This document shows positions 1 through 64,000 of a stretch of DNA of 64,000 bases, piece by piece (position 1 is the stretch's first letter; every line of letters starts with the position of its first letter). This DNA is from Octopus vulgaris. Lineage: Eukaryota. The notes beneath the pieces were generated by a model that searched no databases, was not told where the DNA came from, and saw only the letters and a list, made by a program, of their open reading frames with translations. The stretch lies in contig OX597837.1 in assembly GCA_951406725.2 (NCBI GenBank), positions 44,640,001-44,704,000 of the forward strand. The letters run 5' to 3'. A program made the position numbers and the translations under genes.

Positions 1-120
1 ATATTTTGTTTTTGAATTTGCTCAAAGACAATTAACCTAGGGTTAAACAAGAACGATATCAACAACAACAACAACAACGACAACAACAAAAACAGCAACA
101 TTATAACCATTATCATTCAA

Positions 121-250
121 ATGTTTTCATATTCCTTGGTTGTTCTAACTTTAGTGCGGCTGGTTCACCTGCTGAGGTCATTGGGTCTGCTGGTTTTGTC
201 ATCTGTGCTCACCTATGGATTGCATTCACCGAAAAAGGTACATACTATAG
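121..250 (+). CDS. iGluR-family gene exon 1 (hydrophobic N-terminus, start of ATD)
   Basis: ATG at 121; MFSYSLVVLTLVRLVHLLRSLGLLVLSSVLTYGLHSPKKVHTI-G. Donor GTGCGT at 251, phase 1, joins exon 2 to give the ATD-like start VHTIGILVE. An acceptor-like ctaactttag ending at 154 means the true start could lie in an upstream exon. Confidence 0.65.
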
Positions 251-262
251 GTGCGTATAACG

Positions 263-801
<539 letters not shown>

Positions 802-921
802 GTTACTATTATCTCCTTTTAATTTTGTTTCCATTCTTACTGTGTGTCTTCCCAGCACCTAGGGCAAAGGATATAAATAGGGCTTGTATATATATTTGTA
901 TATATATATATATGTGTGTGT

Positions 922-954
<33 letters not shown>

Positions 955-1031
955 GCTACAAGAGGAATCGAAGTGAGCAGATACAGAGACATTTCAAGTT
1001 AACATATAAAGACCTTGGGTTGAAATGTGCA

Positions 1032-1083
<52 letters not shown>

Positions 1084-1232
1084 GTATACATGTAAAAAAG
1101 ATAAGAAACTTAATCAGCTGAAAATTTTAAATCTGCCTTCTCTTTTTACATGAATAAATATTTTCTACATTTAAACCCCAAAGTCTGTATCTGTCTATTT
1201 GAAATATTCACTCTCTCTCTATCCCTCTCCCT

Positions 1233-1281
<49 letters not shown>

Positions 1282-1470
1282 GACATAGATACATATATAC
1301 ATACATACATACATACATACATACATACATACATACATACATACATACATACACACACACATACATACATACATACATACATACATACATACATACATAC
1401 ATACATACATACATACATACATAGAGTGTGTGCAACACGATGCTGTTTTAAGTTTTGTTTTCTGTTTCAG

Positions 1471-1743
1471 TTGCAAAGATGCAGGCAGAGGGTGTCGCAG
1501 GAATCGTAGTATTAGCCATGTGTGACAACCAACTCTTGCTACATCAACTTCTGAGGCAGAAAAATATTCCTCACGTCCCGGTTCCTTCGACGTATTGTTA
1601 CCGCGATCATTTCGAGGAAGGTCGCTCCCCTTGGCGCTTACGTCAACGCGCCTCGACGTTGAGCCTAGTCATAAAAGACACGATCAAAGCACTTAATTTT
1701 CTTGCCATTAAAGAGATAATCATTTTCACTGACGGAACTTACA
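1471..1743 (+). CDS. iGluR-family gene exon 3 (ATD)
   Basis: tttcag/GTAAGT, 273 nt, phase 1-1; AKMQAEGVAGIVVLAMCDNQLLLHQLLRQKNIPHV...IKEIIIFTDGTY resembles the iGluR ATD. Confidence 0.85.
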
Positions 1744-1927
1744 GTAAGTATACATAAGCATTATTATATATTTATCATATGAAGTGTCTGTTTTCGCCAC
1801 AGTACTGCATACTTTGTATTACGTGTTTAGTAATTACAACTGCATCTTTGTAGAACCTTGGTAGCAATTGGATATGGACATACACTGCAGTATAACACTA
1901 ATTTGTATGTAACATACTGCAGCGTAA

Positions 1928-2160
1928 GGTGGCAAACTGGCAGAATCGCTAGCACGCTGGGCGAAATGCTTAGCGGTATTTCGTCTGTCGCTACGTTCTG
2001 AGTTCAAATTCCGCCGAGGTCGACTTTGCCTTTCATCCTTTTGGGGTCGATTAAATAAGTACCAGTTACGCACTGGGGTCGATATAATCGACTTAATCCG
2101 TTTATCTCTCCTTGTTTGTCCCCTCTGTGTGTAGCCCCTTGTGGGCAGTAAAGAAATAAG
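1928..2160 (+). mobile_element. tRNA-derived SINE family A (other copies about 5813-6050, 29655-29810, 33368-33580, 34960-35065, 51810-51960, 52357-52550, 54285-54715)
   Basis: ggcgagctggcaga..gttagca...gagttcaaattcc (A/B-box-like) followed by a conserved body, repeated many times in both orientations. Confidence 0.9.
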
Positions 2161-2269
2161 AAACGTTTGCACGCCGGACGAAATACTTAGTGACATGTCG
2201 TCCGTTTTACATTCAATTTTGGCGCAAGACCAGTAATTGGGGGTGGATATTAGGGCTGATGTGATCCTA

Positions 2270-2705
2270 GAAATTGTCTGACAGCCATGACTGGGTTCTC
2301 CTGCTCGTATGAGGAATACCGAATGTCATCACGCACCACCTGCTTGATGAGAAACTCAGACACTTCCATATCCCTGGCGATTGACCTGATTGACTTGGAG
2401 GAATAGCTGTCAGTCATGGCCTGGACCTTACCAACAAATTTAGGAGTGAGTTCTGTTCTTATCAGAACGATCAGAGTGAGTTTTCCGAGCTTCTGCACCT
2501 TCGTAATCACCATTAGACTCATCCAACTCTTTCTGAAAAATTCTGCACCGTCCTCAGATTGGCCTCCAAACACTCTGAAATGTTCTATTAGGAGCTTCTG
2601 GCTCGAATGTCAAGCAGTACAGCATGTCGTTTCCAAATTTCTGGCAGAGTGAATTGTCATGGTGTTGTCTCACTCACAGATGGTGCCCAACTGACCCTTC
2701 TATAC
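2270..2705 (-). mobile_element. Tc1/mariner-superfamily transposase N-terminal remnant
   Basis: SIRSIARDMEVSEFLIKQVVRDDIRYSSY HTH-like segment, disrupted. Confidence 0.6.
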
Positions 2706-3364
2706 TATGTAGTCGTCAAAATCAAAAACAAACAATGCGCATGCATGAAATTAAAAATATAAATGGCGATAGTTTACCTATCGCACCCTGTGTGTGTGTG
2801 TGTTTGTGTGTGTGTATATGTGTTTGTGTGTGTGTGTATGTGTGTTTTTGTGTGTGTATGTGTGTTTGTGTGTGTGTGTATGTGTGTATGCGCGCACATT
2901 TAGTGATTAAATGCACAAACTGTTGCTGCTTTGGTGGCCTAGTAGGTAAGGTGTTTAGAAGTAGTGACATAATACAGAGGTGGAGGTTTCAAATCTCTGC
3001 CAGGAAATAAGGGGGGTCTTACTAAACTTAAACGGCGGTGCATCAGCATGGCCGCAGCTCTGAGCTGAAACAAGACAAAAAAAAAAGCAAAAACAAACTG
3101 AAACCAATTTTATGCAAATATTCTGTCATCAAGTTCTAACTAATTATATCTAAATGAAATTATATCTAATGCTAATTATACCTAATACTTAAGAAGGTGA
3201 CAGACACACGGACGTTCGGCTTCTTAAATAGCCATTGTTAAAACAAGCTCTTTTTGTGTTGTCATTCATTATTAATTACACCACTATTCAGTCACAAGAT
3301 TAATTGTGAGTGTTGGTGATTGAACGAAAGAACTTTAGTTAATGCCTCGCTTAGTAACACAATA

Positions 3365-4441
3365 TCACTATTTCCAGTAAGTTGGGCGAAAACAACACGA
3401 TACTAATTTTCCTTTTTGTTCATGTAAGATCGGTTTCTTTACAATGTTCTACCAACGAAAAGAAACGTATAACAACCATTGTCTTATTATAAAAAAGTGA
3501 CACACAAAAATATTACCACGCCTCTGTTATCAGTATTATATAATCACATATTCAGCATAAGTTCATTCGGTGCTTTTACACCATTATCTCTTTGATATTT
3601 TCCAAGCCATGATAATAATAATAAAAAATGCAATCACAGATTAAACGGATGGAAACAGCAAGAAAGTAATATATTAGCATATCGCTGAAAGGAAATCATT
3701 GCGCAATTATAAATCTGTATAGTTTTAGTTCTATATTCATCTGAGCAATGAAGGATGTGTGGTTAAGATGTGCGCTTTGCAATTGCATAGTTCTGAGTTC
3801 ATTCTTACAGTGTGTCAACTTGGGCAAATGTCTTTTACTATAACCCTGACGTGTGAGAGAATTTGGTAGCAGGCACCTTAACCACACGGCCAATCGCCAT
3901 GTTGATTCGCTAGCTTCTGCACGCATTTTTTTTCTCTCCTTGTTTCTTTCCGTGTTTCTTTTCTGTGTATCTTTCTGTTGAAGAGCGTAGGCTCGAAACG
4001 TAAAAGACTTGTTTTATTTATATTCCTGAGCGCCATACTAATACAATTGTTTGTTTGTATTCCACCTGCCTTCGTCTTTTGTCTATTTTCATAAAGCTTC
4101 CCGTTATATATATATATATATATATATCTTTTACCTGTTTCAGTTACTTGAATGTGCCCATGCTGGGGCACCGCCTTGAAGGATTTTAATCGAACAAATC
4201 AACCTTAGGACTTTCTCTTAAGTCGAGTAGTCATTCAATCTTCTCCCTTACGAACCGCTAAGTTACTTGGATATAAACACAGCAACACCGGTTGTCAAGC
4301 GGTGGTGGGAGACAAACACAGGCCCAAAGACACACACACACATATACATGTATATATACATATATGCCTTCTACGATAGCCTCGGGCCGATCAAATCCTT
4401 CTTGAGTGGATTCGGTAGAAGGAAACTAAAAGAAACCCGTC

Positions 4442-4473
<32 letters not shown>

Positions 4474-5221
4474 CAATATTTTATAATTATGAGTATAAGG
4501 GTTCAGCAAAGATTTGCTTTACCACATACCGAACTTTAGAAATAGGAACCTTAGCTATAATTATACTCGTAATTATAAAATAGTGTTTAAGTTTACCGAA
4601 AAATGGTCCTTTTAATATGCCGAATTCTACTTGGTGGAATTATTAATTACTAGTTAATTAATTAATTTTACCCTTTATTATTATTATTATTATTATATAT
4701 ATGGCCGTATGGTTAAGGTTCTTGCTACCAAATTCTCTCACAAGTCAGGGTTATAGTAAAAGGTACTTGCCCAAGGTGACGCACTGTAAGAATGAACTCG
4801 GTACTAAGCGATTGCAAAGCGCACACCTTAACCACACATCCTTCACTGCTCAGATGAATATAGAACTAAAACTATACAGATTTATAATTGCACAATGATT
4901 TCTTTTCAGTGATATGCTAATATATTATTTTCTTGCTGCTTCCATTCGTTTAATCTGTGATCGCTTTTTTTTTTAATTATCATGGTTGGAAAATATCAAA
5001 GAGATAATGGTGTAAAAGCACCGAATGAACTGATGCTGCATATGTGATTATATAATACTAACAGAGGCGTGGTAATTTTTTTTGTTTTAACTTTTTTTAT
5101 AAGACAATGGTTGTTATACGTTTCTTTTCGTTGGTAGAACATTGTAAAGAAACCGATCTTACATGAACAAAAAGGAAAATTAGTATCGTGTTGTTTTCGC
5201 TTAACTTACTGGAAATAGTGT
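3365..5221. repeat. long inverted duplication (arms about 3365-3893 and 4700-5221)
   Basis: Near-identical ORFs on opposite strands (3696-3926 minus, 4701-4898 plus); continuous reverse complementarity by eye. Confidence 0.9.
3970..4007 (+). ncRNA. minimal hammerhead-like motif (related copies at 15351-15382 and 52957-52992)
   Basis: tcttt-CTGTTGAA-gag cgtagg ctc-GAAAC-GTA-aaaga. Core A6 is replaced by T, so activity is doubtful. Confidence 0.5.
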
Positions 5222-5462
5222 TATGCATACATTTATCTACCTAACAGTCCGTTAACAAAAGGGAACACAGCGTAAATAACGGATTGAAAAGGTTGCAAGA
5301 CGCAACGAAAATTTTAGGGAAATAAAAATAAGAAATAAGTGGAAATTCTACCGGTGAGTGTGTTACATTATAAGGCACAAAAAGAAAATGACTCTCCCCA
5401 GACACAACAGAATAATAATAATGTTCTATTTCTGTTTCATTTCTACACTGTCTTCTACGCAG

Positions 5463-5647
5463 ACATCAATCAAGCCAGTGTCATCTTACAGAGTCTTTCA
5501 GAAGAAAATATTAGATTTATGGCTTACCAAGTGAACTATACCAATGCCAGCTATAAAAGCGTACTGGAATGGACAAAGAAATCCATTAAACGAACCTACT
5601 TTCTACTGTTGACCTATGGTCATGGGTCAATGGAAATACTAAACTGT
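5463..5647 (+). CDS. iGluR-family gene exon 4 (ATD)
   Basis: ctacgcag/GTAGGT, phase 1-0; INQASVILQSLSEENIRFMAYQ...YFLLLTYGHGSMEILNC. Confidence 0.85.
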
Positions 5648-6720
5648 GTAGGTATCATTGTTTTTTTAAATACGTTGATGTCTTATTCATATATTTTTAA
5701 ACATTCTCGACCGCACATATTCAATACATGTGTTTTATTTGTTAGCCGGGTTGCTGTGGGTAGCTCCTGGAGGGATGACTCCCTCATTAGGCTGGGTGTT
5801 AAGAGACCTAAAAGGCGGCGAGTTGGCAGAAACGTTAGCACGCCGGGCGAAATGCTTTGTGGTATTTCGTCCGCCGCCGCTGCGTTCTCAGTTCAAATTC
5901 CGCCGAGGTCGACTTTGCCTTTCATCCTTTGGGGGGTCGATAAATTAAGTACCAGTTTCGCACTGGGGTCGATGTAATTGACTTAATCCCTTTGTCTGTC
6001 CTTGTTTGTCCCCTTTGTGTGTAGCCCCTTGTGGGCAATAAAGAAATAAGAGACCTAAAACTCATAGACAGGCGAGAAAACTCTCCTCCGATCCATTTCA
6101 GAAGAACGTAGCTTTTAGTTCGTTATTGAATTTAATTTTTCATATGCGTCATCGTGGCATACCAGCAAATGGTTTCTACACTATTTATATATAGTCAAAG
6201 AATGGCGATTCTATTTGTCCCCGGTCCGATTCAGGCATGTGATACTGGTAAGCCACAACAATAGCGAAATATCCATCACTCCTAGATCGAATTGGGGGCA
6301 ATCCCTCTTGCCATTCTATGACTCTCAGGTGTTTTAACATCCAAGCTAATGAGGTAAACGTCTCTCCAGGAGATATACTGTAGCAAACTGGAATTTCCAA
6401 TGAAATCGACAAAGACTACCCTTTTCAATTGCGCCATCAACCACTGAAACACCTGATACTCTTCTATATGTATCTCGATCACACTTACCATTAACACTCA
6501 TCATATACACTCATGCACACACGTGCACATATATATTGCATTCTGTAACATAATTTTCTTTTCCTGCATGTTAGGATATATATGTATATACATAATAGCC
6601 TTTTTCTCTTATTTATATATGTAATATAATTCATAGTCTTCGGACATTTTTTAAGTATGCTTGGCCACTGGTTTAAATTTATATTAATTAATGATATTAA
6701 TATCTACTCTTATTATTTAA

Positions 6721-6786
<66 letters not shown>

Positions 6787-6809
6787 GTGTGTGTATATAT
6801 ATATGCATG

Positions 6810-6843
<34 letters not shown>

Positions 6844-6896
6844 CGTTTAAATATTTGTTGTGCAAGATTTTTTATGTGAAGTCGTGTGTTGAAACA

Positions 6897-7043
6897 GATA
6901 TTGTTATATTTCGGAATGGTCATATTGCCAGTTTAGATTAAGATTAATGTAAAAAATAAATATCACTGAAGCAAAATAACACCAAATATATAGTGCGTGT
7001 GTTTTTATTGGCTAAACTGGCAATATGACATATTCCGAAATAT

Positions 7044-7049
<6 letters not shown>
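6897..7049. repeat. inverted repeat, arms about 40 bp, between (TA)n tracts
   Basis: atattgttatatttcggaatggtcatattgccagtttag / ctaaactggcaatatgacatattccgaaatataacaatat. Confidence 0.85.
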
Positions 7050-7089
<40 letters not shown>

Positions 7090-7192
7090 GTATATATATA
7101 TATATGTATATTTACATATATATATGTATATATATATATATATGTATGTATATGTATATATACATATATATATGCATACATACATACATACA

Positions 7193-7267
<75 letters not shown>

Positions 7268-7405
7268 TTATTTATACATATATACATTCAGTTGAACCGT
7301 CCAACCCATGCTAGCATGGAAAGCGGACGCTAAACGATGATGATGATGATGATGATGATGATAACATGGTGATATGGAATGATTATTTCTTTCTGTATTT
7401 TATAG

Positions 7406-7588
7406 GCAAGAGACTTGGAACTAATCCGTTACAACACATTTTGGATAATTGCCAACTTGGACATGAATATCGAGGAGTTAAAAACTCTTGACCTGCAGAA
7501 TGTTCGAGCAAACATCCTCTACATAAAGAAGCCTTGTATTTCTTCATCTGTGGGTATATCTGGTGAGCAGAATGGATTTAATATATCA
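7406..7588 (+). CDS. iGluR-family gene exon 5 (ATD)
   Basis: ttatag/GTAAGT, phase 0-0; ARDLELIRYNTFWIIANLDMNIEELKTLDLQNVRANILYIK. Confidence 0.85.
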
Positions 7589-8076
7589 GTAAGTAGACAG
7601 ACGTAAATTCTTTTATGATTATAGATAGACTTAGATGTACATATATATCTCTATAAATTTCATACCCAACCTATATAAAACTATACTGGTATATTTCACT
7701 GTTTATTTTAAATTACAAGAAATATGCTCTAAAATTATTAGCAAATAAAATATATATATTTTTAACATAGTCCTTTAATTTAACTTTACTTTATTAATAC
7801 CAAAAATTACTATTTAATAATTAACTATAAATATATGTTAAGTTAGTATAGAAATATTTAAATATGGAATTATTTCTATATTCTCCATCCCTCTATTGTA
7901 AAAAAATACTGAAAATATTCTAAAATATTCTTTTTTTGTGTGTGAGCCATGTGCAGCCGGAGTGTAGTTTCTTCTCATCTAAAGACAATCTGCTATTCAG
8001 CTCTCTTGAAAGTTGCTTGTTACAACTCTGTGTGTGTGTGCTTATGCATTTATCCGAAGTTATATCTCTCCTTCAG

Positions 8077-8211
8077 ATTACCGACAATTATCTGCTGCAA
8101 ACGGTATCCCGTTACTTTACATACTGTCTGAATATGAGCGAGACGACACCTCAACCATCCGAAATATGGCAAGCGGAGCTGTTCTTCCCAATTGCAGAGA
8201 TGGAGTTTGAC
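8077..8211 (+). CDS. iGluR-family gene exon 6 (ATD, divergent)
   Basis: cttcag/GTAACA, 135 nt, phase 0-0; ITDNYLLQTVSRYFTYCLNMSETTPQPSEIWQAELFFPIAEMEFD. Family similarity is weak. Confidence 0.65.
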
Positions 8212-8430
8212 GTAACATTTTTATTGATTCCATTTTGTCTTCTTTATATAATTATTTGTTCATTTGCTCGTACATTTTCATAATAGCATCCTATATGGCA
8301 AGTTTCTAACTATAGAGATTCTAGTTTACTGCATTAATGATGGCGTGTCGACAGATATACATAGTTATCTTCCAATGTATACGTGTGTATGTCTGTATAT
8401 CGGTCACTATGTGTATGAATATATATATAT

Positions 8431-9421
8431 ATAATTTCAACAATTGAGGGTAAAATTAATTAATTATTAATCAATTTCACCAAGTATTCAGTATGTAAAG
8501 GGACCATTATAGGCGAATTCAAAATATTACATTATATATAAGGGCTTAGTAAAATAAATTACTTTGCCACATACTGAACTCATTAGAAATAGCAGCTAAA
8601 GAAATTTCTTCAGCTATTTCTAATACTTAAAGAAGATCTCTCTCAGATAGTGTTTGCCTAAACCAACTCACAAAAGTATGGGGGAAAAAACATTAAAAAA
8701 TCAAGTGCAAAGGTTATTTGAGAACGTACGTTTCTAGATTAGTCAATTCGACATTTCTTTCTTCAGCTCAGAATTCCTTGAATCGGATTTGGGAACACTG
8801 AAAGTCGGGAGCATACCCTTTCGGCTTCTAATCACCTCTAGAATTCTGCTCGAACTAAAAGTGCTATCAAATTCGAATATGCAAGCGAAGAATTTCTGCT
8901 CTCCCTTTCCACCAGCGTGGGTTAAAATTGACAAACACCATGTATTAACGGTGAAAACCGCAGCATTTAGCAGAGAGAGATGAATTATAATTTCAACAAT
9001 TGAGGGTAAAATTAATTAATTATTAATCAATTTCACCAAGTATTCAGTATGTAAAGGGACCATTATAGGCGAATTCAAAATATTACATTATATATAAGGG
9101 CTTAGTAAAATAAATTACTTTGCCACATACTGAACTCATTAGAAATAGCAGCTAAAGAAATTTCTTCAGCTATTTCTAATACTTAAAGAAGATCTCTCTC
9201 AGATAGTGTTTGCCTAAACCAACTCACAAAAGTATACGTTCTCAAATAACCTTTGCACTTGATTTTTTAATGTTTTTTCCCCCATACTTTTGTGAGTTGG
9301 TTTAGGCAAACACTATCTGAGAGAGATCTTCTTTAAGTATTAGAAATAGCTGAAGAAATTTCTTTAGCTGCTATTTCTAATGAGTTCAGTATGTGGCAAA
9401 GTAATTTATTTTACTAAGCCT

Positions 9422-9430
<9 letters not shown>
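8431..9430. mobile_element. direct-plus-inverted repeat block, Penelope-like pseudo-LTR remnant
   Basis: About 8431-8679 is repeated directly at about 8987-9234, then the reverse complement of about 8533-8729 follows at 9235-9430. Flanked by (TA)n and contains an HHR-like motif. Confidence 0.65.
8719..8770 (-). ncRNA. hammerhead-like motif inside tandem/inverted repeat
   Basis: Minus strand: tgag-CTGAAGA-aaga...tcta-GAAAC-GTAC-GTT-ctca; first helix II pair mismatched, GUU triplet. Confidence 0.6.
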
Positions 9431-9458
<28 letters not shown>

Positions 9459-9491
9459 ACCAAGAAAAAAGCAGCAAGAATGGATTAGTAG

Positions 9492-9580
9492 TTTAGTACA
9501 ATTGTTTCATACTAAGAGCAATTTTATTTGAAGCTGCAAATATTGCAGCAAATACAAATGTCCAGTATTCATCAGCTAAA
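9492..9580 (-). ncRNA. type I hammerhead ribozyme motif (canonical core)
   Basis: Minus strand: tttag-CTGATGA-atact...agtat-GAAAC-AATT-GTA-ctaaa; helices I and II each pair over 5 bp. Confidence 0.85.
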
Positions 9581-9772
9581 TCACATATATGTTTTCCAGA
9601 CATCCTAGAGGGTTTGATTATCCTCATGAAGTATTAGGAGTGAGTTCTATGAAATTTTAAGTCAAATTATTAGCAGACTTAAAATGCTTTCTAATGATGC
9701 ACAGTTTTATAAAAGGTTTTGAAAAAAGATTTGAATTCATTGGAATTCACTTGAATCTTAATTGTTTTTTGC

Positions 9773-9859
<87 letters not shown>

Positions 9860-10030
9860 TCAAGCACACAGATATATATATATACACACTTTATGTACTG
9901 ACTTTTGTTCTGTTAAACATTACGAACGTTTAGCTTCCACAATACACATATAAATTGAATACACTTAGATTAATTACCACCATAATACCACGCCGTCGCT
10001 GTACCGATTCTTACTTCTTTCTCTGTTTAG

Positions 10031-10258
10031 GAAACCAACGACAACATGTTTATGGTTGATCCAGAAGAGGTTGTCGATCGAAAATACGATATATTTCGTG
10101 TAGATGGCTACGAAGAGGAGCCCACCTACAAGCGAATAGGAGAGTGGTGTTCTGAAGTAGGTTTAGTTTTCATGGTGACGCCTATAGACGCAAGAGATGT
10201 CTTTCCCAACGCTTTACCTGGATTGGGTAACGCAACCCTAAAGGTTGGAACCGTCGTG
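10031..10258 (+). CDS. iGluR-family gene exon 7 (ATD end, S1 start)
   Basis: tttag/GTGAGT, phase 0-0; YKRIGEWCSEVGL...VFPNALPGLGNATLKVGTVV. Confidence 0.9.
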
Positions 10259-10559
10259 GTGAGTAGTCTTGAATCGTCATTGTAGTGTTTTTTTTCTTTT
10301 GCCCTCTACTGTTTATTTGTTTCAGTCATTAGACTGCTGCTGTCCCGGGGCACCGTCTTGAAGGGTCTTAGGAGAAGAAATCGAACCGCAGTACAGATGT
10401 TTGTTTAACCGTATGAAAGTCATTCTATTGGCCTCTGATGTCGACTGCTGAGTTATGGCGACATAAACAAACCAACAATGATTGTCAAACGATGTGTAAA
10501 GATACACACATACACACATGTTTGAGTATGTGTGTATAAGTAAATAAAATAAAGTTTCC

Positions 10560-11432
10560 CTTCTCAAGGATATATTTGATTAGATAAAATGCTTAAATAG
10601 TCTTAACTATTAATTTTGCCAAGAAGGGAAACCACTGGGCCATCGGATTTCCAAGATATAGCCCCCCACCCATCATCACAGATCCCCCTCTATGTTTAAC
10701 AGAAGGCAGTCTGGGCCAAATGCTTCTTTTGGCTCTCTCCATACGTATACTCGGCTGGTAGTCAGAAATAAGGTAAAGGATGACTCATTCGAGAAAACAA
10801 CATTCTTCCACTGCTCTAGGAACCAATTCTGTAGGTTTTTACTCCACTCTAAACACTTTGCGACGTTTGTTTTAGAAAGTAGTGGTTTTCTGATTGCAAC
10901 TCTCCCGTGAAATCCGGTTTTATGCAGCTCCCAGCGAACAGTTTTTGTGGAAACAGGGTTGTCGAAGTGGTATTTAAGCTCTGCAGTAATTTTGGGAGCT
11001 GTACTTTTGTGATCCTTTCTAACAATTCGCGTAAGAGTCTGATGGTCTCTATCTGAATATTTTGGTTTTCTTCCGGAGTTTTGTTTCGAAGAGGAGGTTT
11101 TTTTTCCCTCTTTCTCAAAGGCTGTCATTACTTTCGAGATAGAACTCCTTAATACACCAAACATTTCGGCTGTTTTTGTTATGCTAGCGCCTGCCATATG
11201 AGCACCAACAATTTGACCTCTTTGAAAGTCCGACAGATCTATCATTTAAATGAATTTTAATTACCTTTTTCTGGTGATATCTAAGAAGAAACAACAATTT
11301 TAGCAAAACATATTAAGCAACACTAATGATAAATAAAAAAAAAACACCATAAAAATAACAAATTTTTGACGGTTTTAGAGATATTTCAAAATTACGATGC
11401 TAGTTTTTTTTCCATTTTTTGTCCAACCTCTG
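10560..11432 (-). mobile_element. Tc1-family transposon remnant (3'-truncated, frameshifted transposase)
   Basis: ORF 10676-11245 DLSDFQRGQIVG...GRKPK...RKPLLS...WKNVVFSNESSF continues out of frame as WGAISW. TIR-like end CAGAGGTTGGACAAAA with TA at 11433. Confidence 0.92.
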
Positions 11433-11460
11433 TATTTATATATATATGTTTATGTTTCAG

Positions 11461-11552
11461 CTGGCCCCATACATCACTAGAGTAAACGGTACCGGATGGG
11501 AAGGATTCTGTATCGATATACTCAATGAAATGAGTAGTACCATGAACTTCAA
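11461..11552 (+). CDS. iGluR-family gene exon 8 (S1)
   Basis: tttcag/GTTAGT, phase 0-2; LAPYITRVNGTGWEGFCIDILNEMSSTMNF matches the EGFCIDLL motif. Confidence 0.95.
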
Positions 11553-12252
11553 GTTAGTCGGTTACTTCACTTATACAATTTATGTATGTGTATATGTGTA
11601 TGTTTGTCTGTCTCTCTATCTTTCTGTCGGTCTGTCTATATGTATGCATGTATGTATATTAAACCAAAACGAAACAAAAGCCATCTGTTAACAAAACGAG
11701 GTAAGTTCACGACCGAGATTGTTTGAGGCTTAGACAAATAGAAAGATTTAGTAATTATGACGTTTCGGAGATTGTCCTTTTTCAGAGTAACTTGTAGAGC
11801 GGAAAGAAGATATTAAAAATGAGGAATAGCCGAGAAATCGAAGCAGAAGTACCGTCCTCGTACATATATGCACACAGCAACCACATTAACCGCAAATCAT
11901 ATTCTGCTGTCTTCATAAAGAAAACACATTAGAAAGCACATAAACAAAGTAGTTCTAAATACAAGGACTGCATTTCCAGTAAAACACTGGTTCAGTCTGG
12001 TACTGTGTTTAATATTATCAACTTTACCACTTCCTTGTGCTGAACACACCGAACTTTGTGGTCGAAGTTTATAATCGTTCACTCAACCTGAGAATTATTA
12101 ATTAACAAAAATGTTATAATTAAAAATCTATTATAATTTTATACAAGAATTACTAATAATAAAAAAACGAATAGATCTGTTTCTTCGCCTTTATAATTTT
12201 ACAGACATATCGATCCCTTATTTATCTCCTTTGTTCATTTTTCTCCTTTCAG

Positions 12253-12346
12253 TTATATACTGCAAGAACCTGAAGACAAGATGTTCGGTGTTTATGATAA
12301 TGCAACACATAACTGGACTGGAGTTATAGGAATGGCATACAACAAC
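12253..12346 (+). CDS. iGluR-family gene exon 9 (S1); not in ORF track
   Basis: tttcag/GTAAGT, phase 2-0; YILQEPEDKMFGVYDNATHNWTGVIGMAYNN matches D-x-x-[YF]G...WNGMIG. Confidence 0.95.
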
Positions 12347-12525
12347 GTAAGTTCCTTAGAATGCTATCTTCATTGTTGTTGCTTTTCAAACCACGAACAG
12401 CACTGATCGATCTGGTCTATAATCAGTATTGATCCACTCATATACCTTACAATTATTTTGCGTGTGTATCAAAGACAACATTGTTAATTATATCTACTTG
12501 GAGTATCAAACACAACATAGTTTAA

Positions 12526-12745
12526 CCCTTTCGTATTCAGATTATTTTGTCTAATGTAATGTTTTTTCATTGACATTGCTTATAATTAATCATGCTTTAT
12601 TTTGTAGCCATAAAGTTTTCATGATGAGATTGTATATTTCTAGAATGGCATTGAAGGGTAGGTGTGATAGGTTGGATCTGACTAGTTAGAGCATAAAACA
12701 GGAAGCATGTTTGGGCCGGATATGGCCTGTTTAAATACTAAAGGG
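12526..12745. mobile_element. piggyBac-type MITE (related copy about 25928-26145)
   Basis: TTAA-CCCTTT...AAAGGG-TTAA ends. Confidence 0.75.
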
Positions 12746-13039
12746 TTAATATCTTTACCTTTTAATTCAAGATAGAATGGTGTGATTTAAAGGGGATCTG
12801 GTTGGCGTTTTTAGCAGAATCAACGACTAAATAGACGCTCTGGTGTAAGATGTATACCGCACAAAATATCTTACAGTGATTAGCTAAGTCAGTTTTCACT
12901 CTGAGATCACATCATCATCTCGTGTCCGGGTCAAGTTTGATTTTCATCCCTCTCGACTAGATAAAAGAAGGGTCAATGAAACCAACATAAATGAAAATAA
13001 TCCCCTCGAAAGAAGTTTATTTTAGAAATATTTTACATT

Positions 13040-13455
13040 TATCAAGTCATCCCATAAGTAATGTCCAGACTTCTTCATTTGAAATTTGTAAATGCTTTAA
13101 CAGTATTTTAGAATATCTAATGGCATTAAGTAATATTTATATGTATTTGGACATATTTAAACTAGTTAAATTTCACTTTGCAGGATAATCTAATTGAAAC
13201 TTCACTAATTGAAGCTCTTCAAATATGGAAGTGTCTAAGAAGCATTTGAGGCACATAATGCTTTATGAGTGTAAAAAAGGGAACTCTACAGCTTAAGCGA
13301 CTCGAAATATTCACTTAGTTTATGGCGATGGGTGCCTAAATGAAAGAACTTGCTGAAGATGGTTTGTAAAATTCAGAAGTGGAGATTTCAGCCTTGAAGA
13401 TGATGAGGCCCAAACAGAACGTCCAATTGAGTTTGATGACAAAGTCTTTTCGCAG
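13040..13455 (+). mobile_element. mariner 5' remnant
   Basis: From 13225 MEVSKKHLRHIMLYECKKGNSTA*ATRNIHLVYGDGCLNERTC*RWFVKFRSGDFSLEDD (mariner HTH, with stops). Confidence 0.85.
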
Positions 13456-13529
13456 AACTGATACTTATTTCATCGACCCCGAAAGGCAGAGTCGATTCCG
13501 AACGTAAAAACAGACGAAATGTCACAGCC

Positions 13530-13589
<60 letters not shown>

Positions 13590-13806
13590 GTGATTTCATT
13601 TAATTGCTACAAGAGCGAAGGATGAGGTGGGGTGGGGGGCAATACAAAGACAGACATAAAGTGTTGGGGGTTTACATATAATGAAATGATAACAAAAAAG
13701 TAAGTATACACTGAAAAAGAAGGGACGTATGCATAACATACAAAGATTAAGAAAAGAAAGTCCCGTGCCCTATATTCATCTTTTTTTTCTTCTCCTTCCT
13801 CTCCAG

Positions 13807-14125
13807 GAAGTCGATCTCGGAATCGGACCTATTACACTGACAGCCCATCGTTTTGAATACATTGACTTCACGCATCCGTTCTCTGAAGACGGAATTGGTA
13901 TCGCCTACAGACTGGAAGATGACCGTGTCTCCATGGACATGATATTTCGACCATTTCAATTGTGGGTTTGGATACTAACGCCTGGTGCCATATTTTTTGT
14001 CGGTATCTTCCTGACAGTAATCAACAAGATCAGCGCCATATTCAGATCTACCAAAGCGTGCGAAGAATTAAACTGTTCCTACTACGAGAATTGCTGGTAC
14101 ACGTTGGGAACAGCCCTCATGCAAG
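13807..14125 (+). CDS. iGluR-family gene exon 10 (S1 end, M1, M2 pore loop)
   Basis: ctccag/GTAAAA, phase 0-1; EVDLGIGPITLTAHRFEYIDFTHPF...FRPFQLWVW...WYTLGTALMQ-G. Confidence 0.97.
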
Positions 14126-14294
14126 GTAAAAACGTCGAAGTCACCCGATTTAATTTTACGATTTTTATAACACCTGCCTTCGTGAGCATCCATTTAGTGG
14201 TGATAGTGGTTATGTGCTTCATGTGTGTATTTCTGTATGTATGTTTGAGTTATATTTGCGCATATGCATATGTAAATATATATATATATATATA

Positions 14295-14480
14295 CTTTAT
14301 TTAAAGCAGCAGAAATTCAACAAAACCTGTTACTCTGAGTTTCCCGTTCAGTTGCCGTTCATCGGACAGTTTTTGCTAGAACGCGATATGTCGGTTCTAT
14401 TCTAGTAAAAACTGTCCGATGAACGGCAACGAAACTCAGAGTAACAGGTTTTGTTGAATTTTCTGCTGCTTTAAATAAAG
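14295..14480. repeat. fold-back hairpin, arms about 85 bp, with an HHR-like motif in each arm
   Basis: ctttatttaaagcagcagaaattcaacaaaacctgttactctgagtttc... pairs with ...gaaactcagagtaacaggttttgttgaattttctgctgctttaaataaag. Confidence 0.9.
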
Positions 14481-14549
14481 CATATTACTCTACCCCTGGT
14501 ATTTGAGTACTCTTTTTTCCACATTGTTTCACATTTATGTGTTTACTCC

Positions 14550-14595
<46 letters not shown>

Positions 14596-14847
14596 TTTGA
14601 AGGAATATTATTCCTAATTTACAAGGAAAAATTCAATTTAGAAATACTAAATCAAATTTCACAAAATATAATATATATATATATATATATATATAAATTA
14701 GAAAAAGCACCTTTTATCAATTCAAAATGAACAATTAAATTACACCATCTAGAAAATTACATATAATAGAATTATTAGAATTAAAATAACAATAACGATG
14801 ATTAAGTAAATTGCAAAATAATAATAAAAACGTATATAAATATATAT

Positions 14848-15220
14848 AGGCGTAGGAGTGGCTCTGTGGTAAGTAGCTTGTTTACCAACCACATGGTTCC
14901 GGGTTCAGTCCCACTGCGTGGCTCCTTGGGCAAGTATCTTCTACTATAGCCTCGGGCCGACCTAAACCTTGTGAACTGATTTGGTAGACGGAAACTGAAA
15001 AAAGCCCGTCGTATATATGTATATATGTATGTGTGTTTATATGTTTGTGTGTCTGTGTTTGTCTCCCCCCCCCCCCGCCAATATCGCTTAACAACCGATG
15101 CTGGTGTGTTTATGTCCCCGTAACTTAGCGGTTCGGCAAAAGACACCAATAGAATAAGTACTAGACTTACAAAGAATAAGTCCTTGGGTCTAGTTGCTCG
15201 ACTAAAGGCGGTGCTCCAAG
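14848..15220 (+). mobile_element. tRNA-derived SINE family B with internal (TA)/(TG) microsatellite
   Basis: aggcgtaggagtggctctgtggtaag...gggttcagtccc...ccttgggcaagt... Other copies about 4130-4442(-), 17770-18088, 20535-20770, 21030-21435(-), 26290-26461(-), 35438-35775, 42540-43165, 47815-47980(-), 55170-55600(-), 58610-59085(-). Confidence 0.9.
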
Positions 15221-15819
15221 CCAGGTCCTGTTGTCTCCCTTGTCATCCACTTCTCCAACCACTTCCTTCCTTCCGGTCAATTCAACATATGCATCCATTA
15301 ATCCAGCTATGTTCTTTTTTCCTCTACAGATATTTTCTCTCCTCATTTCATTGTGTAGAAGAGCGTAGGCTCGAAACGTCAAGGAGTTCCTCTATTTTTT
15401 CCTGAGCGTCAAACTAATACAACCTATTTGTTGTTACCTCAACCGTCTCTGTCTTTCGTTTTTCTACCATTTTGAACCAATATATATGTACAAATATTTA
15501 ACATGTTACATGCATAAAATTGTGGCCTTGCAAGGGAACCACCTTGAAGATTTTTTTTTTTTAGATGTATGACTCGATCCCAGTACATATTTCCTAACCA
15601 TGATACTTATTATATCTGTGTCTTTCGTCGAACCGCTAAGTTACATATCGCACTTGTTCCACTTCTAATTACTTTTAAAATGAAGTCCTATCATTTCGAG
15701 CCACTATATATATATGTGTGTGTGTGTGCGTTTGTGTGCGTGTCTGTACATGTGCGTGTGTATTAATATATACAAATTTCCGATTCACATATATATATCG
15801 ATATACAATCTACCTGCAG

Positions 15820-16037
15820 GTCAAAACAACGAACCAAAGAACGTATCTGGTCGAATCGTGATCATCTTCTGGTGGCTCTTTGTCATCCTGTTGACCACCT
15901 ACTACACAGCCTTCTTAGCTGCTATTCTTACCGTCAAAGTCTCCAAATTATCCATCACAAGTCTAGAAGATTTAGCACATCATCCTTCTATAAAGCCCAT
16001 AACACTCTCCGGATCAACGTGGTGGTCATATTTTTTG
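15820..16037 (+). CDS. iGluR-family gene exon 11 (M3, S2 start)
   Basis: ctgcag/GTCAGT, phase 1-0; QNNEPKNVSGRIVIIFWWLFVILLTTYYTAFLAAILTV...SITSLEDLA...TLSGSTWWSYFL. Confidence 0.97.
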
Positions 16038-16454
16038 GTCAGTCGTGATTTTCTATAGATTCTGTGATTCTCGTCTCCAATTTGCTTTTATTTATGTGTT
16101 TGTTGTACCTATTTTGTTTATGATATTTAGGATTGTATTTGTCTTTTTGTGAATATTATGCTATTTAATCAATGGATGCTTATACAGTGAAGTCTGCCGT
16201 AACATTCCATATGTAAATGAAGGCGCTGGCGTGGCTGCGTGGCACGAAACTTGCTTCCCAACCACATGTTCAGTCCCACTGCGTGGCAACTTGGTCGAGT
16301 GTCTCCTACTACAGCCTCGGGCCGACCAAAGGCTTGCAGGTGGATTTGGCAGACAGATAGATTCTTGCTCGATGGGAGATTAATAATAAAAATGATCCCA
16401 TCTCAATTTAAGTAGATTATAAAGATTATTTTCTCTTTCACCTTCCGACTCTCT

Positions 16455-16485
<31 letters not shown>

Positions 16486-16571
16486 TCTCTCTCTCTCTTC
16501 GTAAGACTTGAGAGATAGACAAATTAAATAACATAAGTATTGACCCACGGTCTAGAGAAACTGACCACGGT

Positions 16572-16672
16572 GATTATTAGCGGGTGGAATTTACCATGGC
16601 GGAATATACCATGGTGGAATTTACCTTTGGTGAAATTTACCAGGTGGAATTTTCCGTGGTGGAATTTACCTA
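16572..16672. repeat. 15-nt quasi-palindromic minisatellite (GGTGGAATTTACCAT)
   Basis: About 6-7 tandem degenerate units read directly. Confidence 0.85.
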
Positions 16673-17147
16673 GAGCCCAATTTACCACAGACAGACAGAC
16701 AGACTCACACACACGCGCGCGCGCGCGCGCACACATTGGATGGCTATAAATGATTTATTACAAGTAACAGTTATTATGCTTAGTCTACAATACCCTGTCT
16801 GCCATTCCTGATCCGCCAGCATTACACGCTGGGCAATTCTTTCGAGGAATTAGAAAGTGCGTCTTATACGCCGGCAAAATCAGATTCTCTCTTTCTCTCT
16901 CTCTCTCTGCATGCATACATACATTCATATATACACACATACAGACACACACATACATACATACACACATACATACATACATACATACATACATACATAC
17001 ATACATACATACATACATACATACATACATACAGACCAGGCAGTGGCTCTCAAGGCTTCTGATCTTAACTGACTGGCAGTGTTATCATGTATATTGCTTT
17101 GTCTTAGTATTTTTGGTATTTTGGTATTTTATAATTTGTCTTAACAG

Positions 17148-17398
17148 AAATCACGGAATCCATCGTATCGGACGATTGGTCGAGAGATCCGCAGGAGTCC
17201 GAATGTCACAGATACTGCCAGGATAATGGAAATGGTGTTGACCGAAAACTTTGCTTATGTCATGGACAGCTCAGTGGTGAGGTATTTCGCTGCAAAGGAC
17301 AAGAAGGCTTATGCATTCGTCGAAGAGAAAGGTTACAGGCAGAGCCTAGGGTTCATCACGCCAAAACACTCAGCAATTCGAGAAATGCTTTCTTTCAA
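17148..17398 (+). CDS. iGluR-family gene exon 12 (S2); not in ORF track
   Basis: taacag/GTAGGT, phase 0-2; KSRNPSYRTIG...ENFAYVMDSSVVRYF...QSLGFITPKHSAIREMLSF. Confidence 0.95.
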
Positions 17399-18148
17399 GT
17401 AGGTAACACACATTTCGAATTAAAATACTTCCTTATTTTGTTTTTTTAAATTTTTGTGAAGGCGAAGACGTTATTGTGTGGTTAAGAGGGTCGTTTCACA
17501 AATATGTTGTTGGGAGTTCGATCCCGTAGCAGATGATAATGAGGCAGATGTTTTTTCATGTATTAGCGGCTTTTTAAGGATAGTGGTGGTTTCCGTGTGA
17601 TATCCTGCAGGACGAAAACCAAATTCTGCCAGAGTTCATATGACCTCGGTAGTGCGAATGGCCGTCCAATAGCTGCGAGTGAGAGATATTCTTTTATTCT
17701 TTTACTCGATTCAGTCATTTTGATTGTGACCATGCTGGAGCACCACCTTTAGTCGAGCAATTCGACCCCAAAGCCTTGTGGGTGGATTTGGTAGACGGAA
17801 ATTGAAAGAAGCTCGCATGTATATGTATATATATATATGTGTGTGTGTGTGCCTGTGTGTGTGTCTGTGTGCATACGTTTGTGTGTCTGTGTTTGTTCCC
17901 CCAGCATCGCTTGACAACCGATGCTGGTGTGTTACGTCCCCGTAACGTAGCGGTTCGGCAAAAGACACCGATAGGATAAGTACTAGGCTTACAAAGAATA
18001 AATCCTGGGAGTCGATTTGCTCGACTAAAGGCGGTGCTCCAGCATGGCCGCAGTCAAATGACTGAAACAAATGAAAGAATAAAAGAGTAATTATTAATTT
18101 GCCTTTACAGCTGTATGCTCACGTTATTATTTTGGGAAATAATATCGT

Positions 18149-18233
<85 letters not shown>

Positions 18234-18242
18234 CACACGCAT

Positions 18243-18276
<34 letters not shown>

Positions 18277-18445
18277 GAGACAGAGAGAGAGAGAGAGATG
18301 GAGACAGACATACAGACAGAGAAAGAGAGAAATAAATTTACGTAGATCCTAAAAAATACAGAATACTAAGGGGAAAATATACAGACAGCCGCCTGAAGAT
18401 AAGACCTCTCACTATTTTATGTTTATTTTTGTTGCTCTGTTTCAG

Positions 18446-18746
18446 TATCATTAAATTTCAAGAGCTGGGTCTAATTGAAAAATGGCGAAGGCAATGGTGT
18501 AACTGTACCAAGCAACTTTTGTTGCGAAAATCTGTTGAAACTAAAGCTTTGGCCTTGGAGGACCTGGGTGGCGCTTTCACGGTAGCCGGTGGTACGGCAT
18601 TGGCGAGTATTCTTTTGGCATTCATGGAAAAAGTTATAAGCAAATACAGAAAAAGCAAAGTCCTTGAAACGCCCATAGAAGAAAGAAATGAGCAGAAAGA
18701 CTTAGAACAATCTTCTATAAGACTAAAACTGTTCCGTAGACGTTGA
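18446..18746 (+). CDS. iGluR-family gene exon 13 (S2 end, M4, C-tail, stop)
   Basis: tttcag acceptor, phase 2; IIKFQELGLIEKWRRQWC...ALALEDLGGAFTV...LKLFRRR*. The 13 exons sum to 2565 nt (854 aa plus stop). AATAAA near 18807. Confidence 0.95.
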
Positions 18747-18912
18747 AGTATTTTTTAGAATTTTAGAACTTGAATGAAATGTATTTGTTAAAAGTTTTAT
18801 TAAAAAAATAAACAATCTTTCTTTTTCAGAAAATGTTCCATTTATTATTTTTTTTTAGTGTTTATTTAAAATGTAGCTTTCCGTTTTTTTTCCTCCATTG
18901 TCTGTCAATTTA

Positions 18913-19990
18913 CACAGGCCAACAAAAATTTTTTTTTTTCTCTGTTGTCAAAAAACTTGGACCGAAACTACGTTTTTTGGGGGTTTTTTTGACACTCAGA
19001 ATCTGAAAATGACATCCATTTATTACCATTACATCAAGATTTTAAGATACTGGATCCATAAAATTTTTATTGTTTTTCAATCAAACACCTTTGAAGAACA
19101 AGGCAGAACATACAAACTTACTTAGAAATTGGTTTTTTCTTCAAAACCAGAATGTTTCCGTAGAATTCTAGTAAAGAACTAATAAAAAGCTGGAAATTCC
19201 TACTGACAAATTACATCAATATTTATACAGTAACGCCCCGGGATACGAGTGAATTCGATCATGGAAATGGCTCGTAAACAAAATAAATCTCGTAAACGCT
19301 CGTAAACTCGGTGTCTCGTAAAGCGGGTCCTCGTAACGTGTGGTATTACTGTATCTAATTTGCGATAAGTTTGCGTTTGGATGATTCTCTTGAGTGCTGA
19401 ACCTAAAGAAAATCCCATAGCAAGTTCCAGCTACAGTCCGCCATCATAGAAAAGTCCCATCTGTCTCAATGGAAACATTCTCCACCCTCGTCGCTTGTGT
19501 CACCAAGATTTTCAGGGAATTTATCAAGGTGACTGTGGAGAGAGTACATCTTTATGCTCATATTTGCTCCCTATTTTTGAAGGTTCCCCAGCATGTTGTT
19601 GACTACTTCGATGTACTTGTCTGCTATTATCTTGTGACCCAGAAAGTCATTTACGACTTCTACAAATGAATTCCATGCTGCCGCTTCAATGCAGTTCAAT
19701 AAATTTACAGACTTCCCAATTTTCATGAATTTTCTGATTTGAGACCCATCATATAATCCAGCTTTTATCTTTTCATTACTCGGACCGGGAAATGTGCTAC
19801 GGATATAATGAAAACACGATTCAGTTTATCCAGAACTTGAACAAACTGCTTCACAAGGTCGAGTTTCATATGGATTAGAGGTAGGGTGAATTTTCTCCAG
19901 TTTAACTAAGGGCTCTTCAAGACATTAAAAGACTCCCGAACTAATATTCGCGGCGGCAATTCTTTGATCACCCAATAGCAACAAACCACC
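18913..19990 (-). mobile_element. Chapaev-3 (CMC)-like DNA transposon remnant
   Basis: Minus-strand translation across frameshifts: EEPLV..LPLIHMKLDLVKQFVQVLDK..FPGPSNEKIKAGLYDGSQIRKF..AAWNSFVEVVNDFLG..MSIKMYSLHSHLDKFPENLGDTSDEGGECFH..MMADCSW. CAC terminus at 18913. Family name is recalled from motifs. Confidence 0.7.
19228..19351. mobile_element. Tigger/pogo-type MITE nested in the Chapaev-like remnant
   Basis: TA-CAGTAA...TTACTG-TA ends; internal ctcgta repeats. Confidence 0.65.
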
Positions 19991-20018
19991 AGTTGAGTGG
20001 TCTTTTATCTTACACAAA

Positions 20019-20074
<56 letters not shown>

Positions 20075-20116
20075 CAGGCGAATCTGGTTGTGTGTGTATT
20101 TGGAATGTAAAGGCTC

Positions 20117-20184
20117 CCTACTGATGAAAACTAGCCTCAGTAAATATTTTTTTTACTAGAATTAGTCTGAAACCATGGTCTAGG
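20117..20184 (+). ncRNA. type I hammerhead ribozyme motif (canonical core, GUC triplet)
   Basis: ccta-CTGATGA-aaactag...ttagtct-GAAAC-CATG-GTC-tagg. Confidence 0.8.
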
Positions 20185-20419
20185 AACTAAATTAGATGGT
20201 AAACATTTTTAATTTTCGATCCTTTCGAGAATTTATCCATAATTAGTGGTTTGAGTTTTCTACTGCTCTTTCTAGCACAAGGCTTTCCTATTTGGAAGTC
20301 TCTTAATGTGTTCTAATGTACACGATATGTTTATGTGTGTATATATATATATACATACATATATAAATTAGAGAAAAACCACTATTATGCAATTCAAACA
20401 ATACTAGACATAAAATATA

Positions 20420-20535
20420 TATATTTTTTAAAGCATATAACTAGATCACAACAAGTATAAAAAAGGAATAATCAATTACATATTGATTATTCATTTTTAT
20501 ACTTTTTGTGATCTAGTTATGTTTTAAAAAATATG
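20420..20535. repeat. imperfect fold-back hairpin
   Basis: ataactagatcacaacaagtataaaaaaggaataatcaat / attgattattcatttttatactttttgtgatctagttat. Confidence 0.8.
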
Positions 20536-21236
20536 TGTGTGTGTGTGTGTGTGTTTGTGTCTGTGTTTGTCCCCACAACATCGCTTGACAACCGATGCTG
20601 GTGTGTTTACGTCCCCGTAAGTTAGCGGTTCGGGAAAAGGAGACCGATAGAATAAGTTCTAGGCTTACAAAGAATAAGTCCTGTGGTTGATTTGTTCGAC
20701 TAAAAGCGGTGCTCCAGCATGGCCGCAGTCAAATGACTGAAACAAGTAAGAAAAAAAAGTAAAAGTAAGTATAAAAGTATAGAGATGAAGTATTACTTAT
20801 TTTACAGGACAGAACAAAGTGGATTCCTTCCTGAATTTTAAACTTAAGGTAAATCTTCCTTATGTTGCTTTACAATTTGCTTTCATCTTTGTCTAATAGG
20901 TTTCTTTTTCATTTGACTAATTAGGCACCAAATTTAATTAACTTAGACCTACATGATAACTATAATCCCATCCTCATGAAACTTCACCATTTACCTTCAT
21001 TCTTGTTTCTCTCTCTCTTTCTCTTTTCTCTTTCTCTTTTACTTGTTTCAGTCATTTGACTGCGGCCATGCTGGAGCACCGCCTTTTTTTAGTCGAGCAA
21101 ATCGAGCCCGGGACTTATTCTTTGTAAGCCCAGTACTTATTCTATCGGTCTCTTTTGCCGAACCGCTAAGTGACGGGGACGTAAACACACCAGCATCGGT
21201 TGTCAAGCAATGCTAGGGGGACAAACACACGTACAT

Positions 21237-21271
<35 letters not shown>

Positions 21272-22019
21272 CGACGGGCTTCTTTCAGTTTCCGTCTACT
21301 AAATCCACTCACAAGGCATTGGTCGGCCCAGGGCTATAGTAGAAGACACTTGCCCAAGATGCCACGCAGTGGGACTGAACCCGGAACCATGTGGTTGGTT
21401 AGCAAGCTACTTACCACACAGCCACTCCTGCGCCTATATATATTTATATATATATATATACACATAAAAATATCGTGTATATTAGAACACATTAAGAGGC
21501 TTCTAAATAGGAAAGCCTTGTTTCTATGAATCTCTTTTTTCTCTTTCACAAGCGAGGTTCCACTTGAACCCACAGTTTAACTACAATTCCATCCATATGT
21601 TTCTTTACAAATTCAAAAATATAAAACCAATGGAAGGGAAATAATAATGCACTGCACATTTAATTATTTCCCTTAGTTCCTTTATCTCGGGGCAAACCAA
21701 TGAAAGAAATACAATAGCGGTTGATATTCAAAAATCTGGCAACCTCCTGACCTGAGGAGTGCAGGATTTTTTACGGTTATATGTGCTGTATATATTTAAC
21801 GGAAATTTACTACCTGTACAGTCTTTTAAAGAAAGAAAATTAAACACTAAATGAATAGCAAATGAAATTTTAAGTTCTACTGGATTTTAATTTAACTAAA
21901 TAAAATCGATCCTCAGATTTTTTAATTTTAAAAAATCCTCAGAATTTTAATTCATCTAAATAAAATAGTTCCTTAGAATTTTAATCATTACTGAACCCTC
22001 GAAAAAAGCTAAATAGCAG

Positions 22020-22920
22020 ATGGGCTGCCAGGATCATCATCTTCAACACTGACAGTGAAAACCTCCTCAGCAACAGGAACAACTTCAACCTGTGGAAGAA
22101 ATATTGATGCTGGTGACAGCACATCTGGTTGACTCGAAGTCGATGGCAGTGGATTATCAAGTGTGGACACCGTTGCTGTTTCTTCCTGCTTCCGAGCTAT
22201 TTTCTTGAATATATCGTGCAGTGTTTATCGCTTTACATACTTGGGTCTTTCTCTAATAAATTTATCTTGAAGCAAGTAAACATTTATGATTTCATGTCCA
22301 CTTACAAATCTTCGTTGCTCCAGTCTGGCCAGCAGTCCAGTTGTCAACGTAATTAACCTGTCAATAAAGATTCTTTCTGCCACATCTTCCTCATTTTCAT
22401 CACTGCTTTCATTTTCATCCCTACCTGTACAGGCATTTCTCCCCGGACTTTTAACAATATCTACAATTTCAGAATCAGTGTAATGATGAACTGAAGGCAC
22501 ATCATCATCAACATCCATCCATTCCGTTAAACCATCTTCATTTATCCTTGATGAAAGCTCCTTGGCATCAAGATTAGTTGCATCTTTAACATAAGCAATA
22601 AGTTCCTGTGTTGGCTGCTTTTCTTTGGAAACCCCAAACCCTCAAAATCATCTCCAGTGTCTTCGTTAGAACGAGAAGCAAGCATTAAACTTGGCCACGA
22701 TTTATGACATCCATTTTCCAGTGTTGATGTTTTCACACATTTCCATGCATTGGCAGCAAATCAATGATAAAATGGGAAGGAATGAGCATCAAAACATAAA
22801 TGGTGCCGCCAGAAAACAGTGGCGCGCCAATAAAGTAAATTTGAAAATGTGCTCCGAAATCCACGCCGGAAATCTGAAAGAACCGGATTTTCGAATGTCA
22901 CCAGTAATGCACATTTAATT
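22020..22920 (-). mobile_element. pogo/Tigger transposase C-terminal remnant
   Basis: WMDVDDDVPSVHHYTDSEIVDIV...DENESSDENEED acidic C-terminus typical of Tigger/jerky-like proteins; fragmented. Confidence 0.6.
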
Positions 22921-23183
22921 ATTACCCTTAGTTGATCTATTTCAGATCTACCTTGTGTCCAAGTTGTTGGAAAATGGTGGATAGCTCCGTTAGGAGGGTA
23001 CGTAGAGAGTCGGGGATCATCTCCATTGTCTTCAGCGTAAAATTTTACACAAGAATTAGCTTTTAGATTTTATATGGGTGCTGTAACCTTTCTTTCTATA
23101 GATGGATAGACACACACACATGCGCGCACACACAAACACAGACACACACACATACACATACATACACACAAACATTCATTTTT

Positions 23184-23238
<55 letters not shown>

Positions 23239-24466
23239 GTGTGAGTTCGTACTCATTCGATCCTTTTTCCGATGAGTCTAATGCTCTTAGCTTAGTTTTT
23301 CCTTGGGGCTGACCAGATTAGAGCAATCTCAAGATTAATCAGCCAAAATTGCAAGGATGATCCGGTTCTTGCCTGAAGATTAGAGGCTTCGAATGACCCG
23401 TCCGTGTTTTTTGTATCGTCTATTTGGATGTTTTGCGTTCTTGTCCCAATTTTATTTATATATATATGCGTTTCTCTATGTATGTGTCTTTGGGCATGTA
23501 TTTCACTCCCACCACTGCTTGACAACCGGTGTTGGGTTCTTTTTTTTTTACGTCCCCGTAAGGTAGAAGTTCGACAATAAAAATGGCTTGCAAAAATAAA
23601 AAAAAAGGTACTTGGGTCGATTGATTCGACTAAATGATTTTTGAAGGCAGTGCCCCAGCATGGTCTCAGTCCACTGACTGAAACAAATAACAGATTAAAG
23701 TTACACACGTATGCGTTGTAGTCGCAATCGTTTCGTTACAATTCAGCCATGATCAAAGAAACCAAAGACAAAATGTATTCCCTCCTCGGAAACTATCCTG
23801 TCTTGCTCCCACTCCAGCCTTTGTCTACCGCGGATTACGATATCAAGTGTTCTATTGTATTTTGGTAAGGTGCTACTTGAGGAAGATTTATGCTGCTGTT
23901 TCTACTGGGGCTAACGACCACATCAGGATTCCTCCATTGTCCTCGATTTATTTATATTTAGCAATATGGCACCAAACCTGGTCCCTTCACCCCACGGCCG
24001 CCCAGCTTCAATCTATATACACAAAAAACTGGTTAACTTTTCCTGTCGGAATTTTAACAACTAAATTAAACATGTCGGTATTTCACAGTTTACTAAACCA
24101 GGTTTCCTTTTCTTTTTTCTGTCTTACTTTCTTTTTGTCTTTCTTTCTTCCTTCCTTTCTTTCTTTCTTTCTTTGTTTCTTTGTTTCTTTGTTTCTTTCT
24201 TTCCTTCATTCCTTTCTTCCATCCTTTTCTTTCTTCCTTCCTTTTCTTTCTTTCTTTCTTCACTTATTATATTTGTCTTTTCTATGTGCGAGTTTGTGTA
24301 CGTGTGTGTGTTTATGTATGTGTGTGTGTATGTGTGTGTGTGTGTGTGTGCGTGTACGCATGCCTGTGTATATGTGTGTTTATGCATGCGTATGTATGTT
24401 TGTGTATGTGTGTGTTTGAGCCTGTGTTTGTGAGTATGGTTGTGTCTCTGTCTTGTATGTATGTAC

Positions 24467-24516
<50 letters not shown>

Positions 24517-24562
24517 ATATATACACATGTATGTATGTATGTGTGTGTATGAGTGCATATAA

Positions 24563-24611
<49 letters not shown>

Positions 24612-24813
24612 GCACGTGTGTACATACATATTTGTGGGTACAAACAAAATGGACGCATAACTATGTAAATACGAACACAATAAATGACTGTATGCAAGAA
24701 TTTTTAAGCTTGCACATATTTCTGTGCGCCTGAGCGAGCGAGTATGTATACGTGTGTATGCATATATATATGTGTGTGTGTGCGCGTAAGTTGGTGTGAG
24801 TGCTGTATGCACT

Positions 24814-24844
<31 letters not shown>

Positions 24845-24974
24845 TCCCTAATTAGGTTTGTTTCTTTTCAGTACATGACCGTTACACCGAGGTGAGAGTT
24901 TAGAGAAACTAGTTAGAAAGTAAGAGTTACAGTAATACTATGCCCTGTGTAGGTGGTGGTGGTGGTGGTGGTGG

Positions 24975-25005
<31 letters not shown>

Positions 25006-25489
25006 GGTGGTGGTGGTGGTGGGGATGGTAGAGATATTTTTTCAAGAGCGAAAGTGACGTGGTGGTGGTGGTAGTGGTGGTGGTGGTGGTGATGGTGGTG
25101 TGGTGGTGGTGATGGTAGAGATATTTTCTAGAGAGAAAGTGAGGTGGTTTTTGGTGGTGGTGGGTACGCTTGGTGGGAGGACCTACACGAACAAGAAAAC
25201 AGTACCATCATTTGGGCAAACATCATCTGGACGTTTCAGTAAACAGACAGATGTTTACTGTACATGATGTGAATGACGCCATAGAAGAAAAAAGATTTTT
25301 AAAAAAAGGGGCTGAAATCTCATCTCTGAATATCGTTGGAGAAACGTGACAATTTAAAGATAAAGCGAAGAAACGGTTGGAGCTTGAGTGTGGTCCGCAA
25401 GACTCGCTAGAAACTGCAGCGAAATGCTTTGTTAATATTCTTTCTGCTATAGGCGCAAGGACTGAATATTTTGGCGGGAATGGTCAAGT

Positions 25490-25890
25490 TGAGGTTGATG
25501 GTTTGTTTGTTTGTTTGTTTGTCTGTTGAGCGAAGCGGCCTTCGTCCCAGTGGGAAAAGTCCGAAACGTGGTTCTTTGCTATTCGTAAGACCCGCAGAAG
25601 AGAAAGCAGGCCAACCCCCGACACCGAGAGCATCGACGGATGGATGAATGCGCATCCAGACTCAGCGGTTGCGTAGGAAGTCGGGGAGGACAAGAAACAG
25701 GAAGAAAGAGCGAGAGAAAGTTGGAGCGAAAGAGTAGAACAGGGGTCGTTGCCACCACCTGCCGGAGCTTCGTGGAGCTTTAGGTGTTTTCGCTCAATAA
25801 ACACACACAACGCCCGGTCTGGGACTCGAAACCGCAATCCTCCGACTGCGAGTCCGTTGCCGTAACCATTGTGCCATTGCGCCTCCACTT
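25490..25890 (-). mobile_element. tRNA-derived SINE family D (related sequence at 63900-64000)
   Basis: Minus strand gtggaggcgcaatggcacaatggtta...ggtttcgagtccc head, (AAAC)n tail. Confidence 0.75.
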
Positions 25891-28107
25891 GAGATTGATG
25901 GTCAACCTCAGCCTTAATTGATACGTAACCCTTTCTCGCATTCAGATTATTCTGGCAAAAGTAATTCTTATTTATCCACGTTGTTTTGAATTAATCATGA
26001 ATTATCTCGTAGCTTCGAAAATTTAACGATGTGATTGCTTATTTTTAGAATGGCATTGTAGAGAAAGCGTGAGAGACCAAATGTGATTGGTTTGAACATA
26101 AATCAAGTAAAAATTCTGGACCAGATATGGCCGGTTTAAATGCTATTGACTTCAAAATGAAAGGAAAAGTCAACCTCGGTGGAATTTGAACTCAGAACAT
26201 AAGGACGGACGAAATGCAGCTAAGCATTTCGTCCGGCGAGCTAACATGTAGTAAAGAAATAGAGAGGACATATAGACACACATACATATATATATATATA
26301 CATATATACGACGGGCTTCTTTCAGTTTCCGTCTACCAAGTCCACTCACAAAGCTTGGTCGGCCCGAGGCTATAGTAGAAAACACTTGTCCAAGGTGCCA
26401 CGCAGTGGGACTGAACTCGGAATCATGTGGTTGGTAAGCAAGCTACTTACCACACAGCCACTAGATAAGAAAACTAGAAAACAGATTCGAAAGAAGCATA
26501 AAAATATGATACATATATCTTTTCTCTTTTACAATCTACTAAGAAAGTGGGTATTTCAGTTTTACAGAGCTTTTGAAATATAAACAATTGTAAAAGATAA
26601 TGTTTCTGCTTCGTATAGAAATCTAGACGGGCGGAGTCACAATCACTTCTTTGATAACAAAGAGGAACAATGGTTTAAACATTGGACCCATTTATTTTCT
26701 ATTCGTAGGTTATATTGTGCACGTATATCACGTGTGCAGCATGTGTGCAGCATGTGTGCAGCATGTGTACAGCAAGTGTACAATAGAACAAAAAACTCTG
26801 TCGGCTTATCATTACAGAAACAGTAAAAAATGGGTCACATTGATACAAAGTCATGTTCGCAGTAACATGAAATAAACCACGAAGAAACAAACAAAAACAA
26901 AACAAAAACGAACAAGCAAACAAACAACCAACCAGGGATGACAACAGGTTTTTCGAGATATGGATGGACACGGAAGACAACACCAAAAAACAACAACCTC
27001 CATCACAGATACAAACCAGAAGTGACCTACTTCCAACAAGTTCTAAAACTAAGGTGAAATAATCATTTCTACTCTAGATACAAGGCTAGAAATTTTTAGG
27101 GAGTGGGCCAGTCGATTAGAAGCACCCCAGCACGCAACTAGTACTTTATTTATCGATCCCGAAAGGATGAAAGGCAAAGTCGACCTCGGCAGAATTTGAA
27201 CTCAGAACGTAGCAGCAAACGAAATACCTACTTCTTTACTAGCCACAAGGGGCTAAACACAGAAAGGACAAACAAGGACAGACAAACGGATTAAGTCGAT
27301 TGCATTGACCCCAGTGCGTAACTGGTACTTAATTTATCGACCACGAAAGGATGAAAGGCAAAGTCGACCTCGGCGGAATCTGAACTCAGAACGTAGCGGC
27401 AGACGAAATACATATTTCTTTACTACCTACAAGGGGCTAAACACAGATGGGACAGACAGAGGGATTAAGTCGATTACATCGACCTCAGTGCGTAACTGGT
27501 ACTTAATATATCGACCCCGAAAGGATGAAAGGCAAAGTCGACCTCGGCGGAATTTGAACTCAGAACGTAACGGCATACGAAATACTACTAAGCATTTCGC
27601 CTGGCGTGCTAACGGTTCTGCCAGCTCGCCGCCTTGCCAATGGTGGTGATATTGTTGCTGTTATAGTTGTGGAAGCTGATAGTGGTGCCGGTGGTGGGGA
27701 TGGTGCCTGCCAGTCTGTGGTTGCGGAGGTGGTTGTGGTTGTTCCCTGCCCACTTCCAGCACTGTCATCCTCTGTGTCTCCCATGTTTAATCTTCATAAG
27801 TCAAAGGGTGTACTTCACTGACTAACCTAATGACCCTTCAGACCAATATATACAGCTCCGAACCGCCCCCCACCACCACAAATACATACATACATATAAA
27901 CATGTGTGTGTATTATATATATATATATATATATAATGAAGGGTGAAATTAATTAATTTGGAATAATTATCAATTACACCAAGTAGTCTTCGGCATGTAA
28001 AAGCCTCATTCGAGGAAAATTTAAGAAATACTAAGCAATAAAGGGTTTAGCAACGAATTGCCTTACCACATACCGAATTTAGAAATAGCAGTCAAAGGGT
28101 TATAGCT

Positions 28108-28149
<42 letters not shown>

Positions 28150-28248
28150 TAGATAGATATATCTTATATTATATATATATTATTATATATATATATGTAT
28201 ATAGCTACTTCGGAGTAATCTTTATTTTTAATATTGTCAATATATATC

Positions 28249-28317
<69 letters not shown>

Positions 28318-28565
28318 GTGTGTGTGTGTGTATGTATGTATATGTATGTTCTTTTAATCTTTTATTTGCTTCAGTCATTTAGCTGCGGCCTTCCTAGAAC
28401 ACCGCCTTCAACGGTTTTAGTTGAATAAATCGATCCCCCAGGGCTTATTTCTTAAGCCTAGTACTTATTCCATCGGTCTATTTTGACTAACTGATAAGCT
28501 TGCAGCTTCATAAAAAAATTTTTTTATTGCCTGTGATACACACACACACACGCATACACACATGC

Positions 28566-28614
<49 letters not shown>

Positions 28615-28619
<5 letters not shown>

Positions 28620-28851
28620 ACAATCAAGGAACGGCCATAATAGGCCATTCACCCACTAGAAATAACAGCCAAAGCTTCAACCGCAAATAAAAATTAATTC
28701 CGTAAACCAGGAGAAAATTTAAAAAACATTTACCCTGTAATTTTTTTAAATTTTCTCCTGGTTTACGGAATTAATTTTTATTTGCGGTTGAAGCTTTGGC
28801 TGTTATTTCTAGTGGGTGAATGGCCTATTATGGCCGTTCCTGATTGTTGAT
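28615..28851. repeat. near-perfect fold-back hairpin, arms about 110 bp, next to (TA)n
   Basis: atcaacaatcaaggaacggccataataggcc...aaaatttaaaaaa pairs with ttttttaaatttt...ggcctattatggccgttcctgattgttgat. Confidence 0.92.
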
Positions 28852-28951
28852 GTTGAACTTAAAAATGGTCTATGACTATTTAATTTTTTCCCACTAGGCC
28901 GCTGGTGGCAAAAGAATTCTACAAAATTTTTTTTTTTGCCACCCTATATTG

Positions 28952-29006
<55 letters not shown>

Positions 29007-29164
29007 CTATATTTATACATATATATATATATAGCAAAATTTAGATTCAGATGAATATGGTACGTAAGTTGAGGCACCAGAATTTAGTTCGGTATTATCC
29101 ATACAATTTCAAAGTAAGGTGATTAAAATGAAAATAAGCAACAAGGGTATCGAGAGGTAATGCT

Positions 29165-29249
29165 GCAGTACGATCGTTTCATGCAACTCCATTTAATTGA
29201 ACAATGCATTCATTATATCAATTTAAAATGTAGCGCAATCTTCAGCTTC
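29165..29249 (-). ncRNA. type I hammerhead ribozyme motif (stems partly decayed)
   Basis: Minus strand: gaag-CTGAAGA-ttgc...gcat-GAAAC-GATC-GTA-ctgc. Confidence 0.7.
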
Positions 29250-29887
29250 TATATATATTTTCATAGATACAGTGTTCCAAACACATATATACACAGCTGA
29301 TGAAACAATTTTAATTTCTTTTGCGATTTAACCCATTAGAGATAATGAACAGAAGCAGGCTAAGTTTTAAAGAAAGGAAATTAATGCAAAAGGAAATTCG
29401 AGAATGCACTCAAAATGCACAGAATATTTAGTTGGGTGTTTCAAACAAATCTACCAACGTGACTTAACATGACTCGAATTAGAAATAAGTCTGAAGGGTG
29501 TGGAACTTCTCAGAGTGTACACAAGAAGAATACCAGAAGACTGTGGTGATCGACGAACCCCACAAAACAAGGGAGGGTGCTACGCTTATGATACACTGAG
29601 GGTACCATAAATGTATTGCCAAAGGCTGGAAAGTCTGTGCAGCAAAAGACAACTACGCCAGTGTTCAACTGGTACTTATTTCCTCGACCTCGAAAGGATG
29701 AAAGGCAAAGTCGAGCTCGACGGTATTTGAACTCAGAACGTGAAGGCAGACGAGATGCTGCTAAGTATTTTGCCCGAAGTGCTAATGTTTCTGCCAATTC
29801 GCTTCCTTAGTTTGTATGAGTGTTTAGTAAGATAGCGGTGTGAGCGGGTGATGCAGGAGAAATTTCCCGGAAACTAACAAATGGTGA

Positions 29888-29888
<1 letters not shown>

Positions 29889-29942
<54 letters not shown>

Positions 29943-30132
29943 TGAGAAGAAGAAGAAGAAGAAGAAGGAGGAGGAGGAGGAGGAGGAGAAAAAGAAGAAG
30001 AAGGAGGAGGAGAGGAGAAGAAGTAGAAGAAGGAGGAGGTGGAGGAGGAGGAAGAGAAGAAGAAGGAAAGAAGAAGAAGAAGAAGAAGAAGAAGAAGAAG
30101 AAGAAGAAGAAGAAGAAGAAGAAGAAGAAGAA
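29889..30132. repeat. (TAA)n-(GAA/GAG)n compound trinucleotide repeat
   Basis: Read directly. Confidence 0.95.
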
Positions 30133-30285
30133 TGAAAGTGAGGTGTTATCCCTAAATTCTCGTAAACTTTGTTGTATCATTTTGAAACTGTCAGCAAACA
30201 CACTTTTTGTTAGCCTCGTGTAAATAGACATATGGTTATGTAAACGTTCGGTACACGTAGCGGCGGGGGGTCGACTTACACACAG

Positions 30286-30322
<37 letters not shown>

Positions 30323-30808
30323 TACACACGCACAGGCGGCCGCTCGGTAACATAGGCTCACCTCTGCATGTATAATACTGTTACATAGTCAAAAGTATAC
30401 CCACAGATTTTGGTACCCAAGTACACAGAAGCACAAATTGAGGTATACAAGTACGTATACATATATACATACATGCACACGCATACATACACACATTCGA
30501 TGCATAACTGCATACATACCTACACGCACGCACACACACAAGTGCGCGCACTCACACCCATACATATACGCACAAACACATGTATACATGTATATACAAT
30601 GTCTTTGACAGTTTACTTGCTTCATTCATTGCATTGCGGCCATGCTGGTGCACCATCTCCAGGTATTTGGGTCGAACGAATCGACACCAGTACTTGTTTG
30701 TTTTCAAGCCTGGTACATATTCTACCGATGTATATTTGCCGAACCGTTAAGTTACCGGAGGCCTAAACACACCCACACCGGTTGTCAAGCAGTGGTGGCG
30801 GACAAACT

Positions 30809-30886
<78 letters not shown>

Positions 30887-32232
30887 GGACGGGTTTCTTT
30901 TAGGTCCCGACTACCAAATCCCAAAACCTTTGGTTGGCCATGCAGTGGGACTGAAACCGCAACCATGAGATTGGACGCCAACCCTTATGAATAAATATAT
31001 ACATATATACCTGTGTATACATGTGCATACATATATACAAGCATACAGATGCATGTATTCTTTAAATACTAATTGCATTTCTGCTTATATGAATGTACAT
31101 ATTCCTACACTTAGAGGTGTATACACTCTGACATATATACATACATACATACCTACATACATACTTATATACATACATACATACATACATGCATACATGC
31201 ATACATACATACATGCATACATACATACATACATACATACATACATACACACATACATATATATATATACATATACATACATTCATACATATATATATAC
31301 ACACACACATATATCTGTTGTGTGTGTATCCATGTATATATATGTGCATATATATATATATATATACACATATATACATATATATATATATGTATACATA
31401 TATAAATATATATATACATATATATACATATATATATATGCATATATATACATATATGTATATATATATATACATATATGTATATATATATACATATATC
31501 TGTTGCGTGTGTATCCATGTATATATGTATATTCTCATACATACATACACAGATAAACGCATACATCTATACATGCGTGCATACACACCTACAAAAATAT
31601 ACACACATACATAAATACACACGTACATACACACATACATACACATAGAGAGCGGCACGCATGCAAACGCGCATACATACATTCATATATGTGTATGCGT
31701 ATATTCGCATATACACGCACACACAGATATGTACTCCCATGCATATACACACGCATTCGTAGCCCCTGCCTTATACCTTTGTGCACTCTTAAGCAAGGTA
31801 TTATTTAATCAGGATTCAACTCGTGTCAAAAGTATTGACGTCATCCAACGGCGTGGAACTGGTTTGGGATTTCGGATCTCTTAAATGCAAGACAAATATT
31901 TGGACTGACACCAGACGTCACCACAAGGGGAAAGGAAAGGAAAAAGGGAAGACAAGAGATAAAATATTTAAAAAAAAACGAAATAAAATAAATATATTTA
32001 AAAAATAAATAAACAAAACGTGTTTGTGTCCCCATTTTGAATAGTTTGGCAGTTGTAATTCTTGGACTGTGCTGAAGAGACAAGGAATTGTTTCGCAAGA
32101 AGCTTCTTTTTCAATAGAACAAGAACATTTTGGAATATTAAGGTAATGACGTTGCTTTATTTATGAATTATAAGCAGATTTATAGTTATATGTGAATATA
32201 TGTAAATATCTACCAACATAAATGCATATACA

Positions 32233-32271
<39 letters not shown>

Positions 32272-32618
32272 GTACTCCTTACTGTTGATTGACTTGATTC
32301 AGTTTTTATACATATATATATATGTGTGTGTATGTGCGCGGTGTGTGTATGTATGTATTTATGTACGTATGCATGTATGTATATATGTGCTCACACATCC
32401 ATAGGTGCAGGTATATGTGTTGCTGAATATGTGGATTTGACTCATAAATGTATGCACAAATATATATTTGCATATCTTTCATTTTTGTTGCTTTTTTCTT
32501 GTTTATAATCATCCCGCATTATCTTATGGTTAATACCATATAAATTTCTGGTGCATCTAAGTTAAGTACCGCATTCATGTGAATTCAACAGAACTCACTT
32601 GAATCTTAATTGCTTATA

Positions 32619-32692
<74 letters not shown>

Positions 32693-33654
32693 TGTATATA
32701 CATACATGCATACATACATTCTATGCACAGACACATACACACACACACACACGTCAATGAAACCAAAGTAGGCATCCAACATGATCTCTCAGCCTTTTAG
32801 AGCACTGTAAGCCCTGACTTGTTACCCCACAAGAGTTTCTCTATGTCTTTGTGTATAGGCATTGTAGGCTTACGATGTTTGCGACCCGTTTCTAAATTCT
32901 ATCTTGTAAGACTTTGAATAAGTGTTATCTATCATAATTTGTGTTGCAATTGTGTCACAATTTTGTGATCCTTAGAAGGATCTATTCCTGTCTGTGTGTA
33001 GGTATAATATGTCGACCCATTCAACATTCCCATCAGGCGTTAGGTTTCTTTCGCGAAATCCATTCTATTGTAAACATTCAATGATTTTGGATAAATTCTT
33101 CGCTCTTTGCCACAGATCTTGAAAGCTCTGAGCGAGTTCGTAAGAGCTGTCTTTTGCCTTCTGAATAACCATAAAAAAAGACAGTTAAGTTAACGCTGAA
33201 TGTCCCTGTCGGAAGCGAGGTATCATAAAATGGGAATTTCAGTGCAGTATCTGAAACTTCTTTGACTCTGGTGTACGGAACTAAAATTCTTCAATCGAAA
33301 AGTATGCAATTTAAAGGCATCCAAAGTCAAGGTGAAGATGACTTCTGCAAATCGCTAAACTTCTTTAGGGTGCCGAGCTGGCAAAATCCTTGGTACGTCC
33401 GGCAAAGTGCTCAGTGGCATTCCTTCCATTGCATTCTCTGAGTTCAAATTCTGCTGAGGTCGACTTTGCCTTTCGTCCTATCGGGGTAATCGACCGACCA
33501 GTTGAGCACTAAGGTTGATTTAATCGACTTAATCCCGTTTCACGAAATTACTGGCCTTTTTATCAGAATGTAAAACCAATTGTTCAGCGTCTTAAACATG
33601 GAATACTATTAATCGTACTATTAATTTTATACTATTAATACTATTAATTTTTGG

Positions 33655-34253
33655 GCGCAAGCGAGCTGGCAGAAACGTTAGCACGCCGGGCGAAATACGT
33701 AGCCGTATTTCGTCTGCCGTTACGATCTGAGTTCAAATTCCGCCGAGGTCGACTTTGCCTTTCATCCTTTCGGTGTCGATAAATTAAGTACAAGTTACGC
33801 ACTGGTGTCGATGTAATCGACTTAATCCGTTTATCTGTCCTTGTTTGTCCTCTCTGTGCTTAGCCCCTTGTGGGTAGTAAAGAAATAGGTATTTCGTCTG
33901 TCTTTACGTTGTGAGTTCAAATTACGCCGAGGTCGACTTTGCCTTTCATCCTTTCGGCGCCGATAAATTAAGTACCAGTTACGCACTGGGGTCGATATAA
34001 TCAACTTAATCCGTTTGTCTGTCCTTGTTTGTCCCCCTCTATGTTTAGCCCCCTGTGGGTAGTAAACAAATAGGTATTTCGTCTGTCTTTACGTTGTGAG
34101 TTCAAATTACGCCGAGGTCGACTTTGCCTTTCATCCTTTCGGCGCCGATAAATTAAGTACCAGTTACGCACTGGGGTCGATATAATCGACTTAATCTCTT
34201 TGTCTGTCCTTGTTTGTCCCCTCTATGTTTAGCCCCTTGTGGGCAATAAAGGA
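33655..34253 (+). mobile_element. SINE family A tandem trimer
   Basis: Units restart at gtatttcgtctg at 33705, 33889 and 34074 (period about 185 nt). Similar multimers at about 27070-27635 (-), 45465-45810 (+) and 62487-62893 (-). Confidence 0.9.
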
Positions 34254-35600
34254 ATACTATTAATCGTACGCTGATGATATCGCAAGATAAACGGTAATTG
34301 GTGGCTGTTTGAGAACTATGCTTTATTCATACATTTATCATTAAAATACGTGAAGGCCTTCGGCCCCGTGGTTAAAATGTTGCACTCACGATTGAAAGAT
34401 CGTGTTTTCGACTCCCGGTCCGGGCGGTGTGTCGTGTTTTTGTGAAAAACGCTTCATTTCACGTTGTTCTGCGATCAAATCGATATCTGGCGTGTGGCAC
34501 ACTGTGCACTTGTAAAGAGAATATCGATTTTTTTTGAGGAAGTGAAGTAATGTACAGCCCAGACATTTGATCACTAGAAGCGAATCATCTACAGAAACCC
34601 TCATCTGTAATTTACGATAGGAGAGTCAACGATCGGTGAAATAAAATGGTACGTTTTGAAGTCCTTTTCACTAATATGTGCAACGTTTATGCATGCTGCC
34701 TTAATCAAAGACTTAATTGCAGCAACTTAATCATTCTTTTACTAGTAAATGATTTATAATTGCCGTGCAAACTATTGAAGTGACTTTCGAACGTAAAACC
34801 TCTTCGCAGTCACAATTCGCTTCGATTTTATCTCTTTTTTCCAGCTCGTTCATCACTGTATAATTGCCGAGATTTATAATTTTCCGAAGAAAGGAGCCAA
34901 AACGACCACTGTTCTTTATTGATTCCAAACAATGTGTTCAATATTGATTCCAAACAATGTGGCGAGCTGACAGAAGCGTTTGCACGCCGGGCGAAATGCT
35001 TAGCGTTATTTCGTCTGTCTTTACGTTCTGAGTTCAAATTCCACCGAGGTCGACTTTGCCATTCATCAAATCAATGGTTTGATATCTTTTACTTGATTCA
35101 GATATTAAACTACAGCCATGCTGTGGCATCGCCTTGAAGTGTTTGGCCAAACAAAATAAATCCAGAAAATTACTATTTTTAAATCTCAAAACGAGAGATA
35201 TTCAGCAGCAGTACTTTGGAGCAAAGATTGTTTACTAACATAACATGGCGATCCTGGTTTAGGACGAATGTTGCTGTAATTTAGCCCCAGGAGATATCGT
35301 CTCCAACTGGCTATACGACACAATCTGTGTTCTTATATTTTCAAACAAGGGACACAAGTGTGTATATGTATGTGTTTTTGCGCGTGTCTTTATGTGTGTG
35401 TGTGAAAGCGTTTGCGCGAATATATACATTACATGTCGGCGTAGGAGTGGCTCTGTGGTAAGAAGCTTTCTTACCAACCACATGGTTCCGGTTTCAGTCC
35501 CACTGCGTGTCACCTTGGGCAGGTGTCTTCTACTATAGCCTCGGGCCGACCAAAGCCTTGTGAGTGGATTTGGTAGACGGAAACTGAAAGAAGCCCGTTG

Positions 35601-35673
<73 letters not shown>

Positions 35674-35897
35674 ATGTAGATGTTTGTGTCTGTGTTTGTC
35701 CCCCAACATCGCTTGACAACCGATGCTGGTGTGTTTACAATTAAATGACTGAAACAAGTAAAAGAGTAAAAGAGTATGTGTGTGTGTTGGTCGGCTGAGT
35801 GTATATTTCTTAGCGCTAGTATGTTTACGTATATAAGTATGCCATTGTGTATATGTGTATATATTAGTGTTTATGGTAATGTATATATGTTTGAGTG

Positions 35898-35932
<35 letters not shown>

Positions 35933-36274
35933 GTTCTTGCTAGTTGATGTGTATTTATGCATACGTGTGTCTATGTATGTGTGCTTGTGTGTGTATGCGC
36001 ACATGTATTTATGAGTATGTATATTTCCATGTACATCTGTCTGTGTGTACGTATGTATATTTATGCTTGTGTGTGAGTATGTACACGTGTATGTGCGTAT
36101 TTGTGTGCGCGCGCATGTTTGTGTGAGTGCGTGTTTGTGTATGTGTGTCCACGCGCGCGAATATGGATGTGAACATATTTGCTTCCAGCCGTAAATCTCT
36201 ATACTGAGCGACCCCAAAGAAACGCGATCTGCTCCTGCTTCTGTGTCAACAGGGATTCGATAGATACACACAAA

Positions 36275-36450
36275 CGGTGGCCAATGAGAAGACGGAAATA
36301 TTTAGGAAATCGCCGTGATGACGTCAGCAAAGATGTACATACGTCATCGGTCAATATTGGATCTCTCAACGACCATGAGAGCCGTACAACGCTTCTCGAT
36401 CATTGATTGGTTGACACAAAAGGCGCCATATCAATCTCTTTGACGTCATA
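36275..36450. promoter_or_regulatory. candidate CRE/CCAAT regulatory cluster upstream of the cadherin
   Basis: TGACGTCA at 36319 and 36441, ACGTCA near 36341, CCAAT at 36281, ATTGG at 36356 and 36406, in a CpG-richer non-repetitive island. Confidence 0.45.
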
Positions 36451-38977
36451 ACTTTAGCTTATATTTTATTCTATTTTATTGGTATTGTTGTTGTTATTTG
36501 AGCTACAAGTAGAGTGGAGGATGGGGGGAGCACTTTAACGTTCAATCCTTGGCCCCTTCCCTTCTTGGTAGTCCTTAAAGACGAGGGTCTGTGGCTTTAA
36601 TTTTCTATATTTTGTCTTTTACTTGTTTCGGTCATTGAAGTGCGGCCAACCTGGGACACCATCTTGAAAGAATTTAGTCGTACAAATCAACACAGGTTGC
36701 CAAGCGCTGGGGGGAGGGGGTCAAACAAGTACACACACACGCACACACACATACACATACACACACACACACACAAACACACACACATATGAGAATTTGT
36801 TTGTGGGTTTGAAGATGCATGGACGGGCGTCCCGTTCTGAAGTCTGCCCTCGACCACTTACATACACACCTTGGAAGCCGAGTAGCGGACCCAATGAGTC
36901 CTAGAACCCGAGACAGTAGCGTCCAGGAGTTGATATTGATGATGAATATTGGTAGAGAGCAAGTTGAATTGTCCATTAAGCAAAATAAGCACGTACATAG
37001 GGCTTTAAGGGAAGTGGAGGACCTCAGAAATGGTAAATAGTCTACAGCACAAAAGAAATCTCTCTAAATTTGCTAAAATAATATTTGAAGTGGTTTATAT
37101 GATCGGAAATATAATTTCGAAGTGTTTATGGTGTTACAGTGAGGATCTGATCAAAGATTTTGGAATTTAAAAAAAAGGGGAATAGGAGAAAACACTTTAA
37201 ATATAAATAAAGTTGAAGTATACGAAAATAAACATTATTGTTCATCTTACTGTAAGTTTTGTTTCATTTTGAAAAAGTAAAAATTTATTTTATGGTTGAT
37301 TATTTTTTTATATTTTGAATGGCATATATAAGGGGGCACTACAATCTTTTAAGTGCTTAATGCCTCTATGTGTCTTAATCCAGCGTTGGTGCGAAGAAGG
37401 TTGAGATTATCATAAAACAAGAATAGAGTAAATTCCGTTAAAAGAATCCAAGGAGCAGCAGGTGATAATGCTAAACCAGATTATGGATTAAGATAACCAT
37501 CTTATAATCCAGAACACAAAGAACTGGAACAAATACCACAAGGTATCTGGTCTCAAACTCTTAAAATTTTGCCAATCCACCACTGTTTTACTTTATCGAC
37601 TGCTATTTTTGTAACGGTTGCCTGTCCATCGGATGATTAAAACTTACATTTTTATTTTTATTCGAAACTACTTTTACGTATCCCATTGTTTTTATCACTA
37701 CGTCAGTGAAAATGGAAATAAAATACTTAAAGCAACAGTCGTTAAATACAAAAGCCAAAGAACTGCTAATTGTTTAAATTTCAATCGCAAAATTCACTTT
37801 TGAGATAAAACTGCGTTCAGTCTGGCCTATAGGTGTCAACATGAATGCAAAAAGTTTAAGGTTATTTATGATGTCCGATTCCACTTGAAGTTGAATATAT
37901 ATTGTGTTAAGATTCGTTATCAATCAATTATCCTTACTGAGAAGAAACAGTCAAAAGTAACCACCACATACAATCACCAAACATCTCCACTGCTTAACAC
38001 CGTCCAAGTTAACCCTTTTCACCTTTACATCTGACATGAAAAACTAAGGAAAAAACAGAAAAAAATTATTGCTATTAAAACGCGTAAAATATTGGGGTTA
38101 ATAATCTTAATCTTTAGTTACAGTTTCTCATTCAAACTACATAAAAGGCAGAATTGTCGGATCTTTGTAATGCATTCTCCTAAAGCTTTTACAGCTGCAT
38201 AAAATTAATCGACCAATGTTCGGTATTACTTCATTAAACAAGCTGAACAGATCAACATTATTACATAATTTTTAAAAAATCACAATTCAGTCATTTCTAT
38301 ACAATAATTTTGCTGCTTCTAAATTGCTGACGTGTTTCATTCCAAGTCTTTCACTTTGAGTCATGTCTTTGAAACACCCTTTACTTTTAGTCCGTGTGAC
38401 AAGTTCACAGTGCACCGCCGAATAAGTAAAAATAACAAATGCTTCTTTCATCAAAAGATCGCATCCACCCTAACCAAAAGTAACAACCCCTTACAATCAC
38501 CAAACATCTCCGCAACTTAACACCGTCAATTGGACGTGGTGGGGTGCGTTTGCTAGTATATATATAATACATACATAGACATACAAATATATGCTTGAGA
38601 ATACGTATATAAAACAAAACATAAAAACCTCCACATGCACTGACGCCAAGTACTCTAAATATACATAAATACATGCAAAGCTACCCTGTTCATGTTCTGT
38701 AAATACCAATGAAGGAGCCTTGAATATAGACTAGAAGTGATTCTTTCTCTATTGGCAAGAAATCTTGAAATGAAACTAAATGACATATGCATATAATGTG
38801 TGTGTTTATTCATGTTTGTGTATGTGTTAGTGGAACTTATGGTTATATATTTCCATTCTTATTCAGGAACCTCTCAGTCTTCAGCCAATCAACCGATTGA
38901 TAACCAACCAACACCGGCTACCAATCTTCATTAAGTGAGTTCAACAACCGTCCAGAAACGCATAAGAAAACATCAGA

Positions 38978-39038
38978 ATGGAAAGATTTCTTTGGCCCCT
39001 GATATTAATGTTGTTTGGATTGGGTTCCTATGCAGTGT
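38978..39038 (+). CDS. PCDH15/CDHR5-like cadherin coding exon 1 (signal peptide)
   Basis: ATG at 38978, MERFLWPLILMLFGLGSYAV, GTAAGT donor, phase 1. Upstream acceptor attcag at 38866 suggests an earlier non-coding exon. Confidence 0.8.
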
Positions 39039-39174
39039 GTAAGTGTTTCTTTATTGTTGCTTTGTATAGTTCCTGGAATGGAAACCCATGTACTCAGATA
39101 TGTAGTCATAGATATAAGGTCACGAATTTACGTGTGTATGCTACACATCCTTGAAGGATACCCATATATGTACA

Positions 39175-39565
39175 TGCCTCAGTTACCTACATCTCATCTA
39201 TTCATGTTTAATCAAAGCACCTCTCAACTTCCTACAGTTCGTCTACCTGTGGCTCATCTAACCAAGTCTCAACTGCCTACAGCTCATCTATCTATAGTTC
39301 AGCTAACCAAGGCTCAACTACATATAGCTCATCTATCTTTGGTTCAGCTAACCTCAGATTAACTGCTCATAGCTCATCTAAACAAGGCTCACTTACTTAC
39401 AGTTCATCTATCTAAGACTCAGCTGATAAAATGCTCAACTGCCTACAGCTCATTCGTTTTTGCTTGACCACTCAACAACCTACAGCTCATGTATCACTGG
39501 TTCATCTAACCACGGCTCAACTACCGTCAGTTTAACTTCCCATGCCTCATCTCTCCACATCTCAT
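39175..39565. repeat. degenerate minisatellite (cagctcatcta/ctcaactacc motifs) in cadherin intron 1
   Basis: Recurring acagctcatcta..aaggctcaact.cct units. Confidence 0.75.
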
Positions 39566-39660
39566 CGATCAATGATTTCCAATACCGTTATACATTCTAT
39601 TGATTGAAAATCAATTAAATCAATATCACGAAGCATATTTCCCTTTGTATTTATCTGTAG

Positions 39661-39717
39661 ATGGCGCTTGTACTGTTGATACATCTATAAAGGCATTCAG
39701 AGAAGACACAGACGAAG
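39661..39717 (+). CDS. cadherin exon 2 (EC1 start)
   Basis: ctgtag/GTAAGT, phase 1-1; YGACTVDTSIKAFREDTDE-G. Confidence 0.85.
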
Positions 39718-39837
39718 GTAAGTTTACACAGCTCATCATTGTAATAATCATTACAGCTTTTAATTAAGTCAAAAATTCTTAGATTTACGTCATACAAAAC
39801 CTTGTTTGTTTTCCTAGAAATTTATGAGAATGTTCAA

Positions 39838-40340
39838 ACCCCAGATCCGCTTTGATCGACAAGTCATACGATACAATTTATTATAGTTTTGACTCCGAGT
39901 TTCATTTTATATAACAGTGACGTTCCGATATGTATATATATCATCTTATGATTTTTTTCGTTAACATTCTGGTTTATAGATTGAATTGATCATCTCATTT
40001 TGCCGGTTCTGTTTTCTCTTCGTCATTGCAATTGTCATCAAATTTTATATATTAGTCATAAGAAGAAATGCAAAGTCCATGACATGTTACAGCGTCCCTC
40101 TGACTACTGGTGTAAAATTAGAAACTTACCACCAGATAGGAAATCTGGCTCAGGTACATCAAAACAGAGAGACTCTGTTAAAGGCGTTGCTGTTATGGCA
40201 GTTTAGCCCCAGATCCGCTTTGATCGACAAGTCATATGCTACAATTTATTTTAGTTTTGACTCCGAGTTTCATTTTATATAACAGCGACGTTCCGATACG
40301 TATATATCATCTTATGATTTTTTTCGTTAAAATTCTGGCT
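39838..40340. repeat. direct duplication of about 135 bp (39838-39975 and 40207-40340)
   Basis: ccccagatccgctttgatcgacaagtcata...atcttatgatttttttcgttaa occurs twice. Confidence 0.9.
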
Positions 40341-40515
40341 TATATAAAGATAGTTCCACATTTCGAAACTCTACTTTAGTGTTGTTTTCTTGATAAATAC
40401 CCTTTAAAAACTTCAAAATATGATGAAATACTGGTACTATGAAATGAATCACTATCCTCACCCACCCACACACCTGCACATTCGTCTCTTAATTATATGT
40501 TAGTGATATGGCGCA

Positions 40516-40585
40516 GTCACTGATGAGAAATTTCGCCTAGCAAATTAATTTATTTGCTAAAAACATTTAGAAACCTATGTCTGAC
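40516..40585 (+). ncRNA. type I hammerhead ribozyme motif in cadherin intron 2
   Basis: gtca-CTGATGA-gaaat...tagcaaat/atttgcta hairpin...attta-GAAAC-CTAT-GTC-tgac. Confidence 0.75.
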
Positions 40586-41092
40586 CGGATTAAAATCACA
40601 ACATAAAAGTTTTTATTTTTCATTCCTTTTGAAGATTGCTCTCAAATGTGGTTTTGGTCGTTTTGACTACTTCTTCTAGCGTGTAAAAACTGCCTGTTGT
40701 AGGCAGTTTTCTGTTGTGTTTAAATGTACACTATTTTATATTAAGTATATATATATATCAGCACACACACACATATATAGATGTGACTTTTAACACTATA
40801 CTTATTTAAGGTGGATTTTTTCCGGAAGGAAAACTGACGCTTCTGGCGCGTTGTATTGATAACATTTTTATCATAGAGCTGGTTCTATTACATAATTCGA
40901 ATAGAATTTTTGAGTCCGAATTCTGCTGAACTTGACGTACGGGATCAATAAAATAGAAACCAATTGAGGACGGGGTTCAATGAAACCGACTTATCCACCC
41001 CCACAAAATGCTGGCCTTATACCAAAATTTGAAACTAAAACTAGGGACAAAAGAATTAATTTCTCTTCGTGTTTTTGATTCCCCATTGACAG

Positions 41093-41256
41093 GAACAGTT
41101 ATTCTGAAAATACCGTTTAACAGAAAAGAAAAATGGGAGTTTCAAGAAGAAGAACCGTTTGGCTATCTTGAAATGAACACAACAGCAGGCGGAGATCATG
41201 TGATCACATTTATCCAGTCACCTGACTTAGAAGAAATAAACCAGAAAGATTCCGAG
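41093..41256 (+). CDS. cadherin exon 3 (EC1)
   Basis: tgacag/GTAGGT, phase 1-0; TVILKIPFNRKEKWEFQ...HVITFIQSPDLEEINQKDSE (DLE approximates the DRE/DYE motif). Confidence 0.85.
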
Positions 41257-42389
41257 GTAGGTATTATCGACAAAGAAAAATGGTAAAACTTGGGAGTAAA
41301 TTCGGGTGAGAAAGTAGTTTCGCTTCTTAGATGTTGCCATTTTCATTAAGGTATGAGATAGATTTCTTTGGGGTAATCATTCTGACTTTCTGGACTCTGG
41401 GTTCGAATAATTAGTGGTACCTGTAATTAGTGTACCTGTAATTCAAAAGTTGCAGCTTTGTCACAACCTTGTGTCACGTTGGTTCTGTCCGAGAATTACG
41501 CTAAGGGTTTACGAGTTTTGCGATTCTCCGTTACTGGCGCCATAATTCAGGAGCGGGTAACTCAATTGATTAAACAAGTGAATCTTCTTCGTCGAACGAC
41601 GGAGAACCAGCACCACTAATATATTAATTATGCACATTTTCCTCAGCTGGGTTAACATGCAGCTTAGGAGTTTAAAAATATAAAAGAAAATTCACCAGAA
41701 ATGATGACATCCCTTAATTTCATTAAGGTTATACATACATGTGAAATAATCAGGGATTTACTCGGTAATTGAAGGGCAGCTAATTCTGTTGATCAAACAA
41801 TTGAATCCTCGTCGTGGAACGACGGAGATCCACCGCCACTAGATTTAAACTGTAGCCCGGTTTAACCCCACCAAATGGCCGTTGGGAACCTTTACCAAAG
41901 TTCACTTTGTTGCAAGTGTCCGGGGCTTAGATTTCCTGTTTAACGATTATACCTTCCATCAAAAAGGGTTAAAGCTCCTTCCCAAGTTATACAGACCCAT
42001 AAGTCCGGTTTTGCCCTTGAATGGGGTGCTTGTCTGTCGCTGGGTCACTCATTTTTGCGAGCTGGTTGCTCTGGTCGCAGGGTCACTCATTTTCGCCAGC
42101 TGGGTGCTCTGGAACAAATTGAAATGCTTTGCTGAAGAACACAACGCATTGTCCGGTTCAGGGACCGAAGTCACAATTTTACGATCAAGGGATGTAACCA
42201 CGCCCTAAACACTGATCGAAATGACTCCATGCGTTAAGAGGCCTTTCTGAACAAATGGTTTATAAAAATAACTGTAAAATCTAATAATTGTTTATTTTAT
42301 AATTTTACCATTTCACAGATTTTGTCAAACCTTCTTCGTCTCGTTTTACTCTATTTTCTCCACTTTTTTTTGTATTTCTTTTGCAATAG

Positions 42390-42452
42390 GAACCTGTCAT
42401 AGAATCTTTGAAATACACACTTAACTGCACAGAGGACGGCATGACTCACACG
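42390..42452 (+). CDS. cadherin exon 4 (EC1)
   Basis: caatag/GTAAGG, phase 0-0; EPVIESLKYTLNCTEDGMTHT. Confidence 0.8.
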
Positions 42453-43339
42453 GTAAGGCTTCACCATTATTTTACGACGAGGTTTTGCGTTCGATTCAAT
42501 CTTGTTTCTTTACTAATGTTGTTATTAAACTGAAAGAAGTCCCTCATATATATGCGTATGTGTGTGTGTTTGCCCCCTATCATCGCTTGACAACCAATGC
42601 TGGTGTGTTTACACCCCTGTAACTTAGCAATCCGGCTAAAGAAAATCGATAAGTACTAGGCTTACAAAAAATAAGTCCTGGGGTCGATTTATTTGACTAA
42701 ACACCCTTTAAGACGGTGCTCCATCAAGGCCGCAGCCAAATGACAAAGAATAAAAGAATAAAATTAAAAAAATAGATATAGTGGCTGTGTGGTAAGTAGC
42801 TTGCTTACCAACCACACGGTTCCGGGCTCAGTCCCACTGCGTGGCACCTTGGGCAAGTGTCTTCGACTATAGCCTTGGGCCGACCAAAGCTTTGTGAGTG
42901 GATTTGGTAGACGGAAACTGAAAGAAGCCTGTCGTATATATATATATATATGTATGTATATGTGTGTGCGTGTTTGTGTGTCTGTGTTTGTCCCCCCAAC
43001 ATCACTTGACAACCGATGCTGGTATGTTTACGTCCCCGTTACTTAGCGGTTCGGCAAAAGAGACCGATAGAATAAGCACTAGGCTTACAAAGAATAAGTC
43101 CCGGGTTGAGTTGCTTGATTAAAGGCGGTGCTCCAGCATGGCCACAGTCAAATGACTGAAACAAGTAAAAGACTAAAAGAGTATATATGTACACACACAC
43201 ACGCATGCACGAAACATATTTTAATCCACCGTCTGGAAGATTTAGGGACATCAAATGAGAAGGATGAAAATATCTGCTCATTTATATAAGCTATAGGTTA
43301 TAATGCGAAGAGTGTCTGAATATTATGTGCAGCAGCATA

Positions 43340-43443
43340 TAGTACAAATTCCAGTTTTTCAACAAATATTTGCCAAGAGTAAATACTTGTTAAATGCTGT
43401 CACTTTAGCAAATATTTCCTGAAAAACTGGAATTTCATACTAA
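43340..43443. repeat. small MITE-like hairpin
   Basis: aaattccagtttttca..aaatatttgc / gcaaatattt..tgaaaaactggaattt. Confidence 0.7.
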
Positions 43444-43768
43444 CTCCGGACTGCTTGGTTCTATGTTTAATAGTCACACACGCTTTATATCATTTCCTTT
43501 TTCTACACAGGAGAACAGATTTTCGTTCTTTCTACTATTTTCGTAATCCTGGACCGTCCATTCGCAATGGATTAACCTACTTTTATGTGTAGATGGTTGA
43601 ATCTCTCTGTATGTATGTATGTACATAATACATACATACAAACATACATAAATTCATACATTCATGCATACATACAAACATACATACATACATACATACA
43701 TACATACATGCATACATACATGCATACATACATACATACATACATACACACACATACATACATACGCA

Positions 43769-43840
<72 letters not shown>

Positions 43841-44149
43841 TATATATATTAATTGATAATACTGCACTAATTTTGATTCTGTCGGGACCCAATTATATAT
43901 CCGAACTTAATATATTCTCCTAATATTTCTTTTCTTTCTAATTTTATTCTTATCATTATATATTTTCCCCATTGCTTCAAAACACGAACTCATATAAAGA
44001 ATCTTGCAAACCAAATCCAAAAACGAAACATACATCAATGATTTTGAAGTTTCTTCCAGTTGTGGGAATTTATTTGTTTATGACCTAAGCTGAATTTGGT
44101 GGTTCGTGTAGAATTTGCATTAATTATATCAATTACATTTGTCTTTCAG

Positions 44150-44233
44150 TACAAGCAAAGTGTAGCTATTGCTGACGTCAATGAAAAGCGGCCGTATTTT
44201 ACAATGTCATCTTATGTCACTGATATTGATGAG
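44150..44233 (+). CDS. cadherin exon 5 (EC1-EC2 linker)
   Basis: tttcag/GTACGT; YKQSVAIADVNEKRPYFTMSSYVTDIDE (DxNDNxPxF-like). Confidence 0.92.
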
Positions 44234-44379
44234 GTACGTATCACCCTGTATAGAATAACATGTGTGTATAAATGTATGCATGCATGCATGTATGTATATC
44301 TATATATATATGCGTGTGTGTGCGTGTGTGTTTACACACACACGTTATCTATCTATTTATCGATCTACTTATCTCTCTC

Positions 44380-44465
<86 letters not shown>

Positions 44466-45894
44466 TGTATGTATGTATGTATGTATGAATAAGCGCTCAC
44501 GCACACTAGGAAAAAACTTCTTACAAGAAGGTTAATAACACCCAGGTAAAAGATTTTATAACGTTTTTTAAAAAATGTTTTTAAAAATCCCTTTTGTACG
44601 TAAAAACTGTATTAAGTAATTTTCACAGAGACTTTCAAATATATATATATACATGTGTGTGTTTGTGTGTGTGTATACATACATATAGGCAAATTTGTCG
44701 TTGAAAATGAAACTAAATTTGAAAAATTTGTAATTGTTTAAAATATATACCACACCAGTTTCAATAATATTTTTTGTTTAGCAATGGTAAAAATTTAGAA
44801 TTATGAATTAGAAAAACATATTTAAAAGTTTCAATGTTGACAAATTTAAATGTTCATAACAGGCAAAGTTAGAATTATGAATTAGAAAAACATGTTGAAA
44901 AATTTCGATGTTGACAAGTTTAAATGTTCATAGCAGTCAATAATATTAAAACTGTGCATCGATTTGTTTGAATGTACAAAGCTCATTAGAGTTAGTAGTG
45001 GTCGACAAGAAATTAATAGTGTTGTTGTTGTAGTTATTACTGTTGTTATTATTATTACTGATATTTTAAGGCGGCGACCCGGCAGAATCGTTAGCACGCA
45101 GGATACAATGCTTGGCGGTATTTCGTCTGTCTTTACGTTCTGAGTTCAAATTCCGCCGAGGTCGACTTTGTTTTTCATCCTTTCGGAGATCAATAAATTA
45201 AGTATCAGTTGCATATTGGGGTCGATTTAATCGATTATCCCCCTCCCTCAAACTTCAGGCCTTGTGCCTATAGAAGAAAGGATTATTACTGATGTTGCTA
45301 AGGCAACGAGCGGGCAAGATCGCTAGCACGACGGGCAAAATGCTTAGCGGTATTTCATCCGTCTTTACGGTCAGTTTAGTCCATTTAACCCCTCCTCCAA
45401 AACTGCTGATCTTGTGCCTTTAGTAGAAAGGATTATTATTATTATTGCTGTTGTTGTTTTTAAGGTGGTGACCTGGCAGAATCGTCAGCACACCGGGAAA
45501 AATGCTTAGCGACATTTCATCTGTCTTTACGTTCTGAGTTCAAATTCCGCCAAGGTCGACTTTGTCTTTCATCCTTTCGGTGCCGATTAAATAAGTACCA
45601 GTTATGCACTGGGGTCGATGTTATCAACTTAATACCTTTGTCTGTCCTTGTTTGTCCTCTCTGTGTTTATCCCCTTGTGTGTAGTAAAGAAATAGGTATT
45701 TCGTCTGCCGTTACGTTCTGAGTTCAATTTCTGCTGAGGTCGACTTTGTCTTTCATCCTTTCAGTGTTGATAAAATAAATACCTGTTGAATACTGGGGTC
45801 GATGTAGTCAATGGAACCCCTCTCCCTGTCATACATGCCTTCTGCCAATAATGTTAAACTATTATTATTGTTGTTGTTGTTACTGTCATTTCAG

Positions 45895-46002
45895 TTAACG
45901 ATGCCTGGAAGCATCATTTTCACTCTAAACGATAAGGCAATAGATGATGACATCACTGGGAGTATCGCGTTGTTTCGTCTTCATCCTTACAACGACAGCG
46001 AG
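45895..46002 (+). CDS. cadherin exon 6 (EC2)
   Basis: tttcag/GTGAGT; LTMPGSIIFTLNDKAIDDDITGSIALFRLHPYNDSE (AxDxD motif). Confidence 0.92.
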
Positions 46003-46214
46003 GTGAGTAACGTCCGTTATTTTCAACTGGAACACTCCTTCCCCACTCCCCTTCATTTATCACTCGTGTCTTCATCCATCAGTTCATTTATTCATTAATC
46101 AATTCCTTCACTCACCTATGGATCAATTCATCCATTTCACTACGGTCGATGTAATCGATACGCCTTTTTCCTCCACCTCAATATCTCAGGTCTTATGGCA
46201 ACAGGAGAAAAAAA

Positions 46215-47180
46215 ATTATTCATTCGTACATTTATTTATTCATCACTCATTCATCACTCATTCATCACTCATTCATCACATCATTCGTACATTTATTCAT
46301 ATTCGTACATTTATTCATCATTCATTCGTATATTTATTTATTCATCACTCATTCATCACATCATTCATCACATCATTCTTACATTTATTCTTATTCGAAC
46401 ATTTATTCACCATTCATTCGTACATTTATTTATTCATCACTCATTCATCACATCATTCATCACTCATTCATCACATCATTCATCACTCATTCATCACATC
46501 ATTCAACACTCATTCATCACTCATTCATCTATTGATCTAGTGATTCATTCATTGATCTCTTCATTCATTAAGTGATTCCTTCTCTCATATATAGGTACAT
46601 CCAGCCACTTAGTTATTCACTCACTCATTCATTCATTCATACATAACATTCATTCATCAATTGATCCATTCTTCTCCTCGTGTAAAGATTCGTTCATAGT
46701 AATCTATTTTTTATTCACTCATTCGTTCATTCATTCATTTATTGATCCATCGATTGATTGATTGATTGATTCAGTCGTTGAAACCGTCTCTCATGTATTG
46801 ATCCATTCACCAATTAGATTATTCATTCCTTCATTCAAATACCCATTACTCATTCATCAATTGATCCATTGACTCATTCTTTAACCCATCCATCCGTTCA
46901 TTCATTCACTCATTCAACCATTCTCAAATTAAATCATTCACTCATGTATAGAACCAAACAACTATCACTCATTCTGTCTTTCATTCATTCATACATTCAA
47001 TGGTGTTTCATTCACTGTTTGATTCATTCATTGAGTAATTTATTGATTCCTTCATTCTTCTATCCATCACTCATTCCTTAACTAACTCCTTCATTACTTT
47101 ATACATTCATTCACCCATTCTTCATACACACCTATTTTTTCCTTTACTAATTCATTCCATCTCATTCACTTCTACATTCA
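46215..47180. repeat. (TCAT)n-derived low-complexity array
   Basis: tcattcatcac/ttcattca units over about 1 kb. Confidence 0.85.
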
Positions 47181-47310
47181 CAAAGCCCGGATAAAATGCA
47201 GTTCTGCATTTTGTCCGGGGCATTGATGTCTCTCTAACTGTCCTCCTACTTTTTTTTTGTCATATTTCGTTTTTTGTTTTTTGACTTATTGATTTCTTTT
47301 ACCCATGTAG

Positions 47311-47436
47311 GTAGATGGAAGAGGAAAGTTCTCTCTGTCAGCTGGAGGGCGGGAAATCATCCTTACAGAAGTACTTGACTATGACACAATGTGGCCAACC
47401 GGGTCCACGCACTACATCCTCAATATATCTGTACAG
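47311..47436 (+). CDS. cadherin exon 7 (EC2); not in ORF track
   Basis: atgtag/GTGAGT; VDGRGKFSLSAGGREIILTEVLDYDTMWPTGSTHYILNISVQ (LDYD motif). Confidence 0.92.
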
Positions 47437-47706
47437 GTGAGTGAGGTTTTGTCCTAGGTACTTAGTCCACACTATTCTATAAGGAGCATAGGGCCGGTTT
47501 CCTGGTTTCTCTGGCACATTAATTCCTCCTTGGATGGGACGCTGATCCGTCACAGGATTACTCGTCTCTACCAGCTGAGTGGACTAGGGCAACGTGAAAG
47601 GAAGTGTTTTGCTCAAGAACATAACGAATCGCCCTGTCCAGGAATCGAAACTACAATCTTACCGTCATAAGCCCAACACCCTAACCACTAAGCCACATAC
47701 CTCCAT

Positions 47707-47816
<110 letters not shown>

Positions 47817-48429
47817 GACAGGCTTCTTTCAGTTTCCGTCTACCAAAACCACTCACAAGGCTTTGGTTGGCCCGAGGCTATAGTAGAAGACACTTGCCCA
47901 AGGGTGCCACGCAGTACGACTGAACCCGGAACCACGAGGTTGGTAAGCAAGCTACTTACCACACAGCCACTCCTGCGCCTCAAACATTACTTCTCAGAAG
48001 TAAGTGAAAATATCGAAGTGGATTTGGTGGCTAGAGACTGTATTGAGCCTTCTGGTGGAGGGTTGGAGGGCTGGAGGGCACACGGTGCAGCGAGTTCAGA
48101 ATGTTAATGAGGAGACTATCTGGTGCTTATTTTGATGTCAGTGATGGAAGTAATCAAATATTTTAGATGAAAATCCCGAGAGTAAGAAAACAAGCGTTGA
48201 TCCGCTGCGGAGACAGGAATGAACCGACCCCAAAGTCTGCGCGTGTATGTGTGTGTGTGTTATTGATTATGTGAGTATCTATGTGTGTGAGTGTGTTCAT
48301 GACTGAGCATGTGTATATATTTGCGTGTTTAGCTGTGTGTTTGAGTGTGTGTGTGAAAGCATGCACTTTTAAACTGGTTCACCCGTATCATCTCATACAT
48401 TGAAGAAAGTGGCTTTAGGTAAAAGCGGG

Positions 48430-48664
48430 GTAGGGAACAGGGAGAGAAAGAGACAAGAGAGAGAGAGAGAGAGATGGTGAGAGAGAGAGAGAGAGAGAGA
48501 GGGAGGACGAAATCAATGATAGGGAGGAGAAATAGGGACACCAAGAAAGAAACTAACAAAGAAAAATATTAAGGAATAAAATATGAGACAAAAGGAAAGA
48601 GAGAAAGAAAGAAAGAAAGAAGGAAAGAAAGAGAGGAAGAAAGAAAGAGAGAAAGAAAGAAGGA

Positions 48665-48703
<39 letters not shown>

Positions 48704-48780
48704 GAAAGAAAGAAAGAAGGAAAAAAGAAAGAGGTTGGGGCAGAGAGACGCAGGAAAATGAAAGAGAGGCAGAAAGAGTG

Positions 48781-48825
<45 letters not shown>

Positions 48826-49020
48826 GGGAGAGAGAAGCAGAATGAGTGAGACACAGTAAAAGAGAGTCAGAAATAGAGCGAGAGAGAGAGGAAGTTTGAA
48901 AGAGAACGAGAGAGATGACGAATGAGCATGAATGAAAATAAAAAAATAGAGTGAATTAGTATGGAGTGATGAGGGGGAAGGAAGAGAGAGAGAGAGCGAG
49001 AGAGAAAGAGAGAGAGAGAG
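48430..49020. repeat. purine-rich (GA)n/(GAAA)n tract
   Basis: Read directly. Confidence 0.9.
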
Positions 49021-49192
49021 AGGATATAGTTTCACCCAATTGACAAACGGACAGACAGACAGACAGCAGTTAAGTAGTAAGGCCCAATAAAGAGATTGTA
49101 AAGCTGTCCGAAGACGTTGGTCTTCTGGATAGAATCTTCACCATTTCAAGAATGTCTTTGAAGGAAATGTTTCATTTTATGGGACGAAATGT

Positions 49193-50321
49193 GGTATGTA
49201 TGTATGTATGTATGTATGTATGTATGCATGTATGTATGCATGTGTGTGTGTATGTATGTATGTATGTATGTGTGTATGCATGTATGTATGTATGTATGTA
49301 CGTACGTACGTACGTACGTATGTATGTATGTGGCTGTGTATGCATGCATGTACGTATGTATGTATGTATGTATGTACGTACGTACGTACGTACGTATGTA
49401 TGTATGTATGTATGTATGTATGTATGTATGAATGTATGTATGTATGTATGTACGTACGTACGTATGTATATATGTATGTACGTACGTACGTACGTACGTA
49501 TGTATGTATGTATGTACGTACTTATGTATGTATGTATGTATGTATGTATTATGTTTGTATGCATGCATGTACATATGTACATATGTATGTATGTACGTAC
49601 GTACGTATGTATGTATGTATGTACGTACGTACGTATGCATTTATGTATGTACATATGAATGTATGTATGTATGTACGTACGTACGTACGTACGTACGTAC
49701 GTATGTATGTATGTATGTATGTATGTATGTATGTATGTATGTATGTGGGCATGTGTATGTATGTATGTATGTATGTATGTATGTATGTATGTATGTATGT
49801 ATGTATGTATGTATGTATGTATGTATGTATGTATGTATGTATGTATGTATGTATGTGTGTGTGTATGTATGTATGTATGTATGTATGTGTATGTATGTAT
49901 GTATGTATGTATGTATGTATGTATGTATGTGTGTGTATGTATATATGTTCGTATGTGCAAGTATGTTTGTGTCTGTTTATGTCTTATGCATGAGTGTGTG
50001 TATGTTTGTGTGTGTATGTGTATGCATATATGTAAGTATGCGTATCATGTATGTCACTAGGTGTATTTGTGAGGGCGCGTGCATGTGAATGTGTGTGTCT
50101 ATGTGTGTTTATACATGCTTGTGCATCTGTGTGCTTCTGTTGTTTCCGTGCGTGTCTGTATGTGTGTGTGTATGTGTGTGATGTTAATGTGTGTGTGTGT
50201 GTATCTATTTATGTATGTATTTTTGCATACTGTCGCTATGCGTGATTACGTACATGTGTATGCATGCATGTGTGCATGTGCCTATGTAGATATGTTTGTG
50301 TGTGTGCATGTGTGTATGTAT

Positions 50322-50364
<43 letters not shown>

Positions 50365-50390
50365 TGTGTGTGTGATGCGTGTGTGTGTGT
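49193..50390. repeat. compound (TATG)n/(TACG)n/(TG)n microsatellite
   Basis: Read directly; produces the stacked YVCM/YVRT ORFs. Confidence 0.95.
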
Positions 50391-50693
50391 GTTGTAGATC
50401 GGATATTTCAGGACCCAGTATATGAGGAATCTGTTATGCGTCTCCCTGTCATCCGTGGAATGTGTCAAGTAACATTCTGGAGAGAGCTTTCTACTGAACC
50501 AACCTGGAAAATAATCCACAATTCTGCACTTTAGAGGGTCTTCAACTTTCTGATGTACTAAGACGGTGACTAGATACTCACGTGTCGTCCTTATCATCGC
50601 CAGAGTAAGAAACAAAGAGAAAATAGAGCACCGTTTCTACATGCGTATATGTATGCATGTATATATGTATGCATGTATATGTATGTGTTTATA

Positions 50694-50730
<37 letters not shown>

Positions 50731-50891
50731 TTAAGTGAGATTCAGGTAAAAGCCTTGTAGATGCTGTGCAAAGCTCGTCCACACTTATCGGCTACCTGAT
50801 GTCATCATGCAATATAAATATTGCTAGTTTTATTTGTCTGCTTTTTATCCATGCATTTTGTATCGTCATTGCATGTGTATAATATATATGG

Positions 50892-50935
<44 letters not shown>

Positions 50936-50951
50936 CACATACACATATACA

Positions 50952-51031
<80 letters not shown>

Positions 51032-51241
51032 CAAATATACATATATATATTCTTTTACTTGTTTCAGTCATTTGACTGCGGCCATGCTGGAGCATCGCCT
51101 TGAATGGTTTTCGTCGAACAATATGATGCCATACATATGCTGTAGTGTTTCTCTTGTTTCAAATGCGTGTCAGTGTTTTTCGGGGGGGTCGGGTGGTGGA
51201 TGGTTTTATCATCAATCAAACAAAATATAACCCAGCATGTT

Positions 51242-51362
<121 letters not shown>

Positions 51363-51518
51363 ATCAGTTTGCATGCATGTATGTATGTATGTATGTATGT
51401 ATATGTGTACGTGTATTTTTTTGATCGTTTTTAATTATTCAAATTCTTCCTCTCAGGAAGCAGCTGGTTTCCATCAAAGATTCAAAGTTCCATCGTTGGA
51501 CAGTAGATAATAAAAACG

Positions 51519-53081
51519 TCACATTTTAAACTTACGAAAAGTCTTGCATCTTTTTACTGTTCCGCTTACAGTTTGTATATTGTAATGTGTGGGTTTCTTT
51601 TTTGAAAAGCCTTGCTTATCCAGATTGTCACTTAGGCATTTCCCCACAAAACTAAGTGTACCAATTATTGATGGTATAAATGTAAATATATAATCTGGAT
51701 ACAGTAGCCGAAAGAATCGAAGCAGTTGTCCATAGCTAACCTCTTTCACTTTGATTTTCAAAGAGATGTTCACATAAGCAGGGCATCTGACCTTTATGAC
51801 AGTACTACCTTCTGAGTTCAAATTTCGCCTTTCATCCTTTCGGGGTCGATTAAATAAGTACCAGTTACGCACTGGGGTCGATATAATCGACTTCATCCTT
51901 TTGTCTGCCCTTGTTTGTCCTTTCTGTGTTTAGCCCCTTGTGGGTAGTAAAGAAATAGGTACATACAATTTCTTGTCTGTCCCAAATAACAATATCCAGC
52001 CCGTTATGTTTATGCTTGAGAGATGTTTTGATGGAAATGTTCCACCAATATTCCTTGTGTTAATATTTGTGTATGTATTTAATAACAGGAGGATGCGCTA
52101 TAATTTTCTTTCAGGAAAATCTTTTTACCGAAAGTCATTGTATATTGTTTTCGCGACTACATCGTGTCGCATGGGGAAGCAGAATTTTGATGACATTTTT
52201 GGGTCAGCTGCTAATCACACGTGTCAGTTCTTCCACAGAAATATGACATACTCTACATTTTCGATTGGATCTTGGAACACCAAAGGCTTTCCTGTCTCTT
52301 TTATTTATAATGTATTTCATAGCAATCTTCAGTTTTGGGGTTGCAAATGCCTTCAGCGCGGCGAGCTGGCAGAAACGTTAGCACGCTGGGCGAAATGCTA
52401 AGCGGTTTTTCGTCTGCTGTTACGTTCTGAGTTCAAATCCCGCTGAGGTCGACTTTGGCTTTCATCCTTTCGGGGTCGATTAAATAAGTACCAGTTACGC
52501 ACTGGGGTCGATATAATCGACTTAATCCGTTTGTCTGTCCTTGTTTGTTCTCAGCCTTCGAAGTGTGATGCGATGCAGCAATCACGAGTTCAAGAGATGC
52601 TTCGCTTCATGTCAATTTATCTTCGGGAAAGATACCCATGTATAGCCTTTTTTTTTTTTTGTATGCTGAGAGTTTCACATTCGGATATTCTATGAGGTAT
52701 GTTAACCCGACTAGTTTGGGGTTATACGGAAGGTCATCGGGAAGGGAGTGCTTCTTGAGGGGCCGGCTGCCGACACGTAGGATATTGTTCTCTTCACTCT
52801 ACAGCACAAAGTCAATGCATTTATTTTTGTTGCTGATATATATATATATATATGCCATGAGACGCCATGATAGATCGTTAACCACTACACACATTTTTTC
52901 TCTCTTTTTTTCCCTTTTTTTCTCTCCTGTTTTTCTCTCCTTGTTTTTCTGTGTCCCTTTCTGTAGAAGAGCGTAGGCTCGAAACGTAAAAGACTTTTTC
53001 TATTCCTGAGCGTTATACTAATACATCTGTTTGTATTGTACACCACCCGCCTTCGTCTTTTGTTCTTTTCGTAAACTCTCC

Positions 53082-53153
<72 letters not shown>

Positions 53154-53370
53154 TATACGACATTCGAAGGTTGTCTGTACTGATCTCAAACCTCTCTGCC
53201 TCCTTCATATCTTCTGAGGAGATTTGCAGTTGATGTCGGTATCTTGTGGGTTTTAATGTCTATGGGGTGGATTTTCTTATACAGACCAATCAAGTATCCG
53301 AGATGTTGGAATCGGCACTGGTGCTGCCAGAGCCTTGTGAGACATTATCCTGCTGTAAGAGGAAAATTCC
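51519..53370 (-). mobile_element. R4/Dong-like RLE non-LTR retrotransposon 3' remnant, interrupted by SINEs and an HHR-bearing fragment
   Basis: Minus-strand pieces: HGYLSR, KCRVCHISVEELTRVISS, MRHDVVAKTIY, EYWWNISIKT..HNGLDIVIWDR, CPAYVNISLKIKVKEVSYGQL..FIPSIIGTL. Confidence 0.75.
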
Positions 53371-53441
53371 AAATGTTATATTTTTGTACGTACACATAAA
53401 TGTATGTATGTATGTATAATTTTATCGTTTGTTTCTTTCAG

Positions 53442-53603
53442 GATAACGGTTATCCGAGTAGCCGGGTGGCGTTCACGACATTAGCCATCCGTATAACCGA
53501 TGCTGATGATCAAGGACCTGCTTTCGTCTACCCGAAATGTCCCTTGGCTAATAACTTTTGCATCACTCCGGCCTACATTGCTTACGTACAAAGTAATAGT
53601 ACA
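53442..53603 (+). CDS. cadherin exon 8 (EC2-EC3)
   Basis: tttcag/GTAAGT; DNGYPSSRVAFTTLAIRITDADDQGPAFVYPKCPLANNFCITPAYIAYVQSNST. Confidence 0.95.
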
Positions 53604-53919
53604 GTAAGTACAACTCTTGTTGGTTTTGTATTGTGATTTTTTTCCCTATGGGGCTTTGTGAAATTAAAAAAGTACCAGTTGAGTACTGGGGTCGATGTAA
53701 TCGATCCACAAAAAGCTGCTGGCCTCGTGCCAAAATTTGAAATCAGTATAATTGTGATAATTAACGCATGGTCGATTCAGAAATATAATGGCTTATCGTT
53801 CCGCATTCAAATCTCACCGAAGGGCAGCTTTTAATATTTATTTTTATTTCTACAACATTTCCCAATAATATGGTATCATAGATGAAGACATAAAGTTATT
53901 TTTTTTCATTTTTCCACAG

Positions 53920-54004
53920 GGTACTCTGCACGTTTATCCGGGTTCAATTCAAGCCGAGGACAAAGATGTCGTTAAAAATAACATCCTTTACAGCATAATG
54001 GAAG
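53920..54004 (+). CDS. cadherin exon 9 (EC3)
   Basis: ccacag/GTACGC, phase 0-1; GTLHVYPGSIQAEDKDVVKNNILYSIME. Confidence 0.93.
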
Positions 54005-54891
54005 GTACGCCAGAGTTGGTTTCTCTTTGTTTTGATATTGTTGTTGTTGTTGTTTAACCCTGAGACAATTATCGAGCTGATCTATTATCAATAATATTTT
54101 CACCATGACCTTATGGCTGTGTGTAGGGTTCCTCGATTGGCCTTACATTGCGGTCATACTCTCCCGATATTTTCCGCTTTATCTTACAGGCCATGCTCTG
54201 ATATGATTTCGTTCGTTTTCAATGCAAACCATCAAATATATGCTGTCTTTATAATGCTCTTGTAGCAAATAATCCTTTTTACTGAAATTTTGGGGGAGGG
54301 CCCAGTCGATTACATCGACCCCAGTGTTTCACTGGTGCTTAATTTATAGACCTCGAAAGGATGAAAGGCAAAGTCTACCTCGCGAAATTTGAACTCAGAA
54401 CGTAACGGCAGCCGAAATAGCGTTAAGCATTTCACCCGGTGTTGCTAACGATTCTGCCAGCTCACTATATTTCTTGTAGCAAATAATAATGAAGATGTTG
54501 GTTTCACATTTTGGCACAAGGACATCAATTCCGTGAGAGGCGCGAGTCGTTTGCATCGACTCCTAGAACTCAGCTGGTATTTATTTTATCGACTCCGAAA
54601 GGATGAAAGGCAAAGTCGACCTCCGCAGAATTTAAACTCAGAAAGAAAAGACGGAAGAAATGCTGCTAAGCAATTTGTTCGACGCGCTAATGATTCTGCT
54701 AGCACGCTGTCTTAAACATTCTTGTTTATAAGAATTAGGGAAGGAAGGAAGGGCAGTCATTTTCACGTTAATTTCACGAGCCGGCTGTTCTCTTGACCGG
54801 ATCAACTGGATCCCCAATCGTCGTAATCGACGGAGTACCACTTGTGTTGATTGAATTTTCTCTAATCTTTCGCCTTAATTTCATATTCTAG

Positions 54892-54998
54892 TCCTGCCTC
54901 CGCGTTACACACAATATTTCTGGATAAACTCAAGAACTGGGCAAATAACGCAGCTGCGAAACATCCAAGGAAGTCATAATGTCAGTCTTGCCATCAAT
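54892..54998 (+). CDS. cadherin exon 10 (EC3)
   Basis: ttctag/GTGAGT, phase 1-0; VLPPRYTQYFWINSRTGQITQLRNIQGSHNVSLAIN. Confidence 0.92.
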
Positions 54999-55379
54999 GT
55001 GAGTATCAGCGTATTTTCCAACGTTAAAACCGTCATTTCATCGAGAACTCCAGAGCTGTGTGTGTGTGACTGTCTGTCTGTCTGTGTCTCTGTGTAATCC
55101 TCTTTCACGTTCCTTGCAATAACATCATTATTAGCATCATTGTTATCGTCGCTATCATCATTTCTATTCTCTCTCTTTTACTTGTTTCAGTCATTTGACT
55201 GCGGCCATGCTGGAGCACCGCCTTTAGTTGAGCAAATCGACCCCGGGACTTATTCTTTGTAAGCCCAGTACTTATTCTATTGGTCTCTTTTGCCGAACCG
55301 CTAAGTGACGGGGACGTAAACACACCAGCATCGGTTGTCAAGCAATGCTAGGGGGACAAACACAAACACACACACACAC

Positions 55380-55441
<62 letters not shown>

Positions 55442-56421
55442 GACGGGCTTCTTTCAGTTTCCGTCTACCAAATCCACTCACAAGGCATTGGTTGGCCCGG
55501 GGCTATAGCAGAAGACACTTGCCCAAGATGCCACGCAGTGGGACTGAACCCAGAACCATGTAGTTGGTTAGCAAGCTACTTACCACACAGCCACTCCTGC
55601 ACACAAAACAGCATATAATAGAATGCTGTTTGCACGGCTGGGATATATATATTAAGGCAAGCAGCCCAGCATGCTTTGTATTTTCCACTGCGAATACTGA
55701 GGAGGTAAAGCCACTGTATTACGACAAATAGCTTATTGCTTGCGTAATAATGACAATCGTTTTCCTGAAACACGTGCATGCTTTATATCAAATAAAATAT
55801 CAATTACATTTTCTATGTTTATTATTACTATCATACAAAGTGGCCCAAATTCTATTGGGAGGATCGGTGACCTTTGTCTTACTGCGCTGTGTATATGAGT
55901 AGTGTGTAAGACTTTCTACTGAGCCCAAAAACCTTACGAACGTTTTATTAATTGTAGAGCGTAGCTTATTCGCCCAAAAAGATTTGTAAAACTATGGATA
56001 CATTTCTTAAAGTCTTTCAACATTATATTTAATATTAGAATATTGTTCTTTAATATTAGGCAAAGGACTGAGACCAGACTGCTTGTTGCCCACACACGCA
56101 AAAGAAAATTGATGGGCCACAACGATATATAAATACCTAAACACTTCTGCCGTGAAAAATGAGAGCTTTTTAATTATACCAATTTTTTTTTTACGGATCC
56201 AGTGAATAAGTTAACGAATGCTATAAAAATCTAATTAAAATAACGATACTATATTTACAAATATCTTACAATATTATTGAAAAACAGTGACAGATTTACG
56301 TGTAGTTATCTTTGATTCATTAAGTACTTTTATCACAGAATTCATAGTAAAACCACGAATTCCATAAAGGCTTTTGTGTTGTCCATCATTATTTATCTGT
56401 ATATTACAATTATTTTTGTCC

Positions 56422-56455
<34 letters not shown>

Positions 56456-56571
56456 TGCTTATATGTATGTACGTATGTACACATATATAAGCTTTTCATA
56501 CACCCTACTTATCTATGTCTCTGTACACACACACACACACATATGTAATGCAAATATTCATTGTTTTCCAG

Positions 56572-57399
56572 GCAGAAGAGATTTCGCAGCGCAGAAGGGC
56601 AATATCCTGCACTTTACTAGTTTTGGTCGACCAGGACGATAGGAATTTCAAGGACATACCTTCACAAGTTATAAGGAAAAACGCGAAGATACCCAAAGAC
56701 GTCCAACCAGTCAACGGCTTTTCATGGACTGAAGGCAGCGTTTCCATGGTGATATTTTTCATTGTTATTGGCGGGCTTTTAATCCTGCTCGTGGCAATGA
56801 CGGCTGCGTTTTTGGTCGCTTACACCGCTCGCAAACCAAACCGTAGTGCAAACGTATCGTTCGATGATTGTAGTTCAAACAGTACTTCAGGTACCTCTTT
56901 GGGCAGCCGAGACAATATTTCTAGCAGCGAGGTGAGTTCGACGAGAGGGTCAGTAAACGGTGACAAAATTGATATCGGCAGTCGGGAGGAACTTGATACG
57001 ACCATCGATGTTGAAGGTTTCGGTATGGGTTTGTCTGCAGCAGATGTCTCTCTCGGCAGTTTGGACGCTTGTGGTTTGACTGCAACCGCAGCAGGAAATG
57101 AGGCTGGATGTAAAGTTGAAGCCGTTGAACCAATGTTCCGCCTAGCAAGGGAACAGGACTATTTCTCGTCAGCTTGCGTTTTGCCTGGGCTAACGGATCT
57201 TAGGGCCGACACTGGAAGTTTTGACAATGCTAAGAAGTGCAGTAAATACATTAAGAAGAAGAAAGGAAAACGGTCTTTGAGAATATTAGACATGTTCTCC
57301 TCTACGAGTAAAAAGACATCAACACTTAAAAACAATAGTCGAAGGTTCAATTTCGGCATTGAAAATAACTGGCTCGATCTTCCATACAACTTTGATTAA
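56572..57399 (+). CDS. cadherin exon 11 (EC3 end, TM, Ser-rich cytoplasmic tail, stop)
   Basis: ttccag acceptor, phase 0; AEEISQRRRAISCTLLVLV...VIFFIVIGGLLILLVAMTAAFLVAY (TM)...WLDLPYNFD*. The 11 exons sum to 1845 nt (614 aa plus stop). Confidence 0.93.
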   Translation, partial: AEEISQRRRAISCTLLVLVDQDDRNFKDIPSQVIRKNAKIPKDVQPVNGFSWTEGSVSMVIFFIVIGGLLILLVAMTAAFLVAYTARKPNRSANVSFDDCSSNSTSGTSLGSRDNISSSEVSSTRGSVNGDKIDIGSREELDTTIDVEGFGMGLSAADVSLGSLDACGLTATAAGNEAGCKVEAVEPMFRLAREQDYFSSACVLPGLTDLRADTGSFDNAKKCSKYIKKKKGKRSLRILDMFSSTSKKTSTLKNNSRRFNFGIENNWLDLPYNFD

Positions 57400-57859
57400 C
57401 TTAAATACAACTCAGGATGTGTGTGTGTGTGTGTGTATGAATAAGTGTGTGTGAGTACGTGTATGAATGTATGTGCGCAAATCATTTATCATGCTGGCAT
57501 GATTATTGTACATAATTTTTTTTTATACTTACACATTTCTCCTCCAACTACACACACAAATATATAACTAGGTTTGACGATAACAGCAGAATATTTGCTG
57601 ATGGAGTGACTCAATACTGAAAGTAGAGTAAAGTTTATTGTAAAGATAAAGTTGAATGGGACCTCAGGTTTCCCCTAACTGCTTGTGCAACCAGTCGCTA
57701 GGTAAAACTTGTCCCGGCCAACTTGGATTTCACAATATGTAAATATGTTTGCCTAATCTTTCATTCCCCACCATTCATTGTGTTTAATTCTTACCAATAT
57801 ATACACACAGCTCCGGTGTCAGCCTGTAGTTCTATTCCATAGTATATGATAGTACTAAG

Positions 57860-58260
57860 TAAGTGTAGTACTTACTTATTTACTCATTTACTTACGCCCT
57901 TCGCTACCTATGAAGCATAGGCCATCGATGTCTTTTCTCCACCATTCTCGACTTTGGTCTGTCTTTTTTGGCTTCTGTCCATTTGGATCCCTATTTCCTT
58001 GCAGCTTCTTTCGGATTTTGCTGCACCGCATCATGTTTCCCTGAGAGAAGACCTTTCTCTCCCAGATCTTATCATTTTTGAATTGTCACTGATGCTACTC
58101 CAACTTTATCTTTGAGAAGAGGAATTACCTATTAGCCTGGCCTGTATCCTTTGACCTGTGCAGCATGCGACGCCTTGCCAAGACCTGGCGTTCCACTGGC
58201 ATAACTCCCAGATCATTGAGATTCACGAGTGACCACACCGCAAGGACTGGACCTTGAGGT
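57860..58260 (-). mobile_element. RTE-derived non-autonomous element remnant
   Basis: (TAAG)n-like tail near 57870; GC-richer head resembling RTE 5' UTRs by recall. Confidence 0.4.
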
Positions 58261-58817
58261 GTAGATGCAGTATTCAGTAATTTTACGTTCTGCGTTCAAT
58301 TAGTACCGAGGTCGTCTATGGCTTTCATTCCTTCAGAGTCTACGAAATCAAGTCCATTAACTCAACACTAATCAATCCCACAGTAATGAAAATATATGTG
58401 ACCATTTTGCCAATGTTAGAACCCAGTGTCCCTTTCATGTGGTGAAGCATAATTACCAAATACAGCACCAGTTCTTAGTTACTGAGATCAATAACTCCCT
58501 TGTAAATATATTTTCCATTTTTCTTTAAACAATTTATAAGGGGCCGTTGATGTGTAAAAGTCACACACCCACCATGGTTCCCGTAGCAGGTCTACGAATG
58601 TAAATATCGTTTTATTTGTTTTAGTCGTTAGACTATGGCCATGCTGTGGCACCGCCTTGAAGAATTTTTTAGTCGAATGAATCAACCCCAGTACCATTTT
58701 TTAAAGCCTACCACTTATTCTATCAACCTCTTTTAACGAATCTCTGAGTTTCGGAAACGTAAACACACCAACACCGGTTGTCAAACGGTGCTAGGAGACA
58801 ATCACAGACACACACGC

Positions 58818-58852
<35 letters not shown>

Positions 58853-58881
58853 AGTGTTGTGTGTGTGTGTGTGTGTGAGTG

Positions 58882-58926
<45 letters not shown>

Positions 58927-60278
58927 CGTGTGTGTGTGTGTTGTGTGTGTGTGTACGACGGGCTTGTTTCAGTTTCCGTCTTCCAAATTAACTCGCAAGG
59001 GTTTGGTCGGCCTGCTGCTATAATAGAAGACTCTTGCCTAAGGTGCTACATACTGGAACTGAACACACAGCCACGCCTGAGCCTATATATATATGAGTGT
59101 GTGTGTGTGTGTGCATGAATATATATATATATATATGTATATAACATATGTTTGATAACGCTGATACAAGCGTGTTATAGATATTCATGGAATAGTCTTC
59201 AGATAAATGAGAACTTAAATCACAATCCTAACGGATCCATAGAAATTTGTGTTATTCCATATACCTACAACATAAGTGTCTTTTCCATGTAACGGAAGTG
59301 ATTACGGCGTAAGCCATGGTTCACCGAAACAGCTGGCAAGATAAGACTATTACATAATTTCTATTATTACTATTTTTTTGCATTTTCTTTTCTGTATTCA
59401 GTATTCTGAATGCCATGTAAATATACTCAAAACATACTCATTAAGCCTACTTGTGCTTATCTGCCCCTCTGTTATGTATGTGTGTGTGTATTTGAAAAAT
59501 GAGATTTTGTCGAGGTAGATCGTGTGAGTCGGTTTCATTTCCCACTTGCAGCAAATTTTTTTGCTGTTATTTATCCCCCGGCTGACATTCAAAGGCATTT
59601 CACCTTTGACAATCCTGTCTTTTTTCCCCCTCATAAGCAGGAATATATGTAAGTCATCTTGATTGTCCAACGTACTCAGTCTTAACAAAACAGCAGTATT
59701 TTGTGATTTGAGGGTGGTTTAGCTGGTATTCTAGAAGCTTGAGAGAGCACATAAGAAGTTCCCTCCGTCGTTAGGTCATAGATATTTCACTACTCCCTCC
59801 CATCTTAAGTAAAAAAAAAAACAACAAACAAACAAAAACATGGTACATTGGACAAGGTATTCCGTGTGTATTCAATGCCTGATAAAAAAAACCCCGAGAT
59901 GGTCACGGTTGAGCATAGATCAACTTGACAAAGTTGACCTGATTCTCATGAATACTAACAGGACACGTTGGATATACGGGACTGTGTTTAGACTGTCCAA
60001 TCACAAGTCTGCTGACCTGGTGCTAAACGAGTAACAATACTAACAAGTATCAATGAGCCAATGAAGGTGCCCTTACAAGGTCATTCGATTTGCTAGAAGC
60101 AGTAGCCAAATCTACCTCAAAATCAGGAAGAACACACTAAATAATGTAATCTTTACTTAACCCTAAAAAGAAGTGAAAGTCACGGTTGGCATGCCGTTAA
60201 CCATAGGTCTGCTTGATTAGGCTTAACTCAGAGCAAAACGTCAACAATTCATAAATTGTAAATATGGATGTATGTGTA

Positions 60279-60332
<54 letters not shown>

Positions 60333-60857
60333 AGAATGAAGTCTAGTTTTATCCTTGAATCATTTGTAAATATTTCATACAATAAAAACAATAAATATTT
60401 CATATTTTGTTGTCATTTTTTGTTACAATTTTTTGGTTTGTTTGTTTGTTACATACTTTTTCATTCATGTATAAATATGAAAGTCTCGTGCCAGTTAAAT
60501 AGTTGAGGCGTTTGCTTCTCAACCAGATGGTCTATAATGGAATCCCACTGCACAACATTTTGTAAGAGGGCCTTCCTCCTACCAGAAGTTTGTAGTTGAA
60601 GAATACTTTGTGAAATTTGATAGACAGAAACTGTGTGAAGATCCATCATGCACACGCACACACACACACACACACACAGAGGCACGCACACACACACCAC
60701 TACCACTGCCATCATTTAACGTTTCTGTTTCCCAAACAACCAACACATATTGTCCATGGAAGTTGGGAAATGAACAAACTCGCTTGTATGATGATGATGA
60801 TGATGCTCATTCACGACCATCATGTGATATCTAGACAAAGGTACACACAAACATACA

Positions 60858-60888
<31 letters not shown>

Positions 60889-60912
60889 TATGCATGCACA
60901 CATATGCACATG

Positions 60913-60943
<31 letters not shown>

Positions 60944-60954
60944 GCATACATATC

Positions 60955-61212
60955 TCGAGTGGCTTCCGTGCCGGTGGCACGTAAAATGCACCAATCCGAC
61001 CGTGGCCAGCCTCGCCTGGCACCTGTGCGGGTGGCACGTAAAAAGCACCCACTACACTCACGGAGTGGTTGGCGTTAGGAAGGGCATCCAGCTGTAGAAA
61101 CATTGCCAGATAAGACTGGAGCCTGGTGCAGCCTTCTGGCTTCCAAGATCCCCGGTCGAACCGTCCAACCCATGCTAGCATGGAGAACAGACGTTAAACG
61201 ATGATGATGATG
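60955..61212 (+). mobile_element. SINE with RTE-like/Ceph-domain-like body and (GAT)n tail (3' fragment at 7290-7362)
   Basis: gttggcgttaggaagggcatccagctgtagaaac...gaaccgtccaacccatgctagcatgg...aaacgatgatgatg. Confidence 0.65.
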
Positions 61213-63167
61213 TAATTAGTGGGTTTCTCTCAGTTTCCTTCTGTCAAATCCACTCATAAGCTTTGGTTGGCTCAATGTAGGAAGGAATTACAACCGTGTT
61301 TCGTGGTCTGCTACCACAACAGCTCCTTTATAGGATCCAGTTAGCTCAAGACATCATCAGGAGGAACCACATCCGGTTTCGGCCCCTACTCCTCTACCGT
61401 TTTGACGTGGCACCCACCCCTTTTCAGAGGTGTCTTCAGCTCTGTTGTTGGGTGCATGTCTTCTTTCTTCTGTTCCCTGGTCTCTTCGATGTAGCGTCAA
61501 CAAGTGTCAGCGGGTGACTGAGTGACTTGGTCAAATTTTTTCCCTTTAAATACCTGCTGTTAGGCTCCAGCAGGCAGCCCCAGCAAGTTGTCACGTGACA
61601 CTGTCTCACCTAGTAGAAGACTCTTGCACAAGATGCTGTTCAGTGGAACTGAACCCAAGAACGCATGGTTGGGAAGCATGCTTCTTCACCTCACAGCCAT
61701 GCCTGCATTTTGCCAAAAAAAACAAAAAAGACCAAAAGATAAAAACAAAAAAGGAAAAAAAAACTAAATAAGTCCATTATATTACTAAAAACGATACTTT
61801 AATTAATTTTCCATATTTCATCATTTTGTTTTTTTTTTTTTAGGTATTCTTTTCCAGTTGTACCAGGGTGTGATTGTGTTTTAGTATTTCATTTCAGTTT
61901 TCAAATATACAGCTAATAATATATCAACAAAATTCTTTAAACTCCCAAGTCACCTTCATGTCAAATTTGCCCCCTCAAAACAAAAACAAGGCTTCTCCTC
62001 CAACAAACCCAAATTTGAACACAATTGGCTTATTATGTTATTCTGTGCATCTACAGTCTTTAATATTCACAGGTGTTCACAGGTGAGTCAGTTAATTAGC
62101 CTTGTTGACTGACATAGAGAAAAAGAAAAAGGAAGAACTAAAACAAAAGAAAATTCTATCGATAGAAGGCATTGATGGCACGAGCAATGATAAGGCGTCG
62201 GACTTCACTGGTGCCAGCACCGATTTCATAGAGTTTTGCATCACGAGTAATTCTTCCAACAGGGTAATCATTTATGTAACCATTTCCACCTGGAATTGAG
62301 AATAGCAAGAATGGTAAGAGAAGGCAAATACTGAAGACCCAGGTTACATCACACTCAAATTAAACCCACAATATTTTCCACATTAAACTGTAGCTATTTC
62401 AAATAGGGTGACATACATCTAACACTTAAAGGAAGTCTCTGAACAGTTATAAATAATTACAACTGTAGACATTTCAGTATATTTAATTTCTTTATTGCCC
62501 ACAGAGGGCTAAACATAGAAAGGACAAACAAGGACAGAAAAAGGGATTAAGTCAATTACTAGTGTGCAACTGGTACTTATTTAATCAACTCCGAAAGGAT
62601 GAAAGGCAAAGTTGACCTCGGTAGAATTTGAACTCAGAACGTAACAGCAGACGAAATACTCATTTCTTTACTAGCCACAAGGGGCTAAACACAGAGGGGA
62701 CAAACAAGGACAGGCAAAGGGATTAAGTCGATTATATCAACCCCAGTGCGTAACTGGTACTTAATTTATCGACCCCGAAAGGATGAAAGGCAAAGTCAAC
62801 CTCGGTGGAATTTGAACTCAGAACGTAACGGCAGACGAAATATTGCTAAGCATTTCGCCCGACGTGCTAACGATTCTGCCAGCTTGCTGCCCTATAGTTT
62901 ATTGTTTCTCCTCTCTCTCTCTCTTTCTGACTCTCTTTCTTTCTCTCACTCTAGTGAGAAAAGGGGCTTACTCACCAAGGATTTGAATAGCGTCCAAACC
63001 AACTTTTGTTGCTGCTTCAGCTACGTAGAGTATAGCACCTGCACAATCCTGATAAGATAGAATAAATATGTCTAAATATGGAAGAGACTTGTGATGGATG
63101 CATGCATGTATGGACAGATGGGCAGAGAGAGAGAGTGAGAGAGAGAGAGAGAAAGAGAAAGAAAGAC

Positions 63168-63202
<35 letters not shown>

Positions 63203-63264
63203 GAGAGACAGAGAGACAGACACAGACAGATAGATAGATAGAGTACAAGTATAGACATGTCAAG

Positions 63265-63680
63265 GTAGCCCAAAATTGTCACTGGCTCCTGTGCCAGAAG
63301 TAGGAATACAAAGTAATGGCTGCTTGGTACCAACATACACCAGGAAAAGTAATAGATAAAAATGGGGACGTTAAAATCCTCTGGGACCTTTGACTTCCAG
63401 ACAGACAAAGTGTTAGGGCACTGAAGGTTGGATACAGTAACCTTTTGGAAGGACAAGCAAGAATGCCCAATAATCAACATGGCAGTGCCAGGAGATCAAA
63501 ATATTATTATCATGAAAGAAAGAGAAAAAGTTGACAAACATGGAATCCTAAGAATTTTGGATCATGAAGATGTGGCAGCGATGAGATTCGAACATGAAAG
63601 CTGTCCCTGTTGTCATCAGAGCATTGGGTTCAATACTACCCAACCTTAAGAAACTTCTGGAAACTTTAGAAATACTCTAC
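63265..63680 (+). mobile_element. R4/Dong-like RLE domain remnant
   Basis: HWLLCQK..WYQHTPGKVI..VKILWD..QTDKVL..INMAVPGD..KEREKVDK, with frameshifts. Confidence 0.7.
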
Positions 63681-64000
63681 TGTATAGGCGTAGGAGTGGC
63701 TGTGTGGTAAGTGGTGGAAGCACTCCGTCGGTTACGACGACGAGGGTTCCGGTTGATCTGAATCAACGGAACAGCCTGCACGTGAAATTAACGTGTAAGT
63801 GGCTGAGCACTCCACAGACACGTGTACCCTTAACGTAGTTCTCGGGGATATTCAGCGTGACACAGAGAGTGACAAGGCCGGCCCTTTGAAATACAGGTAC
63901 AACAGAAACAGGAAGTAAGAGTGAGAGAAAGTTGTGGTGAAAGAGTACAGCAGGGATCACCACCATCCCCTGCCGGAGCCTCGTGGGGCTTTTAGATGTT

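Follow-up and report, generated by a model that had tools for sequence, protein, structure and literature searches.

A spiralian iGluR-family receptor of Octopus vulgaris with a delta-like amino-terminal domain and a non-canonical ligand pocket

An iGluR-family gene in Octopus vulgaris encodes a ligand pocket that departs from that of AMPA and kainate receptors and looks suited to a neutral amino acid more than to glutamate. The gene maps to 121-18746 (+ strand) of a 64-kb window, which is the whole stretch of DNA analysed here, and it is intact, with 13 exons, GT-AG introns and 854 codons without a stop. Its model protein is identical to O. vulgaris CAI9740384.1 (843 aa) from residue 2 of that entry onward. 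The gene reaches far beyond the 12253..17398 segment given in the preliminary description. It is the annotated orthologue of a receptor that has already been catalogued, and predicting its pocket signature is routine.

Gene structure and amino-terminal domain

All features described below lie on the + strand. Exon 1 (121..250) encodes the signal peptide and the first strand within the amino-terminal domain (ATD). Its start is uncertain: translation may begin with the in-frame ATG at position 121, or the exon may open at a splice acceptor (153-154), in which case an upstream exon would give the A of the annotated ATG. The ATD continues through exons 2 (459..614), 3 (1471..1743), 4 (5463..5647), 5 (7406..7588) and 6 (8077..8211; low confidence in the structure model), and ends in exon 7 (10031..10258), together with the linker and the start of S1. 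Exons 8 (11461..11552), whose first codon is the Leu at GluA2 position 402, and 9 (12253..12346) encode S1. Exon 10 (13807..14125) carries P478, T480 and R485, M1 and the M2 pore loop, with a Met at the Q/R/N site (14119-14121), while exon 11 (15820..16037) contains N590, the M3 gate and S653/T654/W655. The S2 sequence in exon 12 (17148..17398) includes M704, D705, V708, L732 and a Lys at C718, with no IR25-type beam, and exon 13 (18446..18746) encodes the end of S2, M4, a short cytoplasmic tail and the stop.

Splicing was observed at joints 12346/13807, 14125/15820 and 16037/17148, in contigs from three runs of three studies whose RNA status is presumed: the exon 9/10 joint in an RNA-type contig, the exon 10/11 joint in two runs and the exon 11/12 joint in one. 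Raw RNA of a related species (one run) gave exon bins at <1 to ~1 read depth and was dominated by intronic repeats. No second iGluR gene was detected within the 64-kb window by tblastn with six proteins. Searching a word index with the core region, and with an alignment of 10 sequences, brought back nothing beyond the query itself and a single ant kainate receptor, which is weak evidence, and the Atlas matches were generic iGluR clusters.

The octopus protein itself had no match to Pfam ANF_receptor. A full ATD, as claimed in the preliminary description, was found by profiles built from relatives and by a fold search: a profile of the N-termini of 10 relatives scored the octopus protein at 62.6 bits, with 200 shuffles at ≤3.8, and when the N-terminal half of the O. 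bimaculoides orthologue was folded, the GluD1 ATD came up as its first match (E 4.7e-10, but TM 0.37 and rmsd 17.6 Å). This ATD is most delta-like, the clade ATD profile giving median scores of 87.5 bits for delta rows (n = 9), 36.7 for AMPA/kainate-like rows (n = 48) and 14.4 for IR-C/D-like rows (n = 8).

Pocket, pore and gate

Read directly from the codons, the pocket comprises F450 (12284-86), P478 (13828-30), T480 (13834-36), R485 (13849-51), S653 (16014-16), T654 (16017-19), W655 (16020-22), M704 (17262-64), D705 (17265-67) and L732 (17346-48). All the assignments of the preliminary description are present at codon level, namely the conserved anchors P478, T480 and R485, the M704/D705 pair, and the replacements of Y450 by F and of Y732 by L. 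Its gapless placement of S653/T654/W655 is borne out by five profiles, built from 69 AMPA/kainate-like, 16 delta-like, 33 own-clade, 14 IR-C/D-like and 4 IR25-like proteins; residues 650-659 align without gaps in all of them, with posterior class '*' across 653-655, and the phmmer alignment to GluK2/GluK5 has no gaps in this region. The T617-to-F659 spacing is 42 residues, as counted in 63/69 AMPA/kainate-like and 26/34 own-clade rows, and a helix begins at residue 654 in the AlphaFold model, which took our own alignment as input and is therefore not independent. A shifted register, with GST at 653-655 and a downstream insertion, therefore finds no support in the five gapless profiles, the spacing or the helix start. 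The W655 codon contains no A, so A-to-I editing would be unable to change this residue.

The AMPA/kainate pocket residues G653, T655, E705 and Y732 are replaced by S, W, D and L. T655 was present in 63/69 and E705 in 64/69 of the AMPA/kainate-like rows, and none of those 69 proteins has W655. The delta signature of S653, a hydrophobic 655 and D705 is present, whereas the acid at 402 (14/16 delta-like rows), W704 (12/16) and Y732 (16/16) are replaced by L402, M704 and L732. The O. bimaculoides and O. sinensis proteins carry the same pocket and gate motifs; octopus paralogues have S-T-W and S-D-K pockets, and those in Argonauta have S-S-T/S without D705.

The protein has the domains of the iGluR superfamily (PF10613, E 7.8e-28; PF00060, E 1.1e-25), with an S1/S2 clamshell and an M1-M2-M3-M4 channel, and its modelled ligand-binding domain can be overlaid on domains with bound glutamate or D-serine at ~2 Å over ~245 residues (Z ~31). 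Several departures are newly noted here besides the missing acid at 402: the M3 gate reads YYTAFLAAI instead of SYTANLAAF, with Y615 and F619; the pore carries M586/N590; and C718, a disulfide Cys in GluA2, is Lys, a position at which Cys is kept in 140/143 rows and absent in 3/143. The D2 beam insertion is absent (41 residues vs 75-77 in 4/5 IR25-like rows), and this lack of a beam and the degenerate M3 gate are traits of IR tuning subunits. The octopus protein is long-branched, with a best identity outside Octopus of 37%, so some of the residue changes may be drift.

Phylogenetic position and candidate agonists

The octopus gene belongs to a clade of spiralian (mollusc and worm) receptors, in whose rows R485 is universal (34/34), S/T653 (33/34) and D705 (31/34) are the norm, W655 is less frequent (8/34) and Glu at 402 is absent (0/29 filled rows). 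In the phylogeny, proposed in the preliminary description and built here without outgroup or named NMDA or epsilon sequences, the clade joins mollusc IR-C/D-like rows, a label given by eye from printed sequences, with support of 100/99 (96 with the ATD included). Constraining the clade with IR-C/D and IR25-like rows gave the free tree. The AU values (LG+F+G4, 40 rows, shortened searches for two constrained trees) are more exposed to long-branch effects; they reject a grouping with AMPA/kainate-like rows (p-AU 0.0008), and do not reject IRs without the clade (p-AU 0.22) or a grouping with delta (p-AU 0.06), from which the clade branched apart in each of the four free trees (no outgroup). The clade appears to sit at the boundary between delta receptors and IRs, and IRs have been proposed as sister to delta receptors (bioRxiv 10.64898/2026.09.30.755715).

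According to the published rule, S653, a hydrophobic 655 and D705, as opposed to G653/T655/E705, set glycine-type versus glutamate binding, and swapping 653/655/732 in a placozoan receptor switched its agonist from glycine to glutamate. With G653/T655/E705 replaced, glutamate is probably not the preferred agonist, in agreement with the non-glutamate agonist first suggested, and an orphan or chemosensory receptor is consistent with the tree position. The bulky Trp655 might itself exclude glutamate, as the preliminary description inferred. The glycine-type reading, however, does not follow from the pocket, because the starfish GluD prefers GABA as its agonist, while still responding to millimolar glutamate, and its authors concluded that selectivity is not fixed by the binding residues alone (Rosano 2024, PMC10861852). 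Pocket residues failed to predict selectivity among delta receptors, which counts against the reading of the ligand proposed below. As a clue specific to this protein the signature held only in part: the residues are present, but they are the norm in the whole clade, and W655 also occurs in 8/14 IR-C/D-like rows.

The reading that we tentatively prefer, though we would stop short of calling it probable, is a full-length iGluR-family subunit of this clade that binds a neutral amino acid and acts in a heteromer. R485 would hold the ligand carboxylate and P478/T480/D705 its amine, and W655, M704, V708, L732, F450 and L402 would wall a side-chain site in which the T655 hydroxyl and the G653 space that accommodate the second carboxylate of glutamate are gone; the agonist would therefore be an amino acid that is neutral, small or hydrophobic. 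Closure of the clamshell would pull M3 and open a cation pore. Because the subunit shows degeneration in its gate, at the pore tip and in the D2 disulfide, it might work in a heteromer with paralogues or IR25a, a step that we propose with more reserve. The oyster 'GluD', which may belong to the same clade, gave no current alone and had low surface expression (Rosano 2024, PMC10861852), as fits a subunit needing a partner.

The same degenerate features could mark a structural, non-gating subunit, with a pocket that is either a vestige or occupied by W655, and a role in assembly, trafficking or trans-synaptic adhesion through the delta-like ATD. We consider this unlikely, although the altered gate, the lost cysteine and M586/N590 would suit it, and it has precedents in the inert IR8a, amphioxus GluE7 (aromatic at 653) and the silent vertebrate GluD. 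IR8a keeps the Arg and Asp anchors in an inert pocket, so by analogy such anchors can be vestigial; here, however, all four amino-acid anchors are intact, the co-receptor beam is missing, and a degenerate M3 is common also in working IR tuning subunits. That the protein is itself an IR-type tuning subunit for a non-amino-acid water-borne cue (amine or organic acid), partnered by IR25a in suckers or the olfactory organ, agrees with the tree, with the W655 shared by IR-C/D-like rows and with the name IR297 given to a limpet member. It seems distinctly unlikely, given that long-branch attraction is possible, that the delta grouping is not rejected (p-AU 0.06) and that the clade ATD profile scores delta rows best; furthermore, a Babylonia IR list (21/22 sequences, first 400 residues, by eye) held no match to the two Babylonia clade members.

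An excitatory GABA receptor, like the delta receptors of starfish, acorn worm and acoel, would be in line with the delta-like ATD, the conserved S653/D705, the cataloguing of the orthologue as GluD1-2beta and the gating of invertebrate deltas by GABA (PMC10861852). We find it quite improbable, as the 402 acid, linked to GABA potency in GluD1 (PMC10861852), is Leu here and is never Glu in the filled clade rows, and the W704 and Y732 of delta-like rows are Met and Leu. Finally, the automatic name 'kainate 3-like' would imply a conventional subunit gated by glutamate, whose pocket has diverged. The top phmmer matches among solved structures are indeed kainate receptors, by a small margin, and S653 is found in some glutamate binders, but with W and D in place of the prevailing T655 and E705, and with the AMPA/kainate grouping rejected, this reading is very improbable.

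A wider proposal, which we regard as somewhat unlikely, is that the spiralian 'protostome GluD' receptors, rather than being homomeric delta receptors, are tuning subunits that depend on IR25a, have kept the ATD and lie close to the root of the IR radiation. If true, the conflicting GluD and IR297 names would be reconciled and the silence of the oyster 'GluD' explained, the octopus paralogues would form a varied array of sensors for water-borne amino acids, and Trp655 would assume the space-filling role of Trp704 in glycine receptors. What protostome 'delta' receptors do has been named as a gap in knowledge (Rosano 2024, PMC10861852). With its delta-like ATD on an IR-like core, a clade at the delta/IR junction would bear on the origin of chemosensory IRs, and also on cephalopod taste-by-touch.

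Comparison with named receptors

The clade is already catalogued. The O. bimaculoides orthologue XP_014773475, 95% identical to the octopus protein, is GluD1-2beta_Obi of the 'Protostome GluD' group (Zeng 2021, PMC8437780, Table S10). Lottia 110568, whose printed sequence shows the clade motifs when compared by eye, was named Grid1-2alpha in that study (PMC8437780) and LgigIR297 in Croset 2010 (PMC2924276). No ligand data for any clade member, and no function for these two, were found in the literature covered, and no paper on the function of this gene or on the GluD/IR297 conflict was found in a search of non-subscription papers; nor was this protein found in the supplement of Audino 2024 or in the accessible part of that of Singh 2025.

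Like the 'Protostome GluD' group, the octopus protein has S/T653, a hydrophobic 655, D705 and an ATD, but it differs from its clade in W655 (mode L), M704 (mode T), V708 (mode Q), the lost cysteine at C718 and Y615/F619 in the gate. Deuterostome and acoel delta receptors (GluD1/2, AcaGluD; PMC10861852) share with it S653, a hydrophobic 655, D705 and V708, and delta receptors have the ATD closest to that of the clade by both profile and fold; unlike them, the octopus protein has no acid at 402, no W704 and no Y732. Mollusc IR-C/IR-D-type receptors, counted with ATD-bearing IR93a among the nearest comparisons, resemble the clade in their sister position in trees, frequent W655, degenerate pore tip, lack of a beam and long N-terminus, but their ATDs are far more eroded, and they have their own M3 motif and W402/W450/Y732. 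Glycine-gated epsilon receptors and GluN1, neither of which was recognised as a group in the trees, share S653, a hydrophobic 655 and D705 with the octopus protein. GluN1 also has Trp at 704, as does amphioxus GluE1, while in the octopus protein the Trp is at 655 instead and 704 is Met.

Gene structure and neighbouring features

The 13-exon iGluR gene spans 121-18746 on the plus strand, with GT-AG introns and 854 stop-free codons; its exons 9-12 lie within 12253-17398, the part covered by the preliminary description. The product is identical to O. vulgaris CAI9740384.1 (P0001, automatically named 'kainate 3-like') from residue 2 of that protein; residue 1 differs, and the splice acceptor at 153-154 suggests that the annotated ATG may be split with an upstream exon. 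Contigs bridged exon joints 9/10, 10/11 and 11/12 in three of four runs (exons 1-7 fell outside the region compared), and since these contigs skip the introns the runs are compatible with spliced RNA, their RNA status being the tool's guess only.

Intron 6 contains a perfect 250-base direct repeat (8430-8679 and 8986-9235) as well as inverted arms (186 and 137 bases, also perfect) within 8430-9420, reflecting either recent rearrangement or an assembly artefact. Intron 7 carries a minus-strand Tc1/mariner-type transposase fragment (10676-11245; PF01498, E 3.8e-14). A very high-copy repeat with thousands-fold depth in all four runs, which we take to be probably an octopus SINE-like element, is found at 14850-15220 (intron 10) and 17700-18080 (intron 12). 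A plus-strand frame of 302 codons (56491-57399), whose product would have a Ser-rich tail and a single membrane-like segment, is perhaps a neighbouring single-pass gene together with an upstream plus-strand region (44084-44488) that presumably encodes a short cadherin-like motif; a Pfam search of both gave nothing significant. Minus-strand open frames at 22225-22641 and 19571-19825 looked by eye like transposon remnants and had no Pfam match.

Pocket, pore and amino-terminal domain

The pocket residues of the preliminary description were all located at their positions in the gene, and the register placing S653/T654/W655 (GluA2 numbering) held without gaps against solved kainate receptors and five profiles. 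This register is also supported by the M3-to-F659 spacing, kept among aligned relatives; V708 is residue 703 of P0001. In the predicted structure a helix begins at residue 654, and the predicted binding domain superposed at ~2 A on the GluK, GluA2 and GluD2 domains, all tied near Z 31, therefore the fold cannot pick the receptor class. Previously overlooked were Leu402, a Q/R/N-site Met accompanied by Asn590, and the gate YYTAFLAAI. The cysteine of the GluA2 C718-C773 disulfide is lost, an absence seen in just 3 of 143 aligned rows. Leu402, the M/N590 pore, the altered gate and the cysteine loss are likewise present in the proteins of O. bimaculoides and O. sinensis. Profile alignment revealed no co-receptor beam in the protein.

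The amino-terminal domain (ATD) had no Pfam match, and its proposed retention was borne out by profiles and fold comparison, with GluD1 as top fold match in a comparison that used the O. bimaculoides N-terminal half and gave a poor global superposition.

Relatives and distribution of the pocket signature

The best 150 representative matches, with the near-copy P0002 swapped for P0001, were reduced to 143 rows by removing seven whose core was too short or over-long. In the resulting tree the octopus protein fell in a clade of 33-34 rows (attachment of P0141 was weak); of the 14 relatives with names, one is an annelid, one a flatworm and the rest molluscs. All trees were unrooted and lacked any named NMDA or epsilon sequence, and groups were labelled from a handful of rows with names (frog GluD1, starfish delta) and from visual comparison of motifs with published sequences; on this basis a 56-row mixture-model tree supported the clade (100/99) and its union with the IR-C/D-like group (100/99), separate from delta-like, IR25-like and AMPA/kainate-like rows. 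The same union recurred in a 42-row tree including the ATD (support 96). AU tests on 40 rows rejected a grouping with AMPA/kainate (p 0.0008); neither clade plus delta (p 0.06) nor IRs without the clade (p 0.22) was rejected.

Pocket counts covered the 138 of 143 rows assigned to groups. Within the clade R485 is invariant (34/34), S/T653 occurs in 33/34 and D705 in 31/34, and the non-glutamate signature is thus clade-wide. The earlier observation was real and correctly read; it is not a one-off, since the whole catalogued spiralian clade shares the signature. Position 655 varies (L in 15, W in 8 and T in 4 of 34 rows), and W655 recurs in 8/14 IR-C/D-like rows and in none of the delta-like (16), IR25-like (5) or AMPA/kainate-like (69) rows. 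Six of the clade's eight W655 rows form one subclade, whose three named members are caenogastropods, and the nearest paralogue of the octopus protein has Lys655, indicating repeated gain or loss of Trp655.

In 11 of the clade's 34 rows Glu occupies the Q/R/N pore site, where it could change the permeability to calcium. The octopod paralogues P0008, P0157, P0019 and P0110 differ greatly in their pockets: P0008 carries S653/D654/K655 and has Lys as its Q/R/N residue, and Met replaces D705 in P0019 (Argonauta) and P0110. There is a hint that P0008, P0157 and the orthologues of the octopus protein form a linked cluster.

Candidate function and receptor identity

Building on the gene, splicing, fold and residues established here, we tentatively favour, at somewhat under even odds, a subunit that recognises a neutral amino acid as its ligand and, as part of a heteromer, opens a cation pore. 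The kept backbone anchors would hold this presumed ligand, next to a hydrophobic side-chain site that would suit glutamate poorly, and the pore would be gated jointly with a putative partner, in a tissue that is likewise a matter of inference. A structural subunit is unlikely, its amino-acid anchors being intact. An IR-type sensor for a cue other than amino acids is a little less probable again: the trees join the clade to IR-C/D-like rows, although the clade ATD is much nearer to delta ATDs. A 2026 preprint (10.64898/2026.09.30.755715) describes the co-receptor beam, reports that the pocket of IR8a is vestigial and finds a full ATD in IR93a.

A GABA receptor seems improbable for a protein with this pocket; in the sections available of Rosano 2024 (PMC10861852), invertebrate delta receptors are gated by GABA, the oyster one was unmeasurable, and selectivity is not predictable from pocket residues alone. 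Least credible is a glutamate receptor: the pocket lacks the glutamate-type residues of the 653/655/732 rule, given with a mutational switch in excerpts of Ramos-Vicente 2018 (PMC6307864) and Singh 2025 (PMC12226733).

For the favoured neutral amino acid-binding subunit, the value of the finding lies in the delta-or-IR identity of its clade, which may already be named in the 312-sequence set of Andouche 2021. Mollusc IR names were taken from portions of PMC11682238 and PMC12837371, and PMC9068512 was drawn on in part beside them. In Zeng 2021 (PMC8437780) the O. bimaculoides orthologue (XP_014773475) bears the name GluD1-2beta, and two accessions next to it are called GluD1-2gamma and epsilon. 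The same paper lists Lottia 110568 as Grid1-2alpha, a gene called IR297 in the corresponding part of Croset 2010 (PMC2924276), and the 2026 preprint, in the portion available, places IRs as sister to delta.
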